In this document: positions 1-64,000 of the stretch, in pieces
How positions within the stretch are numbered: the first letter of the stretch is position 1
Layout of the letters: the number at the start of each line of letters is the position of its first letter
Source of the DNA: a virus
Lineage: Duplodnaviria > Heunggongvirae > Uroviricota > Caudoviricetes
IMG/VR virus record: IMGVR_UViG_3300031134_000466
Length of the DNA stretch: 64,000 bases
Reading direction: 5' to 3' (one strand)
Program-made: the position numbers and the translations under genes
The notes under the pieces: model-generated
Databases searched by the model: none
The model's input: only the letters and a program-made list of their open reading frames with translations
Told to the model about the DNA's origin: nothing

Positions 1-8998: not shown

Positions 8999-9095
8999 AA
9001 CGGGTAAACCTTTCTAAAACTAATTGTTGTTACGTAAGTATTCGGTTCAAAACTGCAATAACTAAACCTTAGTCATCACAAAAGGGAAAGTCAAG

Positions 9096-9491
9096 TCAGT
9101 CCAGCAAAGACTCAATCTTTACTACCAACGGAGTCTTAGCAAGCCAGGTGTGAGCTGTCATGTCGATACATTTAGTTGCTTCTTCAATAAAATCTCGACG
9201 CTCCTGCTCAGAAGGCTTCAAATAATCATTCATGAACAGCATGATGTTAGTAGCATACCAGTCGATAATAGCAACCTGGTAATTTTCTGCTTCATTGAAG
9301 ATGAAACCCAGCACATTCACAAGGTAATCACGGTCCATTGATTCAAGCTTGAACACATCCCCTGTAATGTTCACCCAAAACTCATCCTGCATGAACACGC
9401 GTAAGTCAATACTACCATCAGTATGCTTTTCTTTAGGTTCAGGGAACTCTGGAAGCAAACCAGCTTCCACTAACCAAGTGTCATTCTGCAC
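9096..9491 (-). CDS. hypothetical protein
   Basis: The ORF is open to 9545. GTG 9491 has AAGGAGG 12 nt upstream and overlaps the upstream stop codon. ATG 9392 is an alternative start. The start is uncertain. Confidence 0.45.
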   Translation of the reverse strand: MQNDTWLVEAGLLPEFPEPKEKHTDGSIDLRVFMQDEFWVNITGDVFKLESMDRDYLVNVLGFIFNEAENYQVAIIDWYATNIMLFMNDYLKPSEQERRDFIEEATKCIDMTAHTWLAKTPLVVKIESLLD

Positions 9492-9993
9492 CTTCAAGGG
9501 CTGCCTCCTTCTCCTTGAATGCAATCCACTTCGGGCTAACCTCATCCACGTAGGTGTTCACGTGGTCAAGAAGCTCGGCAAGGGTTGCGTACTGAATCTT
9601 ACCGTCAAAGCTCGGGGCGAAAGGCTGACCCTGCCATGTCATGCGACGGTAAACCCAGCCATGCTCACGCTTAGCGAAAGTGATGGTGTTGACACCAGAG
9701 TCGATGTCAAGCGAGCGGGCTTCAACCTGCTTCAGGTACCAACCAGTAAGCTGGGTCTTACGGTAACGGATGTACTGGGCGACAAGCTTAGCGTCTTCCT
9801 CATCAGGAGCAAGGTAGTTCATGTAGTTGCTGTACTCACTGCTGTTATCAGGAACCACCAGAGCAGCGATGAAGAACGTGCCTACATGCATGTCCCTAAC
9901 GACAGGGACACGGTACTGGGCGACCCACGGGTGGTTGATGTCAACCTGGCTCAGGGTGGTCTCAGTGTAACCTTCGGCAATATCTGTACTCAT
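9481..9993 (-). CDS. hypothetical protein (high C-ending codon bias)
   Basis: ATG 9993 has GGAG 11 nt upstream. A TGGTAGAGT -10 lies at 10037-10045. Confidence 0.55.
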   Translation of the reverse strand: MSTDIAEGYTETTLSQVDINHPWVAQYRVPVVRDMHVGTFFIAALVVPDNSSEYSNYMNYLAPDEEDAKLVAQYIRYRKTQLTGWYLKQVEARSLDIDSGVNTITFAKREHGWVYRRMTWQGQPFAPSFDGKIQYATLAELLDHVNTYVDEVSPKWIAFKEKEAALEGAE

Positions 9994-10036
9994 TTGAAGA
10001 ACTCCAATATGATGGGGAACAGGACGTATTAGCTCT

Positions 10037-10045
10037 ACTCTACCA
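10037..10045 (-). promoter_or_regulatory. extended -10 (TGGTAGAGT)
   Basis: Member of the recurring G-n-TAGAnT family, upstream of 9481..9993. Confidence 0.5.
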
Positions 10046-10061
10046 GACGCAGGTTCTAAAA

Positions 10062-10685
10062 TCAACCCTTGTTCTGTTTAGCCCATTCTACACCAGCAAG
10101 GAAAGCATCACGAGGACGCTCGTCCTTCCAGGAATCAGCAATGGCAGCAGCTTCAGGGTCAACATCGTCCTTCGTCTTCACGAAAACATCGCTCACCAGC
10201 ATGAAAGTGATACGAAGTCTATCCTGCATGAACATCACATCTCGGGAAATGTACTCAAGCCCATCTTTGTACTTGACCTGCATAGGACTCTCATTGAGAA
10301 TTCCATCAGAAATAAAGTCGTCAATCTCCCAGCCTTTTGCCTGAAGTCGCTCAGTGATTGTCGATGCGTACTCAGTACGGTAAGCGTAACGCTCTTTCTT
10401 CTTTCGGTCGAAGTACTTGTCGCCGTAGCGATATGCAACGTAAAGACCTGCTGCAATGACTGCAAAACCGATGACGGTGCCAAAGAACTCGTTCACTGTC
10501 TTACCGAACATGGTGAAAAAGGGAACAAGGATGACAAGCGAGCCCAGGATGCCGGCAAGCATGAACAGGTTAGCTCGAAGCTTCTCGTCCCAGTCACTGA
10601 GACCGTAGAATCGCTTCATGTCAGGGTCAAAACTAATCCACTGCTCTTTGTAACGAGGAACAGGCTTGAAAGTCTCTACAGACAT
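10062..10685 (-). CDS. membrane protein (two TM segments)
   Basis: 207 aa. Hydrophobic segments 'LFMLAGILGSLVILVPFF' and 'GTVIGFAVIAAGLYVAY'. Confidence 0.6.
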   Translation of the reverse strand: MSVETFKPVPRYKEQWISFDPDMKRFYGLSDWDEKLRANLFMLAGILGSLVILVPFFTMFGKTVNEFFGTVIGFAVIAAGLYVAYRYGDKYFDRKKKERYAYRTEYASTITERLQAKGWEIDDFISDGILNESPMQVKYKDGLEYISRDVMFMQDRLRITFMLVSDVFVKTKDDVDPEAAAIADSWKDERPRDAFLAGVEWAKQNKG

Positions 10686-10727
10686 TATGAATCTCCCAAA
10701 ATAAGTCTGGCGAATAATATAGTCGTC

Positions 10728-10736
10728 AGTCTACCA
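10728..10736 (-). promoter_or_regulatory. extended -10 (TGGTAGACT)
   Basis: Exact copy of the motif also seen at 12295 and 46211, upstream of 10062..10685. Confidence 0.55.
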
Positions 10737-10758
10737 AGGAAAAGCAGGAAAAGCAACC

Positions 10759-11367
10759 TTAGTCGTCAGATACTTGCTGCCACGCAACTGCAGCATCATT
10801 CCACTCCAGAGCATTGTCGATGTCACCAACCCATTCTCTTACTGATGGCAGCCGGTCACCATTCAAGAAGTTCCGCTTGATTTTCAAGCGTGGGACATAG
10901 AAGCCACCGACTTTTTCTAAGGAACTATGCAAGTTCTCAGTGGGAAGGAACTTGTCAAGGATAGCTGCAAATTCGGGCACAGCTAACCATAGATTGTTCA
11001 CGGAAAGGAACGGAGCAGTGTCAACATGGATAGCACGGTAGAAGTTTACGTCTGAATCGTACATGTAACCGCTTGCTATCCCACCAAAGATTTGCGGTTC
11101 AAATTTGGGGCGGTAAGTGACTTTTCTTGTTTCACTCAACGGAGCATCAATTTTTATCAAGTCAGGAACATATCTTGATGCAGACTTCTCTGTTTTTAGG
11201 TGAAGCAGGTAACCTGTTTGGTCCCAAAAGATTAGACTGTTAGGTACGCTTTTCATCTGTTTCTTGCTCAATAAGTCAAGTTTCGCAAGTTCAGATTTTA
11301 GACTCAACCGACTGATGTCAGGATCGTTCGATAGCTCTTTTGTGTAAGAGTGTGAGGTAATGTTCAT
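10759..11367 (-). CDS. hypothetical protein
   Basis: 202-aa ORF, 2 nt downstream of the preceding gene's stop codon (operon). Confidence 0.6.
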   Translation of the reverse strand: MNITSHSYTKELSNDPDISRLSLKSELAKLDLLSKKQMKSVPNSLIFWDQTGYLLHLKTEKSASRYVPDLIKIDAPLSETRKVTYRPKFEPQIFGGIASGYMYDSDVNFYRAIHVDTAPFLSVNNLWLAVPEFAAILDKFLPTENLHSSLEKVGGFYVPRLKIKRNFLNGDRLPSVREWVGDIDNALEWNDAAVAWQQVSDD

Positions 11368-11369
11368 GA

Positions 11370-12107
11370 TTAGTTATTCACCGTTTCAAAGTAGTATCTA
11401 TTATCGTCATGTTCAACGAAGTGACGTTCAGAAATGTTCTCATTCCCATCTACATACACTTTCAGCTTCCCGCTTCGAACAGTTCCTTCTGTGATAACGG
11501 AAGACTCTCGTCTGGTGGTGCCGTATTCAGTAGAAGCAACATTGTAGTTAGTGAGAATCCATTTTTCGACATCAGTACTGCTGTTGTCAGTGAACCATCC
11601 ACCAGGTAGGAACACTGATACCACAGCCGCGACCGCAAAAATAGATGTCAGAAGAGCTACATGAGCTCCCAGCACATGACCAACAACCTCTTTCCTCTCA
11701 CCCTTAGAGAAGACAACAAAAACCATAGCTAACAAACCAGCAAAAATGACTATGGCCACAACTCGTGCCACCCAGGTGATGATAGACGTTGAACCATCAA
11801 CCCACTCTAAATATTGTGGGTTGGTATAGATCAGATGACCTTTTACCCGAGGTCCGAACAAACCAAGAGAAATAGAGGTGATGTAGAACACAACCCCCAG
11901 GATGGCTAACCAGATCAGTGCTTTTGATTTGGATTTAGAATAAGCAGTTCCAATGTCATTGGCAGTGTCTTTGAAAAATGCTTTACTGTCACCAATCATA
12001 TTTTCTGGACTCAGAGGATCAGTTGAAGTGTTGGAAACAGTTTTAGGCTCAGGCTTTTTCTCTTCAAAATCATTTTTGGAGAAGCCGGTAATAAGATCAT
12101 CAGACAT
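11370..12107 (-). CDS. membrane protein
   Basis: Four hydrophobic segments. The ORF is open to TTG 12155. I preferred ATG 12107 because TGATAGGAT lies 8 nt upstream (leaderless-type). The start is uncertain. Confidence 0.5.
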   Translation of the reverse strand: MSDDLITGFSKNDFEEKKPEPKTVSNTSTDPLSPENMIGDSKAFFKDTANDIGTAYSKSKSKALIWLAILGVVFYITSISLGLFGPRVKGHLIYTNPQYLEWVDGSTSIITWVARVVAIVIFAGLLAMVFVVFSKGERKEVVGHVLGAHVALLTSIFAVAAVVSVFLPGGWFTDNSSTDVEKWILTNYNVASTEYGTTRRESSVITEGTVRSGKLKVYVDGNENISERHFVEHDDNRYYFETVNN

Positions 12108-12294
12108 AGTATGTGATCCTATCATGAGTGCATTAGACGCATGAATAAAAGTCAAATCTTTAGCAAAAGAAAGTGTTTTAGGGGAATCAAAAATACTTTC
12201 TTAGCGTTATACAAAGACCACCAATACCCGATAGTTATTAACCCCATACCGCTCAATTTATCAAGTCTCAAAAACGTGCCTCAAAACAGGACGA

Positions 12295-12303
12295 TGGTAG
12301 ACT
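12295..12303 (+). promoter_or_regulatory. extended -10 (TGGTAGACT) upstream of nrdF
   Basis: 28-nt leader containing an AAGGAA RBS before ATG 12332. Confidence 0.55.
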
Positions 12304-12331
12304 TCCCGTACTGAACTACTAAGAAGGAAAC

Positions 12332-13324
12332 ATGTCAGAAGAAAACAACCTCGAACCTCGTGAGCAGCAGCACCCAGCTTATGAGGCAATCAACTGGAAC
12401 AACGTCGATGAGTTCGACAACGCTGTTTGGCAGAAACTTACCAGTAACTTCTGGTTGCCAGAAAAAGTCTCTGTTTCCAACGACCGTAAAACATGGGAAA
12501 CCTTGTCTGATGCAGAAAAGAAGCTGGTTCTCCATGTCTTTACTGGTCTGACAATGCTTGACACCATTCAGGGTCGTTTCGGTGCTTTGAGTATTATGAA
12601 AGATGCAACTTCGTTGTTCGAAGAAGCTGTGTACACAAACATTGCGTTTATGGAGAATGTTCACGCTAAGAGCTACTCTTCTATCTTCTCTACTCTGTCC
12701 ACCACAAAGGACATTAACCAGTCCTTCAACTGGTCACAGCATAATGAGTTCCTTCGTAAGAAGGAAGAAATCATCATGTCCTACTACCGCGACACCGAGC
12801 ACCCTTTAGCTCCTCAGCGTCGTAAGATTGCTTCAACCCTGCTTGAATCCTTCTTGTTCTACTCAGGTTTCTACCTTCCTCTGTACATGAACTCACAGGC
12901 TAAGCTCACAAACTCAGCTGACATCATCAAGCTGATTATTCGTGACGAAGCAGTTCACGGTTTCTACATTGGTAAAAAGTACCAGGACAGCATTGAAGAA
13001 CTGGATGAGGCTACTAAAGCTGAACTCAAAGACTTCACCTACGAATTGCTTCTCGACTTGTTCGATAACGAAATTCGTTACACTCAGGACTTGTATGATG
13101 AGTTCGGTCTTACCGAAGACGTAATTGCTTTCTTGAAGTACAACGCAAACAAGGCTCTTGCTAACTTGGGCTATGAGCCTTTGTTCCCTGACCCTGAAGT
13201 ATCTGCAGCTATCACTTCGCAGCTCAACGCAGGTTCTGACACGCACGACTTCTTCAGTGGAAGTGGAGCATCCTACGTGATGACCACTCGTGAAGAGTTG
13301 GCTGAAGAGGACTGGGACTTCTAA
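12332..13324 (+). CDS. nrdF: ribonucleotide reductase small (beta) subunit, class Ib-like
   Basis: 330 aa. 'AINWN', di-iron ExxH motifs 'ENVHAKSYS' and 'RDEAVHG', C-terminal acidic tail 'EEDWDF'. Confidence 0.9.
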   Translation: MSEENNLEPREQQHPAYEAINWNNVDEFDNAVWQKLTSNFWLPEKVSVSNDRKTWETLSDAEKKLVLHVFTGLTMLDTIQGRFGALSIMKDATSLFEEAVYTNIAFMENVHAKSYSSIFSTLSTTKDINQSFNWSQHNEFLRKKEEIIMSYYRDTEHPLAPQRRKIASTLLESFLFYSGFYLPLYMNSQAKLTNSADIIKLIIRDEAVHGFYIGKKYQDSIEELDEATKAELKDFTYELLLDLFDNEIRYTQDLYDEFGLTEDVIAFLKYNANKALANLGYEPLFPDPEVSAAITSQLNAGSDTHDFFSGSGASYVMTTREELAEEDWDF

Positions 13325-13347
13325 TCTACACTGACATGTAGCTTCTT

Positions 13348-13391
13348 AGGAGGGCTGACACTGAATACAAATTTTCAGTGTCAGCCCTCCT
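13348..13391 (+). terminator. hairpin terminator after nrdF
   Basis: 17-bp arms aggagggctgacactga / tcagtgtcagccctcct. Confidence 0.8.
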
Positions 13392-13615
13392 TGTGTTAAC
13401 AGACCAGAAACGTATCCCATTAGCCGCAGACGCCCATCTGCTGCCCTAATACCCTTCATTCACTCAAGTGGACGGCTTACACTACCCAACCTCTTAGACG
13501 CCGTTTTAGTAAGAAACTGCTTTATAGGGTTACCGAGTTGCATTCTTCGGACCTTCCTGCTAAGGTAAGGAACATACAGTCCTTATTCGTTCCACCAGGA
13601 AGAAACAAAGCTTTT

Positions 13616-14050
13616 ATGTTTGATGAGATTGGCTCGGCGCCTCAGACCCGGTACAAGCCCCGTGCGGGCGTTGTGCAGTTCCCTGAGAAGACTGCTCTTT
13701 CCAACCGTCAGCGTTCCTACCTGGATATTGCTGTTCGCCTCGCTGAGTCCTCGGATGCAAGCTTCAAGCACGGAGCAGTTATTGTTCGTGGCGGCAGCGT
13801 TCTTGCTGTCGGAGTGAACAAGTGGAAGAATCGTGACCTTCCTCCGACTCCCCCTGATGTGTACAACCCTGACATCACTGTCCACGCTGAGATTGATGCT
13901 CTTTCCCGAGTGAAGGACGCTCGCGGAACCACTGTCTACATTGCCCGAGTCACCCGTAGCGGCGACGAGCGTTTCTCTCGCCCCTGCAACCGTTGCGAGA
14001 AGGCTCTCATCGAGGCTGGAGTCAAGCGGGTCGTCTACACGGTAGGCTAA
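13616..14050 (+). CDS. CMP/dCMP-type zinc deaminase
   Basis: 'HAEIDAL' and 'PCNRCEKAL' zinc motifs. ATG 13616 has AGGAAG upstream. The track TTG at 13538 is possible but less likely. Confidence 0.75.
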   Translation: MFDEIGSAPQTRYKPRAGVVQFPEKTALSNRQRSYLDIAVRLAESSDASFKHGAVIVRGGSVLAVGVNKWKNRDLPPTPPDVYNPDITVHAEIDALSRVKDARGTTVYIARVTRSGDERFSRPCNRCEKALIEAGVKRVVYTVG

Positions 14051-14064
14051 GACAAATAATTCCT

Positions 14065-14104
14065 AAGGCTGAACGTTTTACTGATAAAGTAAACGTTCAG
14101 CCTT
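14065..14104 (+). terminator. hairpin terminator
   Basis: 14-bp arms aaggctgaacgttt / aaacgttcagcctt. Confidence 0.7.
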
Positions 14105-14127
14105 ATCTGTTTAACGAAAGAACCCTG

Positions 14128-14343
14128 ATGACTTGTCCACACTGTGCAATGGTAAACGAATGGCATCAATACAATTGCCCCACTGTACCCAAATTCGAAG
14201 ACATCTATGATGGACACCATTATTGGATTGCCTTCATGGATAGCCCTTATGCTTCATGTGCCTGGTGTGGAAAGATGAAAGGCAAACTTTCGTCAGCCCC
14301 AGATGCCCAATGTCGAGGAATCGTAAGAGTAGGATTACGTTAA
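14128..14343 (+). CDS. small Cys-rich (zinc-ribbon-like) protein
   Basis: 71 aa. 'CPHC..17..C' and 'CAWC'. It lies between two hairpin terminators. Confidence 0.45.
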   Translation: MTCPHCAMVNEWHQYNCPTVPKFEDIYDGHHYWIAFMDSPYASCAWCGKMKGKLSSAPDAQCRGIVRVGLR

Positions 14344-14386
14344 CTGAAAGAAGCCCTGACTTATAACCAGTCAGGGCTTCTTTCAG
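14344..14386. terminator. bidirectional hairpin
   Basis: 17-bp arms ctgaaagaagccctgac / gtcagggcttctttcag. Confidence 0.8.
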
Positions 14387-14394
14387 TTAATCAG

Positions 14395-16512
14395 TTACAG
14401 TTCACGACGACCTGTACGCAGTTCACGAAGCATACGCTCGTAAGCATATCCTGTCATTTCAGCGTCATTGTAAGCACGGTGAGCGCCAAGGTAAGGAACA
14501 TTGTAGCGGGCAGTGAATGAAGAGAGCTTATCGTTCGGAACATCAGTCAGAAGACGACGAGACAGTTTCAAAGTGTCAAGAATTTTGATTTTCTTGTGCT
14601 TCACAGCATCAGCAAAACCAGGAACATGTGTGGACATCCAACGCTGTTCAAAAGTCTTGTTGTGAGCCATCATGATACCAACATTTGTCAGCTGGTCAAG
14701 AACAGCAGTACCTTCAGCAGGGTTCAAGAACTGACGCTTCTTCGCAATCTGAGTTTCAGTAATACCATGCACTTCACTGTTGCCTGTGCTGCGAGTCAGG
14801 AGAGCTTTCTTCGAAAGACCGTAAAGCTTGCTTGTCTTAGCTTTCTCAGTGTCATTACGAGTCAGAGTAGAGTTACGGTAGTTGGTACGAACGGATGCAC
14901 CATACTCGATGATGCTACCTGAAGTAGGCTGAGAACCGGCAGTTTCCAAATCAACACTCACATAGTCAGGAAGCGTTTCCTGCTTAGCTGCCGTGACGTA
15001 GAGGCTACGAAGCTGAGCCGCAACATAGGTTCGGTCTTTGCGATTCTCATCATCGAAGTTGCCAGCAAACTCCTGCTCAACAACCTTAGAATCAACACCA
15101 CGCATTGTTGCAACTTCAGTGAAGATTTCCTGCTTCTCTTTGTTACTCAAGCTGGAGTTCAGAGCGTTCTGAGAGAAACCACGAGCGCGGTTACGTCCTT
15201 CCCAAGTACCAGCCTTACGGGAAGCAAGCTCGGTGTTGAACTTCTTCACAGCTTCAAGGTTGCCAGCAGCTTCCTGCTCAAGCTCAGGAGTCATAGTGAA
15301 ATGGTATTCACGGTATTCACGGTCGTCAATGACAACTGCAACCATACCACGCTTGAAACCAGCAGCCTGAGCATACCAAAGAGTCTGAGCTCGGTAAGTG
15401 TCAGGAACACCATCCAAACCATCTTCAGGGTTACCCCATTTGCCAGCAACAGAAGCAGTCTTGATTTCGACAATACCGTCAGGGTTACCATCCTTGTCAG
15501 CCATCAGACCGTCAAAGTTAGCAAACTGGAACTCGTTCTCGTTGTGCTTCCAAGAAGACTTGCAGAAAGTGATGTTGTCGTCAGGGTTGTTCTGCACAAC
15601 CTGGAGGAAGATTCGCTTCTCCCAAGCGTTACCACGACCAGCCGCGCCAGCATACTCTTCGTTGTTCAGTGCCTGCTCAGCAACCTGCTCATCAGTGATG
15701 GGTTCAAGCTTGGACTGCATGATTTCTTCATAGCTGTTGTAAGCACCCTTGACTCGCTTGATGGCTCCAACATCTGAACCACCAATACCTTTCTGACGCT
15801 GCTCAAGCCATTCACGAGTACCTGACTCGAACTCAGCAGTCTTAGTGAGTTCATTCAGCGTCTCTTTGTCATACTCACGCCATTCGCCAGCTTCACGAAG
15901 ACGGTTCTCTTCAAGGTCGGCAAGGTGAGCCACAACAGGTGCTGCAACGTCTTTGTACTCGTTAATCTGACGGCGGAGGAGACTGACTTCTTCGTTGATG
16001 TCAATCATCGCAAGTTCCTTCTGACGAACATCTTCGTAAAGGAACGCAGGGTCTTCTTCCCACTTCTTCTTCAGAAGGTCACGGTCAGCTTTAGTCTCCT
16101 CAAGAAGCTGCATGTTTGCATCACGCTTCTCAAGCAGGGCAGTAAAGTCTTCAGAGTTGATACGGTCCTGGATGAAGCTTTCCATGGCTTCCTCATCACC
16201 TGATTCAATCAGGCGGGCAGCTTCAGCTTTATCCTCTTCAACGGTCTTCAGAGCTTTCTGGTGACCGTAGGAACTAACAGGAGTGTAGGTACGCTCCATA
16301 GCTTCCTTCAAAATAGACATAGCAAGCAGGCTCTCAACATCGTTTGTGTTGTTCAGCTGCTTCTCAACCAGCTCAGCATTCTTGTGCTGATGATACTGGT
16401 ACTCAGTCATGTGTTCTCCGTTTATCAGTGTGCATTTCTTCTGTGCAGGGCAACGGACCCAATCGCCTTGCCTCTTGCCTGATTGCTGTTTATGGTAGTT
16501 CTTCATGGTCAA
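14395..16512 (-). CDS. exonuclease fusion: YqaJ-like (PD-(D/E)XK) domain + DnaQ-like DEDDh 3'-5' exonuclease
   Basis: 705 aa. 'EWLEQRQKGIGGSDVGAI' (YqaJ). C-terminal 'VSVDLETAG', 'AHNKTFEQRW', 'HRAYNDAEM' (DEDDh). The N-terminal ~230 aa look coiled-coil. Confidence 0.75.
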   Translation of the reverse strand: MTMKNYHKQQSGKRQGDWVRCPAQKKCTLINGEHMTEYQYHQHKNAELVEKQLNNTNDVESLLAMSILKEAMERTYTPVSSYGHQKALKTVEEDKAEAARLIESGDEEAMESFIQDRINSEDFTALLEKRDANMQLLEETKADRDLLKKKWEEDPAFLYEDVRQKELAMIDINEEVSLLRRQINEYKDVAAPVVAHLADLEENRLREAGEWREYDKETLNELTKTAEFESGTREWLEQRQKGIGGSDVGAIKRVKGAYNSYEEIMQSKLEPITDEQVAEQALNNEEYAGAAGRGNAWEKRIFLQVVQNNPDDNITFCKSSWKHNENEFQFANFDGLMADKDGNPDGIVEIKTASVAGKWGNPEDGLDGVPDTYRAQTLWYAQAAGFKRGMVAVVIDDREYREYHFTMTPELEQEAAGNLEAVKKFNTELASRKAGTWEGRNRARGFSQNALNSSLSNKEKQEIFTEVATMRGVDSKVVEQEFAGNFDDENRKDRTYVAAQLRSLYVTAAKQETLPDYVSVDLETAGSQPTSGSIIEYGASVRTNYRNSTLTRNDTEKAKTSKLYGLSKKALLTRSTGNSEVHGITETQIAKKRQFLNPAEGTAVLDQLTNVGIMMAHNKTFEQRWMSTHVPGFADAVKHKKIKILDTLKLSRRLLTDVPNDKLSSFTARYNVPYLGAHRAYNDAEMTGYAYERMLRELRTGRREL

Positions 16513-16555
16513 TCTCTAACCTACCGCATTAACGTTTGAACCGCAAATCGAGCTT

Positions 16556-17479
16556 TTAGTGAAGATGGGAGAAGTTTTTTACAGCATCAACAGAAACACC
16601 GTTGACTAACGGCTCTAACTCTTTAAGGAAAGAGTTCAGTTCACCTTCATCAGTAGCATGGAGTGTTTTTGAAGCGATTGTCAAAGCTCTACGACCAAGA
16701 AGAAGAGCTGCAAACTGATTCAAACCGTAATCACTCACTGATCTGCCCAGAAGAGTCTCATATTCTTGACGAGCAACTGTCCACAGTTCAGGACGACGCA
16801 TCCGGTGAACCAGGTGAAGATACAGATGAGCTAAATCATATTCGCGTGGAGCAGCTCTTGATTCTTCGAAGGAAGTCCAGACAACACTGTAGTCTTCTTT
16901 CATCACTAAGTTCTCTGGTGTGGCACGTCCATGACTGACAACATTGATTTCAGGTGTTGAAGAAATCATGTTGGTAACAGGCTGAATAATTACTTTGAAC
17001 AAATCCCGTAAACGGTTCTGATTCTCAGCAGTCAAATACTTGAACGAAGGAGAACCCAGCTTCTCTCCGTAGCGTAAGTAGTCATCATTGGAGCTTTCAT
17101 TCAACTGAGGATACTTCAAGCTGTTGTGGATGTAGAACAGTTCCCGTGCTGCGTGAGCTGCTTGCATGGGGTTCATGTTAGTCCCAATTGGATACAGACG
17201 TTCCCATTCCCAAGCGGACAGTACAAGAGGTAACCCTCGTGATGACCTATGGTGAACATTGTCGAATAGAGGGTTTGTACCGTAAGTGGTGTTTACTGCG
17301 AAATCAATTTCTGTTTGCAGAGGAGCTGGGTTAGTTTCTGGCCGGAGGAGCTTGACAAATACACGTTCGTTATCACTGAGAATGTGATGAGGGGAACGGT
17401 TCAAAGAGTCTAATCTCACGATACCGTAGGTGATGTAATTCTGGCTAAGAATTCGGCACACTTCGTGAACAAGATTCAT
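16556..17479 (-). CDS. APH/choline-kinase-fold phosphotransferase-like protein, catalytic motifs divergent
   Basis: 307 aa. 'VFVKL', 'VSHGRATPENLV' where HGDxxxxN is expected, and 'WTSFEES..EYDLAHLY' where iDxE..DLA is expected. Confidence 0.5.
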   Translation of the reverse strand: MNLVHEVCRILSQNYITYGIVRLDSLNRSPHHILSDNERVFVKLLRPETNPAPLQTEIDFAVNTTYGTNPLFDNVHHRSSRGLPLVLSAWEWERLYPIGTNMNPMQAAHAARELFYIHNSLKYPQLNESSNDDYLRYGEKLGSPSFKYLTAENQNRLRDLFKVIIQPVTNMISSTPEINVVSHGRATPENLVMKEDYSVVWTSFEESRAAPREYDLAHLYLHLVHRMRRPELWTVARQEYETLLGRSVSDYGLNQFAALLLGRRALTIASKTLHATDEGELNSFLKELEPLVNGVSVDAVKNFSHLH

Positions 17480-17579
17480 GGGGGTTGGCGACTTCTTTCT
17501 TCCAGGTGCAAAGGCGTAACCCTTCTATTATCGGGTAATGAAAGCCTTACTGCAGAAACTGTGGCAAAAAGAGTTGATC

Positions 17580-17588
17580 CGATAGACT
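17580..17588 (+). promoter_or_regulatory. -10 element (CGATAGACT), near-leaderless
   Basis: TAGACT lies 9 nt upstream of ATG 17598. No SD. Confidence 0.5.
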
Positions 17589-17597
17589 ATTTTTACT

Positions 17598-18269
17598 ATG
17601 ACTGATAAGAAAACCTACCCCTCCCCTTCACTCCTGGTCCTTGCTTTCCACGAAACCTACGGCCAGCCTGTTCGCACTGAACCTGTTTATGATGTTCCTG
17701 AGAAGCTTATGCGATCCGAACTGATCCTTGAAGAAGCAAGCGAGTTCTGGGACGCCAACAAAGCTAACGATTTAGTCGAAATGGCTGATGCTTTAGCTGA
17801 CCTTGTTTACGTAGCTTACGGTGCAGCAATCACCCATGGTGTCGACGTTGACGCTTCCTTCGGTGGACACAAAGAAACCCCTGCTGAGGTCTTGCGTGTT
17901 GTTCACCGCCGCCAGCGTCAGAAGATTCGTCCAATTCCAACATTGAACGTTCTTTCCCGCAACATGACTGCCTCAGGTTTGAACAAAACAGCTGTTGCTT
18001 ACGACAACTACGTTCGTCACACTCTTGAAGGTAACCCAGACCAGATTCGTGCGTTATTGACCACAATCATCTCCAGTGCTTACTTTGCAGCTTTTTCCTT
18101 AGGCATCGACTTGGATGACGTTCTGGAAGAAGTGCAGCGTTCCAACATGTCCAAGCTTGGTGAAGACGGCAAGCCAATCTACCGTGAAGATGGAAAGGTT
18201 CTCAAAGGACCAAACTTCTTCACACCTGACATTGCAGCTGTTTTGAAGCGTCAAGGTTGGAAAGGCTGA
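17598..18269 (+). CDS. MazG-like all-alpha NTP pyrophosphohydrolase
   Basis: 223 aa. 'EEASEFWDA' and 'EMADALADLVYV' metal-binding helices. C-terminal 'RSNMSKLGEDGKPIYREDGKVLKGPNF'. Confidence 0.75.
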   Translation: MTDKKTYPSPSLLVLAFHETYGQPVRTEPVYDVPEKLMRSELILEEASEFWDANKANDLVEMADALADLVYVAYGAAITHGVDVDASFGGHKETPAEVLRVVHRRQRQKIRPIPTLNVLSRNMTASGLNKTAVAYDNYVRHTLEGNPDQIRALLTTIISSAYFAAFSLGIDLDDVLEEVQRSNMSKLGEDGKPIYREDGKVLKGPNFFTPDIAAVLKRQGWKG

Positions 18270-18293
18270 AAAGCCCTGAACATTGAATTGTAA

Positions 18294-18329
18294 TTTTGTC
18301 CCCCACAAGAACCTTGTGGGGGACAAAAT
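18294..18329 (+). terminator. hairpin terminator
   Basis: 16-bp arms ttttgtcccccacaag / cttgtgggggacaaaa with a 4-nt loop. Confidence 0.8.
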
Positions 18330-18384
18330 ACTTTAATAAACTTTCACTCACCCTTGGTTCAAACTGGCTTTTGTCGGAGGTTTC

Positions 18385-18393
18385 CGATAGAAT
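18385..18393 (+). promoter_or_regulatory. -10 element (CGATAGAAT)
   Basis: 36-nt leader to ATG 18430. Confidence 0.5.
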
Positions 18394-18429
18394 AAAGTAA
18401 CCCAGTAAACAAGAAAGCAGGCACATTCG

Positions 18430-21147
18430 ATGGCCACCCTCATCGGCGTATCAGGAAAAATTGCGTCAGGTAAAGATTACTTGACTGACAAGCTTGTAAA
18501 CGAACTGAAACGTCTTGGTTTTACCATCGACTACACAGCCTTCGCTGCACCCCTGAAGCAGGAACTCAACGAAATCATCTCTCTGATTCGAGCTTTCCCT
18601 GAACAGGATGAACTGACTCTTTCTTTCTCCATCGCTCGTAATCTGGACATCAACTACGATGATGCTCTTCTGATTGCTACTAATCTGAGAACAGAAGTGC
18701 TTGCAGATGAAACTCTCAACGGTTACTCACGAACAGTCAAAATTCGTGAATCTCTTCAGTATCTTGGTACAGAGATTCGCAGGAAGCAGCGTCCTGAATA
18801 CTGGACTGACTTGTTCTTGAACTTCGTCAACAATTCAGAAACAGATTTCATTTTCGTTTCAGATGCACGTTTTCCTAATGAAATGGACACGGTTGTCGAC
18901 AATCAAGGTGTTGCTCTACGTCTTGACATTCCAGAAGAAGTTCTTGCAGAGCGTCGAAACAAGCGTGACGGCATCAAATACACTGATGAGCAGTTGAATC
19001 ATATCTCAGAAACTGCACTGGATGATTACACCAAATTTGACATGATGATTGGTGTGCAGTTCAACGAACGTGAAATCGTAGAGAATATCCTGAAAAAAGT
19101 TGAACGACTTCAGGAACTTCCTGCAAAAGCTTCTCGCGTCCTGAAAGCCAAAATCGCAGAGCATACACCTTCAGTGTCAGATAAGAAAGATGTTTACCCA
19201 GAGGTGAATTTACCTGAAGGCCAGTACAAAGTGTTGTCTTTGTTTGCAGGTGCAGGTGGATTAGATTTAGGTTTTGAGTTAGCTGGATTAGAAGCAGTTC
19301 ACGGTAAAGAAAAAGTGGACGCTGCTTACAAAGACAAAAAAGCATTTGACGAGCTCCGCAAAGAGAACCTCATTCACACGGTCTACGTAAATGACAACTT
19401 CAAAGATGCAATAGCTTCCTACCGTCAGAACTTTCCTGAAACGTTTATTGACGAACGAGATATCAAAAAAATCAGCAGCTTCCCTGATGCAGACCTTCTG
19501 TTAGGTGGATTCCCTTGCTTCCCTAAAGGAACAGGTGTAGCTACAGAGACAGGTTACAAAAACATTGAAGATGTCGAGAAAGGTGATTTTGTTCTCACTC
19601 ATGAAGGTCGTTACCGTGAAGTAACAGACACCATGACACGCAATGTGAACAAATCAGCCACTCTACATGCTTACGGTTCTCTTCCTTTGGTCTCAACGGT
19701 GAATCATCCTTACTGGGTGAAAGAAACTGTCGATTCTGAACCTAAATGGGTTCATGCTGAGAACATTCAGCCAGGTTGGTTTGTGTCTCATCCAATCAGC
19801 ACATTCAGTACAGATGAAGTAACCGAAAAAGAAGCCAAGTTTGCTTACTTAGCCGGCGTCTTCGCTCAGTGTGGTACAAAAACTTTGAACGACGAGCACA
19901 AGCCAAGCTATCTCACTCCTTACAATGATGAGGAGTTCCTGGCTTTGCTGGCTGAAATTGATGCTGTCTGTTCAAAAGAAGGCAAAAACGTCATCGTCCA
20001 CAGTGAACAGCTGAACAAGATGATGAAATTGTTCGGAACTACCAAATGGAACAAAGTCATTCCTGAAGAGGTCCACCAGAAACCACGAGCTTGGCAGAAA
20101 GCTTTCCTTGACGGCTTCCTGTTCCACAACTCTGACCAGGAAGTGCACAGCAAGAACTTGGCTGTTGGCGTGGCTCGAATTATTCGTAGTTTGAACCCTA
20201 CACAGGATGTTATCGTGTCCTCACCCAAATACAGTTCCTGGATTGTAACTGCAACTGACACTACCGTAGCTCATCATGATGACAACTATGTATGGGTTCC
20301 TGTGGAGCGTTTGCAAGTAAGAAACGAAATGGGAGTACTTCCTGTTTACGATATTACTGTAGCCGAAGACGAATCATTCGTAGCAGATGGATTTGTAGTT
20401 CACAACTGCCCTGGCTTCTCAGCAGCAGGTCTTCGCATGTTAGATGACCCTCGCAACTTCCTGTACCTGCATTTCGTACGAGCTGTTGTTGACGCTCAAC
20501 CAAAGATTTTCGTAGCAGAAAACGTAAAAGGTCTACTCACTCATGGTCAAGGTGAAGCTTTCAACCAGATAGTCGAAGACTTTGCAGCAGCAGGTTACAC
20601 CATCTACTACAAGCTGATGAAAGCAATTCAGCATGGTGTACCTCAGATGAGAGAGCGATTGATTATTGTTGGTGTGCGAAACGACATTGATTTTGAATAC
20701 CAGCATCCTGCTGCCACTCATGGTGAAGGTCTACTTCCATACAAAACTCAAAGAGACGCTTTCTACGATTTGAGGGACCTGAACGATGAACACTACGAAG
20801 GAGACTTCTCTTCTCGCTACCGTTCCAGAAGGTTCAAACTGGACTGGGATGTACCGTCAAAGACCATTTTGGCAACAGGGCGGCACCTGCCTTTGCACCC
20901 TGACGGAGTGCCTCAGGAGAAGCTGGAGCAGGACTTGTGGAGTTTAGACGCTGCAGACCGTAGATTCACTGTAAGAGAAGCTGCACGAATCCAGACATTC
21001 CCTGACTGGTATGATTTCGTGACAACCTCTCGCGGAACAACCAACACAGTCCTGGAGAAACAGTACCGTCAGATAGGTAACGCTGTTCCTGTCGAACTGG
21101 GACGAGTTGTTGCTGAACCTATTGTTCAGTTCCTGAAAAGTCTGTAA
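18430..21147 (+). CDS. dNMP-kinase-like P-loop domain fused to DNA (cytosine-5) methyltransferase, interrupted by an intein
   Basis: 905 aa. N-terminal 'GVSGKIASGKDY' and 'VSDARFPNE'. MTase motif I 'LFAGAGGLDLGF', IV 'GGFP|C..', VI 'ENVKGL', X 'GNAVPV'. Confidence 0.85.
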   Translation: MATLIGVSGKIASGKDYLTDKLVNELKRLGFTIDYTAFAAPLKQELNEIISLIRAFPEQDELTLSFSIARNLDINYDDALLIATNLRTEVLADETLNGYSRTVKIRESLQYLGTEIRRKQRPEYWTDLFLNFVNNSETDFIFVSDARFPNEMDTVVDNQGVALRLDIPEEVLAERRNKRDGIKYTDEQLNHISETALDDYTKFDMMIGVQFNEREIVENILKKVERLQELPAKASRVLKAKIAEHTPSVSDKKDVYPEVNLPEGQYKVLSLFAGAGGLDLGFELAGLEAVHGKEKVDAAYKDKKAFDELRKENLIHTVYVNDNFKDAIASYRQNFPETFIDERDIKKISSFPDADLLLGGFPCFPKGTGVATETGYKNIEDVEKGDFVLTHEGRYREVTDTMTRNVNKSATLHAYGSLPLVSTVNHPYWVKETVDSEPKWVHAENIQPGWFVSHPISTFSTDEVTEKEAKFAYLAGVFAQCGTKTLNDEHKPSYLTPYNDEEFLALLAEIDAVCSKEGKNVIVHSEQLNKMMKLFGTTKWNKVIPEEVHQKPRAWQKAFLDGFLFHNSDQEVHSKNLAVGVARIIRSLNPTQDVIVSSPKYSSWIVTATDTTVAHHDDNYVWVPVERLQVRNEMGVLPVYDITVAEDESFVADGFVVHNCPGFSAAGLRMLDDPRNFLYLHFVRAVVDAQPKIFVAENVKGLLTHGQGEAFNQIVEDFAAAGYTIYYKLMKAIQHGVPQMRERLIIVGVRNDIDFEYQHPAATHGEGLLPYKTQRDAFYDLRDLNDEHYEGDFSSRYRSRRFKLDWDVPSKTILATGRHLPLHPDGVPQEKLEQDLWSLDAADRRFTVREAARIQTFPDWYDFVTTSRGTTNTVLEKQYRQIGNAVPVELGRVVAEPIVQFLKSL
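19516..20406 (+). mobile_element. class 1 intein (297 aa) with degenerate LAGLIDADG-type homing-endonuclease insert
   Basis: Starts 'CFPKGTGVATETG' and has block B 'TVNHPYWV'. 'YLAGVFAQCG' and 'FLDGFLFHNSD' are LAGLIDADG-like. Ends 'VYDITVAEDESFVADGFVVHN' followed by the +1 Cys of 'CPGFSAAG'. Confidence 0.85.
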
Positions 21148-21762
21148 TCAGTTGATGGCGTGAATGCGGTTCAACGGCCACATCACGAACTTAGGCTGGC
21201 CCAGGATGCTATCCACTGGCACGAAAGGGTCATTAGGGTGGTACCTGGAGTCAGCTGAGTTCAACCGGTTGTCGCCCAGGACAAACACTTGCCCTGCTGG
21301 GACAGTGTAAGAGAATTCTTTGTTGACATCGTTCACACCATCTTTGATGTAATTCTCATTAAGTTCCTCGCCATTGAGAAGAAGCTTCCCATCATCAGAG
21401 CAGCAAGAGATGGTGTCACCACCAACAGCTATCACACGTTTCACAAACACTGTTCCAGCAGGTTCACCCCAAGATGCTGGAGGGTTGAAAACGACAACAG
21501 TGCCACGGTCAGGAGCCTGCCTGTTGTCCAAAGCAGGAACAGATACCATGTAATCCTTGACTTGCAAAGTATTCGTCATGGAGGAAGAAGGGACAACATA
21601 GCTGTCCACGAAGAATAGATTCAGAATGATTCCTACTACCAGACCAAAGATGATCGTGTCGAGGAAACCAATTTTGTGTTTTTTCTTAGAACGAGTTACA
21701 ACCTCAGAGGAGGGGGTAATGTCGTCGTCCATCAAAATTCTTCCTATCATTACAGTAACCAT
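21148..21762 (-). CDS. lepB: signal peptidase I
   Basis: 204 aa. TM segment, catalytic Ser box 'SSSMTNTL', Lys box 'VFVKRVIAVGGD', 'GDNRLNSADSR'. Confidence 0.85.
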   Translation of the reverse strand: MVTVMIGRILMDDDITPSSEVVTRSKKKHKIGFLDTIIFGLVVGIILNLFFVDSYVVPSSSMTNTLQVKDYMVSVPALDNRQAPDRGTVVVFNPPASWGEPAGTVFVKRVIAVGGDTISCCSDDGKLLLNGEELNENYIKDGVNDVNKEFSYTVPAGQVFVLGDNRLNSADSRYHPNDPFVPVDSILGQPKFVMWPLNRIHAIN

Positions 21763-21881
21763 TCTGGGTACTGGATCGTTCTATATGTCTGCCGTGCTGA
21801 TATTAGAAACAGCAGCAAAGTGGGCTAAATCAGAAAAACTGTAGAATAGCTACAGTGTAACACAACAAATTAGGGTTTTCA

Positions 21882-23186
21882 TTGATTTCAACACTACGAC
21901 ACTCCCAGAAATTTCAAGACAGCTTTGTTGTCTGGATTTTTGTACTTCTTTTCGCCGGTCAGGGTTTCAGGAACCTAATCGGCCTCATCTGTTACGGCAC
22001 TATCAGCCTGGTGACTGTAAGCGTAGCCGTTTGGCTCTTTTGGAATACCTGGAGTAAACGCCGAACCCCGTTTTTGCTGGGTGCTTTTGTAACTTTAGCA
22101 GCTCTGTCCACAATTTGGTCCACTTACCGTCTGGAAACATTCATAGCCAGTATCATTCTGGCGGCCACCAGCCTCATAGGACTTTTAGTTGCCTCAGCTT
22201 ACAAATGGAAAAAACTGATAGTCCTTTTAGGTTACGGACTGCAAATCTGCGTGGTCGGCAGTTTAGTCTTTGAAACAATCGTCGCCACTGTGTTTAGGAG
22301 ACCAGTTCTACCTGTCTTCATGGAATTTGTGGGCCTTACTGACATTGAGAAAAATTCTGGTGTGTTGAACTGGTCAGAGAACAATTTGTTTGCAGGTGGT
22401 CCAATTCAGGGTTTCATGGGTAACAGAAACTTGTTAGGTTTTGTTGCATTGCTTCTAATTGTTGTGTCAGTAGTGACTTTGTTGGAGAAACTCACAAACA
22501 AATGGGTGAGCCTTAGCTGGATAGCTGTAGGGTTAGGAACACATTTTCTGACAGTCTCAGCTACCATCTCTTTGGCTCTGCTGGCTGTTGTCATCATCGT
22601 TGCTGGTGCGATGTTTATACGATTTACGCCAGAAAAGTTCAGACGGATAACATCCTGGTCCTTCGTGGGACTCTGTATCGTTCTTGGTGTTGCTGCGTTG
22701 AAGAACTACGACAAACTGTTTGGTGTTTTTGACCGTGACCCGAACCTTACTAACCGCACTGAAATCTGGAAACGAGTGGCTGATCTGGCTTTGCAGAAAC
22801 CTGAAGGTTGGGGATGGGTTAGTTACTGGCCTGTATGGAAAGAGCCTTTCAACGGAATACTCACATTAGGTGGAGTGCCTGTAGCTCATGCCCATAATGC
22901 ATATTTGGATGTATGGTTCCAACTGGGTGTAGTTGGCGTCATTCTTCTAGCAGCTATGACTTTGTACATTTTAGGAAGCTCTTGGCGTTTAGTGGAACAT
23001 GCAGGAAGGAGTTCAAGCTTCTTACCTCTTGGTTTGTTCCTTCTTGGTGGTTGCTTGTTCATTCAAGCTCTTACAGAATCCCGTCTGCTACTTGAGGGTA
23101 ATTGGATGCTGTTGACTGTGTTGCTTGTGTATACGCCATCTGCTTTCCGAAAAACAAACCTGAAGGCGTTAGAGCCGATATCGTAA
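21882..23186 (+). CDS. O-antigen ligase/Wzy_C-domain-like polytopic membrane protein
   Basis: 434 aa, about 10-12 TM segments. Loop motif 'HAHNAYLDVWFQLGVVG'. TTG start per the track. Confidence 0.65.
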   Translation: MISTLRHSQKFQDSFVVWIFVLLFAGQGFRNLIGLICYGTISLVTVSVAVWLFWNTWSKRRTPFLLGAFVTLAALSTIWSTYRLETFIASIILAATSLIGLLVASAYKWKKLIVLLGYGLQICVVGSLVFETIVATVFRRPVLPVFMEFVGLTDIEKNSGVLNWSENNLFAGGPIQGFMGNRNLLGFVALLLIVVSVVTLLEKLTNKWVSLSWIAVGLGTHFLTVSATISLALLAVVIIVAGAMFIRFTPEKFRRITSWSFVGLCIVLGVAALKNYDKLFGVFDRDPNLTNRTEIWKRVADLALQKPEGWGWVSYWPVWKEPFNGILTLGGVPVAHAHNAYLDVWFQLGVVGVILLAAMTLYILGSSWRLVEHAGRSSSFLPLGLFLLGGCLFIQALTESRLLLEGNWMLLTVLLVYTPSAFRKTNLKALEPIS

Positions 23187-23188
23187 CC

Positions 23189-23380
23189 ATGACTACGAAT
23201 GACCTTGCTCCCATGCAACTACCTCCTTTTAAAGAGGGGGAAATGAAGAAAGTTGCTTTAGGGTTCCGTGAAGTTGACGGTAAAGTGGAAGTGACAGTGA
23301 CTTCACACAATATGAACGATGATATTAACGAAATTGCTGTGTTCTTGTCATTTGCGTTGGAAAAAATGCTCGAAGACTGA
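23189..23380 (+). CDS. small hypothetical protein
   Basis: 63 aa. The ATG lies 2 nt after the upstream stop codon. The track's longer form overlaps the preceding gene. Confidence 0.4.
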   Translation: MTTNDLAPMQLPPFKEGEMKKVALGFREVDGKVEVTVTSHNMNDDINEIAVFLSFALEKMLED

Positions 23381-23433
23381 TATGGTGTGCAGCAGATAAG
23401 ATTTTTCTTGCTATCTGTTAGGAATACAAAACT

Positions 23434-24246
23434 ATGTGCAAACGCAAACCATACCCTCGTTGCAGCTACCATGCTCGCATCAAACTTGAAGCTGCAGAAA
23501 AGTCTGGTGATCTTGAACGCATCAAGCTTGCAAGAAGGAACTATTTCACTTCATTAGCTGGTATTGCTGACCTCAAAGCTCAGGGTAAAGATGCATTAGC
23601 TGCAAAATATGAGACTCGTAGAGCAAATCTCATTGCTCAAGCTGAACGTGAGACTAACCTCCGCAAGACACCCCTGGTTTTGGCGTTGGATGTAGACAAC
23701 ACCAGTGGTGACTTCACAGAATCCATTCGTAACCATGTCATGAAGACACAAGGACTTACTCCTGAACAGGCTGAAACACTTCTTCCTAGCCCTCCAACTC
23801 ACTACTCTTTCGTAGACTCAGGCTGGTTCACTGACGTTAACTCATTCCTGGATGCTTTCCATTCAGCGGAAGAGAATGGTGTTTACTCCAAGATGAAAGC
23901 TTTTGACGGAGTAAGCAAGACTCTTCGCACTTTGGTCAGTAATCGTGACGTTGAAGTTCGTGTTGTGACGGCCCGTGGTAACAGATGGAATGAAGAGACC
24001 CGTCAGTGGTTGCGTCGTCATCGTATTCCTTTCACTTCCATCACTCACACTGAGGACAAAGAGAAAGTCCCAGGTATCGATGTGTACATTGATGACTCTG
24101 ACAAGCAGATTAACACTCTGCAGAAGAACGGTAAGACAGTTATTGCGTTCGAGAATGCATACAACGCAACTGTTCCTTCTAAGTATCGTGTAAAGAAGTG
24201 GAAAGAAGTGCCGGCAGTTCTGAAACTCATCGCACAAGCCAAATAA
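23434..24246 (+). CDS. N-terminal C-x7-C-x2-H module fused to HAD-type 5'(3')-deoxyribonucleotidase
   Basis: 270 aa. 'MCKRKPYPRCSYHA' then a helical region, then HAD motif I 'LALDVDNTSGDF' and 'VYIDDSDKQ'. Confidence 0.7.
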   Translation: MCKRKPYPRCSYHARIKLEAAEKSGDLERIKLARRNYFTSLAGIADLKAQGKDALAAKYETRRANLIAQAERETNLRKTPLVLALDVDNTSGDFTESIRNHVMKTQGLTPEQAETLLPSPPTHYSFVDSGWFTDVNSFLDAFHSAEENGVYSKMKAFDGVSKTLRTLVSNRDVEVRVVTARGNRWNEETRQWLRRHRIPFTSITHTEDKEKVPGIDVYIDDSDKQINTLQKNGKTVIAFENAYNATVPSKYRVKKWKEVPAVLKLIAQAK

Positions 24247-24260
24247 CAAACCATCAATAT

Positions 24261-24293
24261 GGCGGTCCAGGATGCTAATTGTCCTGGGCCGCC
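24261..24293 (+). terminator. hairpin terminator with T-rich tail
   Basis: ggcggtccagga / tcctgggccgcc (1 mismatch), followed by cttgttttctc. Confidence 0.7.
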
Positions 24294-24391
24294 CTTGTTT
24301 TCTCAATTAGGTGTTATGGGAACCTGTGAAAAGCTTGTTAATTACCGATACTTTTTTCAGCTACCTAACCCCCTTAGAGAGAAGAATCTGT

Positions 24392-26083
24392 ATGTCTGCT
24401 GGCAGCACGCACCCGACTATTCAAAACTACACAAAAATACGAGCAGCTTTTAGCTCCTCACAAGCCGCTATCGACTTAGCTTCCATCATGGTGGGTGTCA
24501 TCGTAATCGGACTTATTGGTGGAGTAATCTCTGCCACAGTATTCGCTATCATTCCTTGGGCACAGGACAAAGCAGCGAAAGCATCTCTCTCCTCAGTACA
24601 CACAGCAGAATCAGCATATGCTGGGTTCAGTGTTGGTGATGACGGAGAGAAGAAACAAACTTTTGGTAACTACGACGACTTGAAAGCTGAACATGGAGGT
24701 TTGCTTCAAGAATCTGAACGTCTAATAGTTTCCACCGGAACAAACAACAAAGACTGCTATGTTGCTGTCATTACCTCAGAGACAGGAAACCGTTTCTGGA
24801 TTGACAACAAGATCAGTGCACCTCGCATGTACCAAGAAGGTGACCAGTCAGAGTGTCTGAACCTTGAAGACATGTTCGGTGATGACAACGGTGGTATTGG
24901 ATACAACTCCTCCCTTGATGGTACTTACTTCGAAGGGCAAGGTTTTGCAGCTGTTGTTCACATTCGTAACAGTGCAATCAACTATGGTGTTGAACCAGAC
25001 CCAACTTGTGAGCCTACTGACCCAGCCACACAGGTAACACAGGTAAAAGCTTACTTAGACAGTGAAGAAATTGAAATTGCTGGTAGCTGGGAATACATGC
25101 AATCATCAGACGGAATTCAGACAGCAGTAGGCATCCAAACCACTAACGGATACATTGGTGCTACCACAGAGGAAGCTCAAACTTTCGCTGAAAGAGGACA
25201 AGTAATTTTCTTACCAGCTGGTTGTGCTGATTCAATCACCATCAACGTATCAGGAACATCCACTCCTCCAGGTGGTGACGACGGCGGTGGTGACCAACCT
25301 GTTGAACTATGCAGCAAGTACAATAACATGTTCACTGACGCCCAAACAACCAGTGAAACCACTGGAACTACTTTCTATGTTGACCCAAGCTGCAACACCA
25401 GCATGACTGCAATGTTCACATCCTTTGAGTCGATGTTCCAAACAATGGGACAGCCAACACTTACCGCTCGTACTGACGGTTGCTGGTCAGAACAGGGAAC
25501 TTATAAGAAAGTTGCCTGTGACCCAACAGGACAAGCTTACTACTACAGCCCAGGAAGCATGGAACAGTTCTGGACTTCAGCTAACGGAACAACAGTTGAA
25601 TTGTACCTCAACGGTTCAAGTACCCCATTCTTCTCCCAGGCATCAAACACTCCAAGTGAGTTCTACTACGAAGTTCCTCGTGAAGATAGGACAGATTCCT
25701 ACACTCAGAGCTCATACAACGCTGACGCTCCAACTGTCGGAATTGATGTCACAAGTAGCTACAGAATGACCAACTTCTACCGTGCAGCTAAACCAGCTGC
25801 AGGAACAACTTCAAACTCTTGCTTGGATGAACTTCAAGCGGGTAAGCTTCCAACCACTTACCAAGGCGAGTATGGTGTAGCTAACTGCCAAGGTGAAGAT
25901 GACTTCCGTATCTATGACTGGGACATCTCAGGTAACTTCGGTAATGCCGATGAAGCAACTTACGAAAACATCAAAACAGTCAGTGAACAAGGCGGTATGG
26001 TCAAGTTCACAACAACAGAAGGTAAAACTTCAACCATCCAGCTGAACCCAGGAGCTTTGAACCCAGAACCACAAGCTTCATAA
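24392..26083 (+). CDS. modular type IV pilin-like protein, paralog 3 (large Cys-containing C-terminal region)
   Basis: Start chosen at ATG 24392. 'MSAGS..FSSS|QAAIDLASIMVGVIVIGLIGG..IIPWAQDKAAKAS', Cys pair 'KDC..SEC', Gly/Pro linker 'PPGGDDGGGDQP'. Confidence 0.6.
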   Translation: MSAGSTHPTIQNYTKIRAAFSSSQAAIDLASIMVGVIVIGLIGGVISATVFAIIPWAQDKAAKASLSSVHTAESAYAGFSVGDDGEKKQTFGNYDDLKAEHGGLLQESERLIVSTGTNNKDCYVAVITSETGNRFWIDNKISAPRMYQEGDQSECLNLEDMFGDDNGGIGYNSSLDGTYFEGQGFAAVVHIRNSAINYGVEPDPTCEPTDPATQVTQVKAYLDSEEIEIAGSWEYMQSSDGIQTAVGIQTTNGYIGATTEEAQTFAERGQVIFLPAGCADSITINVSGTSTPPGGDDGGGDQPVELCSKYNNMFTDAQTTSETTGTTFYVDPSCNTSMTAMFTSFESMFQTMGQPTLTARTDGCWSEQGTYKKVACDPTGQAYYYSPGSMEQFWTSANGTTVELYLNGSSTPFFSQASNTPSEFYYEVPREDRTDSYTQSSYNADAPTVGIDVTSSYRMTNFYRAAKPAAGTTSNSCLDELQAGKLPTTYQGEYGVANCQGEDDFRIYDWDISGNFGNADEATYENIKTVSEQGGMVKFTTTEGKTSTIQLNPGALNPEPQAS

Positions 26084-26094
26084 ATAACCAAACT

Positions 26095-26137
26095 GTTGAA
26101 GCCTCCCACCTGTAGTAATAAGGTGGGAGGCTTCAAC
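26095..26137 (+). terminator. hairpin terminator
   Basis: 17-bp arms gttgaagcctcccacct / aggtgggaggcttcaac. Confidence 0.8.
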
Positions 26138-26180
26138 CATGCTAAGATGTATGAAACCCCATACCTAACGAAAGAAATCT

Positions 26181-26297
26181 ATGGACGAGTATTCAGCTTT
26201 TGAGAAACGAAACAAAGTAATTCGAGTCGTCGCAATTGTCACAGTAATAGCTGTTGCCGGCTCAGGAATCGCAGCAGCCTTCTTCGGAGCATTCTAA
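26181..26297 (+). CDS. possible 38-aa single-TM peptide
   Basis: Not in the ORF track (<60 aa). 'MDEYSAFEKRNKVIRVVAIVTVIAVAGSGIAAAFFGAF'. A GAAAG RBS-like sequence lies upstream. Sits between a terminator and the next promoter. Confidence 0.3.
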   Translation: MDEYSAFEKRNKVIRVVAIVTVIAVAGSGIAAAFFGAF

Positions 26298-26356
26298 AAA
26301 TACCTGATGAGAGCGTCTTTTTGATTCAAAATTAGAGTTGCAAACCTCCGAAAACG

Positions 26357-26365
26357 TGCTATAAT
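26357..26365 (+). promoter_or_regulatory. extended -10 (TGCTATAAT), leaderless PARP transcript
   Basis: TATAAT lies 6 nt upstream of ATG 26372. Confidence 0.6.
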
Positions 26366-26371
26366 AAGAGC

Positions 26372-34403: not shown

Positions 34404-35891
34404 TTAGCCTACGAAGGTTACTCCAGTAGTGGTTCTGTCATACTGTGTCCATGTTGTTCCGTTGGATGGTCCATAGAAATGGGTAGTCAAACTACCTGTC
34501 TTTGTATCAAACTCCAGAGTTCGTACAGGGTTGGTGGTGTTTGAATGGAATGTTCCCAGGTAAGAAACAATCTTGTTGCCGTTCACTCCCACATCTTCAC
34601 GGTAACCAGCTTCACCGACATGGCCAGATAAGACAACTTTGATGTTTGGGTACTGCTTGACAAGGTTGTCATACACATACTGAGCTGAGTTACTTCCATA
34701 ACTGGCTGACTGGTCAATACTTCCATCACCGTTCAAATACGAATGAGTGGAAACAATAACATTGTAGTCAGGATGTGCAGCTACGACAGTTTTTGCCCAG
34801 TCAACGACCTCAGTGCGTGGCCAGAGTTCCAGAGTCAAAACCAACCACTTTTTGTCAGCAGCGTTGAAAGTCTGGTAAGCATTGTCAACTTTTCCAGTTT
34901 CGAAGGTTGTGATACCTGGGTAACGTGAAGGACTGAAGTAGCTATTGAAAGTGGTGGTGTTTCGCACTAAAGTGCGAGTGTTCTTAGGGTCAGCAGCAGA
35001 ACCGCCAACACCTACAGCAGCTGTATCATGGTTTCCGATGGTAAGAGAATTCTGGATTTTGTTGTCATCTAACACCTTCATGGCTTTGGATGCAACAGCG
35101 TACTGTTCGTGATTTGGAGTATCCCAATTGACGACATCACCAGTATGGTTCACATATCGCAAATCTAAAGCGTTTTTGTTATCAACAAGCCATTGTGTAC
35201 GGTTCACAAATCGAGTGTCTGTTCCAACTTCTTGTTGGGTGTCTGGAATCACAGCCATTGTGAACTTGCCGTCAGCATCAGCAGGATTTACTGGCGGAGT
35301 TGTTGGTGGTGTAACAACAGGGGAAGGTTTAGCTCCGTAGAATGAGATTCCTTCGGCTGCCCAGCCGGCTGTTGTCAGGGCAGTTCTTTCGGCTTCAGTT
35401 GTCGCATAACGATGCTTACCACTTTTTTGGAAACGGTAGACTGGTTGGCTGCCAGAAAGGTTTTTGGTTGAAGCGTAGAAATTGATTCCTTGCTCTGTGT
35501 AACCATATTTACTTTGGGCAACGGCAAGTTCATTAGAGGAAGAAGATTTTGCTATCCAGATGAAATCGCCGTTCTTGTGAAGACGGTAGACTGGCACTAA
35601 CCCTGTTTTTTGGTCGTGGTTAGCTTTGAAAACAATCCCTTTGGTTTCTGTGAAGCCATAGCTGTTTTTAGCACTGTCAATTTCTTTTGAGTTGACAGTG
35701 AGTAGATTAGCTTGGCTTTTAGGGTTGATTGACTGATAAACATCTGTCGTCATTGAAGACAGAATAGATGCATCAGAGGGAGCGGTCGCAGCTGAAGCGG
35801 ATGTAGCTGTAGCGAAAGGTAGAACAAGTGTAGCTAATAGTACGACGCCTAAAGTCCTAAATCGGACAGGTTGCGTTTGATTGTGGTTCAC
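34404..35891 (-). CDS. secreted metallophosphoesterase with N-terminal repeat (DUF5648-like) modules
   Basis: 495 aa. Signal peptide 'VLLATLVLPFATATSASA'. Repeats 'YRLHKNGDFIW..GINFYAS' and 'YRFQKSGKHRY..GISFYG'. 'HTGDVV', 'GNHDTA', 'LSGHVGE'. GTG start with an AAAGGGG RBS. Confidence 0.75.
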   Translation of the reverse strand: MNHNQTQPVRFRTLGVVLLATLVLPFATATSASAATAPSDASILSSMTTDVYQSINPKSQANLLTVNSKEIDSAKNSYGFTETKGIVFKANHDQKTGLVPVYRLHKNGDFIWIAKSSSSNELAVAQSKYGYTEQGINFYASTKNLSGSQPVYRFQKSGKHRYATTEAERTALTTAGWAAEGISFYGAKPSPVVTPPTTPPVNPADADGKFTMAVIPDTQQEVGTDTRFVNRTQWLVDNKNALDLRYVNHTGDVVNWDTPNHEQYAVASKAMKVLDDNKIQNSLTIGNHDTAAVGVGGSAADPKNTRTLVRNTTTFNSYFSPSRYPGITTFETGKVDNAYQTFNAADKKWLVLTLELWPRTEVVDWAKTVVAAHPDYNVIVSTHSYLNGDGSIDQSASYGSNSAQYVYDNLVKQYPNIKVVLSGHVGEAGYREDVGVNGNKIVSYLGTFHSNTTNPVRTLEFDTKTGSLTTHFYGPSNGTTWTQYDRTTTGVTFVG

Positions 35892-35979
35892 GTATTACCC
35901 CTTTATTATCCCCTGTTTAGGTTGCAAAGGTAATCGGCTTCTATCCCTCGTTTGGGGGTCAAGAACGTGAATTTATTAT

Positions 35980-36441
35980 TTAATACTCTGTACGCAGCTG
36001 ATACTCGCCCCAAGTCGTGAAAGGCTGAACAGAATTGTCCAGGATAATTCGTTCAGCAACATCACCAGATGCAAGCTTCTCATAAAATGCTGCATCGTCA
36101 AAACCAGCATTCGCCGCATCATAACGGTCAGCAGAAAACACAATACGGTCAACACGAGACCATAAAGCAGCACCTAAACACATAGGGCAAGGTTCACAGG
36201 ATGAATAAAGAACACATCCTTCCAGGTTGAACACTTTAGCCTTGGCACAAGCAGCCCTAATAGCATTCACTTCCGCATGAGCGGTAGGGTCAATCGTGGT
36301 GGTGACAGAGTTTCCCGCAGCAACCGTGCTGCCGTTAGGGAAAAGGATTACAGCCCCAAAAGGTCCACCATTGCCGCTTTCCACGTTCTTTACAGCTGTA
36401 TCAATAGCAAGCTTAAGATAGTCAGCGTCGTTCATATTCAA
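35980..36441 (-). CDS. CDA-fold nucleobase/nucleoside deaminase, GuaD (guanine deaminase)-like
   Basis: 153 aa. 'GGPFGAVI', 'DPTAHAEVNAIR', 'CEPCPMCLGA', 'GFDD'. Confidence 0.7.
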   Translation of the reverse strand: MNMNDADYLKLAIDTAVKNVESGNGGPFGAVILFPNGSTVAAGNSVTTTIDPTAHAEVNAIRAACAKAKVFNLEGCVLYSSCEPCPMCLGAALWSRVDRIVFSADRYDAANAGFDDAAFYEKLASGDVAERIILDNSVQPFTTWGEYQLRTEY

Positions 36442-36509
36442 AACTCCTCAATAGTGACAACTTCATTTTATGGCACTTTTCAGGTAAAAGCAAATCGCAG
36501 CAACAAACC

Positions 36510-36518
36510 TGTTAGAAT
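36510..36518 (+). promoter_or_regulatory. extended -10 (TGTTAGAAT), near-leaderless
   Basis: TAGAAT lies 8 nt upstream of ATG 36527. Confidence 0.55.
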
Positions 36519-36526
36519 GAATCATC

Positions 36527-37519
36527 ATGCTTACAGTCTCCTCTTCCCTGAAAAGCTATAAAGCGTCAGGGTTATTCTTTGGGAGTCTACTACTCATACT
36601 GGCAGCGTTTGCTCTACTCCCTAAGAAGAGCTTCACTGGGTTGCTGAATGATTTCTTCATGCTTAGCTTCAGTGTGATTGTTGAATCTGTGCCGTTCTTG
36701 ATCCTGGGTAGCGTCCTTGCTGCACTGGTGCAAATTTTTGTCTCGTTTACCTGGCTGACAAGAATACTCCCTAACAACCCTCACCTGAAACGCTTCTTCC
36801 TGTCATTGTTCGGTGTTTTCTTACCGGTATGCGAATGCGGGAACATTCCTATGGCTCGGGGACTGATGCTAAAAGGATTCACTGTGTCAGAAGCAATGGT
36901 CTTTTTGCTCGCTGCACCCATTGTTAACCCTGTCACCATAATCACAACCCATCAAGCTTTTGGATGGGATTCAGGCATCCTCATTTGCCGTATTTTAGGT
37001 GGACTTGCCATAGCGAACTTCATTGGCTGGCTCTTCTCCCGCCAACAAGATGCAACCCAGTTTCTCACCCCTTCATTCGAACATTCATGTCGAGTTGAAG
37101 CAGGCGTTGTAGAAAAGAAAAGCATTTTCAACATAGCAAACAAAACAGCCTCGGAGCTGATCCTTCTATTCCCAGCTTTGATCGTGGGTGCAGGCATTGC
37201 TGCGTTCATTCAAGTGATTGTACCGAGGAGTACATTGTTAGCCATTGGTGAAGACCCAGTACTCTCAGTTCTTGTTATGCTCCTACTGGGAATCATCGTA
37301 GCAATATGTTCAAACGTGGATTCATTCTTTGCTCTATCATTCGCTAGCACTTTCACGAATGGAAGCCTCATCACATTCCTTCTGGCAGGTCCCTTAGTCG
37401 ATGTGAAGATGATCGCATTGATGAAATCCACTTTCACATCCAGAGCTGTCCTATATATTGTACTACTGGTGGTATGTGCCAGCGTTAGCATTGGGTTAGG
37501 AGTCAATCTTGTCTCTTGA
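36527..37519 (+). CDS. DUF318/YcgR-type permease
   Basis: 330 aa, polytopic. Signature 'CECGNIPMARGL'. Confidence 0.7.
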   Translation: MLTVSSSLKSYKASGLFFGSLLLILAAFALLPKKSFTGLLNDFFMLSFSVIVESVPFLILGSVLAALVQIFVSFTWLTRILPNNPHLKRFFLSLFGVFLPVCECGNIPMARGLMLKGFTVSEAMVFLLAAPIVNPVTIITTHQAFGWDSGILICRILGGLAIANFIGWLFSRQQDATQFLTPSFEHSCRVEAGVVEKKSIFNIANKTASELILLFPALIVGAGIAAFIQVIVPRSTLLAIGEDPVLSVLVMLLLGIIVAICSNVDSFFALSFASTFTNGSLITFLLAGPLVDVKMIALMKSTFTSRAVLYIVLLVVCASVSIGLGVNLVS

Positions 37520-38231
37520 TAAGATAACTAAAACCCTACAATGGGTGACACTTGCAGTAACTATGAGCTTCATCCTCTGGCTCATATTCACAGGTAAGCT
37601 GTCATTGTTCATTCATCCTCGATATAACCTCTTCACCGCCATCATGGTTATTCTGGGAGCAGCTTTAGTGACAATAAGCTTTACTAAGAAGCAACCTTCA
37701 GGACATGAACATCAGCATGATGAGAAAAAGAACCCAAAACAGAAGCTGGTGATTGCTGCAATCGTTTTGGTAGCCACTTCCAGCATGTTCGTTGTCGCCC
37801 CAGGAGCTTTATCTTCCACCTTTGCTTCAGATAAAGTTGTCAACGGAGGGGTAGTGTCCACAAATCAAGACCTTGCTAATCCTGAAGGAGACTACCAAGA
37901 TTTTACTGTCAAAGACTGGGCTTTACTTGCCGAATCTGACATCAAGTATGAGTTCACAGGAAAAGAAGTCGATTTAGTAGGATTTGTTGTTCCCATTGAT
38001 GAAAACAATTTCTACTTGTCTCGATTTGTTGTGTACTGCTGTGCTGTTGACGCCCAACCAGTTGGTGTGCCAGTACATCAAGAGAATTGGCAGCAAGATT
38101 TCCAAGAAAATGATTGGGTTGAAGTGAAAGGGGAGTTCAGTGATACTACAAGTAACAGCGGTTATCAAGCTGAGCTCATCCCTGTTCGTGTTACTAAAAC
38201 TGTAGAACCAGAGGCTCCTTATGAGTACTGA
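37509..38231 (+). CDS. TIGR03943/DUF1980 (YcgQ-like) membrane protein
   Basis: 240 aa. Two N-terminal TM segments, His-rich loop 'SGHEHQHDE', C-terminal 'VVYCCAVDAQPVGV'. Overlaps the permease gene by 11 nt. Confidence 0.65.
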   Translation: MSLDKITKTLQWVTLAVTMSFILWLIFTGKLSLFIHPRYNLFTAIMVILGAALVTISFTKKQPSGHEHQHDEKKNPKQKLVIAAIVLVATSSMFVVAPGALSSTFASDKVVNGGVVSTNQDLANPEGDYQDFTVKDWALLAESDIKYEFTGKEVDLVGFVVPIDENNFYLSRFVVYCCAVDAQPVGVPVHQENWQQDFQENDWVEVKGEFSDTTSNSGYQAELIPVRVTKTVEPEAPYEY

Positions 38232-39276
38232 ACAAACCAAATCTCAGCATAGTCTAAACCGCAGTATAGTGGTGTCATTGTTACTCGTCCTGGCGTTAGT
38301 TGCTGCTTTGTTCGTCAAAGATGGCATCGCTCAGCAAACAAAAGTAAACAATGTTGACGGCTACTATTTAGCTGATTCCTCTTTCTACCATCAAAAAGGA
38401 ACCAACCCAGGTGAGGAAGTCTACTCTGGTCCAGAGTCAATTCTTTCTTTTTCATTGACTCATTCACATGCGTTACTCGTTACCTCTGCCCAGAAGATAC
38501 TACTTGTAGATTTAGCTTCAGGTAAATCTGAGGACATCACTACTCCTGGTTGTTCTGTACTTCAGACCAGCTCTGCATTCGACAGGTATTTTGTGTACCT
38601 AAACTCTTGCGATACAGACACAACAGCCCAACGTTTTGTTTCATATGACACTCAAACGAATAAGGAAACAACAACAGAAGTACAAGCATCCTCACAATGG
38701 CAAGTGAACCCTAAAACAGGAAACGTTGTATACCAGGCTGGTTTGACCAGTACTGTTTATTCAGGAAACATGGATAAGTCTGGCCAATGGCAACCGTTTG
38801 TGCAGTTAGGTCAGATGGGTTATCTCGGAGGTTTCTACAACAAAGGGAACACTTTGTTCTTATGGGGAACCGAAGCTGATGCTTCAACCCCAATCTCGTA
38901 TAACCTAAACGACTTGAATACTGTGAAGCTAGTTTTACCTGAAGCTGCAGATTCTAAAACACAGATAGCGTCAGGAACAACTGCTATTGATAGAACCAGT
39001 ATTTTGTGGGCTGTGACCGCTTATTCTCCAGAAGAAGATGCATATTACGAGTACGTCATCAAAGACACAAATCTTGGAGCTACTTTACTGGTTGACTTAT
39101 CTACTCTCGGGTATACGTTAGGTAACCGATTATCGTATGATGCAAAGAATGATGTAGTTGCAATTCCGGTGACACAGTACAACGGCGGGGATGTGTCTAC
39201 ACTGTTTGCTGATGCAGAAACAGGAAAAATTCTTTACCAGTTGCAGTTCACTACAGCGTTTCAATTTGCACCTTAA
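38221..39276 (+). CDS. membrane-anchored/secreted protein of unknown function
   Basis: 351 aa. N-terminal TM segment 'IVVSLLLVLALVAALFV'. Overlaps the upstream gene by 11 nt (third gene of the operon). Confidence 0.55.
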   Translation: MSTEQTKSQHSLNRSIVVSLLLVLALVAALFVKDGIAQQTKVNNVDGYYLADSSFYHQKGTNPGEEVYSGPESILSFSLTHSHALLVTSAQKILLVDLASGKSEDITTPGCSVLQTSSAFDRYFVYLNSCDTDTTAQRFVSYDTQTNKETTTEVQASSQWQVNPKTGNVVYQAGLTSTVYSGNMDKSGQWQPFVQLGQMGYLGGFYNKGNTLFLWGTEADASTPISYNLNDLNTVKLVLPEAADSKTQIASGTTAIDRTSILWAVTAYSPEEDAYYEYVIKDTNLGATLLVDLSTLGYTLGNRLSYDAKNDVVAIPVTQYNGGDVSTLFADAETGKILYQLQFTTAFQFAP

Positions 39277-39328
39277 ATTATGAAAGCCGACCCGACAGAA
39301 ATTCTTTGTCAGGTCGGCTTTCATAATT
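39276..39328. terminator. bidirectional hairpin
   Basis: 22-nt arms aattatgaaagccgacccgaca / tgtcaggtcggctttcataatt (1 mismatch). Confidence 0.8.
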
Positions 39329-40449
39329 CAGTCAGCAGTTTTTCCGTTCAAGTTCCAGAATGGCTTCTCAAACTCAGGCTGAATCATTTTCCAGATGATG
39401 TCAGAGATTTTCTTCTCAGACCTGGTATCAAAATGACCTCCGCTGTGACGAGAGAATAACAAACCAGTAATGCGTTTGTCTTCTTTCTGTACAGCTGCAG
39501 CGTAGTCCTTCTGAGTGTATCCTTCAGGAAGTTCAGAAAGAATACGGTTGTAAGTTTCCTCAACTGTTGCACGCAATTCAGCATGCTCTGCAAGTAGTCG
39601 GTCACGAGTTGTTTCGACATACTCAACGAACTCATCAGGGAGACCAACAATCCATGAAGTGAAGTCACCGTCAGCTACAAGCAGCTCCCAGATGCGACGC
39701 GAAGAAGCACCTGTGATGACACGGTGAAGCTGAACGTAGTCATCCTGTTTCACTTTCACTCGAACATCACTATCCAGGAAGTGAACAACAACGCCTTCTT
39801 TGTTCTCACGACCAGGAGCGGCCAAAGCTTCAGTAAGGCTGTTGTATTCAAACTGCTCAACCTTCAACCAAGTCCATTCATCAACCTGTGATGCTGGTAC
39901 AGAGCGACCTGTTGCTGTGTTCACTCGGGCAATCAAGATGAGGTCATCCAAATCACCGTAGTTAACAACGATACGGTTTGTAGGGTAGATGATTTCCCAG
40001 ATGTAAGTTTCACCAGCAAGTGGCTCCCATTTTCCGTCGTACAGCTCCTGGTAACGTGCTGTGGCATGCAGAGCCTGCTCAGAGCTGAATGAACCTCGTG
40101 TGGAGATGTTCAGTCGACCAGTTTCAGGGTTTACATATGAAACACCCATAGAACCATCTGCTTTGTCTGTGACAACGATAGGTCCAGTCAGTGCATCCTG
40201 AGGAACATCTGGTTCGCCGTGGTTAAAGAACTTACCAAGAGGGCGGGAGACAATCTCCTGGGTGGAACCGTCAACGATAAGTCCTCGTGAAGCTAATGTT
40301 GCAGCGTTCCAGGCTCGGTCAAACTGGCATACCTGTGAGTAGTCAAAGATAGCCAGGTCAAGCGTAGGGTGAACCTGACGATTGATGTGCTTGTTCTGGA
40401 ATTCAGCTGCCCAAAGTTCAGCAGGAGCGATATCGTAAATGTGTACCAT
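39328..40449 (-). CDS. ATP-dependent RNA ligase, paralog A
   Basis: 373 aa. Motif I 'TDKADGSM', 'WEIIYPTNRIVVNY', IV 'NKEGVVVH', V 'VRVKVK'. Confidence 0.75.
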   Translation of the reverse strand: MVHIYDIAPAELWAAEFQNKHINRQVHPTLDLAIFDYSQVCQFDRAWNAATLASRGLIVDGSTQEIVSRPLGKFFNHGEPDVPQDALTGPIVVTDKADGSMGVSYVNPETGRLNISTRGSFSSEQALHATARYQELYDGKWEPLAGETYIWEIIYPTNRIVVNYGDLDDLILIARVNTATGRSVPASQVDEWTWLKVEQFEYNSLTEALAAPGRENKEGVVVHFLDSDVRVKVKQDDYVQLHRVITGASSRRIWELLVADGDFTSWIVGLPDEFVEYVETTRDRLLAEHAELRATVEETYNRILSELPEGYTQKDYAAAVQKEDKRITGLLFSRHSGGHFDTRSEKKISDIIWKMIQPEFEKPFWNLNGKTAD

Positions 40450-40536
40450 GATGGTTCTTTCGTTAGATCAGTATTTCATCAACGATAGCAGAAGACAGGT
40501 CTCCAAGTCAACTAATATGCATCCGATTGTTTAGAG

Positions 40537-40809
40537 ATGGATGTTAGAAGAATGAGCGTTACTGATTTAGTAGCGATTGTCGTGGCTGCGGGCAAAAAAC
40601 CTCGACATGCTCAAAATGTTTTGCTTCGTCATGTTGTTACTGAACAGGTTGCTGTTACTTCCGATCATTACATTGAAGACAGTGAAGGCTCAGTATCAAC
40701 AATGCTATTGTTCTTTTTTGCTAAGTATAAGATTGATTACGATAAGCTCATCGATCATCCGGAGTTGAGTTTCGAAATCAAACAAAGGCTTTATCAACTT
40801 ACGGTATAA
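40537..40809 (+). CDS. hypothetical protein
   Basis: 90-aa ORF. The start is uncertain (ATG 40552 is an alternative). Confidence 0.45.
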   Translation: MDVRRMSVTDLVAIVVAAGKKPRHAQNVLLRHVVTEQVAVTSDHYIEDSEGSVSTMLLFFFAKYKIDYDKLIDHPELSFEIKQRLYQLTV

Positions 40810-40819
40810 AAGATTGGTT

Positions 40820-41173
40820 ATGACGTTTATGAATACTACAACACTATGGCGCCCAGTAGGACCAAAAGAACTGGAACTAATAGCTCAGACTGGATTTACC
40901 CATTTCCCACCCAGATTACCAGAACAACCCATTTTTTATCCTGTGCTGAATCAGGAATACGCAGTAAAGATTGCTAAAGAATGGAACGTAAAACATGATG
41001 GTGCTGGTTATGTGAGCGAATTCCAAGTAGAAACCAGCTTTTTGTCTAATTACCCTATCCAGCAAGCTGGAGGTAGAACCATTCTCGAATATTGGATACC
41101 TGCAGAGGATTTAGATGCTTTCAACGATTCGATAGTGGGTATTATTAAAATCGTCAACACTTTTCTTTCTTGA
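40820..41173 (+). CDS. conserved hypothetical protein
   Basis: 'LWRPVGPKELELI..FPPRLPEQPIFYPVLN' looks like a widespread bacterial family that I cannot name with confidence. Confidence 0.5.
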   Translation: MTFMNTTTLWRPVGPKELELIAQTGFTHFPPRLPEQPIFYPVLNQEYAVKIAKEWNVKHDGAGYVSEFQVETSFLSNYPIQQAGGRTILEYWIPAEDLDAFNDSIVGIIKIVNTFLS

Positions 41174-41175
41174 AA

Positions 41176-41215
41176 CCTTTATGTTGTAGTTTTTTACAGA
41201 TACTACAACATAAGG
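41176..41215 (+). terminator. hairpin terminator
   Basis: cctttatgttgtagt / actacaacataagg (1-nt bulge). Confidence 0.7.
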
Positions 41216-41293
41216 AACCGCCTAATTTGCTTGTCATTGAAATATAATGTAAGCTGGTGCTAACGTTCAAAATACGGAAAGATTACTGTTATT

Positions 41294-42706
41294 ATGCCAA
41301 TTGGTCAAAAAATTGTAGGAGTAGCTGTAGCAGCTACAGTTTCATTAAGTGCGGTAGCTTTTGTGGCTTCTCCAGCACTTGCTGATGAGGCAGCTCCTAC
41401 GACAACACAAGACGTTCCTACGGAAGTAGAAACTGGGACTGAGGGAGTTGCTCCAGCAGCTGACCCTGTTGAGGAAGAAGTACCTGCTCCTGAGGTTGCA
41501 GTACCAGAAGAGACTGAACCTGAAGTAGTTGTTCCATCTGAAGAAGCACCAGTAGAAGAAGTACCTACTGAAGAAGCACCTGTTGAAGAAGTTCCTGTCG
41601 AAGAGGTCCCTGCAGAGGAAAATGCTTTGGTAGCAACAACATTTGCTTTGACTTTTGGTGGTGACACATCAACTGTTCCTGAAAACCTGACACTTGAAGT
41701 TCACTATACTTCTTTGGTGAATGATGAAGTGCAGGATAATGTTGTTTACCTAACCCGCGATGTCCCTCCTACTGCCATTGACATCCCTGAAGGTTCTACA
41801 GTTCAGGTTTCAGTAACTGGTTTACCTGACATCGAAAACACAACACTAAACCCAGTTGTTCTGCTCAATGGGAATCCTTTGCCTGCTGATGGTGTTACAT
41901 TAGTGTCTGGTGAAGTGTATGATTTTTCTGTAGCTATTGATGCAGTAACAGAAAACCCTGCACCTTCAGACGCTCCTGCTATTCAGCAGGATGAAGCTCT
42001 TCCTGTTGATGTAGAAAACCTTATTTCTGTAAATGCTGCAGTTGCTTTCCCTGGTGACACTATAACTGTTTCTGCTTCAAGCGTTGCTACTCCTGAATCT
42101 TGGGTTTCAGTATGGCTTCATTCCACTCCTGTGCTTCTCGCTGGTTGGGTTCAGACTGACGTGAATGGAAACATTGATGTCACAATTCCAGCAGGTACCG
42201 AAACTGGTGAACACCGTATTGTTGTGTCTGACGCAGACAACAACATTGTAGGTTGGACAAGCATTCTTGTTGTCAACCAGGATGATGAAGTTATCGTTCC
42301 TGGAGAAGACCCTGAAACCCCTGTAGACCCTGAAACGCCTACAGACCCTACCCTTCCTGTGGACCCTACAACTCCTACTGACCCAGAAGTGCCAGTTACT
42401 CCTACAAACCCAGATGCAGGAGTAACTCCTGAGACTGAACCAGAAACAACTCCTCGTGACCCTTCTTCTGGCGGAGTATCCATCATTCCTGAGGAAGAGT
42501 TCAACACTGGAGGTTACGACAATGATGAGTTGGGTAACGTAACAGACCGTGGTGACCGCTCAGACATTAACACCAGAGCTTTGGCTTACACTGGTTCTGA
42601 CTCCAACTCCACGGTGTTCCTCACCTTCATGGGTGGTCTCATGTTGATTGGTGGTTTCGTCCTCCGCAGACTTCCTCGTCTGCGTGCTGCACGTCGCAAT
42701 AGCTGA
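41294..42706 (+). CDS. cell-wall-anchored surface protein with LAxTG sorting signal
   Basis: 470 aa. Signal peptide ending 'SPALA|DE', acidic Pro/Glu/Val repeats, Pro/Thr repeats, and C-terminal 'LAYTG' + TM segment + 'RRLPRLRAARR'. Confidence 0.85.
   Translation: MPIGQKIVGVAVAATVSLSAVAFVASPALADEAAPTTTQDVPTEVETGTEGVAPAADPVEEEVPAPEVAVPEETEPEVVVPSEEAPVEEVPTEEAPVEEVPVEEVPAEENALVATTFALTFGGDTSTVPENLTLEVHYTSLVNDEVQDNVVYLTRDVPPTAIDIPEGSTVQVSVTGLPDIENTTLNPVVLLNGNPLPADGVTLVSGEVYDFSVAIDAVTENPAPSDAPAIQQDEALPVDVENLISVNAAVAFPGDTITVSASSVATPESWVSVWLHSTPVLLAGWVQTDVNGNIDVTIPAGTETGEHRIVVSDADNNIVGWTSILVVNQDDEVIVPGEDPETPVDPETPTDPTLPVDPTTPTDPEVPVTPTNPDAGVTPETEPETTPRDPSSGGVSIIPEEEFNTGGYDNDELGNVTDRGDRSDINTRALAYTGSDSNSTVFLTFMGGLMLIGGFVLRRLPRLRAARRNS
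41468..41624 (+). repeat. low-complexity (E/P/V) repeat region in the surface protein
   Basis: 'EEVPAPEVAVPEETEPEVVVPSEEAPVEEVPTEEAPVEEVPVEEVPAEE'. Confidence 0.7.
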
Positions 42707-42720
42707 GAATAGCAAATAAG

Positions 42721-42751
42721 AAAAACCTGAGTCACCACGACTCAGGTTTTT
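42721..42751 (+). terminator. intrinsic terminator
   Basis: aaaaacctgagtc / gactcaggttttt, with an A-run and a T-run flanking. Confidence 0.85.
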
Positions 42752-42761
42752 CTTATTTAAT

Positions 42762-42790
42762 TTGTCTTATCCCCCAAAATGGTGTACTAT
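42762..42790 (+). promoter_or_regulatory. dnaK promoter: -35 TTGTCT / 17 nt / -10 TACTAT
   Basis: The spacing is canonical. An inverted repeat tGTACTatgAGTACa (42783-42797) overlaps the -10. Confidence 0.55.
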
Positions 42791-42792
42791 GA

Positions 42793-44685
<1,893 letters not shown>

Positions 44686-44697
44686 TTTCTGAGATAC

Positions 44698-44741
44698 TCT
44701 GAAAGGGACGCTACTGTGATAATGGTAGCGTCCCTTTCAGA
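44698..44741 (+). terminator. hairpin terminator after dnaK
   Basis: 17-bp arms tctgaaagggacgctac / gtagcgtccctttcaga. Confidence 0.8.
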
Positions 44742-44757
44742 TTGCATTTAAACGATA

Positions 44758-44799
44758 AAGTAGAAAGGCCCTGACTAAAGAGTCAGGGCCTTTCTACTT
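44758..44799 (-). terminator. hairpin terminator after 44798..45349
   Basis: 19-bp arms aagtagaaaggccctgact / agtcagggcctttctactt. Confidence 0.8.
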
Positions 44800-45349
44800 A
44801 GTTCTTTTTAGCTATGTATTCCCAGGTGATGATACCTTTTTCACAAGTCAGAACATAATGGCTATTGTACCATTCTCCACCTGCGTTGTAGTTATATTCA
44901 TGATAACCAGTTGTGTATCCTTTTGCTACCCATGTGTCTGCAGATGGAGGAACATCTTGATGAGGTCGAGCGTCAGAAGGCTGGAAGCTTTGTACCTGAT
45001 TGATTCGTAACTTCAATTCCTTATGAAGTTCTTCGAACTTGATAGCGACAGACTTACGTCCCTGTTCATCTTCATTCACATACAGAGAAGTATCACTTTC
45101 GTTCCAACCATTGCTGTCACCTAACATGCTCAGGCGGTAAGAAATAACCACAGTAACCTGAAGTTCTGCTCCTGTGCGTTGAGCTTCAAAGATTTCATCT
45201 AAAGTCAATGCAGTGACTACTCGTGTAGCTTCAGGAACTGGGATAAGCTTAGCCCATTCGCCATGAGCGTAATGAGCAAGTTCTCTTTTAGGTAATGTGC
45301 CGAGGACATCAGCTATTTTAGCTGGTCGTTTGTTCGTTTCTTTAGCCAT
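44798..45349 (-). CDS. hypothetical protein
   Basis: 183 aa from ATG 45349 ('MAKETNKRP..'). The track's longer N-terminus is hydrophobic read-through of the promoter region. Confidence 0.55.
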   Translation of the reverse strand: MAKETNKRPAKIADVLGTLPKRELAHYAHGEWAKLIPVPEATRVVTALTLDEIFEAQRTGAELQVTVVISYRLSMLGDSNGWNESDTSLYVNEDEQGRKSVAIKFEELHKELKLRINQVQSFQPSDARPHQDVPPSADTWVAKGYTTGYHEYNYNAGGEWYNSHYVLTCEKGIITWEYIAKKN

Positions 45350-45511
45350 TAGGTGTTTCAACCATTCTGTCTTGGTATCCAAGTATATCAAACAAATTAG
45401 GTAAAAGGCATAAATAGTGTGGAACAAAGAAATGGCATAGTTCGGCCTGGGTCATCACCATTGTGTTACAATTGACCTGTACAACACCAATAAAGCGTAA
45501 CAGGAGTTACC

Positions 45512-46171
45512 ATGGACAACATTAAAGTAGAAGCTAACGGTAAATGGGTCAAGCTGGTAGAAAAAGCAGCATATGATGCACCTCCTACGTGGCATTTGGA
45601 AACCCCAGAGGGCGAGTTCCATATTTCTGTACCTATGCAGTCCACTCAGTTTGAATTGGTAAAACAATACCAGCGTGTATATGACAGTCAGAAAGATATA
45701 GGAATTCCTATTGCTGACGACTTAATGGTTGAGTTAGTTGAATCCGACTGGGGTTTTGTCGGTAACGAAGATGATGTATGGAAGTTCATCTTTACTTCTG
45801 TTGGTTATGACCAGAAGAATCTGATTGAGGACAAAGCAGAGCTGAAAGAACTGGTTCAGGATGCAGCTGAGCAGTTAGAAATCCTCAAACATGATGTTGA
45901 AGCCTCTGCTATCAGCTTCGACCCTGAAGTTGACACTAACACTGGCGATTTCTTTGAGTTTACATCTGCAACATTGAGTGATATGACAAAGCTACTTGCT
46001 GAAACTAAAAAGTCTTTGAAGCGTTACAAGGTACTTTTAGAAGCAGCTGAAAGATGGGTAGCTAAAGAATCGATGGGCCTGAACTGGACTAACGAGACAT
46101 TCCTTAGTAACTATGGTGAAACTCCTGAAGCTAAAAGGCTAATGGCTACGTACGAAGCACACCAAAAGTAG
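45512..46171 (+). CDS. hypothetical protein
   Basis: 219-aa acidic ORF with a CAGGAG RBS. Confidence 0.6.
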   Translation: MDNIKVEANGKWVKLVEKAAYDAPPTWHLETPEGEFHISVPMQSTQFELVKQYQRVYDSQKDIGIPIADDLMVELVESDWGFVGNEDDVWKFIFTSVGYDQKNLIEDKAELKELVQDAAEQLEILKHDVEASAISFDPEVDTNTGDFFEFTSATLSDMTKLLAETKKSLKRYKVLLEAAERWVAKESMGLNWTNETFLSNYGETPEAKRLMATYEAHQK

Positions 46172-46190
46172 CGAACAACATACCAAAAAG

Positions 46191-46219
46191 TTGTCAGAGT
46201 GGAGTAAAGATGGTAGACT
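46191..46219 (+). promoter_or_regulatory. -35 TTGTCA / 17 nt / -10 TAGACT (TGGTAGACT)
   Basis: Canonical spacing. About 145 nt upstream of ATG 46366. Confidence 0.5.
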
Positions 46220-46365
46220 TGTCTCAGTTGGCGATAACAGTCGCCCGTCTCAAGTGGTTACTCCTACGCGGTTTCGCTGTTGAGAGCAAGGTCCCGAGGA
46301 TTCTGTTATCTCACCATCATTCTATTTGACGGTTGAGCGTAGGTTGACTGTCAGAAAATAGGTAA

Positions 46366-47154
46366 ATGATGACTACAAACAGTTTCCAGAAAAAAGCCAT
46401 TCGTGAACGAATGAAGCACACTGGTGAACCGTACCTCGAAGCTTCCCGCCAGCTTTATGGAACCTCTGACAAGTTTCCTACTCCATGGTCTGAACTCAAT
46501 AAAGTTTTGGACGGTGGACTAAGAAAAGGTTCAGTTACTCTTCTTGGCTCTGGACCAGGAGGAGGTGCCACAAGCACAGCTATCAGCATCGCAGAAGGTG
46601 CTAAAAATAAGAGAGCTTTGTATGTTTCCTCGGAAATCTATGGACAAGAATTTCGCACTTTGGACAGTAAGCGGGATGATGATTCTTCTGACCTTATTTT
46701 CATCTACATCGGGCGAGAACAGTTTGGTAACTTAGTCGGCTCTTTGAAAGGGATGGTGTCATCAGTACATGACATCAAAGATGAACCTGATGTCGAGCTT
46801 ATTGTTATTGACTCTTTCGACTTTCTGACTCCTGAACTGCCTACGGTCCAAGAAGCAGCTGCTATGTCTGCTCAAATTAAGAAAATGGCTATCGAGCTTA
46901 ACCTTCCAGTAGTTCTTCTTACTCATTTGAGTACACAATCTGCACACGAAAAAAACCACTTCAGACATTCTTCTGATTTGGTCCAAGACTCTGATGTAAT
47001 ACTCACCTCTCATGTTGAAGGAGAGGGTGTCAACTTAGTTGTTCGCAAAAACAGATTCGGGGACTACGGTCAAAAGATTGCTTTAGATTGGGACAAAAAG
47101 AACTGCTTAATGACATCGAAAAAGTCTACTAATAACTCCTCAGAAACCAACTGA
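46366..47154 (+). CDS. RecA/KaiC/DnaB-C superfamily P-loop protein with non-canonical Walker A
   Basis: 262 aa. 'LLGSGPGGGATST' (Lys replaced by Ala), Walker B-like 'ELIVIDSFDFL', N-terminal 'IRERMKHTGEPYLEASRQL'. Confidence 0.5.
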   Translation: MMTTNSFQKKAIRERMKHTGEPYLEASRQLYGTSDKFPTPWSELNKVLDGGLRKGSVTLLGSGPGGGATSTAISIAEGAKNKRALYVSSEIYGQEFRTLDSKRDDDSSDLIFIYIGREQFGNLVGSLKGMVSSVHDIKDEPDVELIVIDSFDFLTPELPTVQEAAAMSAQIKKMAIELNLPVVLLTHLSTQSAHEKNHFRHSSDLVQDSDVILTSHVEGEGVNLVVRKNRFGDYGQKIALDWDKKNCLMTSKKSTNNSSETN

Positions 47155-47200
47155 CGTTAGATATAGTAGTGCAGGTAAAACTGTGTTATCTAACTCCTTT

Positions 47201-47232
47201 ATTGCGCCGCCTTCTCACTGAGGCGGCGCAAT
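47201..47232 (+). terminator. GC-rich hairpin
   Basis: attgcgccgcct / aggcggcgcaat. Weak T tail. Confidence 0.55.
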
Positions 47233-47248
47233 TGGTTAAATTGCCGAC

Positions 47249-47668
47249 ATGAAGAAAACAAGCTATAATCATTGCATGCTCCCTGAAGGTATAATCACCC
47301 ATCGTAAGATCATTCAACTGCAATTTACTGATATTGCAGGCGATAATTACAGTATTGCTCAAATGGATGACAGCAATGCAGCTGTTGGACATTGCGAAGA
47401 TGTTTCCAGAACCATTCTCAACTCAGGTCTTCTTGAAAATGCTGAGTTAGTAAGTGTCGAAGCTCTCACAGGGAGTGAAGTCTGGTGGCATGTAGCGGTA
47501 GGTATCACTGATCCTGTTTCAGAAGAGCTCACAGTGTACGACTACACTGCACGTCAATTCAGTGCTAATTTGCCTTTCCCTTTAATTCAGCATTATGACA
47601 CATGGGTAAACACCATTGAAACACACGCTAAGAAAGGAACGCTGGCTTTCAGCGAACTCGTATGGTAA
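47249..47668 (+). CDS. hypothetical protein
   Basis: 139-aa ORF. Confidence 0.5.
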   Translation: MKKTSYNHCMLPEGIITHRKIIQLQFTDIAGDNYSIAQMDDSNAAVGHCEDVSRTILNSGLLENAELVSVEALTGSEVWWHVAVGITDPVSEELTVYDYTARQFSANLPFPLIQHYDTWVNTIETHAKKGTLAFSELVW

Positions 47669-48114
47669 ACATGACCCCAACACTTGACTTGAAAGAAAGT
47701 TTCACAGTCCAACGCTTCTACTCTGAGCTGAAAAGGCTAATCAGTTCTTTGGAAGCTGGCACACCAGTTACTGATGACGAGCGTATTTGGCTTATCGTGT
47801 TGAATGCAGGACTTGATAACTTCCAAGGCAGTTTCTATGCAGCAGAAGAACCTCAGCCAGACACTGTAGAAAACTGGTTACTTTTTGCGAACAACATTCA
47901 GATTAGCTTGTACGCATTATCCGATGAACAAGGATGGTTCTTCTTTAGAACAGGAACTCCAGGTGCAACGGTAAAAGAACTGCTCAAGTCTGAAGTGTCA
48001 TCCAACCTTCTTTCATCTACTGATTGGGATGCTTTGGTGTCCCAGCTGGAGAATGATGAGAGTAACGAAATGTTTATCGATGGCGAAGTGTACGTTTGTA
48101 ACGTGCGGTTCTAA
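47662..48114 (+). CDS. hypothetical protein
   Basis: 150-aa ORF overlapping the upstream stop codon by 7 nt. Confidence 0.5.
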   Translation: MVNMTPTLDLKESFTVQRFYSELKRLISSLEAGTPVTDDERIWLIVLNAGLDNFQGSFYAAEEPQPDTVENWLLFANNIQISLYALSDEQGWFFFRTGTPGATVKELLKSEVSSNLLSSTDWDALVSQLENDESNEMFIDGEVYVCNVRF

Positions 48115-48133
48115 GAATCCGATATAGGTCGAC

Positions 48134-48655
48134 ATGAATAAACTTGTAGTTGCCTGTGATGGTTCATGCCTAAAAAATCCAGGCGGCGCAATTGGATGGT
48201 CCTGGGCGGACAGCAAAGGACGCTGGCAAGCAAACGGTTTACCCACCGGGACAAACCAGGTAGCTGAACTTATTGGGTTATTGTCTGTCCTTTACGCTTT
48301 TCCTAATACAGACCTTCACATCAAAATTGACTCACGTTACGCTATGGACATCTCAACCAAATGGATGTTTACCTGGAAGAAGAATGGTTGGTGGCGTGAC
48401 ACTCAGCAGACAAAAGCAGTTAGCAACCTCACCCACGTGAAAGCTCTTTATGAAGCTCTTCGAATTAGAAAAAAGAAGAACCTTGTAACAACATTCGAAT
48501 GGGTGAAAGGCCATGCTTCTGACACTTTGAACAACAAAGCCGACAAAGAAGCTCAAGCAGCTGCCAGGCGAGTCAAAGCCGGCAAACTAGCGTATGCTGA
48601 CTCAGCAAAGAACACAACTTCTGAACGACAAACAAGAATGTTAGAAACCCTGTGA
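48134..48655 (+). CDS. rnhA: ribonuclease H (type 1)
   Basis: 173 aa. DEDD residues in 'VACDGSC', 'TNQVAELIG', 'IKIDSRY', 'NNKADKEA'. Confidence 0.85.
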   Translation: MNKLVVACDGSCLKNPGGAIGWSWADSKGRWQANGLPTGTNQVAELIGLLSVLYAFPNTDLHIKIDSRYAMDISTKWMFTWKKNGWWRDTQQTKAVSNLTHVKALYEALRIRKKKNLVTTFEWVKGHASDTLNNKADKEAQAAARRVKAGKLAYADSAKNTTSERQTRMLETL

Positions 48656-49461
48656 CTCTCACTATTGCTTCATACAACATCCAAGTGCCTGCCGCTAAAG
48701 CTGAATTCCATGGCTGGGAGGGGAGGAAAGAAGAACTGTTGGCAACGTTGCCAACTTTAGGTGATCTGTTTGGTTTACAAGAAGTTTCATACGTAGATAC
48801 TCAAGGGTCAGAGGTTTCAACCCAGCTACGTAACAACGGATTTGATGGTTATGAACCTTCACATAACGACTTTAGCGAATATGATGACGAATTCCATCAG
48901 AGAAATCCTATCTTCTGGAAAGCTGACAAATTTGAACTCAAACAAAGCCATGTAAGGCTACTCACTACAGGAACTGTCGAAGAGCAGCAAGAGCTTCCCA
49001 ATATTGAAAACAGATACAGCACTCACGTATTGCTGGAGCATGTTTCAGGTGATTTGATCCATTTCTTCAACCTTCACCAGCAGCATGTTCCCATTGAACT
49101 AACAGATGAAGAACTCATTGCCAAATATGCAGCGGTGCAGGTAAAAGGTCTGATAGCTTTGCACGAATTTGCTCAGGAAGTCAACCCAGAAAATAATCCT
49201 GCAATCATTGTTGGAGATTTCAACTCTGTTTCCCCAACTGTCATGGGGTTCACCTGTGCCAAGAAAGCCGCTAACGAAAACGTGAATGGCCAGTACAACA
49301 GCTACCACGGCTATGTAGAAGAAACGGCTGCTAACGGTGACTACATAATTGACCATATACTGTCAAATTTCCCAGCTGGTGACATTCTTCGCACTGAGAC
49401 TTTGATAGAAGACAAAGGCAGCGACCATTACCCTCTGCAAGCATCATTCAAACACTGCTGA
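48652..49461 (+). CDS. endonuclease/exonuclease/phosphatase (EEP) family protein
   Basis: 269 aa. 'IASYNIQ', 'IIVGDFNS', 'DHILSN', 'GSDHYPL'. GTGA overlap with the rnhA stop codon. Confidence 0.75.
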   Translation: MTLTIASYNIQVPAAKAEFHGWEGRKEELLATLPTLGDLFGLQEVSYVDTQGSEVSTQLRNNGFDGYEPSHNDFSEYDDEFHQRNPIFWKADKFELKQSHVRLLTTGTVEEQQELPNIENRYSTHVLLEHVSGDLIHFFNLHQQHVPIELTDEELIAKYAAVQVKGLIALHEFAQEVNPENNPAIIVGDFNSVSPTVMGFTCAKKAANENVNGQYNSYHGYVEETAANGDYIIDHILSNFPAGDILRTETLIEDKGSDHYPLQASFKHC

Positions 49462-49519
49462 CGATAGTAAAAAATAGACTTCCGGTAGACTTGAACTCTG
49501 CCTAACCAGATTTGGAACC

Positions 49520-50176
49520 ATGAGAATAGTAGTAGCTGATTGTTCAGTCATTTACACAGGAAGAGGAGACACCCGTCTTCCCCGAGCAGTCCGAGCGATC
49601 ATTGTCAAAGATGATGGTTCAATCTCAGTGCATAACGACAAAAGTAACAAACCTTTGAACTATATGGGTAAAGGTAACGAGCTTTCAGAAGTTGAGCTGG
49701 AAGATTGTAAACTATGGTTCTTTGACACAAGGCAAGAAAGTCTCCGCATTACTTTACATGAAGTTATTTCTGACACTGATTTCCTCCTTGATCGAAACGA
49801 TGAAGGACTGATCCGTGACGGCACAGAGAAGCAGCTGCAGGCTTGGTTAGCAGAGAACCCAGAAGCATTAGGTGAAGGCTATACTTTCGTTCAAAGAGAA
49901 TATCAGACAGGTGCAGGAGCTGTTGATTTGTTAGTCACTGACCCTGAAGGTAACCCTGTGGCGGTAGAAGTGAAACGAGTGGCCATGATTAACAGTGTGA
50001 GCCAGACACAACGTTATGTTGAGTCGATGAAAGAGGACCCTGAGTTTGCCAATACCACTGGCATTATCGCCGCTTTAGACATTCGACCTAACACTGTGAA
50101 GTTAGCGGACAAAAAGAAAATCCGCTGTGTCACTTTACCAACATGGTGGCGTGACCCAGCGGATACTTCAATGTAA
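49520..50176 (+). CDS. nucS: endonuclease NucS (EndoMS)
   Basis: 218 aa. 'MRIVVADCSVIYTGRGDTRLP', 'GAGAVDLLVTDPEGNPVAVEVKR', 'QTQRYVESM'. Confidence 0.9.
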   Translation: MRIVVADCSVIYTGRGDTRLPRAVRAIIVKDDGSISVHNDKSNKPLNYMGKGNELSEVELEDCKLWFFDTRQESLRITLHEVISDTDFLLDRNDEGLIRDGTEKQLQAWLAENPEALGEGYTFVQREYQTGAGAVDLLVTDPEGNPVAVEVKRVAMINSVSQTQRYVESMKEDPEFANTTGIIAALDIRPNTVKLADKKKIRCVTLPTWWRDPADTSM

Positions 50177-50177
50177 T

Positions 50178-50666
50178 TCAGCCGTCAAACTTTTCGACAT
50201 CTTGAGGTGCTACACGGTAAGCGTATTCTGTTTTTGCTGACAGGTAGTACACGTACAGCTTGTCAGTTTTGTCAGTACTGGTTTCCAGAATGTAATTACG
50301 TTTTGCATCTTCATCCAAGAACCCGTTCTGATTGTGAAGCATCTCAAGCGATTCTTCTTTTGTAAGGCCAAGATAAGAGTAGTTCTTGTCAAACCATTTC
50401 AAATAGCTTTTTTCTGAAATAGCTACTTTCTGTTGGGGCTGGAAGAATGAAATGTGCCAGAAGCTGAAACCGGCAGCTCCTACAAGAAGGAGAGTGAATA
50501 GCCAGGTCAGGATAACAGGAAGTTGCCTGATGGCAGGGATAATCATGCCCAGGATGAGTAACCCTGCTGGGATGAGGAGGAACCAGAAGTTGAAGTTCTC
50601 ATACCCAGATAGATCATGAGGAGGCAACCAACCAGTGAGGTCTTCCAGTGTGATGTCGTTGGGCAT
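50178..50666 (-). CDS. membrane protein
   Basis: 162 aa with two TM segments. AAGGAA RBS. Confidence 0.55.
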   Translation of the reverse strand: MPNDITLEDLTGWLPPHDLSGYENFNFWFLLIPAGLLILGMIIPAIRQLPVILTWLFTLLLVGAAGFSFWHISFFQPQQKVAISEKSYLKWFDKNYSYLGLTKEESLEMLHNQNGFLDEDAKRNYILETSTDKTDKLYVYYLSAKTEYAYRVAPQDVEKFDG

Positions 50667-50744
50667 GATTCTAATGTTCCTTAATCGTTGTCAGCTTTAT
50701 GAGCGGTCAAAGAATTCTATCATCAACGGCTAAAGCACATAGTA

Positions 50745-50774
50745 TTTGACAGCTGGCTGGGTTTCATGGTAAGT
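50745..50774 (+). promoter_or_regulatory. -35 TTGACA / 18 nt / -10 TAAGTT (TGGTAAGTT)
   Basis: Upstream of the Pnkp gene. Argues against the track's TTG 50774 start. Confidence 0.55.
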
Positions 50775-50800
50775 TGGAGTATCTTAAGTTAGGAAACAAA

Positions 50801-51706
50801 ATGTCACAGATAATGCGGATTCACCGTGGAGTGCAAGGCTCTGGTAAATCCACAGAAGCCATCCGTTGGGTGAACCAGGACCCGTTAAACCGTGCCCGTG
50901 TGAACCGTGATGACATTCGTCTCAGCCAGTTCGGCTCCTACGAGCTTCCTCAGGAACTCGAAGTTGCTGTTACCAAAGTAGAGCATGCCATCATCACCGC
51001 ACTTCTTGCTGCACGCAAAAGTGTTGTTGTTGACAATGTGAACCTGAAAGCCAAGTACGTTAAAGAGTACCTGCTTATTGCGGAGAAAGCCAACGTACCT
51101 GTTGTGCATCAGGACTTCCCTGTGGAGTTGGAGACAGCTCTTGCTCGTAACGCTGCTCGTGACCGTAAAGTCCCTGCACATGTGATTGAGACAACATTCA
51201 AGCGTTACATTCAGAGTGGCAAGTTCCCTCCGTTCCCCGTACTTGACTACGAAGCCGCTGCAGCAGGAATCTATGTTCCTGATGAGACTCTGCCTAAAGC
51301 TATCCTTTTGGATGTTGACGGCACAGCCATGAAGATGGGTTCACATCGTGGACCGTTTGACTGGCACAAAGTCATTGATGACGAGCCTAACCCGCCTGTT
51401 GTTGAAACAGTAAAAGCTTTGCATGCTCAGGGCTACAAAGTTGTTGTCATGTCTGGTCGTGATGAAGTCTGCAAAACAGACACGTTACTTTCTCTGGAAG
51501 TAGCTGGTGTTCCTGTGGATGAAATCTACATGAGACCCCACAACGATTACCGTAAAGACAACATCATCAAGCGTGAACTTTTTGATGCTCACATTCGGGA
51601 GCGTTTCAACATCCTGTTAGCTTTGGATGACCGGAACCAGGTTGTGGACGCTTACCGTCGTGAGCTGGGTCTTCCTGTCTTTCAGGTTGACTACGGAGAC
51701 TTCTAA
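50801..51706 (+). CDS. polynucleotide kinase-phosphatase (Pnkp): P-loop 5'-kinase + HAD 3'-phosphatase
   Basis: 'HRGVQGSGKST' and 'LLDVDGT', 'VVMSGRDE', 'ALDDRNQVV'. AGGAAA RBS. Confidence 0.8.
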   Translation: MSQIMRIHRGVQGSGKSTEAIRWVNQDPLNRARVNRDDIRLSQFGSYELPQELEVAVTKVEHAIITALLAARKSVVVDNVNLKAKYVKEYLLIAEKANVPVVHQDFPVELETALARNAARDRKVPAHVIETTFKRYIQSGKFPPFPVLDYEAAAAGIYVPDETLPKAILLDVDGTAMKMGSHRGPFDWHKVIDDEPNPPVVETVKALHAQGYKVVVMSGRDEVCKTDTLLSLEVAGVPVDEIYMRPHNDYRKDNIIKRELFDAHIRERFNILLALDDRNQVVDAYRRELGLPVFQVDYGDF

Positions 51707-51716
51707 GTCAGCATGA

Positions 51717-51753
51717 GTAAAGCCCCGAATCGTAACTTGATTCGGGGCTTTAC
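51717..51753. terminator. bidirectional hairpin
   Basis: 15-bp arms gtaaagccccgaatc / gattcggggctttac. Confidence 0.8.
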
Positions 51754-51757
51754 CTGT

Positions 51758-52729
51758 TTAAATTTCTCGCAGCTGCACAATTGTCAGTTCAGTTGCTTCA
51801 CCTTTTTTATTGACCCTTTTGACTTTCACATCATTAGCAACAACTTCGAATTTTGCACCACGAGGAATGATGAACTCATACTCTCTTGGACCTTGCGATG
51901 AAATAGCTGTGATTGGGGCTCCACTTTTTGTAAGAATCTGTAAAGAAACATTGATGTTGTCTTTGGAAGGTAAATCTTGAGGATTCAAACTTGTCGATAA
52001 GAAGAATTTAGGTTCGTAAGTGCTACCAACAGGGAAATGTTTGTCGAGGTTTTGAGCGTCATCACTTGAATGATATCCTTTTTCATCATAAAGATGATGA
52101 CGGCGGTAAACCATCACGCCTTCTTCTGCTGGTTCGTGTTTAGCAAAAGCATCATCCAGGATAGTTACAGCTGCATCCAACGTTTCAGGTGCAACATTTT
52201 TTGCGTACGGATTTGTTGAAGCTGAAAGATGGCCGTTGATGTCAGCATAGCCATCTTCTGAATACCAGCGAAGAGTAGCTATTTCAGTATCATCCAGTTT
52301 GGCACTCCAGTTTTGGGAATCTGCCATGCTGTTCAACAGGTCAGCATGTTTGTAATGCATCTCTTCAAGAGTGTCACCAGTTTCGAAAAACGTCGGAGAA
52401 GTGTAAGCAGCTTTTTGTGCTTTTTTGTGGGTGATGACTTTACGATCCGCAACAGCAGCTAATCTTCTGGCTCGTTCTTGAGAAAGCGCTTCGTATTCTT
52501 CTGCATGCCATTCCTGCGTTGGATTCTTTTTGATCTGTCTTTCCAAAGACTTTAGATAAGCTGGTGTTAGTTTGTACTCTGCTTCAGCTTTTCTTCTTAC
52601 CGCTATTAGCTTCTCAAGCTCTGGGTCTTTGCGGTTGTCCATGAAAGCACTGAGAACCGCTTGATGAGCTTTAGCGTAGGTGGCTGCAGCATGAGCTGAA
52701 CAACGGGGACCAGGTTTTGGGTAACACAT
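51758..52729 (-). CDS. R-S-ExE ADP-ribosyltransferase 3 with N-terminal C-x7-C-x2-H module
   Basis: 323 aa. 'MCYPKPGPRCSAHAA' is identical to the ART 2 N-terminus. 'VMVYRRH', 'LSTSLN', 'REYEFIIPRG'. Confidence 0.7.
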   Translation of the reverse strand: MCYPKPGPRCSAHAAATYAKAHQAVLSAFMDNRKDPELEKLIAVRRKAEAEYKLTPAYLKSLERQIKKNPTQEWHAEEYEALSQERARRLAAVADRKVITHKKAQKAAYTSPTFFETGDTLEEMHYKHADLLNSMADSQNWSAKLDDTEIATLRWYSEDGYADINGHLSASTNPYAKNVAPETLDAAVTILDDAFAKHEPAEEGVMVYRRHHLYDEKGYHSSDDAQNLDKHFPVGSTYEPKFFLSTSLNPQDLPSKDNINVSLQILTKSGAPITAISSQGPREYEFIIPRGAKFEVVANDVKVKRVNKKGEATELTIVQLREI

Positions 52730-52811
52730 GCTCCATTTCTAACAGCTTGACATCCCATCATTTATCCGATACTGTTGTTACTATACGAACCGAATAGCAG
52801 ATTGAGGTTAT

Positions 52812-53015
52812 ATGCCTGGAATGATGGCTTCCAACAAGAACCGTGCCGTGAACAACGTTGACAGCACTATGTTCGATGATGGTTTCTGGCAGCACCGACA
52901 CTTCAAAGGTAAGCGTCGCACTGGAGCTGCAACTGGTGGTCGCGGTTGGCGTCGAGCTCTTCGCAAGAAGGAGAAGCAGAGCGTCAAAAAGGACATCCGT
53001 AACGACGAAATGTGA
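52812..53015 (+). CDS. small highly basic protein
   Basis: 67 aa. GAGG lies 4 nt upstream and a terminator follows directly. The antisense 107-aa ORF runs through that hairpin, so I rejected it. Confidence 0.45.
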   Translation: MPGMMASNKNRAVNNVDSTMFDDGFWQHRHFKGKRRTGAATGGRGWRRALRKKEKQSVKKDIRNDEM

Positions 53016-53021
53016 ACTGTA

Positions 53022-53065
53022 AATAGGGTCAAAATCCTGATAAACTCAAGGATTTTGACCCTATT
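53022..53065 (+). terminator. hairpin terminator
   Basis: 17-bp arms aatagggtcaaaatcct / aggattttgaccctatt. Confidence 0.8.
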
Positions 53066-53068
53066 TTG

Positions 53069-53097
53069 TTGCTGGATACCGTGTTCTGTGGTAGACT
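53069..53097 (+). promoter_or_regulatory. -35 TTGCTG / 17 nt / -10 TAGACT (TGGTAGACT)
   Basis: 49-nt leader with an AAAGGG RBS before ATG 53147. Confidence 0.55.
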
Positions 53098-53146
53098 TGA
53101 GTAACATACAACGCAGCATCACACAGTTCACTGAAAGGGTTCCATT

Positions 53147-54028
53147 ATGACTACAAATTTAGGTTTCAGAGCTGAGGTCTCATACGACGCAGTGAAAGAT
53201 TTGACTCTCATGAGTTCATCATCTTCAGACTTCTCTTCTCCTCTTAACTTTGCCCTCACACGAGGTTCTGACGAGGACAAAGCCGTCAGGGCTCTCCTCG
53301 AAGACCAGGGACGAGTAGAATTCGTCAAGTCAGCGGTTTCTTTGAACAACCTTTCCCAGGTAGGTTCTTTCGGTGTTAGAACAGACGGTAATCCTTCCCG
53401 AGCTGACCTGGGTGTTCACAAGAACCTCACTATCGCAGGTAAAGATGGTTCAGGTGTTCTGAACTTCGTCAGAAACTATCTTCTTTGGGCTTACGCTACA
53501 AACACTCGAATCTATGCTGTGAACGCTCCAGCTGACATGTACGGTGCTGTGAATTACTTGCGTACTGACAAACTGGTTCGTATCGACTCAGGAGATGAGC
53601 CGAACATTGATTCCATCTGGAGTCAGTACGATGCTGATGTTGCTGCTGGTCGTCCTGTGCTTGTGTTGGTGAACAGCATTGGTGATATCGAAGACCAGGA
53701 TGAGGTGGTTGCAAGTTTCCTTGCCCATGTTGACACACGCAAGTTCGAAGTTTACGCTCTTTCTTTCTCAACATTCCAGGAAGAGCTTCCAGAAGACACT
53801 CATTACGAGAACTTCTTCTGGCGAGTTGGTGTTGACGCTGAGCACACTACAGGTTTCATTGGTGACACTCTTCCTGAGATTGCATCTTACATGATGAAAG
53901 AACATGTAGGAATTCCTCATGAGAACCCTCGTGGCGTGCTGTGGTTAAACAGAAATGCTGAGCGTTACGAACGAGTTATCACCTATGTGGTGCCTCGTCG
54001 TTTCTGGGAAGACAGCCTGAACTTCTGA
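53147..54028 (+). CDS. hypothetical protein (possible degenerate P-loop fold)
   Basis: 293 aa. 'IAGKDGSGVLNF' and 'VLVLVNSIGDIED' loosely resemble Walker A/B but lack the canonical GK[ST]. Confidence 0.5.
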   Translation: MTTNLGFRAEVSYDAVKDLTLMSSSSSDFSSPLNFALTRGSDEDKAVRALLEDQGRVEFVKSAVSLNNLSQVGSFGVRTDGNPSRADLGVHKNLTIAGKDGSGVLNFVRNYLLWAYATNTRIYAVNAPADMYGAVNYLRTDKLVRIDSGDEPNIDSIWSQYDADVAAGRPVLVLVNSIGDIEDQDEVVASFLAHVDTRKFEVYALSFSTFQEELPEDTHYENFFWRVGVDAEHTTGFIGDTLPEIASYMMKEHVGIPHENPRGVLWLNRNAERYERVITYVVPRRFWEDSLNF

Positions 54029-54037
54029 TTTCAGACA

Positions 54038-54085
54038 ATTGAGGGACCTGTGCTTGTAATTAAAGTGCAGGTCCCTCAATTTTTT
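54038..54085 (+). terminator. intrinsic terminator
   Basis: attgagggacctg / caggtccctcaat followed by tttttgt. Confidence 0.85.
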
Positions 54086-54121
54086 GTATTCTGCTGTCTG
54101 TTTCTTTGTTAGTAATAGGGC

Positions 54122-55363
54122 ATGTCAACTACAAGAAAACCTCCTTATCATCACAGCGATGGTACAAACTGCTGGACTAAAGATTGTTCGATCAGAGGCC
54201 GTGAAGATACAGAAAAAGCTGCTTTCTTCAAGCAAGTAGAAACAGCTGCTGAGACTGTTGTTCCAACCAATGAATTGCCTCCTCTGTCAGCTTTTCAGAA
54301 AGCCTATGATGATGGTCGCATTGAGTGCAGCCGCCACCCTGAACATCCTTATGTGACTTACAAGTATTCCAGAACAACTCAGTTTGCTTCTGACTGGGAT
54401 GATGTGACCTTAGCGTCTCGTGGTGTCATCTTCAATGAGGAGACAGGCGAGATTGTTGCTCGTCCATTTGCTAAGTTCTTCAACCATAACGAACCGTCAG
54501 TTCCCAGAGACAAATTACATGGCCGTATTAGTGTAACTGACAAGCTGGACGGTTCTTTAGGAATTGGTTATGTTGATGAGAACGGTAAGTTCAACATTGC
54601 AACCTCTGGAAGCTTTATCTCTGAACAGGCAAAACGTTCTACAGAGCTCTATCATGAGCGTTATGAAGGCAACTGGAAGCCAAATCCTAAGTTGACCTAC
54701 ATGTGGGAAATCATCTACCCAGAAAATCGTGTCGTGGTCAACTATGGCGATGAAGATGACTTGCATCTCATCGGTGCTGTCAACAAACGAACTGGTAAAT
54801 CAGTTCCGTTGCGTGACATCAAAGAATGGAAGTGGAAAAGAGCTGAAGAGTACAAAGACTTCTCCTCCTTGGATGCTGTTCTTCACTCTCCTGAAAGAGA
54901 AAACCGTGAAGGTTTCATTGTTCATTACATCGATACTGATACCCGCGTGAAATACAAGCATGCAGATTATCTTGAGCTCCATCGTAACCGTACTGGCGTG
55001 ACTTCCAAAACTATCTGGCGTAAAATGCGTATGGGTGAAGATATGGCAGGTTGGAAAGAGAACATGCCTGAAGAGTTCAGTGAGTTCGTATCCACTCGTC
55101 AAGCTAAAATCACTGCCGGATATAACAAAGAAATTGCCCAAATTACTGATGAGCATGGCACTTTCAAAGCAACTCTTCCTGCTGGTTATGACCGTAAGAC
55201 TTTTGCTACCACTTTGAAAAACTCACCTCTTGTACCAGCCGAAAACAAAGCTTTCGTCATGAACCTTGAGTTCAACGGCAGTGCTGTTGGAAGTGTTGTT
55301 CAATCTCATAAGATTTGGGACCGTGTGAAACCTGAGGACGAGAACACCTTGTGGAACATGTAA
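54122..55363 (+). CDS. ATP-dependent RNA ligase, paralog B (with Cys-containing N-terminal extension)
   Basis: 413 aa. 'TDKLDGSL', 'WEIIYPENRVVVNY', 'NREGFIVH', 'TRVKYK'. Collinear with paralog A. Confidence 0.75.
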   Translation: MSTTRKPPYHHSDGTNCWTKDCSIRGREDTEKAAFFKQVETAAETVVPTNELPPLSAFQKAYDDGRIECSRHPEHPYVTYKYSRTTQFASDWDDVTLASRGVIFNEETGEIVARPFAKFFNHNEPSVPRDKLHGRISVTDKLDGSLGIGYVDENGKFNIATSGSFISEQAKRSTELYHERYEGNWKPNPKLTYMWEIIYPENRVVVNYGDEDDLHLIGAVNKRTGKSVPLRDIKEWKWKRAEEYKDFSSLDAVLHSPERENREGFIVHYIDTDTRVKYKHADYLELHRNRTGVTSKTIWRKMRMGEDMAGWKENMPEEFSEFVSTRQAKITAGYNKEIAQITDEHGTFKATLPAGYDRKTFATTLKNSPLVPAENKAFVMNLEFNGSAVGSVVQSHKIWDRVKPEDENTLWNM

Positions 55364-55364
55364 T

Positions 55365-55652
55365 TCAAGTAAAGAGGTTCCACAAAAAGTCTCCGACCCC
55401 GAAGATAATAAAGAACAAGTTTATCATTAGAGCAGAAAAGAAAATTTTTTGCGAAACATTGGAGGCTTGACTTTGATTATCAATAAGATTACCAGCTCCA
55501 GCAAATAAGAGGACCAAACCCCACCAAGCCGCTCCCTTAAAAACAAAAATATAAATTACAGCCAGAACAACCAAGATAACATAATAAAACGCGGCAAAAT
55601 AAAGAAGTGCTTGAGTATCTTGTTGTTCTTCATTGGTAGAATTAGTTTTCAC
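55365..55652 (-). CDS. small membrane protein
   Basis: 95 aa, three hydrophobic segments, AT-rich. Confidence 0.5.
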   Translation of the reverse strand: MKTNSTNEEQQDTQALLYFAAFYYVILVVLAVIYIFVFKGAAWWGLVLLFAGAGNLIDNQSQASNVSQKIFFSALMINLFFIIFGVGDFLWNLFT

Positions 55653-55728
55653 CTTGGACCTCCTAATTTTAAATCGGCTGATTATTTTACGAATTGTACT
55701 GTAATTATAGTCATTCTGACGATAAAGA

Positions 55729-55737
55729 TGGTATGAT
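55729..55737 (+). promoter_or_regulatory. extended -10 (TGGTATGAT), near-leaderless operon promoter
   Basis: TATGAT lies 9 nt upstream of ATG 55747. Confidence 0.5.
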
Positions 55738-55746
55738 TAGGATGTT

Positions 55747-56412
55747 ATGAAGAACACATACGGAATTCTCGGCGGATATGGGGCGGTAGCCACCCTACAT
55801 CTCCAGCAGCTGCTCGTGAAGCGAGTCCTCAGCACTGGACAGTACGCTGATATTGCCTTCCCTCGTATGGTAATTTCCAATCTGCCTGAAGACATCATCA
55901 ATGCTGAAGGACATATCAGCAGCCTTGGTAGCCTGCGGACTGAACTTGGTAAAACAGCTCCTCTATTCCAAGGAGCCACAGATGTTTATGTCATTTGTAA
56001 CACCTTCCATGTCGAAGAAGAGTTCATGCAGCGAGTCTTCGCTAACAAACTACATTCTGTTCCGGCTTTAACCAGTCAAGCTGTCGTAGATGCTGGATAC
56101 TCCAAACCTCTTATCGTAGGTTCCAAGCTGACTTCTCAGGATAACCTGTACAGTCATACAGCTTACACCTCAACTAACATGTTTGCGGATGAGCTAATCA
56201 CTGCTGGAATGAAGTACCAGACATCTCACTCTCAGCTGGCAGATGTCATAGCTGCTGCCAAACAGGCTAGCTCAGACTGCATTGTTTTAGGTTGCACAGA
56301 TTTGTCCGTGATGGCTGACACTCTCCGAACCATGACTGCACTTCCCGTAATCGACTCCGTTGAAGCAGTCGCCAACCATATTTACAACTCCCATACGAAA
56401 GATGAATCGTGA
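55747..56412 (+). CDS. Asp/Glu/hydantoin racemase-superfamily enzyme (two-Cys type)
   Basis: 221 aa. 'YGILGGYGAVAT', 'VYVICNTFH', 'IVLGCTDLS', 'PVIDSV'. Confidence 0.75.
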   Translation: MKNTYGILGGYGAVATLHLQQLLVKRVLSTGQYADIAFPRMVISNLPEDIINAEGHISSLGSLRTELGKTAPLFQGATDVYVICNTFHVEEEFMQRVFANKLHSVPALTSQAVVDAGYSKPLIVGSKLTSQDNLYSHTAYTSTNMFADELITAGMKYQTSHSQLADVIAAAKQASSDCIVLGCTDLSVMADTLRTMTALPVIDSVEAVANHIYNSHTKDES

Positions 56413-57374
56413 AAGTCTACAACGACACAGTAACCATGACTGCAGAGCTGGCTCAGACCTTAGAGCAATTGAGAGCTGTGCGGGCTTTTGACGCTACAGA
56501 ATGGATTGAGCGTAAGGTTGTCCTAATCAACCAGTACTTCGCTCAGAACAAGCTCTCAGGGGCTGTAGTAGGTGTTTCTGGTGGCATCGACTCAGCTGTA
56601 GCCCTTTCACTTCTTGTCAAAGCATCCCAGCAAGACAACAGCCCAATTCAGAAGATTGTCCCTCTTCTACTTCCTGCTCTTTCTTACGAAGGTGCAACTA
56701 ACCAAGACGGGGCAGTTCAGCAGGCTACTGACCTATGCCAGAACCTTGGACTGAAGCCAGCTGTTTTCACTAAGCTCACATCTCTTTCCCAAGTGATTAC
56801 TTCTGAACTGGAAGACATTCTGGACATCAAATCAACAGACTGGGCTAAAGGACAGCTAGTGGCTTACACCAGAACCCCAGTCCTGTACAACACCTGCTCA
56901 ATCCTTACTGACGCCGGCTACCCTGCACTGGTTGTAGGAACCACAAACCTTTCCGAAGGTGGATACCTCGGTTATGTCGGAAAAGCTTCAGATGGTATGG
57001 TTGACCTGCAAGTAATTTCTGATTTGTACAAGTCAGAAGTGTACAAAGTCGCAGCTTTACTTGAAGTTCCTGAAAGCGTTATGAAAGCTACTCCTACAGG
57101 GGACATGTACGACGGTCGTGAAGATGAAACAGTTTTCGGAGCTTCTTACGACTTCGTAGAGCTGTTTCATCTATGGCTACAGGCACGCAGCGTCCCATTG
57201 AAACTTCTTCGAGATGCCCACTTTGTCACAGGAGCTAAAAACCTGCAAAAACTGCACGACTACAACGCACATAAGTACACCTACGGAACTCCATCCATTC
57301 ACCTGGACATTATGAACGCAGCAATCCCAAACGGATGGAACAATCAGCCTTGGAGGCCCCAGAATGGCAACTAA
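56409..57374 (+). CDS. divergent NadE-family PP-loop amidotransferase (NAD or NMN synthetase-like)
   Basis: 321 aa. 'GVSGGIDSAV', 'VVGTTNLSEGGYLGYVGKASDGMVD', 'ATPTGDMY..EDETVFGASYDFVE'. GTGA overlap with the upstream stop codon. Confidence 0.7.
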   Translation: MKVYNDTVTMTAELAQTLEQLRAVRAFDATEWIERKVVLINQYFAQNKLSGAVVGVSGGIDSAVALSLLVKASQQDNSPIQKIVPLLLPALSYEGATNQDGAVQQATDLCQNLGLKPAVFTKLTSLSQVITSELEDILDIKSTDWAKGQLVAYTRTPVLYNTCSILTDAGYPALVVGTTNLSEGGYLGYVGKASDGMVDLQVISDLYKSEVYKVAALLEVPESVMKATPTGDMYDGREDETVFGASYDFVELFHLWLQARSVPLKLLRDAHFVTGAKNLQKLHDYNAHKYTYGTPSIHLDIMNAAIPNGWNNQPWRPQNGN

Positions 57375-58104
57375 ATTCGTAAACCAAGTCAACTTCGAAA
57401 TCCCTACTGTTGCTCACACAGTTCAAGTGAGACCGTTCCCTGAACTTGACCGTACAGCGGTAGTGATTCCTGAACTCGTCCCTGCCGAGGAAAAAGTCAG
57501 TATCATGGCAGCGTTGGAAGACTCCAACTGGCAGCCAGTGTCAGTGACAGGAATGTCAGGAAACTGGAAAGAAGGTGACCCTATTGGTTCTTACCGTGCT
57601 TCCAACTACACTCCTGAGTATGCTGAAGTTCTGTGGAACAGAATCAAACACGGTTTCCCTACTGTACGCACATTCACAGATGCTGATAACACCGACTTCG
57701 ATGGTCATGAGCTGTGGGAACCCATTGGCGTGTCACCTCTTCTTCGATTCATCAAATATGAAGAAGGCGGCTGGCTTGTAGTTCATTACGATGCTCCGTA
57801 TGTCGAATCAGAAGATGTTCGCACACTCCAAAGCCTTGTCGTATATCTGGAACACCCAGGTGAACTTCACGGAGGAGCAACCCGCTACCTTCATGACCCT
57901 CAGGCTCATCTTCCTGTTACTCAGCGTGAACTCAACGACGAATACCGTGCTGCTGAAGAAGATGAAGTGAGACTCCGCTTCGCTCCTGAAGATGGAACAG
58001 CTGTAGTCTTCGACCACCGCCTTCTGCATGACGCTGAAAAGGTCACAGGAACTGGCACAAAAACAATCATTCGAACAGACATTATGTACAGGAAAGTACG
58101 ATGA
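57364..58104 (+). CDS. 2OG-Fe(II) oxygenase (P4H-like)
   Basis: 246 aa. 'VVHYDAP' (HxD), 'VVFDHRLLHDAE' (distal His), 'KTIIRTDIMY'. 11-nt overlap with the upstream gene. Confidence 0.65.
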   Translation: MATKFVNQVNFEIPTVAHTVQVRPFPELDRTAVVIPELVPAEEKVSIMAALEDSNWQPVSVTGMSGNWKEGDPIGSYRASNYTPEYAEVLWNRIKHGFPTVRTFTDADNTDFDGHELWEPIGVSPLLRFIKYEEGGWLVVHYDAPYVESEDVRTLQSLVVYLEHPGELHGGATRYLHDPQAHLPVTQRELNDEYRAAEEDEVRLRFAPEDGTAVVFDHRLLHDAEKVTGTGTKTIIRTDIMYRKVR

Positions 58105-59624
58105 ATTTAGACAGATACTTCCAGGCTCTTTACGAAAGAACCAATAGTAAGCAGGACTTAGTAACAGCAGGTTGGATTGAAAACAAGCCGCTACGCATCA
58201 ACCCGCATGTGCGATTCTACACAACCCCTCTGCAAGCTATTCGTGACGCGGGCAAAAAGGACGTATCTGTCTTGTTCTACCCTGGTTGTTTCGCTCCAGT
58301 CCATGAAGGTCACCTTGGGGCTATGAGGCTGGCCAAAGAAGCAATTGAAACCCAGACAGGCGAGACTGTAGCTGCAGGCTATTTCACCCCTGACCATGAT
58401 AACTACATCATGCGTAAAACTCATGACGAACGTTTCATCGCACCTAACCGCATCGCTCTTCTCCATGAAGCAGTAGAAAATGAACCCTGGATGCAGGTGG
58501 ACGACTGGGCTTCACTGTACGCTCCCACTGATTTGAACTTCACAACACTATATGACAGGTTCAACCTTTACCTGAAGCGTTGGTTACCTGACTTGAACAT
58601 CAAGCTGTACATGGTTTTTGGTGGAGACAACTACATGTTTGCGAACAGTTTCACTGAATACGGACACGGTGTTTGTGTGCCAAGAGAAGGAGCTCAGATG
58701 GACTTGAGCTTAGTTCACCCTGATGCCAAAAAGCGGGTTATTTTCAGCGAAAAAGTCTGTACAGACCATTCTTCTACAGCTGCACGAGCAGCAAACCCTG
58801 GAGCTATCGATATCCACGGCAGAAGTGCATTAGGTTCCACCTATGTACTTCGTGAAGACTTGGACTTAGCTTTCCGAGAGAACCCTACTACTTACTCGAA
58901 CAAAATTATTGCTGACTCTGTAGCTATTCTTTTGCAGGCGCATGTGCCGTACGAGAAAGTCAAAGTGAAAAGAGTTCCCATTATCAGGCAGATGGCTAAC
59001 CATACTGAGACAGAGAATGTGATTTCCTTAGACTGTTTCTGGAAAGCAGAGCAGAACCTTGAAATTTCTCGCCTGTTTTCAACTGGAGGCAGTCAGCACC
59101 ATGCCATCAAATACGTCAACCGTCCTGGCTCGCCGGCTCTTCAAGAGCAGGTAGAAGCAATTCCTGCTGGAGTGTACACTCTCGTAGATGATGACATTGC
59201 TACTGGGGAGACAATGAGTTTTGTTTCCAACATGCTGGAAACGCACGATGTTGTTGTTGATAAGCAGGACAGCCTGATTTCCGAGCTGGGTTCTGACTTG
59301 TACGATGTAGTTGATTTGCGAGACTTTGTTCTTGGAACCGAACACGGCGGACTGACGGTTGCAACTCCTACAGGAGAAACGACAAGAATGCCTTACATCG
59401 CTCCTTATGTGAATCTTGTAAGCCGTGCTCGCATTAACCCTGACCGGGTGTTCAGTTTCTCCACCGAACTGTGGAAATTGAACTATGCACTTTACCGTAA
59501 TACGAAAACTACAGTAGGTGACATCAAAGAACATCAGGACTTCACCATGTTCGGTTTTGCCGAAGACATGACAGTGGCTGACTTGTGCCAAAAGCATCTT
59601 CAATTGATGACTGAATTGCAGTAA
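58101..59624 (+). CDS. NadD/NMNAT-type adenylyltransferase fused to a type I phosphoribosyltransferase domain
   Basis: 507 aa. 'GCFAPVHEGHL' ((H/T)xGH), 'HSSTAAR' (SxTxxR), C-terminal PRPP-binding loop 'YTLVDDDIATGETM'. ATGA overlap with the upstream gene. Confidence 0.75.
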   Translation: MNLDRYFQALYERTNSKQDLVTAGWIENKPLRINPHVRFYTTPLQAIRDAGKKDVSVLFYPGCFAPVHEGHLGAMRLAKEAIETQTGETVAAGYFTPDHDNYIMRKTHDERFIAPNRIALLHEAVENEPWMQVDDWASLYAPTDLNFTTLYDRFNLYLKRWLPDLNIKLYMVFGGDNYMFANSFTEYGHGVCVPREGAQMDLSLVHPDAKKRVIFSEKVCTDHSSTAARAANPGAIDIHGRSALGSTYVLREDLDLAFRENPTTYSNKIIADSVAILLQAHVPYEKVKVKRVPIIRQMANHTETENVISLDCFWKAEQNLEISRLFSTGGSQHHAIKYVNRPGSPALQEQVEAIPAGVYTLVDDDIATGETMSFVSNMLETHDVVVDKQDSLISELGSDLYDVVDLRDFVLGTEHGGLTVATPTGETTRMPYIAPYVNLVSRARINPDRVFSFSTELWKLNYALYRNTKTTVGDIKEHQDFTMFGFAEDMTVADLCQKHLQLMTELQ

Positions 59625-59641
59625 GATGATAGACATGATGC

Positions 59642-60238
59642 ATGCTTGAAATACTTACAGCGGTAGGTCTTGCTTTAGCGGCAGGGTTGAACGCTTACAT
59701 TCCTCTGATTGCTGTCAGTTTGTTATCAAAGTTCACTGATTTTTTCACTCTTCCAGGAAACTGGTCATGGATGGAAGACAACTGGACATTAGCGATCTTG
59801 ATTGCTTTAGCTTTAGTAGAGTTCTTTGCTGACAAAATAGCTGCAGTTGACTCGTTGAATGATGTCATCCAAACAGCAGTCCGTCCAACATCAGGCGGAT
59901 TGCTGTTTGCTGCAGGTACCCATGTAACAGATGTTCCTGTGACTCAGATTAGTAATTTTGTGAGTTCTCCAGGCTTTCCTATGTTCATCATTGGTTTGAC
60001 TGTTGCTTTGCTTCCTCATTTGATGAAGATGTTCATCAGGCCGCTTATTAACGCAACGATGAGTGGAATGGTGACACCCATTGTCAGTTTTGGTGAAAAC
60101 ATTCTTACAGTAGGTTTGGTTGCTATGGCTATATTCATTCCAGTGCTGGTACCAGTAGCAGTAATACTGGTCATTGTTATAGGAGTACGGATTTTCCGAA
60201 ACCTCACCGCGAAAAAGAGTAAAACAGCAACAGCCTGA
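59642..60238 (+). CDS. DUF4126-like membrane protein
   Basis: 198 aa. 'EFFADKIAAVDSLNDVIQTAVRPTSGG' and about 5 TM segments. 17 nt after the upstream stop codon. Confidence 0.6.
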   Translation: MLEILTAVGLALAAGLNAYIPLIAVSLLSKFTDFFTLPGNWSWMEDNWTLAILIALALVEFFADKIAAVDSLNDVIQTAVRPTSGGLLFAAGTHVTDVPVTQISNFVSSPGFPMFIIGLTVALLPHLMKMFIRPLINATMSGMVTPIVSFGENILTVGLVAMAIFIPVLVPVAVILVIVIGVRIFRNLTAKKSKTATA

Positions 60239-60246
60239 AGTTGTTC

Positions 60247-60255
60247 CGATAGACT
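60247..60255 (+). promoter_or_regulatory. -10 element (CGATAGACT)
   Basis: 75-nt leader with an AAAGGAG RBS before ATG 60331. Confidence 0.5.
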
Positions 60256-60330
60256 GAGTTAGCATGCTTAGCATGTCTGCCCTGGCAGTAAACCAGTTTA
60301 TTCGATTTAGACAACAAAGGAGTACCTATC

Positions 60331-61548
60331 ATGGTGCAAAAACCAGAACGCGGGCGTTACTTAGAGCTTGAAGGTGTACGTGTTTCGTATAAACACAAAG
60401 ATGATTCCATCCACCTCACAGCAACAGACCCAGATGTTCCTCAGATAAACATCACCCTAAACAAAGGGACAGCGACAGAAGATTCGCTTAGAGATTTGCT
60501 CGTAGAGTACGGTTTAATTAGAGAATCAGAGTCTAATGCTGTTACCGAAATGGAACCTATCCCATATTACGCGGGTAACCCATTCTCAGCATTGCTGGCA
60601 GAATCACATATCCCGTCAGACAGAGCCAAGAACATTCTTCTTACAGGACAGCCAGGTTCAGGTAAAACCGTGGCCGCATCCTATGCAGCATTTCTTGCAC
60701 AAGGAATGAACATGCCTACTTTCGTCATGGGGCTTGCAGTTGACTATCTGAAAACGCTCAATGAAGACACCCAGGTTCTGATGCTGACAAAAATGGAATC
60801 AGGCTACCTGAATCCATTCAAAACAAAAATGTCAACAGAGCAGATTCTTCACTTTATCAACACTTTGACACTTCCAAGAGATGCTTACTATCAAGCACGA
60901 GCAAACCAGACGATAACAACACTCATCAAACAACAGTATGAAACTAAGCAGCCTTCATTGACTGGACTGCTACAAGTAATCAGCAAGTATGAAGAACTCC
61001 AATATGAAACAGCTGCTCTTTCCCATTTGGGTCTTAGCCCTGTAGGAGCTCCATTCTTTGGATACTCAGAGAACGTATTAGTGATTGATCCTGACAAGGA
61101 TTATGTCTTTGATGCCGCTGAAGTTCCGCTTGTAGCACCAGTAGAAGCATTGGACACTACTCAGGCAAGACAGAACACTGCAATCATTCAAGCAGTGTTC
61201 CATTTTGTTAGACAGCATTCACGACCAAGTAGTCAACCAAAAATGCTGATTGTCGACGGGAGGAATTACCAGTATGTTACTGAACTGAACCAGCTCAGTA
61301 GGTTAGCCCGAAGCCTAAATTTGGTTATGCTCACAGTAGGTGAACTTGAAGAAAATAACAGTCAATACTCTGACTTCATGGCTTACCGCTCTTCAACCGC
61401 AGAGACATCTGAACTTTTTGGTAAAAGGCTTGACACGCTTTCTTCAGGTCAATCTTATTGGAGAAACGAAGACGGAGAGGTCTTCTTTGTCCCTCGACCT
61501 ACCCTTCCAGCATCGTTTGCAAGAATTTTTGACACAATACCCAGATAA
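60331..61548 (+). CDS. P-loop NTPase (HerA/FtsK/VirB4-like?)
   Basis: 405 aa. Walker A 'GQPGSGKT', Walker B-like 'KMLIVDG'. The family assignment is tentative. Confidence 0.5.
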   Translation: MVQKPERGRYLELEGVRVSYKHKDDSIHLTATDPDVPQINITLNKGTATEDSLRDLLVEYGLIRESESNAVTEMEPIPYYAGNPFSALLAESHIPSDRAKNILLTGQPGSGKTVAASYAAFLAQGMNMPTFVMGLAVDYLKTLNEDTQVLMLTKMESGYLNPFKTKMSTEQILHFINTLTLPRDAYYQARANQTITTLIKQQYETKQPSLTGLLQVISKYEELQYETAALSHLGLSPVGAPFFGYSENVLVIDPDKDYVFDAAEVPLVAPVEALDTTQARQNTAIIQAVFHFVRQHSRPSSQPKMLIVDGRNYQYVTELNQLSRLARSLNLVMLTVGELEENNSQYSDFMAYRSSTAETSELFGKRLDTLSSGQSYWRNEDGEVFFVPRPTLPASFARIFDTIPR

Positions 61549-61575
61549 TACCTGCCAAACACACAGGTTATCTCA

Positions 61576-61584
61576 TGGTAGAAT
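61576..61584 (+). promoter_or_regulatory. extended -10 (TGGTAGAAT), leaderless
   Basis: TAGAAT lies 6 nt upstream of ATG 61591. Confidence 0.6.
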
Positions 61585-61590
61585 AGTTAA

Positions 61591-62238
61591 ATGAACACCA
61601 TCCAGTTCCACGCCCAACACGGTGAAGACCCAAACACTGTAACTATTCAGCCCAGTGAAAGTAGCAAGTTTGCTGACATTATCAACAATATAGGTAAAGC
61701 TTTTCTTCAGCCTGCCTGGAATCAAGACATCCTTCGTAAAGCAATAGCAGCAGAGAACTCTCTTTCGCAAGAGACAAGAGATATAGTGCGCTGGGCTGAA
61801 CAGTTCACCACTAAGTTCAATAACAAGGAATTCAACCTTGTTGTAGAAGAGCAGGTATTGGATAGTTACAGTATCAACTTGAACACAGTGCAAAGCGTTG
61901 GCAACAACAGTATGAAACTCCTTGCCAGGCTTCACCATGCGACCCGAATGTGGATTGCTGTAGAAGATACAGACTGGGTAGCAGATATCATCCAAGATGC
62001 CCACCCCGACATCTTTCAGAAGGACAAAGGCTGGCTGGATGTCATCAATCTTCTCAGACAGAATCATGCTGTCCCTGTCATTGTCACCAGTAATAACAAC
62101 AGTTGGAATTGGAACACAGATAAGGCTGAAGAGTTGACGTTTGAACAGCAGCTCACTCCGCACACATGGGAAAGTTACATGTATGGGCACGGATATGATG
62201 CATTGGCAGTCGTTCGAAAACTTTCTCAAAGGAAATAG
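61591..62238 (+). CDS. hypothetical protein
   Basis: 215 aa. Preferred over the antisense 218-aa ORF, which is Cys-rich and has no promoter. Confidence 0.6.
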
Positions 62239-62268
62239 TCACAAAAACGTGCTTTTTCGTCAATATGA

Positions 62269-62277
62269 CGATATACT
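62269..62277 (+). promoter_or_regulatory. -10 element (CGATATACT)
   Basis: 35-nt leader with an AAGGAAGG RBS before ATG 62313. Confidence 0.5.
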
Positions 62278-62312
62278 GTAATAAGAATGGTCTAAGGAAG
62301 GAAACCCGTATC

Positions 62313-63158
62313 ATGACCAAGCTCCAGAAACAGATTATTAACACTCTTGGGGTAAAACCCGTCATCAATGCCGAACAGGAGCTACGCACTCGTGTAGATT
62401 TCCTCAAAGACTTCACCCGTAATGCTGGCACCAGAGGATTTGTACTTGGAATCAGTGGTGGACAGGACTCTGCTCTTGCCGGCTACATTGCACAGACAGC
62501 TGTCCGTGAACTCCGCGACGAGACGGGTGAGAACTACCAGTTCTTAGCTCTTCTTCTTCCTTACGGGACTCAGAAAGACGCTGATGATGCAATCACCATC
62601 GCCCGTGACTTCATCAAGGCTGACCAGGTAATTGAGTACAACATCAAGCCTGCAGTGGATGCTTTCACTGACCAGTACAATGACATCGCTGGCTGGTCAG
62701 GCGATGAAGCTGATAACCTCAGCGATTACCATAAAGGTAACGTCAAAGCCCGCACCCGTGCCGTAACACAGTACGCTTACGCTGGTACCCATCAGCTGCT
62801 TGTTGTAGGTACAGACCATGCTGCTGAGGCAGTATCAGGCTTCTTCACCAAGTTCGGTGACGGTGCAGCTGACGTTCTCCCTTTGAGCGGTTTGAACAAA
62901 CGTCAGGGCAAAGAGCTTCTTCGCTTGGCAGGTGCTCCCGAGTTCGTCATCACCAAAGCTCCCACAGCGGACCTTCTGGACAACAAAGCAGGTCAGGCTG
63001 ATGAGACTGAGCTGGGTATTACATACGATGTTCTTGACGACTACCTTGAAGGTAAAGATGTCAATGTAGTTGCAGCTCAGAAAATTGAACTGCGTTACCT
63101 GATGACAGAACACAAGCGTCAACTCCCAGTTGACCCTGCAGCAACATGGTGGAAGTGA
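62313..63158 (+). CDS. nadE: NH3-dependent NAD+ synthetase (canonical NadE)
   Basis: '[10 protein letters not shown]', 'NVKARTR', '[24 protein letters not shown]', '[27 protein letters not shown]'. Confidence 0.9.
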
Positions 63159-63174
63159 CCCTCTACTGAACAAT

Positions 63175-63223
63175 AGCGTTAGTGCTACAACTCCGTGTGA
63201 TATGGATTTGTAGCACTAACGCT
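63175..63223 (+). terminator. hairpin terminator
   Basis: 16-bp arms agcgttagtgctacaa / ttgtagcactaacgct. Confidence 0.75.
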
Positions 63224-63269
63224 ACTTAATGGGTGTGTCAACTAAGTGTGGGCTACTCTTGAATAGAGA

Positions 63270-63632
63270 ATGCTGTTACCTACAATTCGAGGTAGCAAAG
63301 TTGACAAGTTGAGCAAAGGTAAAAACGTGGACAGTTACATCTTTTGGAGAGTGTCCAACTCAGAAGACAATATCTCATGGATAGCCGCTCAAGAAGATTT
63401 TGGTGAACACCGAATTTTCGTGTGGGTAGGCAATACAAGACTTTGGCATCATCACGACGATTTGGAAAATGATTTCTATAACCGTGACAGAATAATGACC
63501 TACCTAAGGATCACTGCTGAAGAAGTAAATAGTCAGCTACCGTTCCAAGCATTGTTTGGTGAACGAACTGAGTGGATTTTGGACATTCTAAAGCAAGCTC
63601 CTGTTCGAACACATCAAGAAATAGGGTTATAA
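63270..63632 (+). CDS. hypothetical protein
   Basis: 120-aa ORF. The start is uncertain. Confidence 0.45.
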   Translation: MLLPTIRGSKVDKLSKGKNVDSYIFWRVSNSEDNISWIAAQEDFGEHRIFVWVGNTRLWHHHDDLENDFYNRDRIMTYLRITAEEVNSQLPFQALFGERTEWILDILKQAPVRTHQEIGL

Positions 63633-63636
63633 CAAT

Positions 63637-63665
63637 TTGACTTACTTTCAACTGAATGGTAGAAT
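63637..63665 (+). promoter_or_regulatory. -35 TTGACT / 17 nt / -10 TAGAAT (TGGTAGAAT), leaderless
   Basis: TAGAAT lies 5 nt upstream of ATG 63671. This best-formed promoter argues against the track start at 63656. Confidence 0.65.
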
Positions 63666-63670
63666 CAGAT

Positions 63671-63973
63671 ATGACTATCAATATTGCTATTAACAGTCCC
63701 CTTACCGAGAACTATTCTTTGGATCAGAAGAACGCTTTAGCTAAACAAATTCTTGCTTTGATTGAAGCCAACAAAATCGATTTTGTCACCACTGTTGGAG
63801 AAGCTCGTCCTTACATTGGTCGGAATATCAGCATGTGGAGTTTTTCTGGGAACGATATTGAAGGTGTCCTGGAGCAGGTTGGATTCTCCGCTCAGGATAA
63901 TCGAGACTACGTTGTCGTAGACGGTAAAACTCATTACACTATCAAATCTTTCCCTATTACTGTAAAGCCTTAG
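63671..63973 (+). CDS. hypothetical protein
   Basis: 100 aa from ATG 63671. Confidence 0.5.
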   Translation: MTINIAINSPLTENYSLDQKNALAKQILALIEANKIDFVTTVGEARPYIGRNISMWSFSGNDIEGVLEQVGFSAQDNRDYVVVDGKTHYTIKSFPITVKP

Positions 63974-64000
63974 CCTGGAGTCCCCTACCCTCATCATGAT

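What the first reader, a model, noticed from the sequence alone, without database searches (positions are those of the whole stretch)
19516..20406. Intein inserted exactly at the catalytic Cys of a C5-cytosine methyltransferase
Motif IV reads 'GGFP' + [CFPKGTG...FVVHN] + 'CPGFSAAG'. Removing the 297-aa element restores 'GGFPCPGFSAAG', so the +1 extein nucleophile is the methyltransferase's own catalytic cysteine. Blocks A, B ('TVNHPYWV'), F and G are canonical. The two LAGLIDADG-like blocks ('YLAGVFAQCG', 'FLDGFLFHNSD') appear to have lost their acidic catalytic residues, which suggests a decayed homing endonuclease. Methyltransferase activity would depend strictly on splicing, giving a possible post-translational switch. 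I do not recall Dcm being a common intein host.
Basis: partly seen in the sequence, partly recalled or inferred. Interest (0 to 1): 0.6.

Follow-up and report, generated by a model that had tools for sequence, protein, structure and literature searches.

The report
Intein splitting a phage cytosine methyltransferase
A self-splicing protein element (intein) really does sit on the catalytic cysteine of a DNA cytosine methyltransferase in what looks like a giant uncultured phage; this turns out to be a common intein site, but related genomes have lost the methyltransferase and kept the intein.

Summary
Window 19516-20406 (+) encodes a 297-aa class-1 intein: Cys1, block B TVNH, C-terminal His-Asn, +1 Cys. 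It lies in a 905-aa ORF (18430-21147) made of a dNMP-kinase-like domain and a C5 DNA methyltransferase. Removing it restores GGFPCPGFSAAG, and the +1 Cys aligns with catalytic Cys71 of M.HaeIII. A 52%-identical syntenic orthologue carries the uninterrupted motif. An AlphaFold model matches endonuclease-bearing inteins such as PI-SceI. Both LAGLIDADG acidic positions are replaced (C119, N205). Three alleles show strong purifying selection on exteins and intein, so the gene is functional and splicing is expected, though not demonstrated.

The site is not rare. Of the 147 nearest intein clusters, 88 have both flanks matching this same motif-IV site, and cultured phages (Nyseid, Asteriusvirus ph0011, Lana) carry inteins there. 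C-5 methylases are already listed as intein hosts. The window element is therefore a new member of a known kind.

One thing was unexpected. At the same syntenic locus, related 0.7-0.9 Mb contigs have a decayed or deleted methyltransferase but an open intein ORF, usually fused to the kinase and sometimes without its splicing residues. One close relative has lost the intein too, so whether it was domesticated or is slowly decaying remains open.

The parts
18430..21147 (+). Whole precursor ORF, 905 aa: dNMP-kinase-like domain, linker, C5-MTase N-extein, intein, C5-MTase C-extein (stop at 21145-21147)
   Evidence: ORF list; Pfam and NCBIfam domain matches; 97-98% identical alleles on 788-kb and 65-kb metagenome contigs
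18430..19125 (+). N-terminal dNMP (deoxynucleotide monophosphate) kinase-like P-loop domain, aa 1-232
   Evidence: PF21448 DNMK scores 30.6 bits against a cut-off of 27.1. About 30% identity to phage 'deoxynucleoside monophosphate kinase' genes. Stand-alone 223-233-aa homologues are the commonest state in relatives.
19183..19515 (+). C5-MTase N-extein: motif I (FAGAGG) through to GGFP of motif IV
   Evidence: PF00145 and alignment to M.HaeIII; 62% identical to the intein-less orthologue
19516..20406 (+). 297-aa class-1 intein (Cys1 ... His296-Asn297)
   Evidence: Hint_2 and TIGR01443 above their cut-offs; AlphaFold pLDDT 87.8 with Foldseek matches to PhoVMA, TliVMA, PI-SceI and PI-PfuI inteins; pN/pS 0.035-0.05 among three alleles
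19696..19707 (+). Intein block B, T61-V-N-H64 (TxxH)
   Evidence: Sequence. Kept in P0004 and P0015, lost in P0003 and P0005.
19843..19875 (+). Degenerate LAGLIDADG motif 1, AYLAGVFAQCG; the catalytic acid position is Cys119
   Evidence: It lies at the C-terminal end of helix 104-119 of the model. Across 86 related inteins this column is D or E in 46; it is C in all 6 members of the clade.
20104..20136 (+). Degenerate LAGLIDADG motif 2, FLDGFLFHNSD; the catalytic acid position is Asn205
   Evidence: This column is D or E in 56 of 86 related inteins; it is N or S in all 6 members of the clade
20407..20409 (+). +1 extein Cys (aa 660): splice-junction nucleophile and predicted catalytic nucleophile of the methyltransferase
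   Evidence: Aligns with Cys71 of M.HaeIII (1dct; Ser in the C71S entry 3ubt)
20407..21144 (+). C5-MTase C-extein: rest of motif IV, motifs VI (ENV), VIII (QMRER), target-recognition region, IX and X (GNAVPV)
   Evidence: PF00145 best stretch at aa 660-899; end-to-end alignment with M.HaeIII at E=4e-43; pN/pS 0.005-0.013

Best explanation
The 905-aa ORF encodes a precursor in which a vertically inherited class-1 intein interrupts motif IV of a functional C5 DNA methyltransferase. The intein's homing endonuclease is predicted to be dead. The methyltransferase is itself fused to a dNMP kinase.

Inferred steps after translation:
1. Cys363 (intein Cys1) makes the N-S acyl shift at the Pro362-Cys363 bond.
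2. The thioester is passed to Cys660 (+1).
3. Asn659 cyclises, assisted by His658, and releases the 297-aa intein.
4. An S-N shift leaves a 608-aa kinase-methyltransferase with an intact GFPCPGFS catalytic loop.

Until then the methyltransferase cannot work, because its nucleophile is separated from the rest of motif IV by 297 residues. The LAGLIDADG domain has lost both metal-binding acids, so the element no longer homes and persists by descent.

Shown here: the anatomy, the insertion site, the fold, the intein-less orthologue, and purifying selection on all four domains. Inferred: that splicing occurs, that the enzyme methylates DNA (possibly at a HaeIII-like site), and that the endonuclease is inactive.
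For: - Domain matches are above curated cut-offs.
- All class-1 splicing residues are present: C1, T61/H64, H296-N297 and C+1.
- In-silico splicing gives a protein that aligns end-to-end with M.HaeIII at E=4e-43, with the +1 Cys on catalytic Cys71.
- The syntenic orthologue P0002 has the uninterrupted motif.
- The AlphaFold model (pLDDT 87.8, pTM 0.80) matches endonuclease-containing inteins at E=1e-13 to 1e-10 and I-DmoI at about 4e-5.
- Three alleles (window, L008, L016) differ at 25-36% of synonymous sites. Their pN/pS is 0.005-0.013 for MTase-C, 0.06-0.11 for MTase-N, 0.035-0.05 for the intein and 0.065-0.10 for the kinase. The methyltransferase is therefore maintained, which requires splicing.
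- Synonymous divergence in the intein is similar to that in the exteins, which fits vertical descent.
- The acidic LAGLIDADG residues are absent in all six clade members but present in most relatives.
- The same site is occupied by inteins in 88 of the 147 nearest clusters and in cultured phages.
Against: - No biochemical evidence of splicing or methylation exists.
- Pfam Intein_splicing is below its gathering score (29-31 bits against 35.8), and direct sequence matches to solved inteins are weak (E>=0.03).
- The -1 residue is Pro, which from my own knowledge of commercial intein vectors is unfavourable for N-terminal cleavage in some inteins. However, the whole methyltransferase-site intein family shares it.
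- Motif IV reads PCP rather than the usual PCQ, although the intein-less orthologue shares this.
- The intein is as strongly conserved as the kinase, which is more than splicing alone obviously demands.
Confidence: 0.85

Rival explanations
1. The Hint plus dead-LAGLIDADG module has a function of its own for the genome, for example DNA or protein binding linked to the kinase, in addition to or instead of being a parasite. On this view it is kept when the methyltransferase is lost.
For: At the same syntenic locus the methyltransferase is gone but the intein ORF is open:
- L011 has a MTase-N pseudogene with 5 in-frame stops in about 120 codons, next to an intact 297-codon intein with all splicing residues and its own ATG. 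At that stop density, about 12 stops would be expected in 297 codons.
- L001-3, L004 and L005/L018-20 have the kinase fused directly to the intein with no extein left.
- P0003 and P0005 have lost C1, the block B His and the terminal Asn, yet remain open.
- pN/pS is about 0.14 for L011 against L004, though this estimate is rough because synonymous sites are near saturation.
- pN/pS is 0.11-0.49 within the splicing-dead lineage; a binomial test on one pair (9 nonsynonymous of 18 differences) gives p=0.008 against neutrality.
- The kinase tree nests the methyltransferase-bearing clade among methyltransferase-less ones (90% bootstrap for L001 as basal). Deletion junctions differ between lineages. 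This suggests at least two independent losses that each spared the intein.
- Motifs such as VQC[GS]T.TLN and FG..KW...PE are invariant in the dead endonuclease domain.
Against: - L047/L048 are 81-85% identical in nucleotide sequence to L005 across the flanks. They have a stand-alone 223-aa kinase and no relic, so the module is dispensable.
- Stand-alone kinases are the commonest state in the wider family.
- Constraint in the splicing-dead lineage is clearly relaxed relative to the kinase.
- The S26 peptidase and Wzy trees do not resolve the order of losses.
- No function can be named.
- L011 is a single short-read contig.
Confidence: 0.3
2. The methyltransferase-less intein relics are simply slow decay. 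Because the relic is translationally fused to an essential kinase, truncating or destabilising mutations are selected against, since a misfolded tail would harm the kinase. Only a clean deletion is tolerated, and that is the end state.
For: - Constraint is relaxed but not absent (pN/pS 0.11-0.49 against 0-0.10 for the kinase).
- Splicing residues are lost in P0003 and P0005.
- The clean-deletion state exists, with a terminator hairpin directly after the kinase, in L048.
- The states form a graded series: intact; MTase pseudogene with intact intein; kinase-intein fusion; kinase alone.
Against: In L011 the intein is not fused to the kinase. A frameshift and stops lie between them, yet the intein is fully intact while the adjacent N-extein has decayed. 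P0004 keeps every splicing residue with only a 2-residue C-extein.
Confidence: 0.45
3. Splicing is conditional, for example through a redox-sensitive Cys1/Cys+1 pair or sensing of DNA or nucleotides. The intein would then act as a post-translational switch that times methyltransferase activity during infection.
For: - Both junction nucleophiles are Cys, and the insertion is in the active site.
- Conditional splicing is documented for other active-site inteins, for example RadA (PMC5238726, listed).
- The intein is under stronger constraint than many parasitic inteins would need.
Against: There is no direct evidence. Active-site location is the general rule for inteins and is explained by homing-site conservation. 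The same site is used by hundreds of unrelated methyltransferases.
Confidence: 0.15
4. The insert does not splice. The methyltransferase is dead and the ORF serves only as a kinase with a long tail.
For: Methyltransferase loss is evidently tolerated in relatives. Pro at -1 may hinder the first step (my own knowledge).
Against: MTase-C has only 1-2 nonsynonymous against 45-62 synonymous differences between alleles (pN/pS 0.005-0.013). All methyltransferase motifs and all splicing residues are intact.
Confidence: 0.04

Closest known systems
Inteins at motif IV (Pro|Cys) of C5 DNA methyltransferases in cultured phages: Lactobacillus phage Nyseid, Escherichia Asteriusvirus ph0011 and relatives, Pseudomonas phage Lana
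   Same: The insertion point is identical: GFP|C...HN|CQDIS, GGFP|C...HN|CQAWS and SPD|C...HN|CTHFS. All have the class-1 layout, Cys1 and Cys+1, and a LAGLIDADG-type central domain. They are 23-26% identical over the full length, and Nyseid, ph0011 and Lana are among the top-ranked tblastn hits in the phage collection.
   Different: Those inteins keep canonical LAGLIDADG acids, for example GRFMGDG and GYMDADG in ph0011, and are 310-350 aa long. The window clade has C and N/S at those positions and scores more than 499 bits within the clade against 150 bits or less to everything else. In GenBank they are annotated only as methyltransferases. Their hosts are not kinase fusions.
Endonuclease-containing class-1 inteins with solved structures (PI-SceI/VMA1, PhoVMA, TliVMA, PI-PfuI)
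   Same: Hint fold with an inserted two-lobed LAGLIDADG domain; Foldseek E=1e-13 to 1e-10, TM-score (normalised to the query) 0.5-0.7; Cys1, His-Asn, +1 Cys chemistry.
   Different: Sequence identity is 10-17%. There is no extra DNA-recognition region. The catalytic acids are missing here. The host protein is different.
Actinobacteriophage methylase inteins (Kelley et al. 2016, PMC5050341; Gogarten-lab surveys PMC9957025 and bioRxiv 10.1101/2025.01.02.630785)
   Same: Phage DNA-modification enzymes as intein hosts. The 2025 survey lists C-5 methylase (IPR001525) among proteins previously reported to contain inteins.
   Different: The 2016 mycobacteriophage cases are N6/N4 methylases. None of the passages I read in these papers describes the catalytic-Cys site, kinase fusions or extein loss.
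Yeast HO endonuclease and WHO elements (PMC7282813)
   Same: Intein-derived Hint plus LAGLIDADG proteins that exist without the exteins they once interrupted. This is the precedent for an intein outliving or leaving its host protein.
   Different: HO and WHO keep an active endonuclease and have a known role or mobility. They are eukaryotic. Here the nuclease acids are gone, the relic is usually fused to a kinase, and no function is known. I took this paper from its abstract only.
Bacterial intein-like (BIL) and Hedgehog C-terminal Hint domains
   Same: The kinase-intein-CS architecture of P0004 resembles a C-terminal autoprocessing Hint domain. BIL and Hog structures appear among the weaker fold matches.
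   Different: The relic is clearly derived from a methyltransferase intein: L011 still has extein remnants and the relic has a LAGLIDADG insert. It is not a member of the BIL or Hog families.

Membership tests
Class-1 intein | Hint fold with blocks A, B, F and G | tested here: met
   Hint_2 at 34.4 bits (cut-off 28.4) and TIGR01443 at 34-36 bits (cut-off 15.6); AlphaFold model with Foldseek matches to solved inteins
Class-1 intein | Nucleophile (Cys/Ser/Thr) at intein position 1 and at extein +1; C-terminal His-Asn; block B TxxH | tested here: met
   C1, T61-x-x-H64, H296-N297, C+1
Class-1 intein | In-frame insertion in a conserved site of a host protein, with intein-less homologues that read straight through | tested here: met
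   P0002 reads GGFPCPGFSAAG at the same syntenic locus; the spliced sequence aligns with M.HaeIII without a gap at the junction
Class-1 intein | Protein splicing demonstrated (ligated exteins plus free intein) | not testable with these tools
   Only indirect support: strong purifying selection on both exteins
LAGLIDADG homing endonuclease (intein-borne) | Alpha-beta-beta-alpha-beta-beta-alpha fold with two LAGLIDADG helices | tested here: met
   I-DmoI matches at E about 4e-5 over about 175 columns, plus full-length matches to PI-SceI and PI-PfuI; helices at 104-119 and 191-201 of the model
LAGLIDADG homing endonuclease (intein-borne) | Acidic residue (D/E) at the end of each LAGLIDADG helix for metal binding | tested here: not met
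   C119 and N205 in the window, and C plus N/S in all six clade members. Across 86 related inteins (which include the six clade members), D or E occurs at these columns in 46 and 56. It has the fold of the family but should not be called an active endonuclease.
C5 DNA cytosine methyltransferase (PF00145 / TIGR00675) | Motifs I (FxGxG), IV (PC), VI (ENV), VIII (QxRxR), IX and X (GNAVP) in order, with a target-recognition region between VIII and IX | tested here: met
   PF00145 at E=5.6e-60 and TIGR00675 at 180.6 bits against 100.65; end-to-end alignment of the spliced sequence with M.HaeIII
C5 DNA cytosine methyltransferase (PF00145 / TIGR00675) | DNA C5-methylation activity and sequence specificity | not testable with these tools
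   Similarity to M.HaeIII extends through the recognition region, but GGCC frequency gave no usable signal
Phage dNMP kinase (PF21448) | P-loop kinase domain matching the DNMK profile | tested here: met
   30.6 bits against a cut-off of 27.1, as a partial match over aa 95-158; about 30% identity to annotated phage dNMP kinases. Substrate not testable.
Domesticated intein (HO-like) | Intein-derived protein kept under selection without its host protein, with a demonstrated function | tested here: inconclusive
   Open ORFs and pN/pS below 1 in methyltransferase-less relatives, but a close relative lacks the relic entirely and no function is known. This applies to the relatives, not to the window copy.

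The most novel reading that the evidence does not exclude
In this clade of 0.7-0.9 Mb phage-like genomes, an intein with a dead homing endonuclease has become independent of the gene it invaded. The methyltransferase exteins were lost at least twice, while the Hint-LAGLIDADG module stayed under purifying selection. It is found either as a self-excising C-terminal domain of the dNMP kinase (P0004), as a permanent kinase fusion without splicing residues (P0003, P0005), or as its own ORF (P0015). That would make it a viral or prokaryotic counterpart of the HO/WHO domestication, with the window gene as the ancestral, still-embedded state.
Probability: 0.3. Interest if true: 0.7.

Novelty: new member of a known kind. 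Interest (0 to 1): 0.45.

Why it matters
For the window gene itself, little changes. It adds one more intein to a large but barely described allele family at the catalytic cysteine of C5 methyltransferases. It also corrects the impression that this site is unusual.

Three things may be useful.

1. The family naturally splices with Pro at -1 and Cys at +1. From my own knowledge, that junction is awkward for engineered inteins, so these could be practical parts for protein engineering.

2. The locus offers a rare natural series of five states:
   - intein-free methyltransferase
   - invaded methyltransferase
   - methyltransferase pseudogene with an intact intein
   - kinase-intein fusion
   - kinase alone

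   This lets one ask what happens to an intein when its host gene dies. Standard theory says the intein should die with it.

3. It marks a methyltransferase-positive versus methyltransferase-negative polymorphism in a group of very large uncultured phage-like genomes. That polymorphism could be tied to host restriction systems.

Tried and rejected
- **Megablast against the phage collection.** Searching the gene gave no match. tblastn of the neighbouring genes found only distant phage hits.
- **Scan of GTDB species genomes.** Only kinases at 35% identity or less turned up, with no organism assignment. The source is called 'phage-like' from gene content: T4-type PNKP, two RNA ligases, ADP-ribosyltransferases, MazG, a YqaJ exonuclease, and CTAG/GATC avoidance. 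No capsid or terminase gene was found among the window ORFs I scanned.
- **Word-indexed protein search with the intein alone.** It returned just two hits. The exhaustive HMMER search was needed.
- **GGCC (HaeIII-like) site frequency.** Comparing methyltransferase-bearing and methyltransferase-less relatives gave no consistent pattern, so specificity is left open.
- **Antisense ORF 19920-20261 inside the intein.** I considered it as a hidden endonuclease or as a cause of the conservation, and rejected it. It has no Pfam match. The antisense ORF in L019 is in a different relative frame. High synonymous divergence in the sense frame (pS 0.33) is incompatible with an overlapping gene.
- **Direct phmmer against PDB sequences.** The intein matches were weak (E>=0.03). 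The fold comparison was decisive instead.
- **S26 peptidase and Wzy trees.** Neither resolves the order of methyltransferase losses.
- **Literature.** I found no paper describing the catalytic-Cys intein site of C5 methyltransferases or extein-less phage inteins. Only a list entry names C-5 methylase as a known intein host.
- **Other inteins in the window.** There is none.
Full report
**1. The observation**

ORF 18430..21147 (+) encodes 905 aa. Reading the DNA puts TGC at 19516-19518, directly after GGT GGA TTC CCT (GGFP). AAC is at 20404-20406 and is followed by TGC CCT GGC TTC TCA (CPGFS). The insert is 891 nt, or 297 codons, in frame. It spans aa 363-659, and the +1 Cys is aa 660.

Pfam places C-5 DNA_methylase on both sides of the insert (E=5.6e-60). 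Hint_2 covers the start of the insert at 34.4 bits, above its 28.4 cut-off. Intein_splicing scores 29-31 bits, which is below its cut-off. NCBIfam gives the intein C-terminal splicing region at 34-36 bits against 15.6, and dcm at 180.6 bits against 100.65.

**2. What it is**

*The insertion site.* Deleting the insert in silico gives a 343-aa methyltransferase that aligns end-to-end with M.HaeIII (1dct, E=4.4e-43). 'llggfpcpgfsaag' lies over 'iiGGPPCQSWSEGG'. The +1 Cys falls on Cys71, the residue changed to Ser in entry 3ubt. Motifs I, IV, VI, VIII, IX and X are all there.

*The splicing residues.* The intein has Cys1, block B T61-V-N-H64, a block F/G region (VYDITV...FVADGFVVHN) and His296-Asn297.

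*The fold.* An AlphaFold model built from five clade sequences has pLDDT 87.8 and pTM 0.80. Foldseek matches it to endonuclease-bearing inteins (PhoVMA, TliVMA, PI-SceI, PI-PfuI) at E=1e-13 to 1e-10. The central domain matches I-DmoI at about 4e-5. The central domain therefore has a LAGLIDADG fold.

*The endonuclease.* In a profile alignment of 86 related inteins, the two catalytic columns hold D or E in 46 and 56 cases. All six members of this clade have C at the first and N or S at the second. Loss of nuclease activity remains an inference.

*The N-terminus.* The first 232 aa form a dNMP-kinase-like domain (PF21448 above its cut-off). It is about 30% identical to annotated phage dNMP kinases.

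**3. The intein-less allele and the state of the gene**

P0002 (609 aa) has the same kinase-methyltransferase fusion without the insert and reads GGFPCPGFSAAG. It is 52% identical over the best local alignment and comes from a 696-kb contig. It sits in the same gene order: MazG, kinase-MTase, S26 signal peptidase (antisense), then NT5C. The Wzy-type gene seen in the window is absent there.

Three intein-containing alleles (window, L008 on a 788-kb contig, L016) differ at 25-36% of synonymous sites in most domains but hardly at all at nonsynonymous sites:

| Domain | pN/pS |
|---|---|
| Kinase | 0.065-0.10 |
| MTase N-extein | 0.06-0.11 |
| Intein | 0.035-0.05 |
| MTase C-extein | 0.005-0.013 |

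The methyltransferase is therefore a maintained, functional gene. That is only possible if the intein splices. The intein's synonymous divergence is like that of the methyltransferase exteins, which fits vertical inheritance.

**4. How common the site is**

An exhaustive HMMER search of 1.84 billion representative proteins with the clade profile gave 6357 hits at E<=1e-3. Three clade members scored above 499 bits, and the next hit scored only 151 bits.

Of the 147 next-best clusters, 88 have both flanks of the form ...P|C...HN|C..[ST], which is motif IV of C5 methyltransferases. Of those 88, 63 were independently recognised as methyltransferases by phmmer.

Cultured phages carry inteins at exactly this point:
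- Lactobacillus phage Nyseid: GFP|C...HN|CQDIS
- Escherichia Asteriusvirus ph0011: GGFP|C...HN|CQAWS
- Pseudomonas phage Lana: SPD|C...HN|CTHFS

A 2025 survey lists C-5 methylase among proteins previously reported to contain inteins. The 2016 mycobacteriophage cases are N6/N4 enzymes. The host and site are therefore not unusual, and the window element is a new, divergent, endonuclease-dead member of a large allele family.

**5. An unexpected finding in relatives**

The same syntenic locus in related contigs shows further states.

- **L011 (protein P0015).** The kinase is a separate 237-aa ORF. The methyltransferase N-extein survives only as a pseudogene, 35% identical and with five in-frame stops in about 120 codons. 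The C-extein is deleted apart from a few recognisable bases. The 297-codon intein, however, is intact with every splicing residue. It starts at a new ATG (MRNFPKADVVLDGFS|C...) and ends HN|CP-stop. At the pseudogene's stop density, about 12 stops would be expected in the intein.
- **L001-3 (P0004).** The kinase is joined directly to the intein, which ends HN|CS-stop with all splicing residues kept.
- **L004 (P0003) and L005/L018-20 (P0005, on 878-883-kb contigs).** These have the same fusion but without Cys1, the block B His and the terminal Asn.

Evidence for continued constraint on these relics:
- No intein ORF contains a stop.
- pN/pS is about 0.14 between L011 and L004, although synonymous sites are close to saturation.
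- Within the splicing-dead lineage, pN/pS is 0.11-0.49 against 0-0.10 for the kinase. For one pair (9 nonsynonymous of 18 differences) a binomial test against neutrality gives p=0.008.

Evidence on the number of losses:
- A kinase-domain tree rooted on the intein-less orthologue places L001 as basal (90% bootstrap). The methyltransferase-bearing clade is nested among methyltransferase-less lineages.
- Deletion junctions differ between lineages.
- Together these suggest at least two independent losses that each spared the intein. Two other markers do not resolve this.

Evidence against a necessary function:
- L047/L048 (858-kb contig) are 81-85% identical in nucleotides to L005 across the flanks. 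They have a stand-alone 223-aa kinase followed directly by a terminator-like hairpin, with no relic.
- Stand-alone kinases are the commonest state in the wider family.

The relic is therefore dispensable. The data fit either exaptation or a slow decay in which a tail fused to an essential kinase must stay foldable until it is cleanly deleted. I cannot decide between them. L011 argues for the former, L048 for the latter.

**6. Mechanism**

The best-supported account for the window gene is ordinary class-1 protein splicing that restores the catalytic loop of a functional kinase-methyltransferase. The intein is immobile and inherited vertically (confidence 0.85). Dependence of the methyltransferase on splicing follows from the geometry of motif IV. 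A regulatory switch is possible but unsupported.

**7. Context**

The window has uniform G+C of about 45% and no tRNA. Its gene content is phage-like:
- Nucleotide metabolism: RNR small subunit, dCMP deaminase, MazG, NT5C
- DNA and RNA transactions: YqaJ-type exonuclease, T4-type PNKP, two RNA ligases
- Several ADP-ribosyltransferases, PARP, DnaK, NAD synthases

CTAG and GATC are strongly avoided, at observed/expected ratios of 0.06 and 0.22. No close relative exists in the phage collection or in GTDB genomes. Relatives lie on contigs of 0.5-1.0 Mb. A very large uncultured phage is the likeliest source. This is an inference, because no structural gene was seen among the window ORFs I scanned.

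**8. Verdict**

As an intein site it is ordinary, so it is a new member of a known kind. Interest is moderate because of the extein-loss series in relatives.

Noticed in passing
L011 5447-6712; L001 58-1668; L004 6001-7689; L005 8001-9662; L019 3287-4948: At the locus syntenic with window 18430-21147, related contigs have lost the methyltransferase exteins, either as a pseudogene with 5 stops or by complete deletion. They keep an open 297-315-codon intein ORF, usually fused to the kinase. Two lineages have also lost the splicing residues.
   Followed up: yes
L048 5001-5672 (858-kb contig), L047: A relative 81-85% identical in nucleotides to L005 across the flanks has a stand-alone 223-aa kinase followed by a terminator-like hairpin, with neither methyltransferase nor intein relic. 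This is the apparent end state of the series.
   Followed up: partly
window 18430-19515 with 20407-21144: A dNMP kinase fused in one polypeptide to a C5 DNA methyltransferase is an unusual architecture. In the searches run here it appeared only in this clade (window, P0001, P0002), and most relatives have the kinase alone. It sits among nucleotide-metabolism genes: RNR small subunit 12332-13324, dCMP deaminase 13538-14050, MazG 17598-18269 and NT5C 23434-24246.
   Followed up: partly
window 19513-19518 and the flanks of 88 related inteins: The whole methyltransferase-site intein family has Pro (or Pro-Asp/Glu) at -1 and Cys at +1. From my own knowledge, Pro at -1 is considered unfavourable for N-terminal cleavage in commonly used inteins, so these may be adapted to it.
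   Followed up: no
window 1-64000: Short palindromes are strongly avoided. Observed/expected ratios are CTAG 0.06, GATC 0.22, GCGC 0.27 and TTAA 0.38. GCGC avoidance is absent in the relatives L005, L019 and L006.
   Followed up: partly
window 39328-40449 (-), 50774-51706 (+), 54122-55363 (+): A T4-type polynucleotide kinase-phosphatase and two T4-type RNA ligases are present. This is the gene set of a phage tRNA-repair pathway.
   Followed up: no
window 26372-27676, 28539-29579, 30500-31465, 51758-52729 (-): A PARP catalytic domain with a WGR domain, plus three ADP-ribosyltransferase (exoenzyme/ART-type) genes. Two NAD synthase genes lie at 56409-57374 and 62265-63158.
   Followed up: no
window 42826-44685; 21148-21762 (-); 21882-23186: Cell-like genes in a phage-like context: a full-length DnaK/Hsp70 (50-52% identical to copies in 484-642-kb uncultured 'huge phage' records), a type I signal peptidase and an O-antigen-ligase-like membrane protein.
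   Followed up: partly
Contigs carrying homologues of the kinase: Homologues of the window's kinase lie on metagenome contigs of 0.5-1.0 Mb (788,683; 858,429; 878,612; 883,042 bp, and one reported at 1,000,729 bp). None matches a GTDB species genome or a deposited phage closely. If viral, these would be among the largest phage genomes.
   Followed up: partly
window 19920-20261 (-): A 113-aa antisense ORF lies inside the intein. It has no Pfam match, is not conserved in frame in relatives, and is incompatible with the high synonymous divergence of the sense frame. It is probably spurious.
   Followed up: yes

What the first reader, a model, noticed from the sequence alone, without database searches (positions are those of the whole stretch)
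18430..19260. dNMP-kinase-like domain fused N-terminally to the Dcm methyltransferase
The first ~230 aa carry 'GVSGKIASGKDY' and 'VSDARFPNE'. This matches my memory of phage T4/T5-type deoxynucleotide monophosphate kinases. They are followed in the same ORF by a complete C5-MTase. Fusing a nucleotide-pool enzyme to a DNA-level (or possibly nucleotide-level) C5-methylase hints at a coupled route to 5-methyl-cytosine-containing DNA, or at a pool-protective function. A dCMP-type deaminase, a MazG-like NTPase and NrdF are nearby.
Basis: inference. Interest (0 to 1): 0.5.

Follow-up and report, generated by a model that had tools for sequence, protein, structure and literature searches.

The report
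dNMP kinase fused to intein-split cytosine methylase
One 905-residue gene joins a phage-type nucleotide kinase to a site-specific DNA cytosine methylase whose catalytic motif is split by a self-splicing intein. This domain combination is rare, but the evidence favours two independent enzymes on one chain over a new pathway to 5-methylcytosine DNA.

Summary
ORF 18430..21147 (+, 905 aa) starts with a T4-gp1-type dNMP kinase domain (aa 1-230) and continues into a C5 DNA methyltransferase.

The kinase assignment rests on four results:
- PHROG 139, E 7.7e-27.
- Pfam DNMK, above its cut-off.
- hhalign to T4 gp1, 97.7%.

It sits exactly between Pro and the catalytic Cys of methylase motif IV, so the methylase is complete only after protein splicing.

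The spliced methylase is HaeIII/NgoPII-like and keeps its target-recognition domain. It is therefore a sequence-specific DNA enzyme, probably for GGCC, and not a nucleotide-level methylase.

The fusion is real. It occurs in two lineages 52% identical, and all modules show dN/dS of 0.00-0.12. It is also very rare: among the 150 best kinase relatives from 1.84 billion representative proteins, only this lineage has it.

Sister lineages keep the kinase but have lost the methylase, in some cases leaving only the intein. This argues against an obligatory kinase-methylase pathway.

Best reading: a bifunctional protein with independent modules, a dNTP-supply kinase plus an orphan protective methylase matured by splicing. 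The source is an uncatalogued entity with 0.7-0.9 Mb contigs, either a megaphage or a tiny bacterium; I could not decide which.

The parts
18430..21147 (+). Whole ORF: 905-aa precursor (kinase - linker - methylase N part - intein - methylase C part) plus stop codon. The predicted spliced product is 608 aa.
   Evidence: A 98%-identical copy and a 95%-identical copy (L114, L115) have the same 905 codons.
18430..19119 (+). dNMP kinase domain, T4 gp1 type (aa 1-230).
18445..18480 (+). P-loop 'GVSGKIASGKDY' (aa 6-17). G9, G14 and K15 are invariant or nearly invariant in 63 relatives.
   Evidence: It aligns with T4 gp1 'SGVKRSGKD'.
18856..18882 (+). 'VSDARFPNE' (aa 143-151). D145, R147 and E151 are invariant in the family.
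   Evidence: It aligns with T4 gp1 'PDTRQDHE'.
19120..19233 (+). Linker (aa 231-268). It contains the segment 'KAKIAEHTPSVSDKKDVYP' (19144-19200), which is conserved in the other fused homologues.
   Evidence: Alignment A1; P0014; coordinates. Low pLDDT in the P0002 model is not informative, because the methylase part of that model is also poor.
19234..19515 (+). Methylase N-extein (aa 269-362). It runs from motif I 'LSLFAGAGGLDLGF' to 'GGFP', the first half of motif IV.
   Evidence: dN/dS 0.06-0.12.
19516..20406 (+). Intein, 297 aa (aa 363-659). Splicing residues: Cys1, block B 'TVNH', terminal 'VVHN', followed by Cys+1. A central LAGLIDADG-like domain has both catalytic acidic residues replaced ('GVFAQCGT', 'GFLFHNSD').
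   Evidence: Hint_2, Intein_splicing and TIGR01443. Exact boundaries come from the intein-free homologue P0002. Alignment A4 with canonical methylase inteins. dN/dS 0.02-0.05 in all three sub-regions.
20407..21144 (+). Methylase C-extein (aa 660-905). It contains the catalytic Cys660 ('CPGFS'), ENV (motif VI), QMRER (motif VIII), the target-recognition domain, motif IX 'RIQTFPD' and motif X 'GNAVP'.
   Evidence: PF00145 E 5.6e-60. M.HaeIII 1DCT E 7.5e-43, target-recognition domain included. Coordinates. dN/dS 0.00-0.01.
17598..18269 (+). Context: MazG/PRA-PH-like all-alpha NTP pyrophosphohydrolase. It lies immediately upstream in every related locus.
   Evidence: PF01503 E 5.5e-18. PDB sequence hits to DR2231. 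Synteny.
18294..18328 (+). Perfect 16-bp inverted repeat (TTTTGTCCCCCACAAG aac CTTGTGGGGGACAAAA) between the MazG-like gene and the fusion gene. It may be a terminator or attenuator.
   Evidence: Read directly from the sequence. The consensus terminator scan did not call it.
13538..14050 (+). Context: dCMP/cytidine-type deaminase.
   Evidence: PF00383 E 2.4e-13.
12332..13324 (+). Context: ribonucleotide reductase small subunit (NrdF/R2).
   Evidence: PF00268 E 2e-84.
23434..24246 (+). Context: NT5C-type 5'(3')-deoxyribonucleotidase. The same family is fused to this kinase family in other organisms.
   Evidence: PF06941 E 2.6e-17. NT5C-kinase fusions P0034 and P0097.

Best explanation
The gene encodes a self-maturing, bifunctional protein made of independent modules.

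Step 1, inferred from intact motifs. The 905-aa precursor removes its 297-aa class-1 intein through the standard steps:
- an N-S acyl shift at Cys363;
- trans-thioesterification onto Cys660;
- cyclisation of Asn659.
This joins Pro362 to Cys660 and rebuilds methylase motif IV as 'GGFPCPGFS'. Until then the methylase cannot act, because its catalytic loop is split and its nucleophile is the intein's +1 residue.

Step 2. The 608-aa product carries an N-terminal T4-gp1-type P-loop kinase (dNMP + ATP -> dNDP + ADP). It works in dNTP supply alongside the neighbouring MazG-like pyrophosphohydrolase, dCMP deaminase, RNR and NT5C genes.

Step 3. The product also carries a C-terminal SAM-dependent HaeIII/NgoPII-type C5 DNA methyltransferase with no adjacent endonuclease. 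This orphan enzyme methylates a short site (probably GGCC) in the element's own DNA, most plausibly as protection against restriction.

The two activities are not metabolically coupled. The fusion most likely gives co-expression. It may also tether the methylase to the dNTP-synthesis and replication machinery, but that last point is speculation.

Shown here: domain identities, intein boundaries, motif integrity, purifying selection, and the rarity and lability of the fusion. Inferred: splicing, both enzyme activities, GGCC specificity and the protective role.
For: - Domain identities.
- Intein boundaries: exact, from comparison with the intein-free 609-aa homologue P0002, which reads 'GGFP|CPGFSAAG'.
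- Splicing residues: Cys1, TxxH, HN and Cys+1 are all present.
- Intein site: related inteins occupy the same Pro|Cys site in unrelated phage cytosine methylases, namely Yoloswag gp43, P0006, P0007, P0009 and P0012. Homologous inteins also lie inside annotated cytosine methylase genes of Lactobacillus phage Nyseid and E. coli jumbo phages; I did not check their exact site.
- Methylase motifs: I, IV, VI, VIII, IX and X, plus a HaeIII-like target-recognition domain, are all present in the spliced sequence.
- Specificity hint: the nearest free-standing relative is paired with an NgoPII-type (GGCC) endonuclease.
- Orphan status: no endonuclease flanks the window gene. The neighbours are the MazG-like gene and a signal peptidase on the opposite strand.
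- Selection: every module is under strong purifying selection between the window and its 98% and 95% relatives. dN/dS is 0.06-0.09 for the kinase, 0.06-0.12 for the methylase N part, 0.03-0.04 for the intein and 0.00-0.01 for the methylase C part, at dS 0.16-0.49.
- Module independence: at the syntenic site, relatives carry kinase+methylase (P0002), kinase+methylase motif I+ABC-ATPase fragment (P0014), kinase+intein only (P0003, P0004, P0005) or kinase alone (L119-L121, P0015). These forms are interleaved on the kinase tree.
- Other fusion partners of this kinase family are nucleotide-pool enzymes: NT5C and thymidylate kinase.
Against: - No activity was measured. Splicing, kinase substrate range and methylase specificity all rest on homology.
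- The intein's endonuclease-like domain lacks both catalytic acidic residues yet is as constrained as the enzymes (dN/dS 0.02-0.04). The simple 'selfish element' picture does not explain this.
- Persistence of the fusion under strong selection in two lineages only 52% identical could mean it brings a real functional advantage, which I cannot identify.
- Anti-restriction is the natural role if the carrier is a phage, and the nature of the carrier is unresolved.
- The full-length AlphaFold model was too poor to say anything about contacts between the domains.
Confidence: 0.68

Rival explanations
1. The kinase and methylase form an obligatory coupled pathway to DNA rich in 5-methylcytosine. Either the methylase acts on the nucleotide pool and the kinase channels 5m-dCMP towards 5m-dCTP, or the kinase protects the pool.
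For: The two domains share one polypeptide under purifying selection. T4-like pool genes lie nearby: MazG-like, dCMP deaminase, RNR and NT5C. T4 gp1, the prototype of the kinase family, is annotated as acting on a modified dCMP (HM-dCMP) but not on dCMP (record annotation).
Against: The methylase is a canonical DNA enzyme. Its target-recognition domain aligns with M.HaeIII, and its nearest relative belongs to an NgoPII-type restriction-modification pair. The known route to fully 5mC-substituted phage DNA (phage XP12; my own knowledge of the literature, not checked here) uses a thymidylate-synthase-like dCMP methylase, and none was found among the 69 window ORFs scanned. The methylase was lost repeatedly while the kinase stayed.
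Confidence: 0.05
2. The methylase half is a decaying relic. The intein no longer splices, or the methylase is inactive, and only the kinase matters, as in the sister lineages that have already lost the methylase.
For: Sister lineages show every stage of methylase loss at the same locus. The intein's homing endonuclease motifs are degenerate.
Against: In the window lineage the methylase halves show dN/dS of 0.00-0.12 at dS 0.3-0.5, and the intein 0.03-0.04. All catalytic motifs and all splicing residues are intact.
Confidence: 0.07
3. The N-terminal domain is not a dNMP kinase. It would instead be another P-loop small-molecule kinase (for example phosphomevalonate-kinase-like) or a regulatory nucleotide-binding module that controls the methylase.
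Against: hhalign to T4 gp1 gives 97.7% over 198 columns, with the P-loop, 'LGT', 'YW', 'D-x-R..EMD' and 'H-x-(S/T)-E' segments aligned. PHROG 139 and Pfam DNMK both match. The genomic context is nucleotide metabolism. Family members are fused to NT5C and thymidylate kinase. The kinase persists alone where the methylase is lost, so it is not merely a regulator of the methylase.
Confidence: 0.08
4. The fusion has a real mechanistic purpose. The kinase domain docks the methylase onto a dNTP-synthesising or replisome complex, so that nascent DNA is methylated at the fork. Intein splicing acts as a timing or redox switch on the catalytic cysteine.
For: The fusion and a conserved linker segment persist in lineages 52% identical. 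The intein's +1 nucleophile is the methylase's catalytic Cys. T4 gp1 is described as part of a dNTP-synthetase complex (my own knowledge of the literature, not checked here).
Against: No direct evidence. The fusion is confined to one small lineage and is easily lost. Inteins sit at the same site in non-fused methylases.
Confidence: 0.12

Closest known systems
Bacteriophage T4 gp1 deoxynucleoside monophosphate kinase (PDB 1DEK; Pfam PF21448; PHROG 139)
   Different: T4 gp1 is a free-standing 241-aa protein, whereas here the domain is the N-terminus of a 905-aa precursor. Substrate range is unknown. No hydroxymethylase or dCMP methylase partner was found in the window.
M.HaeIII / M.NgoPII-type type II C5 DNA methyltransferases (PF00145; PDB 1DCT)
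   Same: All conserved motifs are present in the canonical order, together with a target-recognition domain that aligns with HaeIII (E 7.5e-43). The nearest free-standing relative (45% identity) is paired with an NgoPII-family endonuclease.
   Different: This one is an orphan with no endonuclease next to it. It carries an N-terminal kinase and a conserved linker. Motif IV is interrupted by an intein. It has an extra ~25-aa insertion between motifs I and II, shared with the Enterococcus-associated relative.
Inteins in phage DNA methylases (Erwinia phage Yoloswag gp43; Lactobacillus phage Nyseid; E. coli jumbo phages; actinophage methylase inteins of Gosselin et al. 2023, PMC9957025)
   Same: In Yoloswag gp43 and the metagenomic methylases P0006, P0007, P0009 and P0012 the insertion point is the same: between Pro and the catalytic Cys of motif IV. 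The intein is homologous (24-28% identity) and has the same HINT + LAGLIDADG architecture. Homologous inteins also lie inside the cytosine methylase genes of Nyseid and the E. coli jumbo phages; I did not check their exact site. The sections of PMC9957025 that I read describe an intein with a conserved insertion site in actinophage methylases.
   Different: Both LAGLIDADG catalytic acidic residues are replaced here (D->C, D->N). The whole intein, endonuclease-like part included, is under strong purifying selection. The host protein is a kinase fusion. The parts of PMC9957025 that I read do not state the methylase class, so I cannot say it is the same family.
Other multi-domain proteins built on this kinase family (NT5C-kinase, kinase-thymidylate kinase), and phage P1 Dmt as an example of a fused methylase
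   Same: They show that this kinase domain is used as a fusion module with nucleotide-pool enzymes. P1 Dmt appears among the tblastn hits to the methylase part.
   Different: None of them joins the kinase to a DNA methyltransferase. Among the 150 best of 3,256 relatives in 1.84 billion representative proteins, only the window lineage does. The text search for the kinase, cytosine methyltransferase, fusion and phage together returned no paper.

Membership tests
T4 gp1-type dNMP kinase (PF21448 / PHROG 139) | N-terminal P-loop G-x4-G-K-[DST] | tested here: met
   'SGKIASGKD' at aa 8-16 aligns with T4 'SGVKRSGKD'. G9 and K15 are invariant and G14 nearly invariant in 63 relatives.
T4 gp1-type dNMP kinase (PF21448 / PHROG 139) | Significant profile match to the family and to the prototype | tested here: met
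   PF21448 scores 30.6 bits against a cut-off of 27.1, but the match covers only aa 95-158. phrog_139 gives E 7.7e-27 over aa 1-230. hhalign to T4 gp1 gives 97.7%, E 1.4e-12.
T4 gp1-type dNMP kinase (PF21448 / PHROG 139) | NMP-kinase fold closest to 1DEK | tested here: inconclusive
T4 gp1-type dNMP kinase (PF21448 / PHROG 139) | Phosphorylation of dNMPs; substrate range (T4: dTMP, dGMP and HM-dCMP) | not testable with these tools
   Needs an enzyme assay.
C5 DNA methyltransferase (PF00145, Dcm/HaeIII type) | Motifs I (FxGxG), IV (PC), VI (ENV), VIII (QxRxR), IX and X (GNAV) in canonical order | tested here: met
   All are present in the in-silico spliced sequence. In the unspliced precursor, motif IV is split between P362 and C660.
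C5 DNA methyltransferase (PF00145, Dcm/HaeIII type) | Target-recognition domain between motifs VIII and IX, which marks a DNA-level, sequence-specific enzyme | tested here: met
   It aligns with the M.HaeIII target-recognition domain ('SKTILATGRHLPLHP' against 'PAFTVQASGRQCQLHP').
C5 DNA methyltransferase (PF00145, Dcm/HaeIII type) | Methyl transfer to a defined DNA site (GGCC suspected) | not testable with these tools
   There is only indirect evidence: the best solved relative is HaeIII, and the nearest homologue lies beside an NgoPII-type endonuclease.
Class 1 intein with nested LAGLIDADG homing endonuclease | Presence/absence polymorphism with exact boundaries in a conserved host motif | tested here: met
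   P0002 lacks exactly aa 363-659 and reads 'GGFPCPGFS'.
Class 1 intein with nested LAGLIDADG homing endonuclease | Splicing residues: Cys/Ser1, block B TxxH, C-terminal His-Asn, and a Cys/Ser/Thr at +1 | tested here: met
   C363, 'TVNH' (aa 423-426), H658-N659 and C660 are present. TIGR01443 intein_Cterm scores 36.2 bits against a cut-off of 15.6.
Class 1 intein with nested LAGLIDADG homing endonuclease | Two LAGLIDADG motifs, each with a catalytic acidic residue | tested here: not met
   The window has 'GVFAQCGT' and 'GFLFHNSD' where related methylase inteins have 'GRYVADGH' and 'GYMSGDGC'. No Pfam LAGLIDADG hit was found. The endonuclease is probably inactive.
Class 1 intein with nested LAGLIDADG homing endonuclease | Actual protein splicing | not testable with these tools
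   Needs expression and mass analysis.
Phage cytosine-replacement pathways (T4 HM-dC; XP12 5m-dC) | Thymidylate-synthase-like dCMP hydroxymethylase or methylase acting on the nucleotide pool | tested here: not met
   None of the 69 window ORFs scanned against Pfam matches ThyA, ThyX or dCMP hydroxymethylase. The rest of the 0.7-0.9 Mb genome could not be examined.

The most novel reading that the evidence does not exclude
The fusion is not an accident. The kinase domain would anchor the methylase to the element's dNTP-synthesis and replication machinery, so that newly made DNA is methylated as it is synthesised. The intein uses the methylase's own catalytic cysteine as its +1 nucleophile. It also keeps a strongly conserved but catalytically dead LAGLIDADG domain. 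It would then act as a post-translational switch (timing, redox or DNA-sensing) on methylase activity. The methylase-less kinase::intein proteins in sister lineages would be a domesticated form of that module.
Probability: 0.1. Interest if true: 0.7.

Novelty: new variant of a known kind. Interest (0 to 1): 0.4.

Why it matters
All three building blocks belong to known families: a T4-type dNMP kinase, a HaeIII-type C5 methylase, and an intein at the methylase's catalytic Pro-Cys.

What is new is the combination in one polypeptide. It occurs in only one small uncultured lineage among the best matches from 1.84 billion representative proteins, and I found no paper describing it.

The finding is useful in three ways:
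- It is a caution for annotation. Homologous inteins lie inside cytosine methylase genes of deposited phage genomes that are labelled plain methylases or hypothetical proteins.
- It is a natural series showing how a fused module and its intein decay: intact fusion, then fusion with intein, then kinase with intein only, then kinase alone.
- It is a testable case for whether tethering a DNA methylase to a nucleotide-pool enzyme brings any benefit.

It does not, on present evidence, reveal a new route to modified DNA.

Tried and rejected
1. DNA-level search of the locus against 50,697 phage records found no match.

3. A full-length AlphaFold model of the intein-free homologue P0002, meant to show inter-domain contacts, was inconclusive. 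Mean pLDDT was 70 and pTM 0.49, and the methylase half was mostly below 50 because the alignment was shallow.

4. I looked for the fusion elsewhere:
- GTDB genome scan: 22 relatives, best 35% identity on a partial match and no more than 31% over the whole domain.
- IMG/VR scan: 199 relatives, of which the 80 best were kept; best 39% on a partial match and about 32% over the whole domain.
- The kinase ORFs I recovered from those loci are all free-standing, 315 aa or shorter.
- The exhaustive search of 1.84 billion representatives found the methylase fusion only in this lineage.

5. Literature searches for the kinase-methylase fusion and for natural inteins in C5 methylases:
- No paper described the fusion.
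- The intein + C5 methyltransferase search returned enzyme-characterisation and engineering papers whose titles and abstracts do not concern natural methylase inteins.
- Two earlier hits were irrelevant.
- One relevant paper covers actinophage methylase inteins (PMC9957025). The parts I read do not state the methylase class.

6. Attempts to identify the carrier did not settle it:
- No tRNA and no Rfam hit in 64 kb.
- No close relatives of the exonuclease or the PARP-like protein in IMG/VR.
- Extending the window through exact-protein look-ups failed or added only about 1 kb.
- The published 841.7-kb phage BF3 has 55% GC and is not this lineage.

7. The promoter/terminator consensus scan gave fewer promoter-like sites than shuffled sequence and about as many terminator-like sites, and it did not call the obvious hairpin at 18294-18328.

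8. The conserved 307-aa neighbour (16556-17479, minus strand) has no Pfam or PDB sequence match.

9. I rejected the idea that the methylase is a pseudogene, on the dN/dS values.


Full report
**What is in the sequence**

ORF 18430..21147 (+) encodes 905 aa.

Library scans split the protein into three kinds of domain:
- aa 1-230 is a dNMP kinase. It matches PHROG 139 'deoxynucleoside monophosphate kinase' at E 7.7e-27 and Pfam PF21448 DNMK at 30.6 bits against a cut-off of 27.1, with a weaker hit to the related phosphomevalonate kinase family.
- A C5 DNA methyltransferase matches in two pieces (PF00145 E 5.6e-60, TIGR00675 E 6e-53).
- Between those pieces lie Hint_2, Intein_splicing and the TIGR01443 intein C-terminal signature at aa 638-660.

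**The kinase domain**

An exhaustive HMMER search of 1.84 billion representative proteins found 3,256 relatives at E <= 0.001.

I aligned 62 of them with the window domain. G9, K15, R117, R118, D145, R147, E151 and E194 are invariant, and all are present in the window protein.

That profile aligns with T4 gp1 over 198 columns at 97.7% probability and E 1.4e-12. The matched segments are:
- the P-loop;
- 'LGTE/D';
- 'YW';
- 'D-x-R...EMD';
- 'H-I-S/T-E'.

The domain therefore belongs to the T4-gp1 / animal-PMK branch of P-loop NMP kinases. The genomic context and the PHROG assignment point to dNMP kinase. The substrate range cannot be read from sequence.

**The intein**

A homologue on a 696-kb contig (P0002, 609 aa, 52% identical) has the same kinase, linker and methylase but lacks exactly aa 363-659. 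It reads 'GGFP|CPGFSAAG' where the window reads 'GGFP|CFPKGTG...FVVHN|CPGFSAAG'.

The insertion is 297 aa (nt 19516-20406). It has all the residues needed for class-1 splicing:
- Cys1;
- a block-B 'TVNH';
- terminal His-Asn;
- Cys at +1.

The +1 Cys is the catalytic nucleophile of methylase motif IV. The methylase therefore cannot work before splicing. The predicted product is 608 aa.

Homologous inteins (24-28% identity) occupy the same Pro|Cys site in unrelated phage cytosine methylases. Examples are Erwinia phage Yoloswag gp43, which is annotated only as 'modification methylase NgoFVII', and the metagenomic proteins P0006, P0007, P0009 and P0012.

tblastn also finds homologous inteins inside annotated cytosine methylase genes of other phages:
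- Lactobacillus phage Nyseid;
- several ~350-kb E. coli phages;
- Pseudomonas phage Lana.

It also matches 48 Erwinia and 24 Mycobacterium phage records, whose host genes I did not inspect individually. I did not check the exact insertion site in any of the records.

Inteins in actinophage methylases have been described (PMC9957025). The intein is therefore a new member of a known kind.

It has two peculiarities:
- Both LAGLIDADG motifs have lost their catalytic acidic residue ('GVFAQCGT' and 'GFLFHNSD' against 'GRYVADGH' and 'GYMSGDGC').
- The endonuclease-like part is nevertheless as constrained as the splicing parts (dN/dS 0.02-0.04).

**The methylase**

After in-silico splicing, motifs I, IV, VI, VIII, IX and X are all present.

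The best solved relative is M.HaeIII (1DCT, E 7.5e-43), and the alignment runs through the target-recognition domain.

The nearest free-standing relative is a 454-aa methylase, 45% identical, on an Enterococcus-associated contig. Its stop codon overlaps the start of a gene for an NgoPII-family endonuclease (PF09521, E 8e-99).

HaeIII and NgoPII both recognise GGCC (my own knowledge). GGCC is therefore the most likely target, by inference only.

In the window no endonuclease flanks the gene. The neighbours are a MazG-like gene upstream and a signal peptidase on the opposite strand abutting the stop codon. The methylase is thus an orphan.

The window holds 46 GGCC sites (O/E 0.57). The expected 5mC is sparse and motif-bound.

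**Is the fusion real, and how common is it?**

The same 905-codon ORF occurs in 98%- and 95%-identical relatives from other assemblies.

Nei-Gojobori estimates against those relatives, at dS 0.16-0.49, give the following dN/dS values:

| Module | dN/dS |
|---|---|
| Kinase | 0.06-0.09 |
| Methylase N part | 0.06-0.12 |
| Intein | 0.03-0.04 |
| Methylase C part | 0.00-0.01 |

All modules are under strong purifying selection, so none is a pseudogene.

A conserved linker segment ('KAKIAEHTPSVSDKKDVYP') is shared by the window protein, P0002 and P0014. This indicates a single origin of the fusion.

Outside this lineage I found no such fusion:
- I recovered kinase ORFs from the 22 GTDB and 80 IMG/VR loci, and none is longer than 315 aa.
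- Among the top 150 representatives, the longer proteins I scanned are fusions with NT5C (P0034, P0097) or thymidylate kinase (P0119), or have unassigned extensions (P0084, P0108, P0127).
- The text search for the kinase, cytosine methyltransferase, fusion and phage together returned no paper.

**Evidence that the two enzymes are not an obligate pair**

At the same syntenic position (MazG-like gene, then this gene, then signal peptidase), relatives carry different architectures:
- kinase + methylase: P0002;
- kinase + linker + methylase motif I, then an ABC-ATPase fragment: P0014;
- kinase followed directly by the intein and a stop codon, with no methylase sequence on either side: P0004 '...KPRN|CFPAG...IVHN|CS*', P0003 '...NLS|RFPKG...VVHCC*' and P0005 '...LSA|GFPKG...YFALS*';
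- kinase alone: L119, L120, L121 and P0015. For P0014, P0015, L119 and L121 I did not see the flanking genes, so their position at the syntenic site is assumed.

On a neighbour-joining tree of the kinase domains these forms are interleaved:
- P0004 pairs with stand-alone L120 (98% bootstrap).
- P0003 pairs with stand-alone L121 (79%).
- P0002 and P0014 group with stand-alone P0015 (90%).

The kinase is always kept, and the methylase has been lost several times. In the P0005 group the intein remnant evolves under relaxed constraint (dN/dS 0.11-0.48) compared with the kinase (0-0.10).

One lineage that lost the C5 methylase carries an N6-adenine methylase gene nearby (L108). That would fit turnover of protective methylases.

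**Mechanism proposed**

The precursor splices itself and releases a 608-aa protein with two independent catalytic modules.

- The kinase feeds dNDPs into dNTP synthesis. It acts with the adjacent DR2231-like MazG pyrophosphohydrolase, the dCMP deaminase, RNR R2 and NT5C.
- The methylase marks a short site in the element's DNA, most plausibly to escape restriction.

The window shows very strong avoidance of 4-bp palindromes:

| Site | O/E |
|---|---|
| CTAG | 0.06 |
| GATC | 0.22 |
| GCGC | 0.27 |
| TTAA | 0.38 |

This suggests a genome under heavy restriction pressure, though I did not test other explanations.

A further benefit of the fusion, such as co-expression or tethering the methylase to the replication and precursor machinery, is possible but not shown.

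Three observations count against it:
- the DNA-type target-recognition domain;
- the restriction-modification ancestry of the methylase;
- the repeated loss of the methylase while the kinase stays.

In addition, none of the 69 window ORFs scanned against Pfam is thymidylate-synthase-like. Only 64 kb of a 0.7-0.9 Mb genome could be seen, so that absence is weak evidence.

**What carries the gene**

Relatives lie on contigs of 696,453, 788,683, 878,612 and 883,042 bp. No close relatives were found in GTDB species representatives or in IMG/VR.

Phage-like features of the window:
- no tRNA and no Rfam hit;
- a solitary DnaK;
- two T4-type RNA ligases and a PNKP;
- a WGR-PARP protein and several ADP-ribosyltransferases;
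- two NAD synthases and an NMNAT-like protein;
- a YqaJ-RNase T exonuclease, RNase H and NucS;
- many ORFs without any family match.

Cell-like features of the window: a Wzy-type ligase, signal peptidase I, permeases and a racemase.

I lean towards a very large phage, at roughly two to one, but could not decide. If it is viral, the contigs are comparable to or larger than the largest published phage genome (841.7 kb; bioRxiv 10.1101/2025.01.14.633092).

**Verdict**

- Observation: confirmed, with one correction, namely that the methylase is split by an intein.
- Interpretation: partly supported. The domain identities and the fusion are right; the coupled 5mC pathway is not supported.
- Novelty: a new variant of known kinds. 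It is a rare domain architecture built from well-known parts, with an instructive decay series in sister lineages.
- Interest: moderate.

Noticed in passing
L110 58-1668; L109 7169-8857; L108 10001-11662; L116-L118 5001-6659 (syntenic with window 18430-21147): Sister lineages encode the kinase fused directly to the intein, with no methylase sequence on either side. P0004 still has Cys1, His-Asn and Cys+1, followed by 'S' and a stop codon. P0003 and P0005 have lost the splicing residues but keep an intact ~300-aa ORF (dN/dS 0.11-0.48). How both exteins were removed while the intein stayed in frame is unexplained, and so is whether the remnant has a new function.
   Followed up: partly
whole window; relatives L003, L001, L117, L118: The lineage sits on contigs of 696,453 to 883,042 bp that have no close relatives in GTDB representatives or IMG/VR. 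The gene content is largely phage-like, with some cell-like membrane genes. If viral, these contigs would match or exceed the largest published phage genome (841.7 kb). If cellular, this is an uncatalogued bacterium with a tiny genome.
   Followed up: partly
window 1-64000: Short palindromes are strongly avoided, measured against a Markov expectation. O/E values: CTAG 0.06 (9 observed, 139 expected), GATC 0.22, GCGC 0.27, TTAA 0.38, CGCG 0.48, CCGG 0.51 and GGCC 0.57.
   Followed up: partly
window 18294-18328: A perfect 16-bp stem with a 3-nt loop (TTTTGTCCCCCACAAG-aac-CTTGTGGGGGACAAAA) lies in the 160-nt gap between the MazG-like gene and the fusion gene. The consensus terminator scan did not call it.
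   Followed up: no
window 26372-27676, 28539-29579, 30500-31465, 51758-52729 (-), 56409-57374, 58101-59624, 62265-63158: A cluster of NAD-consuming and NAD-making genes: a WGR-PARP protein, two clear ADP-ribosyltransferases plus one weak one, two NAD synthases and a cytidylyltransferase-like (NMNAT-like) protein.
   Followed up: no
window 39328-40449 (-), 54122-55363 (+), 50774-51706 (+): Two T4 Rnl1-type RNA ligases and a polynucleotide kinase-phosphatase (AAA_33 + HAD_PNKP). This is an RNA-repair set typical of T4-like and jumbo phages.
   Followed up: no
window 42826-44685: A full-length DnaK (58-60% identical to Firmicutes-type DnaK sequences). The three flanking ORFs I scanned (41294-42706, 44798-45427, 45512-46171) have no Pfam match, so no GrpE or DnaJ was found next to it.
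   Followed up: partly
P0014 (415 aa, metagenomic relative): This protein has the kinase, the conserved linker and methylase motif I ('LFSGAGGLDLGFELAG'), then switches into the C-terminal part of an ABC-type ATPase. It is either another decay state of the fusion or an assembly chimera.
   Followed up: no
L108 4409-5845 (-): In the P0005 lineage, which has lost the C5 methylase, an N6-adenine methylase (N6_Mtase/Eco57I-type, 478 aa) sits between the dCMP deaminase and the exonuclease. It is absent from the window. This suggests turnover of protective methylases.
   Followed up: no
L113 1381-3489 (Erwinia phage Yoloswag gp43), and the phage records hit: Deposited phage genomes carry homologous inteins inside cytosine methylase genes that are annotated as plain methylases or hypothetical proteins. 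In Yoloswag gp43 the intein sits in the Pro|Cys of motif IV; I did not check the exact site in the records. The Yoloswag intein also has degenerate LAGLIDADG motifs.
   Followed up: partly
window 14395-16512 (-) and 16556-17479 (-): A 705-aa exonuclease combines YqaJ and RNase T domains behind a ~210-aa N-terminal extension. Next to it is a 307-aa protein with no Pfam or PDB sequence match. Both are conserved next to the MazG-like gene in all related loci examined (L001-L005, L108, L109).
   Followed up: partly
window 49520-50176 and 35980-36441 (-): A NucS-type mismatch endonuclease (a family I know mainly from Actinobacteria and Archaea) and a second cytidine/dCMP-type deaminase.
   Followed up: no

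What the first reader, a model, noticed from the sequence alone, without database searches (positions are those of the whole stretch)
36527..39276. YcgR/YcgQ-type two-component permease operon plus a third exported protein
Three overlapping genes (11-nt overlaps at 37509 and 38221) follow a near-leaderless TGTTAGAAT promoter.
- A DUF318 permease ('CECGNIPMARGL').
- A TIGR03943/DUF1980 protein (His-rich loop 'SGHEHQHDE', C-terminal 'YCCAVDA').
- A 351-aa N-terminally anchored protein of unknown fold.

The first two form a conserved but functionally uncharacterised pair in Firmicutes and Actinobacteria. The Cys and His motifs suggest metal handling, which is inference. Carriage on a phage-like element, with an extra partner, is unusual.
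Basis: partly seen in the sequence, partly recalled or inferred. Interest (0 to 1): 0.5.

Follow-up and report, generated by a model that had tools for sequence, protein, structure and literature searches.

The report
Phage-borne three-part putative zinc transporter operon
A probable giant phage of actinobacteria carries a complete three-gene membrane transporter copied long ago from its hosts, where relatives sometimes sit in zinc-uptake operons; the phage probably uses it to control metal supply in infected cells, though no transport has been measured.

Summary
Three translationally coupled genes (36527-39276) sit between an extended -10 promoter, 8 nt before the first ATG, and a strong terminator hairpin.

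- **Gene 1** is a PF03773 permease.
- **Gene 2** is a TIGR03943/DUF1980 protein.
- **Gene 3** has no known family. It is predicted to be a membrane-anchored seven-bladed beta-propeller.

The "extra partner" is not unusual. In 73 of the 80 closest cellular loci, almost all Microbacteriaceae, a homologous third gene overlaps gene 2 in the same frame. The phage copy lacks about 120 residues.

In several of these bacteria the operon is fused to, or divergent from, znuA-znuC-znuB and a Fur-family gene with Zur-like boxes. Together with invariant Cys motifs and a His-rich loop, this points to zinc or a similar metal. Neither substrate nor direction has been tested.

The phage copies lack a Zur box, form their own clade, and are under strong purifying selection (dN/dS 0.04-0.09). 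They occur on contigs of 617-782 kb. The window looks like a huge phage (T4-type RNA repair, Alt-like ADP-ribosyltransferases, no tRNA), but no structural genes were seen.

Verdict: a new variant of a known but uncharacterised transporter kind.

The parts
36510..36518 (+). Extended -10 promoter element TGTTAGAAT, 8 nt upstream of the ORF1 ATG. This predicts a leaderless or 1-2 nt leader mRNA.
   Evidence: Sequence read directly. It is identical in L004, with equivalents TGGTATACT in L009 and TGCTATAAT in L010. Four of the eight such motifs in the window lie 5-8 nt before an ORF ATG. There is no good -35 element, so the simple scan did not call it.
36527..37519 (+). ORF1, a 330-aa polytopic permease of PF03773 (ArsP_1, formerly DUF318; TC 2.A.119). 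Invariant PVCECGN.P..RG lies at residues 100-112 (nt 36830-36838 for C-E-C), C188 is invariant, and CSNVD.FF lies at 261-268 (nt 37307-37321).
   Evidence: Pfam E=1.7e-59. It scores below the cutoffs of the SO_0444 and SaoE equivalogs. Hydropathy shows about 8-9 hydrophobic segments. The motifs are invariant in 23/23 phage and actinobacterial homologues. dN/dS is 0.039.
37498..37502 (+). Shine-Dalgarno AGGAG for ORF2, 6 nt before the TTG start and inside the 3' end of ORF1.
   Evidence: Sequence. The start position is conserved in relatives, with ATG at the same place in L010.
37509..38231 (+). ORF2, a 240-aa TIGR03943/DUF1980 putative permease subunit. It has three N-terminal hydrophobic segments with an invariant HPRY between the first two. 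A Lys-flanked His-rich loop lies at residues 64-72 (nt 37698-37724). The C-terminal domain carries invariant CC (177-178, nt 38037-38042), D181 and a terminal P..PY motif.
   Evidence: TIGR03943 at 145.6 bits against a cutoff of 88.8; PF09323 and PF21537 also match. Alignment of 14 homologues. The loop varies in sequence but is His/Asp/Glu-rich in most homologues, for example DHDHDHDH. dN/dS is 0.071.
38210..38214 (+). Shine-Dalgarno AGAGG for ORF3, inside the 3' end of ORF2.
   Evidence: Sequence. The junction AACCAGAGG..CCTTATGA.TACTGA is conserved from the phage contigs to a 72% GC actinobacterial contig.
38221..39276 (+). ORF3, a 351-aa protein with one N-terminal transmembrane helix followed by a predicted seven-bladed beta-propeller, inferred to face outward. 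It is homologous to the third gene of the Microbacteriaceae operons but lacks their membrane-proximal domain of about 120 aa.
39276..39328 (.). Long perfect-stem hairpin between the convergent ORF3 and RNA ligase genes. It is a probable bidirectional terminator marking the end of the operon.
   Evidence: RNA fold gives -33.8 kcal/mol, z=-11.0, with 0 of 200 shuffles folding as well. A hairpin occupies the same place in L004 (with compensatory changes), L009 and L010. It has no clear U-tract and was missed by the simple scan.

Best explanation
This is a three-component inner-membrane transport module. A lineage of very large actinobacterial phages, or phage-like elements, acquired it once from Microbacteriaceae-like hosts and has kept it under selection.

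**Proposed parts**
- ORF1 is the translocating permease. It has a 4+4 helix repeat with one invariant Cys/acidic motif in each half.
- ORF2 contributes three membrane helices and a cytoplasmic His-rich loop. Its extracytoplasmic domain carries an invariant Cys-Cys pair.
- ORF3 is a membrane-anchored seven-bladed beta-propeller on the outer face. It probably scaffolds or gates the ORF2 ectodomain rather than binding metal itself, since it has no conserved Cys or His.

**Proposed function**
- The most likely substrate is zinc or a similar thiophilic divalent metal.
- The most likely direction is uptake, because related bacterial operons are embedded in znuACB-zur loci behind Zur-like boxes.
- The phage copy has replaced that regulation with its own extended -10 leaderless promoter. 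The infected cell would therefore make the transporter whatever its zinc status.

**Shown:** gene structure, family membership, homology of all three genes to the bacterial operon, purifying selection, conserved motifs, and genomic linkage to znu/zur in some bacteria.

**Inferred:** complex formation, topology, substrate, direction, timing of expression, and benefit to the phage.
For: **Family membership and operon structure**
- Both family matches are above the curated cutoffs.
- The operon has 11-nt overlaps, internal Shine-Dalgarno sites, one promoter and one terminator.

**Conservation in other large elements**
- The same three-gene module with the same junction occurs in L004 (782 kb contig), L009, L008, L010 (617 kb contig, GC 35%) and L015.
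- The phage ORF1 sequences form one clade apart from the bacterial ones.
- dN/dS is 0.04-0.09.

**Homology to the bacterial operon**
- The closest cellular relatives are almost all Microbacteriaceae.
- 73 of 80 loci carry a third gene in the same overlapping frame. Its HMM matches ORF3 at E=1.4e-13.

**Metal ligand candidates**
- C-E-C, C188 and CSNVD in ORF1 are invariant in 23/23 sequences.
- CC..D is invariant in ORF2, and His/Asp-rich loops are present in most homologues.

**Zinc context**
- ZnuA lies within 6 kb in 8 of 80 loci.
- Two loci have a single co-directional array: Zur-like box, znuA, ABC ATPase, ABC-3 permease, Fur-family regulator, ORF1, ORF2, ORF3. These are Plantibacter L086 and MAG L089; the box itself was detected only in L086.
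- In L085 and L070 the operon is divergent from znuA, with TGATAATGATTGTCA in the shared intergenic region.
- L047 has a box at -34, and in L062 a box plus znuA-znuC follows the operon.

**Related evidence**
- Other PF03773 members have zinc/copper or organoarsenical phenotypes (bioRxiv 10.1101/072470; NCBIfam names).
Against: - No transport or binding has been measured for any TIGR03943 system. ScfAB, SMU.746/747 and YcgRQ are known only from fitness, acid-stress and ECF-sigma data (PMC5584981).
- Most Microbacteriaceae loci sit in a housekeeping context (ndk, VKOR, rne, then the operon, then DUF4031, rplU, obg) with no Zur-like box. The zinc link therefore rests on about 10% of loci.
- The characterised PF03773 relatives are exporters. 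ORF1 falls far below their equivalog cutoffs.
- There is no Zur-like box upstream of any phage copy.
- ORF3 has no conserved metal ligands.
- An ORF3 homologue stands alone, without the permease pair, in a 696 kb contig (L013).
- Topology comes only from hydropathy and charge distribution.
- The Zur box consensus I used is recalled, not taken from a curated matrix.
- Phage identity of the element is not proven.
Confidence: 0.45

Rival explanations
1. The module is a metal or metalloid exporter. On this reading it is a detoxification system like ArsP or the SO_0444 Cu/Zn efflux proteins, and it protects the infected cell in a metal-rich habitat.
For: - The only characterised PF03773 proteins are exporters. 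ORF1's best NCBIfam matches are the SO_0444 Cu/Zn efflux family and SaoE.
- A DUF318 gene next to ZntR is needed for zinc tolerance in Shewanella (bioRxiv 10.1101/072470).
- COG0701 permeases travel with ArsR regulators on Arthrobacter mobile elements (PMC6305408).
- Paired cysteines suit soft metals.
Against: - The scores are far below the equivalog cutoffs: 89.7 bits against 300, and 70 against 325.
- Linkage in relatives is to znuACB-zur and Zur-like boxes, which typically mark uptake genes. It is not to ArsR, MerR or ZntR regulators.
- The ectodomain subunit and the propeller resemble capture components more than efflux parts.
Confidence: 0.2
2. The module is not a metal system. It moves or senses some other envelope-related substrate and serves the phage through envelope remodelling or superinfection exclusion.
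For: - B. subtilis ycgQR is under envelope-stress ECF sigma factors, and S. mutans mutants are acid-sensitive (PMC5584981).
- The commonest bacterial context is housekeeping genes, not metal genes.
- ORF3 evolves fast (21-29% identity between phage relatives), as surface proteins under conflict do.
- An ORF3 homologue occurs alone in L013.
- The window encodes several other surface or membrane proteins.
Against: - It does not explain the invariant Cys pairs in both repeats of ORF1, the CC motif, or the His/Asp-rich loops.
- It does not explain the repeated, independently arranged linkage to znuACB-zur.
Confidence: 0.15
3. The window is not a phage but the chromosome of a small-genome bacterium, such as a Saccharibacteria-like symbiont of actinobacteria. 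The operon would then be an ordinary chromosomal transporter.
For: - Related contigs are 617-782 kb.
- Three contigs binned as Candidatus Saccharibacteria (one of 904 kb) carry the operon.
- The window has DnaK, a Wzy-like protein and a sortase-type LAYTG surface protein. L010 has a pilin gene.
- No capsid, portal, terminase or tail gene was found in the proteins I scanned.
Against: - The 64 kb window has no tRNA, no Rfam hit and, among the ~43 ORFs I scanned, no ribosomal protein.
- It carries phage-type genes: a T4-type polynucleotide kinase (best hits in Streptomyces phages at 44-47%), two T4-type RNA ligases, Alt-like ADP-ribosyltransferases, a RecE/YqaJ exonuclease and an intein-split dNMP kinase-methylase.
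- Many ORFs have no family at all.
- DnaK is also present in published 634-735 kb phages.
- The Saccharibacteria-binned copies have the long bacterial form of gene 3 and fall outside the phage clade.
Confidence: 0.2

Closest known systems
ScfAB (group A Streptococcus), SMU.746/747 (S. mutans) and YcgRQ (B. subtilis): the PF03773 + TIGR03943 two-gene permease pair
   Same: It has the same two families in the same order, as overlapping genes. ORF2 scores above the TIGR03943 equivalog cutoff. The function of the pair is unknown in every organism studied (PMC5584981).
   Different: - The Firmicute operons are bicistronic, whereas this one has a third, translationally coupled gene.
- It sits on a phage-like element under a leaderless extended -10 promoter.
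- ORF2 is only 33-41% identical to even its nearest cellular relatives, which are actinobacterial rather than Firmicute.
The unnamed three-gene operon of Microbacteriaceae (PF03773 permease, TIGR03943 protein, 420-510 aa hypothetical membrane-anchored protein)
   Same: All three genes are homologous and in the same order. The gene 2/gene 3 overlap is in the same frame, with a recognisably conserved junction sequence. The Cys motifs are the same.
   Different: - The phage gene 3 is 337-357 aa and lacks a domain of about 120 aa between the anchor and the propeller.
- There is no Zur-like box and no znu neighbours.
- The phage copies form a separate clade at 43-50% ORF1 identity.
ArsP organoarsenical efflux permease and SO_0444-type Cu/Zn efflux proteins (single-component PF03773 members, TC 2.A.119)
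   Same: They share the Pfam family and the 4+4 repeat architecture (PMC7176098), with a cysteine pair in a membrane helix. The ArsP cysteine pair is recalled from memory and was not tested here.
   Different: - Those proteins work alone and export.
- ORF1 scores far below the SO_0444 and SaoE cutoffs.
- ORF1 always travels with a TIGR03943 partner.
Zur-regulated accessory zinc uptake systems such as ZnuABC and ZrgABCDE
   Same: Some bacterial relatives are in one array with znuACB and a Fur-family regulator behind a Zur-like palindrome. ZrgE is a DUF3299 protein (PMC9817125), and the ORF2 ectodomain gives a weak DUF3299 match.
   Different: - There is no ATPase and no classical substrate-binding protein.
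- The DUF3299 similarity is sub-threshold (E about 0.03, in 3 of 14 members). It is only a lead.
- The phage operon has no Zur box.
Phage auxiliary transport genes, for example cyanophage pstS (recalled from general knowledge)
   Same: Both are host-derived uptake components carried by a phage and expressed from phage signals.
   Different: - Here a whole multi-subunit membrane permease is carried, not a single binding protein.
- I found no credible equivalent in 50,697 phage records or in IMG/VR.

Membership tests
PF03773 (ArsP_1 / DUF318 predicted permease) | Match to the Pfam model above the gathering score over nearly its full length | tested here: met
   201.8 bits against a cutoff of 32.3, covering model positions 2-290 of 294.
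PF03773 (ArsP_1 / DUF318 predicted permease) | Polytopic membrane protein with two four-helix repeats | tested here: inconclusive
   Hydropathy gives about 8-9 hydrophobic segments. A Cys-containing motif occurs in each half. No topology predictor or structure model was run.
PF03773 characterised subfamilies (SO_0444 Cu/Zn efflux; SaoE) | Score above the NCBIfam equivalog cutoff | tested here: not met
   89.7 bits against 300, and 70 against 325. ORF1 is not a member of either characterised subfamily.
TIGR03943 / DUF1980 putative permease subunit | Score above the equivalog cutoff, with both DUF1980 domains present | tested here: met
   145.6 bits against 88.8. PF09323 scores 49.1 and PF21537 scores 56.4, both above 25.9.
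TIGR03943 / DUF1980 putative permease subunit | Encoded immediately downstream of a PF03773 permease | tested here: met
   ORF2 overlaps ORF1 by 11 nt. The same adjacency was seen in every locus where the upstream ORF was extracted: L004, L008-L010, L012, L015 and 16 genome loci.
TIGR03943 / DUF1980 putative permease subunit | Conserved HPRY, Cys-Cys and Asp motifs | tested here: met
   H36, P37, R38, Y39, C177, C178 and D181 are invariant in 14/14 aligned homologues.
ScfAB / YcgRQ two-gene operon | Bicistronic unit of exactly these two genes | tested here: not met
   A third gene overlaps ORF2 and shares the terminator. GAS scfAB is described as bicistronic (PMC5584981).
Microbacteriaceae three-gene operon (unnamed) | Third gene overlapping gene 2 in the same frame offset, with an N-terminal membrane anchor | tested here: met
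   The 11-nt ATG....TGA overlap is found here and in 33 of 80 cellular loci. Seventy-three or 74 of the 80 have a gene in that frame.
Microbacteriaceae three-gene operon (unnamed) | Sequence homology of the third protein | tested here: met
   A profile of 73 bacterial third proteins hits ORF3 at 39.2 bits, E=1.4e-13, outside the anchor. An earlier comparison using only Agromyces sequences was not significant.
Zur regulon / zinc uptake system | Zur-type operator upstream of the operon | tested here: not met
   The best 7-1-7 match upstream of the window operon has 6 mismatches. The feature is met only in some bacterial relatives.
Zur regulon / zinc uptake system | Transports or binds zinc | not testable with these tools
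   This needs uptake, binding or complementation assays.
Seven-bladed beta-propeller fold (ORF3) | About 28 strands in seven four-stranded blades; structural match to known propellers | tested here: met
Named propeller families (WD40, YncE, PQQ, TolB-type) | Sequence match to the family model | tested here: not met
   No Pfam hit at E<0.01 for any member. There was no PDB sequence hit.
Phage auxiliary (host-derived) gene | Located in a bona fide phage genome | tested here: inconclusive
   Many phage-type genes flank it, and the window has no tRNA or Rfam hit. No structural or packaging gene was seen, and the element is not in IMG/VR.

The most novel reading that the evidence does not exclude
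A lineage of actinobacterial megaphages, with contigs up to 782 kb, installs its own three-subunit zinc importer in the host membrane, uncoupled from the host's Zur control. This would be a virus-encoded complete metal-uptake permease.

The same analysis would give the first functional assignment, zinc acquisition, to the ScfAB/YcgQR family. That family is needed for streptococcal virulence but has no known activity.
Probability: 0.3. Interest if true: 0.72.

Novelty: new variant of a known kind. Interest (0 to 1): 0.55.

Why it matters
**The family.** The PF03773/TIGR03943 pair is widespread in Gram-positive bacteria and is required for group A Streptococcus fitness in tissue, yet it has no known substrate. 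The repeated fusion of its actinobacterial form to znuACB-zur gives a concrete, cheap hypothesis to test: zinc acquisition.

**The third subunit.** Recognising a third, beta-propeller subunit with no family name changes what should be expressed together in any assay of the actinobacterial or phage systems.

**The phage.** A complete multi-subunit membrane transporter has been kept under purifying selection across very divergent giant phage-like genomes (GC 35-50%). This suggests that control of metal supply matters to the infected cell. It also adds to the evidence that the largest phages rebuild host physiology rather than only replicate.

Tried and rejected
- **DNA search of the operon against 50,697 phage records:** no match.
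- **Protein search with ORF1 against the same records:** only 8 unannotated records at 29-32% identity. Most are short Listeria or Enterococcus "phage" fragments. The same record series also contains host-like DnaK, so I treated them as host carry-over.
- **IMG/VR scans with ORF3, ORF2 and the ORF2 alignment:** nothing.
- **Word-indexed homology search with ORF3:** found only its 95% twin. The exhaustive search found 5 clusters.
- **Apparent pseudogene:** ORF1 was not called in two Logan contigs, which first looked like a pseudogene. Their DNA is identical to the intact JGI copy, so this is a gene-calling miss.
- **Homology of ORF3 to the bacterial third gene:** profile comparison of the phage ORF3 family with Agromyces third genes alone was not significant (E=0.019). 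Homology appeared only with a broader 73-sequence profile.
- **Structure prediction:** the single-sequence AlphaFold model of ORF3 was useless (pLDDT 42). The afdb50 fold library was unavailable.
- **Fold searches:** they gave only generic propellers, with no specific family.
- **PDB relatives of ORF1 or ORF2:** none by sequence.
- **DUF3299 similarity of the ORF2 ectodomain:** too weak to use.
- **Simple promoter/terminator scan:** it missed both the promoter and the terminator.
- **Literature:** I found no paper reporting a substrate for this family.
- **Passenger DNA without function:** rejected on dN/dS and on deep conservation across relatives.
Full report
**1. What is in the sequence**

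Both overlaps are 11 nt.

- **Start sites.** ORF2 and ORF3 are each preceded by a Shine-Dalgarno sequence at normal spacing (AGGAG at 37498-37502, AGAGG at 38210-38214). ORF1 has none. Instead TGTTAGAAT (36510-36518) ends 8 nt before its ATG.
- **Is the promoter motif meaningful?** TGNTANAAT is no more frequent in the window than chance predicts (8 found, 8.5 expected). However, four of the eight copies lie 5-8 nt before the ATG of an ORF: 26357 before the PARP-like gene, 36510, 61576 and 63657. That would be very unlikely for random sites.
- **Relatives.** Related contigs have TGTTAGAAT, TGGTATACT or TGCTATAAT in front of the same operon. The element therefore seems to use extended -10 promoters with leaderless or near-leaderless mRNAs, a habit known from Actinobacteria (general knowledge).
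- **Terminator.** Directly after the ORF3 stop lies a 53-nt hairpin (39276-39328) of -33.8 kcal/mol, z=-11. It is shared with the convergent RNA ligase gene. L004 (with compensatory changes), L009 and L010 have a hairpin at the same place.
- **Caveat.** Co-transcription is thus well supported by structure but has not been measured.

**2. Family assignments**

- ORF1 is a full-length PF03773 (ArsP_1, formerly DUF318) permease, E=1.7e-59.
- ORF2 exceeds the TIGR03943 equivalog cutoff (145.6 against 88.8 bits) and has both DUF1980 domains.
- ORF3 matches nothing in Pfam or NCBIfam.
- ORF1 does not reach the cutoffs of the two characterised subfamilies, SO_0444 Cu/Zn efflux and SaoE.
- The published homologues of the pair are ScfAB in group A Streptococcus, SMU.746/747 in S. 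mutans and YcgRQ in B. subtilis. They are known only from fitness, acid-stress and ECF-sigma data, and their function is stated to be unknown (PMC5584981).
- Neither family has a solved relative detectable by sequence.

**3. What kind of element carries it**

Evidence for a phage:
- The window is GC 45% with mixed strands.
- It encodes an SNF2-type helicase, RNR small subunit, a RecE/YqaJ plus RNase T exonuclease, and a dNMP kinase-intein-C5 methylase fusion.
- It also encodes a T4-type polynucleotide kinase, two T4-type RNA ligases, three or four ADP-ribosyltransferases including Alt-like ones, a WGR-PARP protein, two NAD synthetase-like proteins, a short DnaB-like protein and DnaK.
- It has no tRNA and no Rfam match, and many ORFs have no family.
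- The polynucleotide kinase is closest to those of Streptomyces phages at 44-47% identity.
- DnaK is also found in published phages of 634-735 kb.

Relatives and contig sizes:
- Exact copies of the operon proteins occur on two ENA contigs of about 33 kb.
- An 88-94% identical copy lies on a JGI contig of 782,326 bp.
- More distant copies lie on contigs of 617,315 bp and, for ORF3 only, 696,453 bp.

Conclusion: I saw no capsid, portal, terminase or tail gene. "Huge phage" is therefore the favoured reading, roughly three to one, but it is not proven.

**4. The module is conserved in that lineage and is under selection**

- The same three genes occur in L004, L009, L008, L010/L011 and L015. They share the gene 2/gene 3 junction AACCAGAGG..CCTTATGA.TACTGA, although these loci range from GC 35% to 50%.
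- Between the window and L004, dN/dS is 0.039, 0.071 and 0.092 for the three genes.
- In a neighbour-joining tree of ORF1, all phage-type copies form one clade separate from the bacterial copies.
- This fits one old acquisition followed by long retention.

**5. The third gene is not an oddity**

- The nearest named ORF2 homologues are Microbacteriaceae.
- A scan of one genome per species returned 80 best loci, almost all Microbacteriaceae: Rathayibacter, Cryobacterium, Plantibacter, Agromyces, Leifsonia, Clavibacter and others.
- In 73-74 of these 80 loci a + strand gene of 420-510 aa with an N-terminal hydrophobic anchor starts inside the end of gene 2 in the same frame offset. In 33 loci it starts at an ATG giving the same 11-nt overlap.
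- A profile of 73 of these proteins matches the window's ORF3 at 39 bits (E=1.4e-13 for 8 targets) over residues 63-319. It also matches six other phage-type ORF3s.
- An earlier test using only Agromyces sequences had failed.
- ORF3 is therefore the phage form of a conserved but unnamed third subunit, lacking about 120 residues next to the anchor.
- By contrast the streptococcal operon is bicistronic (PMC5584981).

**6. Fold of ORF3**

- A single-sequence model was poor.
- With six family members the model reached pLDDT 88 and pTM 0.82. It shows one long N-terminal helix followed by about 28 strands.
- The family is tiny: five clusters among 1.84 billion representatives.
- It evolves fast and has no conserved Cys or His.
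- I read ORF3 as a structural partner on the outer face, not a metal site. This is inference.

**7. Evidence on substrate**

Candidate ligands:
- In 23 phage and bacterial ORF1 sequences the motifs PVCECGN.P..RG, C188 and CSNVD.FF are invariant. One Cys motif falls in each half of the protein. This fits the 4+4 repeat described for the family (PMC7176098).
- In ORF2 the HPRY, CC and D residues and the terminal PY are invariant.
- The loop between the second and third hydrophobic segments varies in sequence but is His/Asp/Glu-rich in most homologues, for example DEDHEHHDADHEHDD or DHDHDHDHDH. The lysines flanking this loop suggest it is cytoplasmic (inference).

- The usual Microbacteriaceae context is ndk, VKOR, rne, the operon, DUF4031, rplU, obg and proB, with no metal signal.
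- A ZnuA gene lies within 6 kb in 8 of 80 loci. By my rough estimate, a random 12 kb window would contain one under 1% of the time.
- In Plantibacter L086 and MAG L089 a single co-directional array reads: znuA, ABC ATPase, ABC-3 permease, Fur-family regulator, ORF1, ORF2, ORF3. L086 has a Zur-like palindrome in front of it; none was detected in L089.
- In Homoserinibacter L085 and Protaetiibacter L070 the operon is divergent from znuA, with TGATAATGATTGTCA between them.
- Leucobacter L047 has GTGAGAACCGTTTTCAC at -34. In L062 the operon is followed by a box and znuA-znuC.
- These are several different arrangements, so the linkage arose more than once.

Regulation of the phage copies:
- None has such a box. 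The best match has 6 mismatches.

Caveats:
- The zinc link rests on about one locus in ten.
- The box consensus is recalled from memory.
- ZnuA-family proteins can also carry manganese.

**8. Most likely mechanism**

The module is a three-subunit permease for zinc or a similar thiophilic divalent metal. It was taken from a Microbacteriaceae-type host and is expressed from a phage promoter independent of Zur. I lean towards uptake because of the Zur/znu context and the outward-facing domains. Efflux remains a serious rival because all characterised PF03773 proteins export. A non-metal envelope role, and the possibility that the element is a small cellular genome, are the other rivals.

**9. Novelty**

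The two families are known. Three things appear to be new as far as the searched databases and literature show:
- the conserved third propeller subunit;
- the znuACB-zur linkage;
- retention of the whole module in a lineage of giant phage-like genomes.

I found no credible equivalent in INPHARED or IMG/VR and no paper assigning a substrate.

I rate this a new variant of a known kind, of moderate interest. It is ordinary in its parts but gives a testable function for an uncharacterised virulence-linked family and an unusual auxiliary system for a phage.

Noticed in passing
L004 (JGI 3300056892 contig Ga0540663_0000001), L010 (JGI 3300055143), L013 (ENA ERZ27228646): Relatives of this window lie on contigs of 782,326 bp, 617,315 bp and 696,453 bp. 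If these are phage genomes, the first would exceed the 735 kb records present in the phage collection (LR756501).
   Followed up: partly
window 26357-26372, 61576-61591, 63657-63671: Three further TGNTANAAT motifs lie 5-6 nt before an ORF's ATG, including the WGR-PARP gene. This suggests that leaderless transcripts are a general feature of this element.
   Followed up: partly
window 18430-21147: One 905-aa ORF combines a dNMP kinase-like N-terminus, a Hint/intein segment and a C-5 cytosine DNA methyltransferase.
   Followed up: no
window 26372-27676, 28539-29579, 30500-31465, 51758-52729, 56409-57374, 62265-63158: The window holds a dense set of NAD-related genes: a WGR-PARP protein, three ADP-ribosyltransferase-like proteins (one Alt-like) and two NAD synthetase-like proteins.
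   Followed up: no
window 39328-40449 (-), 50774-51706, 54122-55363: This is a T4-style RNA repair set of two RNA ligases and a polynucleotide kinase. The kinase is closest to those of ~130 kb Streptomyces phages (44-47% identity).
   Followed up: partly
window 41294-42706: A 470-aa Pro/Glu/Thr-rich protein has a signal peptide and a C-terminal LAYTG motif, hydrophobic segment and Arg-rich tail. This looks like a sortase substrate of the LAxTG type used by Actinobacteria (recalled from memory).
   Followed up: no
window 5837-6619 and 6620-8191: An ABC transporter ATPase gene is followed directly by a 523-aa protein with about 10-12 hydrophobic segments. This may be a second transporter on the element.
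   Followed up: no
window 34404-35891 (-) and 35980-36441 (-): Just upstream of the operon are a secreted DUF5648-metallophosphatase protein and a zinc-type cytidine/dCMP deaminase. The deaminase is transcribed divergently from the operon.
   Followed up: no
L072, L081, L094 (contigs binned as Candidatus Saccharibacteria, GC 0.47-0.48, one of 903,931 bp): These contigs carry the operon with the long bacterial form of gene 3. It sits next to a kinase-phosphatase-RNA ligase fusion, RadC and DnaJ. Whether they are true Saccharibacteria, mis-binned elements or transfers from actinobacterial hosts is open.
   Followed up: partly
L013 8001-9104: An ORF3 homologue (30% identity over about 180 residues) stands alone, with no permease or DUF1980 gene beside it, in a 696 kb contig. 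The locus also has a tRNA-Leu.
   Followed up: no
L003 and L005, 8307-9299: The permease gene was not called in two Logan assemblies; a spurious minus-strand ORF was called instead. Their DNA is identical to the intact copy in L004, so this is a gene-calling artefact that could mislead presence/absence surveys.
   Followed up: yes
L024 and about 15 other Microbacteriaceae loci: The bacterial operon usually sits in a fixed housekeeping position, between rne and rplU-obg-proB, with a VKOR gene nearby.
   Followed up: partly

Follow-up and report, generated by a model that had tools for sequence, protein, structure and literature searches.

The 64,000-nucleotide stretch of DNA analysed here (the window) probably encodes a T4-style system for the repair of RNA breaks, carried on a very large phage-like replicon and composed of one Pnkp and two ancient Rnl1-lineage ligases with divided labour (Table 1). 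Phages are classically known to answer tRNA-cutting defences by healing and sealing the broken RNA; in phage T4, Pnkp (pseT) and Rnl1 (rnlA/gp63) repair tRNA against the PrrC anticodon nuclease. A sequence-only reading of this DNA had proposed a dispersed RNA repair kit of two paralogous ligases and a Pnkp, and the analysis bears this out: two RNA ligase paralogs and a T4-type Pnkp together form a heal-and-seal set, in which Pnkp is separated by 10.3 kb from the canonical ligase (LigA) and by 2.4 kb from the second ligase (LigB).

Table 1. Features of the RNA repair system and its surroundings (positions are those of the window).
Feature	Position	Strand	Description	Basis
LigA	39328..40449	-	Canonical ('R-type') Rnl1-like RNA ligase, 373 aa	ORF; PF09511 1.4e-11
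p90 + p119	40537..41173	+	Two small genes divergent from LigA
Pnkp	50801..51706	+	Predicted bifunctional 5'-kinase / 3'-phosphatase, 301 aa; alternative TTG start 50774
ART52	51758..52729	-	R-S-E class ADP-ribosyltransferase (ART) with N-terminal MCYPKPGPRCSAH tag; convergent with Pnkp
p293	53147..54028	+	Conserved protein directly upstream of LigB
Strong terminator-like hairpin	54037..54091	+	19-bp stem followed by T run, between p293 and LigB	Consensus scan and sequence
LigB	54122..55363	+	'B-type' Rnl1-like RNA ligase, 413 aa	ORF; PF09511 1.6e-14
LigB Cys-Cys-His knuckle	54143..54199	+	Residues 8-26, PYHHSDGTNCWTKDCSIRG; followed by a helix (residues 23-45)

Two old paralogs of the Rnl1 lineage

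LigA and LigB are collinear paralogs, as had been claimed, with 41% identity and 59% positives over 375 aligned positions (BLASTP, E=4e-101), a similarity far above chance. The motifs said to be shared (KFFNH.EP.VP, TDK.DGS, WEIIYP.NR(I/V)VVNYGD and EG..VH) occur in both proteins, except that the 'F.' originally placed before the first of them is found in LigB only, LigA having 'LG' there. Both ligases pass the gathering cut-off of the Pfam family RNA_lig_T4_1 (PF09511; 28.3 bits), with 45.1 bits for LigA and 54.7 bits for LigB. Both belong to the Rnl1 lineage rather than to Rnl2, Rnl3 or Rnl5, whose fold matches are weaker than those to T4 Rnl1 and Trl1; T4 Rnl1 is the best PDB match of LigA by sequence and by fold and the top PDB match of LigB, and the Trl1 ligase domain (Trl1-LIG) is the second-best fold match. 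Alignment to a T4-like Rnl1 profile with hhalign gave 99.8% (E=1e-27) for LigA and 99.6% (E=2e-23) for LigB, and the AlphaFold2 (AF2) models have pLDDT values of 93.5 and 89.9, respectively. With 74 and 62 bits, far under the 242-bit cut-off of the NCBIfam 'T4 RnlA' equivalog model (TIGR02308), the two proteins would be classed as members of the superfamily and not as T4 RnlA equivalogs.

Nucleotidyltransferase motifs I (the KxDG lysine), III, IV and V are present in both ligases. The nucleophile is K96 in LigA (TDKADGS), accompanied by E152, E218-G219 and K232/K234, and K141 in LigB (TDKLDGS), accompanied by E196, E263-G264 and K277/K279. Both also possess the Rnl1-type N-subdomain, with equivalents of T4 Arg54, Lys75 and Phe77 at R55/K73/F75 in LigA and R100/K118/F120 in LigB. 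Across the family, equivalents of T4 R54, K75, K99, G102, E159, E227, G228, K240 and K242 are found in 205 of 205 aligned sequences, and that of F77 in all but one (Tyr). The ratio dN/dS is 0.036 for LigA (measured against a 97%-identical ortholog) and 0.031 for LigB. With motif Ia set apart, the retention of the catalytic residues and a dN/dS of ~0.03 indicate that both ligases are functional proteins.

Divergence is unevenly distributed along the two chains, with 54% identity in the nucleotidyltransferase core and 24% in the C-terminal domain, although the C-domains remain clearly homologous to each other (E=7e-35). Full-length hhalign alignments of the ligases reach residue 347 of T4 Rnl1, and Foldseek aligned 385-397 columns to 2c5u/5tt6; the ligase C-domains alone matched the T4 Rnl1 C-domain weakly (probability 38% and 26%, ~30 columns). 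In T4 Rnl1 the C-terminal domain is the tRNA-specificity module.

The two ligases represent clades of 115 R-type and 89 B-type sequences in the alignment. LigA is of a type common to actinophages and Actinomycetota, where it usually occurs in an Rnl-Pnkp operon. The LigB clade comprises ~90 sequences, found only on uncultivated, mostly very large contigs; no B-type ligase was found in 185,579 GTDB species genomes, and none in the cultured-phage collection matched above 41% identity. A recent tandem duplication was rejected as the origin of the pair: the 41% identity between LigA and LigB is close to the 42-46% between LigA and cellular actinobacterial ligases. Because LigA is as distant from LigB as from these cellular enzymes, the two are old isoforms and not recent duplicates. 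At least three lineages combine the two types on a single replicon.

Motif Ia of the B-type ligases

Motif Ia of T4 Rnl1 is S118-K119. K119 is said to be essential in T4 Rnl1, a finding attributed to Wang, Ho and Shuman in 2003. The residue at this position binds the 5'-PO4 (PMC6379707, PMC4797309). LigA keeps a basic residue here (T117-R118), as do all R-type sequences (Arg in 114/115, Lys in 1/115), while LigB has T161-S162 and the B-type clade has Ala, Ser, Gly or Met, with Lys or Arg in 0/89.

The loss of an essential residue from one paralog had been named in the sequence-only reading as the mark of a pseudo-enzyme. This mark is half present: both ligases keep the adenylylation lysine and the step-1 and step-3 residues, but LigB lacks the basic motif Ia residue. 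The pseudo-enzyme explanation of LigB was rejected on its intact step-1 and step-3 residues, its dN/dS and a motif Ia change that is clade-wide and paired with an invariant lysine. Since the loss extends across the clade, is accompanied by strong purifying selection and correlates with an invariant lysine elsewhere, LigB is better regarded as a rewired enzyme. If K119 is essential in T4 Rnl1, LigB could nevertheless be impaired in RNA adenylylation.

The invariant lysine occupies the position of T4 N38 in 89/89 B-type sequences (K81 in LigB), where R-type ligases have Asn, Asp or Gly. A basic β2 residue also accompanies a non-basic motif Ia in a third lineage, located on 430-kb phage contigs (Lys with Gln), and in the Rnl1 homolog of phage RaK2, which has Arg at β2 and His in motif Ia; the Rnl1 homolog of phage phiM7 has Pro in motif Ia and neither basic residue. 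Located at the end of strand β2, beside the arginine equivalent to T4 R54, the lysine most likely takes over the role of the motif Ia residue, and we infer such a Lys-for-Arg compensation from these correlations and from the published β1-β2-β3-β4 sheet topology (PMC6379707). The B-type enzymes appear to have shifted the function of the signature basic residue to another strand, and nature thus offers an experiment in how the 5'-phosphate is held by ligases.

Pnkp, ART52 and gene linkage

The claim of a T4-Pnk-like kinase/phosphatase is substantiated by AAA_33 and HAD_PNKP (PF25109, 6e-48) domains and by full-length alignment to T4 Pnk. End-to-end PDB matches were obtained to Pnkp1 (4xrp, E=2e-47) and T4 Pnk (1ltq, E=1e-31), and the translation combines the P-loop GSGKST and the HAD phosphatase motif DVDGT in one chain; dN/dS is 0.024. 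Pnkp lies at most 4 kb upstream of a B-type ligase in six of ten lineages (the window/L006, L093, L097, L263, L264 and L265), and none was found near the B-type ligase in the other four. The R-type ligases of smaller phage contigs typically have Pnkp directly next downstream.

ART52 carries the motifs YRR, STS and EYE in its translation, matches PF03496 (8.7e-21; 74.6 bits against a cut-off of 23.4) and has VIP2, CdtA and iota Ia as its nearest PDB matches; its dN/dS is 0.036. Its ortholog adjoins Pnkp in L001 and is one gene (thymidine kinase) away from Pnkp in L263. In three lineages (the window/L006, L001+L009 and L263) an ART sits either between Pnkp and the ligase or next to them, which makes the Pnkp-ART-ligase gene cluster recurrent. 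In L263 the ART is 15 bp from the B-type ligase, and tag and linker are near-identical between them.

Several small features adjoin these genes. p293 has no match in Pfam, PHROG or NCBIfam and no significant one in the PDB, though homologs occur at the same position in L006-8, L093/94 and L266 and dN/dS is 0.060. The hairpin that follows it suggests that LigB forms its own transcription unit or is attenuated. On the other side, p90 and p119 are possible accessory genes, kept beside LigA in L003/L004, with a p119 homolog 6 kb upstream of Pnkp in L093/L094; both are without match in PHROGs and NCBIfam, and p119 also in Pfam. The minus-strand ORF p107, another conserved neighbour without PHROGs match, may be spurious, as metagenome gene calls put a 67-aa plus-strand gene there. 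An Rfam scan of the 64-kb window found no RNA family, and a tRNA scan found no tRNA.

A mobile N-terminal knuckle

The Cys-containing N-terminal extension of LigB ('NCWTKDCS') noticed in the sequence-only reading is real and conserved in the clade, yet it is not specific to the ligase, being found on ARTs and many other enzymes. In a local N-terminal alignment of the LigB clade, C17 is present in 76/80 and C22 in 59/80 sequences; both reach at least 90% in alignment A2, and P8, Y9, H11, C17, T19 and C22 are invariant among 35 majority-type B-clade N-termini. AF2 confidence is low over the LigB knuckle (46-76). The module comprises ~20 residues and has no Pfam entry, and a literature search for the motif returned nothing relevant.

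A profile of the knuckle matched 102 representative proteins (E<=1e-3), always at the N-terminus and in front of unrelated C-terminal domains. These include ARTs, GNAT, Fic, NT5C (nucleotidase), RlaP, a poly(A)/CCA-type polymerase and, outside the window, Tpt1 with the same tag; a deamidase also belongs to the tagged set. This distribution is that expected of a mobile N-terminal tag, and suggests that a whole set of host-manipulating and RNA repair enzymes have a destination or a partner in common.

One speculative and rather unlikely extension is that the knuckle serves as a trafficking tag for virion loading or another shared destination, with the tagged enzymes entering together with the DNA. 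If so, LigB would be a pre-made, delivered RNA ligase, in a tagged set with Tpt1, RlaP, the poly(A)/CCA-type polymerase, ART, Fic and GNAT. Delivery would also solve a circularity, in that repair enzymes could not be translated once the host has cut the phage's tRNAs, and the conserved Pnkp-ART-ligase cluster would then represent a combined 'disarm and repair' module.

Proposed pathway and alternative explanations

In the proposed pathway, Pnkp would heal broken RNA by converting 5'-OH to 5'-PO4 and 2',3'-cyclic-PO4 or 3'-PO4 to 3'-OH, after which the two ATP-dependent ligases would seal it through lysine-AMP, AppRNA and phosphodiester formation. In these genomes it is usually LigB that is linked to Pnkp. 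The two ligases most likely differ in RNA target range (through their C-domains), in place or time of action (through the tag), or in both, and as a pair they would act against host RNases directed at tRNA or other RNAs.

Plain redundancy of LigA and LigB, with the same job on the same substrates, the second copy as back-up or for dosage and the differences in motif Ia, tag and C-domain without consequence, is an unlikely reading. The identical catalytic sets, the adjacency of each type to Pnkp in some lineage and the frequency of back-up systems in jumbo phages (PMC7824862) are consistent with it, but LigA is separated from LigB as deeply as it is from cellular actinobacterial ligases (~41-46% identity), the C-domains have drawn far apart, the differences between the clades are fixed and show no drift, and at least three lineages have retained both types under dN/dS ~0.03. 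Divided labour is also preferred over a role for LigB mainly outside repair, in which LigB and the ARTs nearby would jointly process RNA linked to NAD or ADP-ribose, or 5' ends that are already activated, making the 5'-PO4-binding motif Ia residue dispensable. Because ARTs are abundant (three PF03496-type ARTs and one PARP in the 64-kb window), their adjacency to ligases is partly expected by chance; Pnkp accompanies the B-type ligase without an ART in L093, L097, L264 and L265, the ARTs resemble the protein-targeting toxins VIP2 and CdtA, and the intact adenylate pocket and step-1 residues of LigB suggest normal ATP use. This role is accordingly judged very improbable, despite the ARTs that separate or flank Pnkp and the ligase in three lineages, the 15-bp spacing and near-identical tag and linker in L263, the presence of the tag on Tpt1 and many ARTs, and the absence of the 5'-PO4-binding residue from LigB.

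Because no phage structural gene is visible within the 64-kb window, we infer the type of the replicon indirectly; it is most likely a huge phage. The window is syntenic with a 788,683-bp contig, and its content has a jumbo-phage-like appearance (RNR, dCMP deaminase, MazG, YqaJ exonuclease, an intein-split methylase, PARP and several ARTs); no megablast match was obtained among INPHARED phages, and IMG/VR yielded no close one. The alternative that the window derives from a small cellular genome, such as that of an ultra-small Gram-positive-like bacterium, and that the kit serves cellular RNA repair, draws on relatives that reside on 0.6-1.0 Mb contigs and carry pilins and a T2SSE ATPase, and on genes of the window for Hsp70, signal peptidase, an O-antigen ligase-like protein, an ABC transporter, permeases and an LAxTG wall-anchored protein. 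Phages as large as 841 kb have, however, been recorded (bioRxiv 10.1101/2025.02.27.640493). A cellular origin seems remote given the phage-style gene content, the presence of only three tRNAs (one an amber suppressor) in ~250 kb, all in ~185 kb of related loci, and the lack of any ribosomal protein or aminoacyl-tRNA synthetase domain among the Pfam hits obtained for ORFs of the window and those listed for related loci. Furthermore, no close relative was found among the 185,579 GTDB species genomes, and a related 696-kb contig has a match to rIIB beside a HATPase_c-domain protein, which is read as rIIA-like.

Comparison with known systems

The window Pnkp shares its two-domain architecture and full-length alignability with the T4 kit, and the ligases share with T4 Rnl1, their top structural match, the N-subdomain, the nucleotidyltransferase core and all step-1 and step-3 residues. 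Where the T4 kit has one ligase, the window encodes two; these are only ~20-30% identical to T4 Rnl1, and LigB further differs from it in lacking a K119 equivalent and in having an N-terminal knuckle. LigA is of the type found in actinophages (Arthrobacter, Streptomyces) and Actinomycetota, with 38-44% identity, equal length and a T-R motif Ia. In actinophage Rnl-Pnkp operons, Pnkp usually follows the ligase directly and each record has one ligase locus, whereas in the window LigA is 10 kb from Pnkp and a B-type ligase occupies the Pnkp-linked position.

Among solved structures, Pnkp1 of the bacterial Pnkp1-Rnl-Hen1 complex (4xrp) is most closely related to the window Pnkp; the complex is likewise a three-part system, uniting healing, sealing and modifying enzymes. 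Neither ligase, however, hit a ligase chain of 4xrp in the sequence search (E<=1) or in the listed 50 best fold matches, no Hen1 2'-O-methyltransferase was detected among the window ORFs scanned with Pfam, and the third component that recurs here is an ART. As for the fungal/plant-type tRNA ligase pathway of Trl1/Rnl6 and Tpt1, the window contains neither a cyclic phosphodiesterase that leaves a 2'-PO4 nor Tpt1.

Virion-delivered ARTs are familiar from phages, as in T4 Alt and the MuF-ART fusion toxins of Mycobacterium prophages. In cultured phages, the ARTs that come closest are fused to a minor-capsid (MuF) domain, and the tagged proteins (ART, Fic, GNAT, deamidase) are reminiscent of a set of effectors that share one N-terminal module for trafficking. 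Unlike these fusions, the proteins described here have no MuF domain, their tag being a ~20-residue Cys-Cys-His knuckle.

Jumbo phages have been described as encoding several RNA ligases with a kinase-HAD phosphatase, which are 'probably not redundant' (Iyer et al. 2021, PMC7824862). The window resembles these repertoires in combining multiple RNA ligases and a kinase-HAD phosphatase with NAD-related enzymes and ARTs; those authors read the ligases as counter-defence. Their examples comprise RtcB with Rnl1 and Rnl2, or three Rnl2 enzymes, unlike the two Rnl1-lineage paralogs found here; the text of that paper does not contain 'Zn-knuckle', 'zinc knuckle' or 'cysteine', and it describes neither the B subtype with its altered motif Ia nor the shared knuckle. 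While multi-ligase kits in jumbo phages have thus already been published, the B subtype and the tag appear to be new: a defined subfamily of the Rnl1 lineage that does without the basic motif Ia 'signature', and a mobile N-terminal tag, together with a recurrent Pnkp-ART-ligase gene cluster.

Ligase pair and healing enzyme

The sequence-only reading had described the two RNA ligases, LigA and LigB, as collinear paralogs and the kinase/phosphatase Pnkp as T4-Pnk-like, and both descriptions were borne out. Over 375 aligned positions, LigA and LigB are 41% identical (E=4e-101); the nucleotidyltransferase core is the most similar part (54%), ahead of the N-subdomain (38%) and the C-domain (24%). 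Pnkp combines an AAA_33 kinase domain with a PNKP-type HAD phosphatase domain (PF25109; 6e-48, Pfam); its full length aligns with T4 polynucleotide kinase (1ltq; E=1e-31), and the match to Pnkp1 of the bacterial Pnkp1-Rnl-Hen1 complex is better still (4xrp; E=2e-47). Compared with orthologs that share about 97% of residues, LigB has a dN/dS of 0.031, LigA of 0.036, Pnkp of 0.024, the ADP-ribosyltransferase (ART) ART52 of 0.036 and the conserved protein p293 of 0.060; both ligase genes are under strong purifying selection.

Coordinates of features in the window and in related metagenomic loci
Feature	Replicon	Coordinates	Observation
LigA	window	39328..40449 (-)	R-type ligase, 373 aa
LigB	window	54122..55363 (+)	B-type ligase, 413 aa
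Pnkp	window	50801..51706 (+)	301 aa
p293	window	53147..54028 (+)	conserved protein
p119	window	40814..41173	small, conserved; TLWRPVGPKELELI...PPRLPEQPIFYPVLN...; divergent from LigA
ART52	window	51758..52729 (-)	headed by tag MC..KPGPRCS.H
ART	window	30500..31465	headed by tag MC..KPGPRCS.H
NT5C nucleotidase	window	23434..24246	headed by a close variant of this tag, MCKRKPYPRCSYH
ART-like protein	window	28539..29579	headed by tag KCAKPKGVYCRLH
PARP	window	26372..27676	bacterial-type; WGR and PARP catalytic domains
Methylase fusion	window	18430..21147	905 aa; dNMP-kinase-like and C5 cytosine DNA methylase, split by Hint/intein splicing domain
Wall-anchored protein	window	41294..42706	Pro/Glu-rich, secreted; C-terminal LAYTG, hydrophobic stretch and Arg-rich tail (class E sortase-type anchor)
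Hsp70/DnaK	window	42826..44685	full-length (771 bits); adjoins wall-anchored protein
Adjacent pair	window	1636..2751, 2847..4235	near-identical 45-residue N-termini (2 differences), ML(A/T)LNKVLQSSKAAIDLASIMVGVIIIGLIGGVI(A/S)ATVFAVIPWS, with pilin-like hydrophobic segment; DUF285 repeats in the latter
NAD cluster	window	55747..63158	NAD synthases at 56409 and 62265; 507-aa cytidylyltransferase/NMNAT-like protein at 58101; 2OG-Fe(II) oxygenase; Asp/Glu racemase
Second tag version	L001	1861, 2552, 3840	
Second tag version	L009	9087, 19417	
Second tag version	L097	8208	
Second tag version	L175	18730	
Second tag version	L263	6197, 9065, 18435	
Second tag version	L264	12430	
Second tag version	L265	1140	
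Pnkp	L097	5371..6447	Cys-rich C-terminal tail (RAGRCLRCGRPISGGRALGPTCEKIG), absent from window Pnkp
p119 homolog	L093	1057..1413	6 kb upstream of Pnkp in the 0.88-Mb relatives
Third RNA ligase	L175	17518..18681	other family (PF09414 RNA_ligase and PF21189)
tRNA	L011	12620..12693	anticodon CTA (amber suppressor)

Classification by clade, proposed earlier as a check, places both ligases in the Rnl1 lineage by sequence, fold and profile-profile matches. Both exceed the Pfam gathering score of PF09511 (RNA_lig_T4_1), and the solved structures related to them by sequence are T4 Rnl1 entries only. Their AlphaFold models (pLDDT 93.5 for LigA and 89.9 for LigB) find T4 Rnl1 as the top Foldseek match (E about 1e-17, 385-397 aligned columns), followed by fungal Trl1-LIG (Rnl6) and archaeal Rnl3, with Rnl5 and Rnl2 weaker. 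Against a T4-like Rnl1 profile, LigA scores 99.8% (E=1e-27) and LigB 99.6% (E=2e-23), each over T4 residues 32-347. The C-terminal domain, which in T4 Rnl1 is the source of tRNA specificity (PMC6379707), matches T4 weakly when compared alone (38% and 26% probability, about 30 columns at a common RK.(Y/F)A motif). Both proteins also fall far short of the NCBIfam 'T4 RnlA' equivalog cut-off and, given this and the structure and profile matches, LigA and LigB are therefore of the Rnl1 lineage, yet only distantly related to T4 RnlA. According to Iyer et al., ligases of actinophages fall outside Rnl1 and Rnl2 proper (PMC7824862).

Two ligase clades and the motif Ia swap

LigA, LigB and T4 Rnl1 were aligned with 203 homologs from metagenomes and genomes, and in the resulting neighbour-joining tree the ligases split into an R-type clade (n=115, with LigA), found in actinophages, Actinomycetota chromosomes and metagenomes, and a B-type clade (n=89, with LigB), found in metagenomic contigs only, many of them 0.5-1.0 Mb long. 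Equivalents of T4 R54, K75, K99, G102, E159, E227, G228, K240 and K242 are kept in all aligned sequences (205/205), as is that of F77 except for one Tyr. The refuting condition set earlier, a paralog without essential residues (pseudo-enzyme), applies in part: LigA and LigB keep this catalytic set, but the LigB clade lacks the basic residue of motif Ia (K119 in T4 Rnl1). Here R-type ligases have T-R, with Arg in 114/115 and Lys in the remaining one, whereas B-type ligases have A, S, G or M and never K or R. At the T4 N38 position, R-type members carry N, D or G and B-type members an invariant Lys (89/89); about 54 residues precede the R54 equivalent in the former and about 100 in the latter.

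Wang, Ho and Shuman reportedly found in 2003 that changing T4 K119 to Ala abolishes overall ligation. The motif Ia basic residue touches the ATP gamma-phosphate, with RNA 5'-PO4 contact by inference (PMC6379707), and the R118A variant of the archaeal ligase MthRnl binds ATP 40-60-fold less tightly and is prone to deadenylating AppRNA (PMC4797309). In the published antiparallel sheet (beta1-beta2-beta3-beta4), N38 lies at the end of beta2, next to which beta3, the strand with R54, begins. From this topology, the most economical reading is therefore that the B-type Lys is a relocated phosphate-binding Lys. A third lineage from 430-kb IMG/VR contigs, with 32-33% identity to LigA and to LigB, combines a beta2 Lys with a motif Ia Gln and has no N-terminal extension, and phage RaK2 combines a beta2 Arg with a motif Ia His; both speak independently for the swap. 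Phage phiM7 lacks a basic residue at both positions, so the pattern has exceptions.

N-terminal Cys-Cys-His tag

Most B-clade N-termini read M..(R/K)KAPY.H.DGSNC(W/Y)TKNCS.G, while other members bear interchangeable alternatives (e.g. NGKKWSYCYQ.DP.KC..HYHG, MSNCH.ENP.LC.LHG and MCRSKANGGRRCGH). Within the clade, this knuckle is also interchangeable with a second version, Cys-x6-9-Cys-x1-3-His (e.g. MCYPKPGPRCSAH, NCKARDPENCRYHG), which also heads many proteins without an assigned function in this replicon and its relatives. When 1.84 billion representative proteins were searched with a profile of the 43-residue N-terminus of the LigB type, 102 matched at E<=1e-3, of which 36 reached E<=1e-10. 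Every match lies at the very start of the protein, and the proteins measure 102-772 aa. A Pfam scan of 101 of them found no common N-terminal family; the cargo comprises ADP-ribosyltransferases (PF03496, 16/101; PF01129, 5/101), GNAT acetyltransferases (at least 6/101), NT5C, Fic and Rnl1 domains (2/101 each), and single instances of Tpt1/KptA, RlaP, a poly(A)/CCA-type polymerase head, a PLDMTX-like deamidase, HAD hydrolases and others. The tag itself is not covered by any Pfam model, the matches in the window's tagged proteins lying downstream of it, and a literature search on the knuckle motif returned nothing relevant.

Judged on these sequence patterns, the LigB extension is a mobile tag. 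It may be a small zinc- or RNA-binding knuckle; AlphaFold models the region at low confidence as a short hairpin that leads into a helix, undocked from the core. Because the cargo ranges so widely, from toxin domains that modify proteins to RNA repair enzymes and nucleotidases, a tag for a common address or for partner binding would fit better than a module for substrate binding. The nearest ARTs among cultured phages are fusions with MuF minor capsid proteins, and T4 packages its Alt protein into the virion, which makes virion delivery of tagged proteins a reasonable possibility by analogy.

Gene neighbourhoods

In smaller phage contigs, Pnkp typically lies directly downstream of the R-type ligase. 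In the huge-contig group, it lies 1-4 kb upstream of the B-type ligase on the same strand in 6/10 lineages examined. The order is Pnkp, ART52, p293, LigB in the window and its syntenic relative L006, and Pnkp, p293 homolog, LigB, without an ART, in L093/L094; Pnkp is 3.4 kb upstream of LigB in L097, 1.4 kb in L264 (695 kb) and 2.4 kb in L265 (791 kb). In L263 (128 kb), ART52-like, TK, Pnkp, tagged ART and LigB genes are all co-directional, with an ART-ligase gap of 15 bp. The 696-kb lineage differs in having Pnkp and an ART52 ortholog next to its R-type ligase, and a B-type ligase with its own divergent ART. Three lineages have an ART in the Pnkp/ligase cluster; with so many ARTs encoded in these genomes, chance alone should bring about some of this adjacency. 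A terminator-like hairpin with a 19-bp stem separates p293 from LigB. The small protein p119 had no match in Pfam, PHROGs or NCBIfam.

Both ligase types occur on one replicon in at least three lineages (those of the window, the 696-kb and the 695-kb contigs). The 695-kb relative (L175) also encodes the PF09414 ligase, 6.4 kb from its R-type ligase, with the B-type ligase about 100 kb away. The amber suppressor tRNA lies 1.3 kb from the B-type ligase of a 532-kb contig (L011), and the same protein recurs on a 1.0-Mb contig.

Replicon type and relatives

The window (45% G+C) yielded no tRNA in a tRNA scan and no match in an Rfam scan. It encodes phage-style genes (RNR small subunit, dCMP deaminase, MazG, NT5C, YqaJ-RNase T exonuclease, the intein-split dNMP-kinase/C5-methylase, DnaB, RNase H, NucS, Hsp70, PARP, three PF03496-type ARTs, two NAD synthases and an NMNAT-like protein) and envelope genes (signal peptidase, Wzy-like protein, permeases, LAxTG wall-anchored protein). 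This content looks jumbo-phage-like, mixed with cell-envelope genes, and the LAYTG-type anchor hints at an actinobacterial-type host. Nothing similar to the window was found in INPHARED or IMG/VR, and 185,579 GTDB species genomes held no close relative of LigA or LigB; the best GTDB ligase matches (<=43% identity) are from Actinomycetota, except one MAG labelled Acholeplasmataceae.

Synteny links the window to a metagenomic contig of 788,683 bp (L006, Ga0308164_10000007), with proteins about 97% identical, and relatives at greater distance occur on contigs of 696,453, 695,487, 791,393, 878,612 and 883,042 (L094 and L093) and 885,359 bp (L097). In the 696-kb relative, an rIIB match adjoins a HATPase_c-domain protein read as rIIA-like. 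The replicon is most likely a huge phage, which is inferred because no phage structural gene was seen in the window. A 2025 preprint records huge phages of up to 841 kb (bioRxiv 10.1101/2025.02.27.640493); if the relatives, reaching 0.88 Mb, are complete phage genomes, they exceed that maximum.

Comparison with known systems

The best-supported reading of these sequences is a putative RNA repair module of the T4 heal-and-seal kind, in which one enzyme would heal and two isoforms of ancient, separate origin would seal, LigB being a rewired, tagged variant. The earlier suggestion that NAD- or ADP-ribose-linked RNA is sealed has contextual support only. The PARP and NAD cluster match a published jumbo-phage theme of self-sufficient NAD metabolism. 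Several RNA ligases with a kinase-HAD phosphatase have already been reported in jumbo phages and read as non-redundant (PMC7824862), and the multi-ligase repair kit is therefore known as a general finding; the B-type subfamily with its apparent relocation of motif Ia function, the mobile Cys-Cys-His tag and the recurrent Pnkp-ART-ligase cluster appear to be new.

What the first reader, a model, noticed from the sequence alone, without database searches (positions are those of the whole stretch)
41294..42706. Element-encoded sortase substrate with actinobacterial LAxTG signal
The protein has a signal peptide (..SPALA|DE). It has two low-complexity spacer regions, one E/P/V-rich and one P/T/D-rich, flanking a folded middle part. 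It ends with a textbook sorting signal: 'LAYTG' + hydrophobic helix + 'RRLPRLRAARR'. LAxTG is the motif used by class E sortases of Actinobacteria. The gene is a self-contained cassette with its own promoter region and an intrinsic terminator at 42721-42751. A mobile element that plants a covalently anchored wall protein on its host suggests surface remodelling, such as superinfection exclusion, adhesion or masking of receptors.
Basis: partly seen in the sequence, partly recalled or inferred. Interest (0 to 1): 0.55.

Follow-up and report, generated by a model that had tools for sequence, protein, structure and literature searches.

The report
Giant-phage gene for wall-anchored host protein
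A gene carried by a giant bacterial virus (relatives assemble into 0.6-0.9 million-base contigs) encodes a very acidic secreted protein whose tail signal should make the infected actinobacterial host's own sortase enzyme bond it covalently to the cell wall; what it does on the surface has not been tested.

Summary
ORF 41294-42706 (+, 470 aa) has a Sec signal peptide, two acidic proline-rich spacers, two beta-sandwich domains and a complete sorting signal (LAYTG, 19 hydrophobic residues, RRLPRLRAARRNS). It is the only one of 282 ORFs in the window with L[PA]xTG.

It is a real, constrained gene. Against orthologs at ~90% nucleotide identity, dN/dS is ~0.09. The signal peptide has 0 nonsynonymous changes and the sorting signal 1, against 13 synonymous. 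A 31%-identical homolog at the same locus in a diverged relative ends in LAETG.

The anchor-proximal domain belongs to a family found just before LAxTG or LPxTG signals in large surface proteins. All ten genome matches are Actinomycetota, mostly Microbacteriaceae.

The "element" is a giant phage. An rIIA/rIIB pair lies just left of the window on a 788,683-bp relative, and the window carries T4-type RNA-repair, nucleotide and NAD genes. Its Hsp70 is closest (73-75%) to Microbacteriaceae DnaK.

The gene is an accessory cassette. It is absent from a syntenic sister lineage, has a 98-nt invariant leader and a strong terminator.

Sortase anchoring is well supported. The proposed role (receptor masking, exclusion or adhesion) is inferred. 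No sortase was seen, and the host is unidentified.

The parts
41176..41215 (+). Hairpin after the upstream 119-aa ORF (14-bp stem). Probably that ORF's terminator. Its left arm marks where similarity to L014/L015 ends.
   Evidence: dG -17.1 kcal/mol, z -7.5. The alignment shows the left arm is absent from L014/L015.
41196..41293 (+). Invariant 98-nt promoter and leader region of the cassette. It includes a perfect -10 hexamer TATAAT (41243-41248) and a GGAAAG ribosome-binding site (41276-41281).
   Evidence: 98/98 identical to L015 and 96/97 to L014, against 109/119 for the downstream intergenic region and dS ~0.4 in the CDS. No Rfam family and no significant fold.
41294..42706 (+). Coding sequence of the 470-aa secreted, sortase-signal-bearing protein.
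   Evidence: Orthologs are in L001, L002, L014 and L015. Overall dN/dS is 0.08-0.09.
41294..41383 (+). Sec signal peptide, residues 1-30, with predicted cleavage ALA|DE.
   Evidence: Sequence features. 0 nonsynonymous against 5-7 synonymous changes versus L014/L015. P0003 has an equivalent signal peptide ending ...TPAFA|AT.
41384..41623 (+). Acidic E/V/P-rich spacer 1 (residues 31-110) with 15/30-nt tandem repeats. Its length varies between strains.
   Evidence: PTEEA indel in L015.
41624..41953 (+). Sub-domain A (residues ~111-220). All-beta and lineage-specific; the only homolog that aligns across both sub-domains is P0003.
   Evidence: dN/dS 0.04.
42008..42283 (+). Sub-domain B (residues ~239-330). 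An Ig-like beta-sandwich belonging to an actinobacterial family that sits next to the wall anchor (core WVSVWLHSTP...GEHRIVV...IVGWT).
42284..42580 (+). P/T/D/E-rich spacer 2 plus an acidic pre-motif segment (residues 331-429), probably spanning the wall. Repeat indels between strains.
   Evidence: DPVIPV and NTGGYDNDELG indels.
42581..42703 (+). Cell-wall sorting signal: LAYTG (42581-42595), a 19-residue hydrophobic helix (42608-42664) and the tail RRLPRLRAARRNS (42665-42703).
   Evidence: 1 nonsynonymous against 13 synonymous changes. LAETG in P0003. Pfam PF00746 17.5 bits, below threshold.
42714..42758 (+). Intrinsic, bidirectional-looking terminator that closes the cassette.
   Evidence: dG -28.1, z -8.9. 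The stem is identical in L014/L015 while the 5-nt loop is flipped, ACCAC to GTGGT.
42826..44685 (+). Context: phage-borne Hsp70/DnaK directly downstream. In the sister lineage it directly follows the 119-aa ORF's ortholog.

Best explanation
The gene is an accessory ('moron'-like) cassette of a giant phage that, going by its host-like genes, infects an actinobacterium related to Microbacteriaceae.

Proposed pathway:
1. The protein is exported through Sec and its signal peptide is removed after ALA30.
2. The C-terminal hydrophobic helix and arginine-rich tail hold it in the membrane.
3. The host's housekeeping class E sortase cuts LAYT|G and joins the threonine to the peptidoglycan precursor.
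4. The result is a covalently wall-bound, extremely acidic protein: 402 residues with 81 D+E against 6 K+R. Proline-rich spacers hold two Ig-like domains away from the wall.

The anchor-proximal half (sub-domain B, spacer and signal) is of the type used by actinobacterial surface proteins. Sub-domain A is specific to this phage lineage and is the likely business end.

The most likely role is to change the surface of the infected or phage-carrying cell. That could mean masking or blocking receptors against other phages or against the phage's own progeny, or altering adhesion.

Shown: the gene architecture, selective constraint, cassette behaviour, phage carriage and actinobacterial affinity. 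Inferred: sortase processing, and the host's sortase class. Speculative: the surface function.
For: Architecture:
- The tripartite signal is complete and unique in the window.

Constraint:
- dN/dS 0.09 overall at dS 0.40.
- Signal peptide: 0 nonsynonymous, 5-7 synonymous.
- Sorting signal: 1 nonsynonymous, 13 synonymous.
- The diverged syntenic homolog P0003 (31% identity) keeps the signal peptide, both sub-domains and LAETG + helix + RLRATT.

Anchor-domain family:
- Of 149 sub-domain B relatives, 78 carry L[PAS]x[TS]G signals: 50 LAxTG and 22 LPxTG.
- The domain ends a median of 55 aa before the C-terminus.
- Genome matches are 10/10 Actinomycetota, mostly Microbacteriaceae, and the sorting signals detected on 5 of them are LAATG (3), LASTG and LSQTG.

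Class E specificity for LAxTG: PMC5148588.

Phage carriage:
- rIIA (phrog_612, 2e-64) and rIIB (phrog_609, 7e-50) sit next to the SNF2 gene on the 788,683-bp relative.
- Pfam Phage_T4_rIIB in the 696-kb member.
- The window holds two Rnl1 genes, PNKP, a dNMP kinase-intein-methylase, YqaJ exonuclease, RNR, two dCMP deaminases, MazG, NadE, PARP and ARTs, and no tRNA or Rfam RNA.

Host affinity:
- Hsp70 is 73-75% identical to Microbacteriaceae DnaK.
- RNR beta's best phage hits are Gordonia and Mycobacterium phages, ~62%.
- SNF2 and YqaJ hits are mostly actinophages.

Cassette behaviour:
- Absent, with no remnant, from the syntenic sister lineage.
- Invariant 98-nt leader and conserved terminator stem.
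- GC3 27.8% against 43.6 +/- 7.4% for window genes.
Against: - No sortase gene was found in the window or in the ~30 kb of flanks seen, and the host is not identified, so no enzyme-substrate pair is demonstrated.
- The Pfam LPXTG-anchor model is below threshold and NCBIfam is silent.
- There is no homology to any known exclusion or adhesin protein. Fold matches are generic Ig-like domains.
- No virion genes (capsid, portal, terminase) were seen in the parts of the replicon I could read, and IMG/VR holds none of these contigs.
- rII genes suggest a T4-like virulent lifestyle, in which long-term 'conversion' of the host would not apply.
- The sister lineage does without the gene, so it is dispensable.
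Confidence: 0.6

Rival explanations
1. Same anchoring mechanism, but the function is adhesion or aggregation rather than exclusion. The displayed Ig-like domains and polyanionic stalk make infected cells stick to particles, to neighbouring host cells or to a eukaryotic surface, which helps phage spread or host persistence.
For: Relatives of sub-domain B sit on large surface enzymes and adhesin-like proteins (BNR sialidase, He_PIG, LamG, fn3). The precedent SasX is a prophage-borne LPXTG colonisation factor (PMC7047976). The same phage carries pilin-like proteins with swapped C-terminal DUF285 and He_PIG domains.
Against: No recognisable ligand-binding domain. Sub-domain A has only one homolog that aligns across both sub-domains. 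Net charge of about -75 argues for repulsion or shielding rather than sticking.
Confidence: 0.25
2. The protein is only C-terminally membrane-anchored, or is shed, and is not processed by a sortase. On this reading the LAYTG is a relic inherited with the captured host module.
For: Pfam Gram_pos_anchor is below threshold. No sortase was seen. 40 of the 71 sub-domain B relatives without a motif still have a helix plus RR tail.
Against: The motif and tail are the most constrained part of the gene, with 1 nonsynonymous against 13 synonymous changes. The 31%-identical homolog retains L-A-x-T-G at the same place. A long proline-rich wall-spanning spacer precedes the motif.
Confidence: 0.1
3. The replicon is not a phage but a small cellular genome, or a megaplasmid, of a reduced Microbacteriaceae-related organism. 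The protein would then be an ordinary chromosomal surface protein.
For: Contigs of 0.6-0.88 Mb. Cellular-type genes are present: DnaK, signal peptidase I, Wzy_C, ABC transporter, permeases. None of the contigs is in IMG/VR. No capsid or terminase was seen.
Against: An rIIA/rIIB pair. T4-type Rnl1 x2, PNKP, dNMP kinase and YqaJ. No tRNA, rRNA or any Rfam RNA, and no translation genes, in the 64 kb plus the ~10 kb of flank read beyond its left edge. Hsp70 lacks the grpE-dnaJ partners. About half of the ORFs are orphans.
Confidence: 0.08
4. It is a virion decoration or tail-fibre-like Ig-domain protein, not a host-surface protein.
For: Ig-like domains are common on phage capsids and fibres. BFVD fold hits include structural proteins.
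Against: A cleavable Sec signal peptide plus a C-terminal sorting signal with a transmembrane helix cannot be reconciled with cytoplasmic virion assembly. BFVD matches are weak (TM about 0.4-0.5, E about 1e-3). No PHROG hit.
Confidence: 0.03

Closest known systems
SasX/SesI, the LPXTG surface protein carried by the phiSPbeta-like prophage of Staphylococcus (PMC7047976)
   Same: A phage-borne accessory gene whose product carries a signal peptide and a sortase sorting signal and is displayed on the host's wall. It is dispensable and variably present.
   Different: SasX has an LPXTG signal for class A sortase, in Firmicutes, on a temperate prophage. Here the signal is LAxTG (class E type), the affinity is actinobacterial, the carrier is a giant rII-bearing phage, there is no sequence similarity, and the function is unknown.
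Class E sortase substrates of Actinobacteria (Streptomyces chaplins ChpA-C; PMC5148588), and the large LAxTG surface proteins of Microbacteriaceae found here (L006, L007, L010, L011)
   Same: An LAxTG pentapeptide followed by a helix and an arginine-rich tail. Sub-domain B is 31-43% identical (alignment A2) to the domain that precedes this signal in those proteins.
   Different: Those are chromosomal, in genomes of 61-71% GC, and usually 650-1,900 aa with enzymatic or adhesin domains. This one is 470 aa, has GC3 of 28%, is phage-borne and has a private N-terminal domain.
Phage-encoded surface-exposed exclusion proteins: Ltp lipoprotein of S. thermophilus TP-J34 (PMC3952083), and T5 Llp and lactococcal Sie2009 (own knowledge)
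   Same: A phage-encoded, Sec-exported protein tethered to the outside of the host cell. This is the functional model for 'what it may work like'.
   Different: Those are tethered by a lipid or a membrane helix, not by sortase. No homology (PHROGs none). Exclusion is not demonstrated here.
E-set / IPT-TIG-type Ig-like domains (for example domain 3 of galactose oxidase 4unm/2wq8, and the Ig-like domains of Bacteroides SGBP-B 6e57)
   Different: Similarity is at fold level only (8-25% identity), so no functional inference is possible.

Membership tests
Sortase substrates (cell-wall sorting signal proteins) | N-terminal Sec signal peptide | tested here: met
   n-region MPIGQK, hydrophobic core, SPALA|DE with A at -3 and -1. 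Fully conserved in orthologs. This is a heuristic reading; no SignalP was run.
Sortase substrates (cell-wall sorting signal proteins) | C-terminal pentapeptide L-[P/A]-x-T-G, then a hydrophobic segment of about 15-25 residues, then a basic tail at the extreme C-terminus | tested here: met
   LAYTG at 430-434, a gap of 4, a 19-residue hydrophobic run, then RRLPRLRAARRNS. Same layout in P0003 (LAETG) and in 78 of 149 relatives.
Sortase substrates (cell-wall sorting signal proteins) | Match to a curated anchor model (Pfam PF00746, or the NCBIfam LPXTG anchor) | tested here: inconclusive
   PF00746 gives 17.5 bits against a gathering score of 20, E 0.004. No NCBIfam hit. From my own knowledge, these models are dominated by Firmicutes LPXTG sequences.
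Sortase substrates (cell-wall sorting signal proteins) | Actual cleavage between T and G and amide linkage to peptidoglycan | not testable with these tools
   Needs biochemistry.
Class E sortase substrates | Alanine at P3 of the motif (LAxTG) | tested here: met
   LAYTG is conserved in 4 orthologs and LAETG in P0003. Specificity is described in PMC5148588.
Class E sortase substrates | A cognate class E sortase in the producing cell | not testable with these tools
   No sortase in the window (TLxTC scan and Pfam). The host is unidentified. Only its phylogenetic neighbourhood (Microbacteriaceae) is inferred.
Phage accessory cassette ('moron') | An independent transcription unit (own promoter and terminator) inserted between conserved phage genes | tested here: met
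   Invariant 98-nt leader with TATAAT and a -28 kcal/mol terminator. The sister lineage has the flanking genes adjacent with no remnant. Promoter activity itself was not tested.
Phage accessory cassette ('moron') | Composition differs from that of the surrounding genome | tested here: met
   GC3 27.8% against 43.6 +/- 7.4% for 55 window genes, about 2.1 sd. Overall GC is similar.
Known superinfection-exclusion proteins (Ltp, Sie, Llp types) | Sequence or profile homology to a described exclusion family | tested here: not met
   No PHROG, Pfam, NCBIfam or INPHARED match.
Known superinfection-exclusion proteins (Ltp, Sie, Llp types) | Blocks adsorption or DNA entry of phages | not testable with these tools
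   Needs an expression host and phages.
Giant (jumbo/mega) tailed phage, as carrier | Phage hallmark genes on the same replicon | tested here: met
   rIIA and rIIB next to SNF2 on L024. Phage_T4_rIIB on L027. T4-type Rnl1, PNKP and dNMP kinase. Capsid, portal and terminase were not seen, because only about 85 kb of the replicon was readable.

The most novel reading that the evidence does not exclude
A previously undescribed clade of actinobacterial mega-phages rebuilds the envelope of the infected cell through several host pathways at once. Their contigs span 0.60-0.88 Mb, and the largest exceed the ~735 kb quoted as the largest known phage genomes. The routes would be:
- a polyanionic protein handed to the host's class E sortase (this gene);
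- a set of type IV pilin-like proteins with interchangeable C-terminal domains;
- the phage's own signal peptidase I;
- a Wzy/O-antigen-ligase-like polymerase.

The LAxTG cassette would be one exchangeable module of this 'virocell surface' programme.
Probability: 0.3. Interest if true: 0.75.

Novelty: new variant of a known kind. Interest (0 to 1): 0.5.

Why it matters
Phage-borne sortase substrates are known from temperate phages of Firmicutes such as SasX. There they change colonisation and virulence.

This case would extend the idea in three ways: to the class E (LAxTG) pathway, to Actinomycetota, and to a giant rII-bearing phage.

If the protein is really wall-anchored during infection, it shows that a virus can use the host's covalent surface-display machinery. 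It also gives a concrete candidate for how mega-phages control superinfection or cell-cell contact.

It further flags a family of very large uncultivated phage genomes that deserve full analysis.

Tried and rejected
1. Sortase in the window. The only TLxTC-containing candidate (13993-14343) is 116 aa with no Pfam hit, and the neighbouring 13538-14050 ORF is a dCMP deaminase.
2. Close relatives in INPHARED phages, IMG/VR and GTDB genomes, using the whole protein as query: none.
3. Solved-structure homologs by sequence: only a weak SGBP-B match.
4. AF2 on the whole middle region without an alignment gave pLDDT 61.6, too low for a fold search. The afdb50 fold library was unavailable.
5. The sigma-70 consensus scan gave no convincing promoter. 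The leader motifs do not recur elsewhere in the window, so no phage-wide promoter class could be assigned.
6. The conserved leader as a riboswitch or known RNA: no Rfam family and no significant fold.
7. Sample accessions and contig names gave no hits in the paper library.
8. Walking beyond the right edge of the window gave only 1.3 kb more.
9. The cellular-genome reading (Tropheryma-like or CPR-like small genome) was considered seriously after the 789-kb contig appeared. It was down-weighted once rIIA/rIIB were found.
This is a lead only and is superseded by the database search.
Full report
**1. Observation**

- It starts with a typical Sec signal peptide: MPIGQK, a hydrophobic core, then SPALA|DE.
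- Next comes an E/V/P-rich spacer (residues 31-110: E 30%, V 20%, P 18%).
- Two all-beta sub-domains follow (about 111-220 and 239-330).
- Then a P/T/D/E-rich spacer (331-395) and an acidic segment.
- It ends with LAYTG (430-434), a 19-residue hydrophobic run and RRLPRLRAARRNS.
- Both spacers are built from short DNA tandem repeats.
- Of 282 ORFs of at least 50 aa in six frames, this is the only one containing L[PA]xTG at all.
- The mature anchored product would be 402 residues with 81 acidic and 6 basic residues and no cysteine.
- The terminator is real and strong: 42714-42758, a 20-bp stem, dG -28.1 kcal/mol, z = -8.9.
- Pfam's LPXTG-anchor model scores just under its threshold (17.5 against 20 bits) and NCBIfam is silent. 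Membership therefore rests on the sequence features rather than on curated models.

**2. It is a real gene under selection, and the targeting signals are its most constrained parts**

The identical gene is on an ENA contig (L002), and a 98% copy is on a Logan contig (L001). Two JGI contigs about 90% identical in nucleotides carry orthologs of 484 and 492 aa (L014 and L015).

Nei-Gojobori estimates for the window against L015:
- Overall: dS 0.40, dN 0.035, dN/dS 0.09.
- Signal peptide: 0 nonsynonymous against 5 synonymous changes.
- Residues 430-470: 1 nonsynonymous against 13 synonymous, dN/dS 0.02.
- The spacers change mainly by gain or loss of whole repeat units.

**3. A diverged homolog keeps the design**

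An exhaustive phmmer search with residues 129-335 found 393 proteins at E<1e-3. Apart from the 98% copy P0001, only one of them, P0003 (E 6e-25, about 30% identity), aligns across essentially the whole of both sub-domains.
- Read from its upstream TTG, P0003 has a signal peptide, both sub-domains and a T/P/V-rich spacer. It ends in LAETG, a helix and SRLRATT.
- It lies on a 3-kb contig of 41.5% GC, next to a 68%-identical ortholog of the window's RNA ligase and a 25%-identical homolog of window gene 45512-46171.
- So a distant relative of the same replicon carries the same kind of protein at the same locus.

**4. The anchor-proximal half comes from the actinobacterial surface-protein repertoire**

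- The remaining hits, with the partial exception of P0094, match sub-domain B only (consensus ...GEWVSVWLHSTPxLLGxWxQV...G.HRIVVQDA.G.VIGWT.ITV). It usually lies near the C-terminus of proteins up to about 3,000 aa that carry BNR-sialidase, 5'-nucleotidase, M1-peptidase, LamG, fn3 or He_PIG domains.
- The domain ends a median of 55 residues before the C-terminus.
- 78 of 149 relatives have a recognisable sorting signal: 50 LAxTG, 22 LPxTG and 5 LSxTG. A small residue followed by an acidic one often comes after the G, as in the target's 'SD'.
- A genome scan with the core motif returned ten loci, all Actinomycetota and mostly Microbacteriaceae (Microbacterium, Leifsonia, Rhodoglobus, Lacisediminihabitans). 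These have 61-71% GC, and the sorting signals detected on five of them are LAATG (three), LASTG and LSQTG.
- With an alignment, AlphaFold gives a confident Ig-like beta-sandwich (pLDDT 94.6).
- I read sub-domain B as a stalk module and sub-domain A as the lineage-specific functional part. This is an inference.
- LAxTG as the class E sortase signal of Actinobacteria is documented in PMC5148588.

**5. What the 'element' is**

The window has no tRNA and no Rfam RNA. Its gene content is typical of large phages:
- an SNF2 helicase;
- YqaJ fused to an RNase T-type exonuclease;
- a dNMP kinase-intein-C5 methylase fusion;
- RNR beta, two dCMP deaminases, MazG and NT5C;
- two T4 Rnl1-type RNA ligases and a T4-type PNKP;
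- NucS and RNase H;
- two NadE genes and an NMNAT-like gene;
- a PARP and two ADP-ribosyltransferases.

Evidence from related contigs:
- The RNA ligase led to contigs of 65 kb and 788,683 bp that are about 90% identical to the window.
- The SNF2 helicase defines a family on contigs of 603, 638, 696, 789, 821 and 879 kb.
- On the 789-kb contig, the two genes immediately left of the SNF2 gene, just outside the window, are rIIA (phrog_612, 2e-64) and rIIB (phrog_609, 7e-50).
- The 696-kb member has the same pair, with a Pfam Phage_T4_rIIB hit.

I conclude with about 85% confidence that the replicon is a giant phage. Two caveats apply. No capsid, portal or terminase gene lay in the roughly 85 kb I could read. 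None of these contigs is in IMG/VR.

**6. Host affinity**

- The phage's Hsp70 is 99-100% identical within its own lineage and 80% identical to a sister group on contigs of 828-883 kb. It is 73-75% identical to DnaK of Microbacteriaceae (Lacisediminihabitans, Leifsonia, Rhodoglobus, Microcella, Herbiconiux and others).
- It lacks grpE and dnaJ neighbours.
- RNR beta's best phage matches are Gordonia and Mycobacterium phages at about 62%, out of 2,007 records dominated by other hosts.
- SNF2 and YqaJ matches are also mostly actinophages.
- From my own knowledge, NucS is largely confined to Actinobacteria and Archaea.

Together with section 4, this supports an actinobacterial host, probably related to Microbacteriaceae. 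The host itself is not identified.

**7. The gene is an exchangeable cassette**

- In the sister lineage (L021-L023), the neighbourhood is syntenic from the ADP-ribosyltransferases through SPFH, dCMP deaminase, RNA ligase, Hsp70, RNase H, NucS and PNKP.
- There, however, the ortholog of the 119-aa ORF (65% identity) is followed directly by Hsp70. No sorting-signal ORF and no tblastn remnant is present.
- In L014 and L015 the LAxTG gene is present but the 119-aa ORF is missing.
- In L003 the LAxTG gene is present but Hsp70 is missing.
- The interval between the RNA ligase and Hsp70 is therefore a hot spot for gene gain and loss.
- The 98 nt before the ATG are 98/98 identical to L015, against 109/119 for the downstream intergenic region. 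They include a perfect TATAAT at 41243-41248. Similarity stops abruptly at about 41196.
- The terminator stem is unchanged while its loop is flipped.
- The gene's GC3 (27.8%) is about 2 sd below the window mean. It is far from the GC of the Microbacteriaceae genomes that hold its relatives, so any capture from a host was not recent.

**8. Mechanism**

The best-supported pathway has four steps:
1. Sec export and signal-peptide removal.
2. Retention by the C-terminal helix and basic tail.
3. Cleavage at LAYT|G by the host's class E sortase and transfer to the peptidoglycan precursor.
4. Display of two Ig-like domains on long, proline-rich, highly anionic spacers.

Steps 1-3 are inferred from a complete, conserved and strongly constrained signal. 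None has been shown experimentally.

What the displayed protein does is open. By analogy with phage-encoded surface-tethered exclusion proteins (Ltp, PMC3952083; T5 Llp, own knowledge), and given its charge, I favour masking or blocking of surface receptors. Adhesion is the main alternative, with SasX as precedent (PMC7047976).

**9. Novelty**

Phage-borne sortase substrates are a known kind. I found no relative of this protein in 50,697 deposited phage records. Papers combining jumbo or huge phages with sortase or LPXTG did not surface among the top results.

A class E-type substrate on a giant actinobacterial phage is therefore a new variant rather than a new principle.

The carrier may be the bigger story. 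Contigs of 789-883 kb exceed the ~735 kb given as the upper end of known phage genomes in a June 2026 review (PMC13282480). I could not verify the completeness of these assemblies or rule out misassembly.

Noticed in passing
Relatives of the window: L015/L024 (Ga0308164_10000007, 788,683 bp), L021 (Ga0540648_0000005, 828,331 bp), L026 (603,234 bp), L027 (696,453 bp). DnaK hits P0158, P0164 and P0165 lie on contigs of 858-883 kb.: The window belongs to a family of rIIA/rIIB-bearing replicons assembled as single contigs of 0.60-0.88 Mb from several samples. The largest exceed the ~735 kb cited as the largest known phage genomes (PMC13282480). None is in IMG/VR or INPHARED. Completeness and possible misassembly were not checked.
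   Followed up: partly
window 21148-21762 (-) and 21882-23186 (+): The phage encodes its own signal peptidase I (Peptidase_S26, 1e-36), divergently paired with a 9-TM Wzy_C/O-antigen-ligase-like protein. An S26 peptidase is also present in the 603-kb family member (L026 5074-5784). Signal peptidase genes are nearly absent from deposited phages (9 weak records). It may process the phage's secreted proteins, this one included.
   Followed up: partly
window 1636-2751 (+) and 2847-4235 (+); L024 14777-16054: Two window paralogs, plus a third gene present only in the 789-kb relative, share a nearly identical pilin-like N-terminus (M.LNKVLQSSKAAIDLASIMVGVIIIGLIGGVI..AVIPWSQDKAAKQQL). Their C-terminal parts differ: unknown, DUF285 and He_PIG Ig. 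The 603-kb member has canonical prepilins (G|FTLVE, Pfam N_methyl). This suggests phage-encoded minor pilins or adhesins with swappable tips.
   Followed up: partly
window 34404-39276: A block absent from the sister lineage. It holds a secreted DUF5648 + metallophosphoesterase protein (34404-35891, -), an ArsP_1-type permease, a TIGR03943/DUF1980 permease subunit and a 351-aa membrane-anchored orphan. There the dCMP deaminase abuts the RNA ligase directly. This is a second envelope-directed insertion next to the LAxTG cassette.
   Followed up: no
window 18430-21147 (+): A single 905-aa ORF combining a T4-type dNMP kinase-like N-terminus, a Hint/intein domain and a C5 cytosine DNA methyltransferase.
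   Followed up: no
window 26372-27676, 30500-31465, 51758-52729 (-), 56409-57374, 58101-59624, 62265-63158: A dense NAD-related set: PARP+WGR, two ADP-ribosyl-exoenzyme-type transferases, two NAD synthases and an NMNAT-like cytidylyltransferase. This matches the 'NAD+ synthesis and utilisation' theme reported for jumbo phages (PMC11662467, title and abstract only).
   Followed up: no
window 42734-42738 compared with L014/L015: The 5-nt loop of the terminator hairpin is the exact reverse complement in the relatives (ACCAC against GTGGT) while the 20-bp stem is unchanged. This is a hairpin 'flip' rather than point mutation.
   Followed up: no
window 41294-42706: GC3 of the target gene is 27.8%, against 43.6 +/- 7.4% for 55 window genes, although its overall GC (47%) is typical. 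The cause (source, expression level or amino-acid-driven codon choice) was not resolved.
   Followed up: partly
window 40814-41173 (+): The 119-aa orphan ORF upstream of the cassette is present in the window, in L001 and in the sister lineage (65% identity), but is replaced by about 40 nt in L014/L015. This confirms that the RNA ligase-Hsp70 interval is a gene-exchange hot spot.
   Followed up: partly
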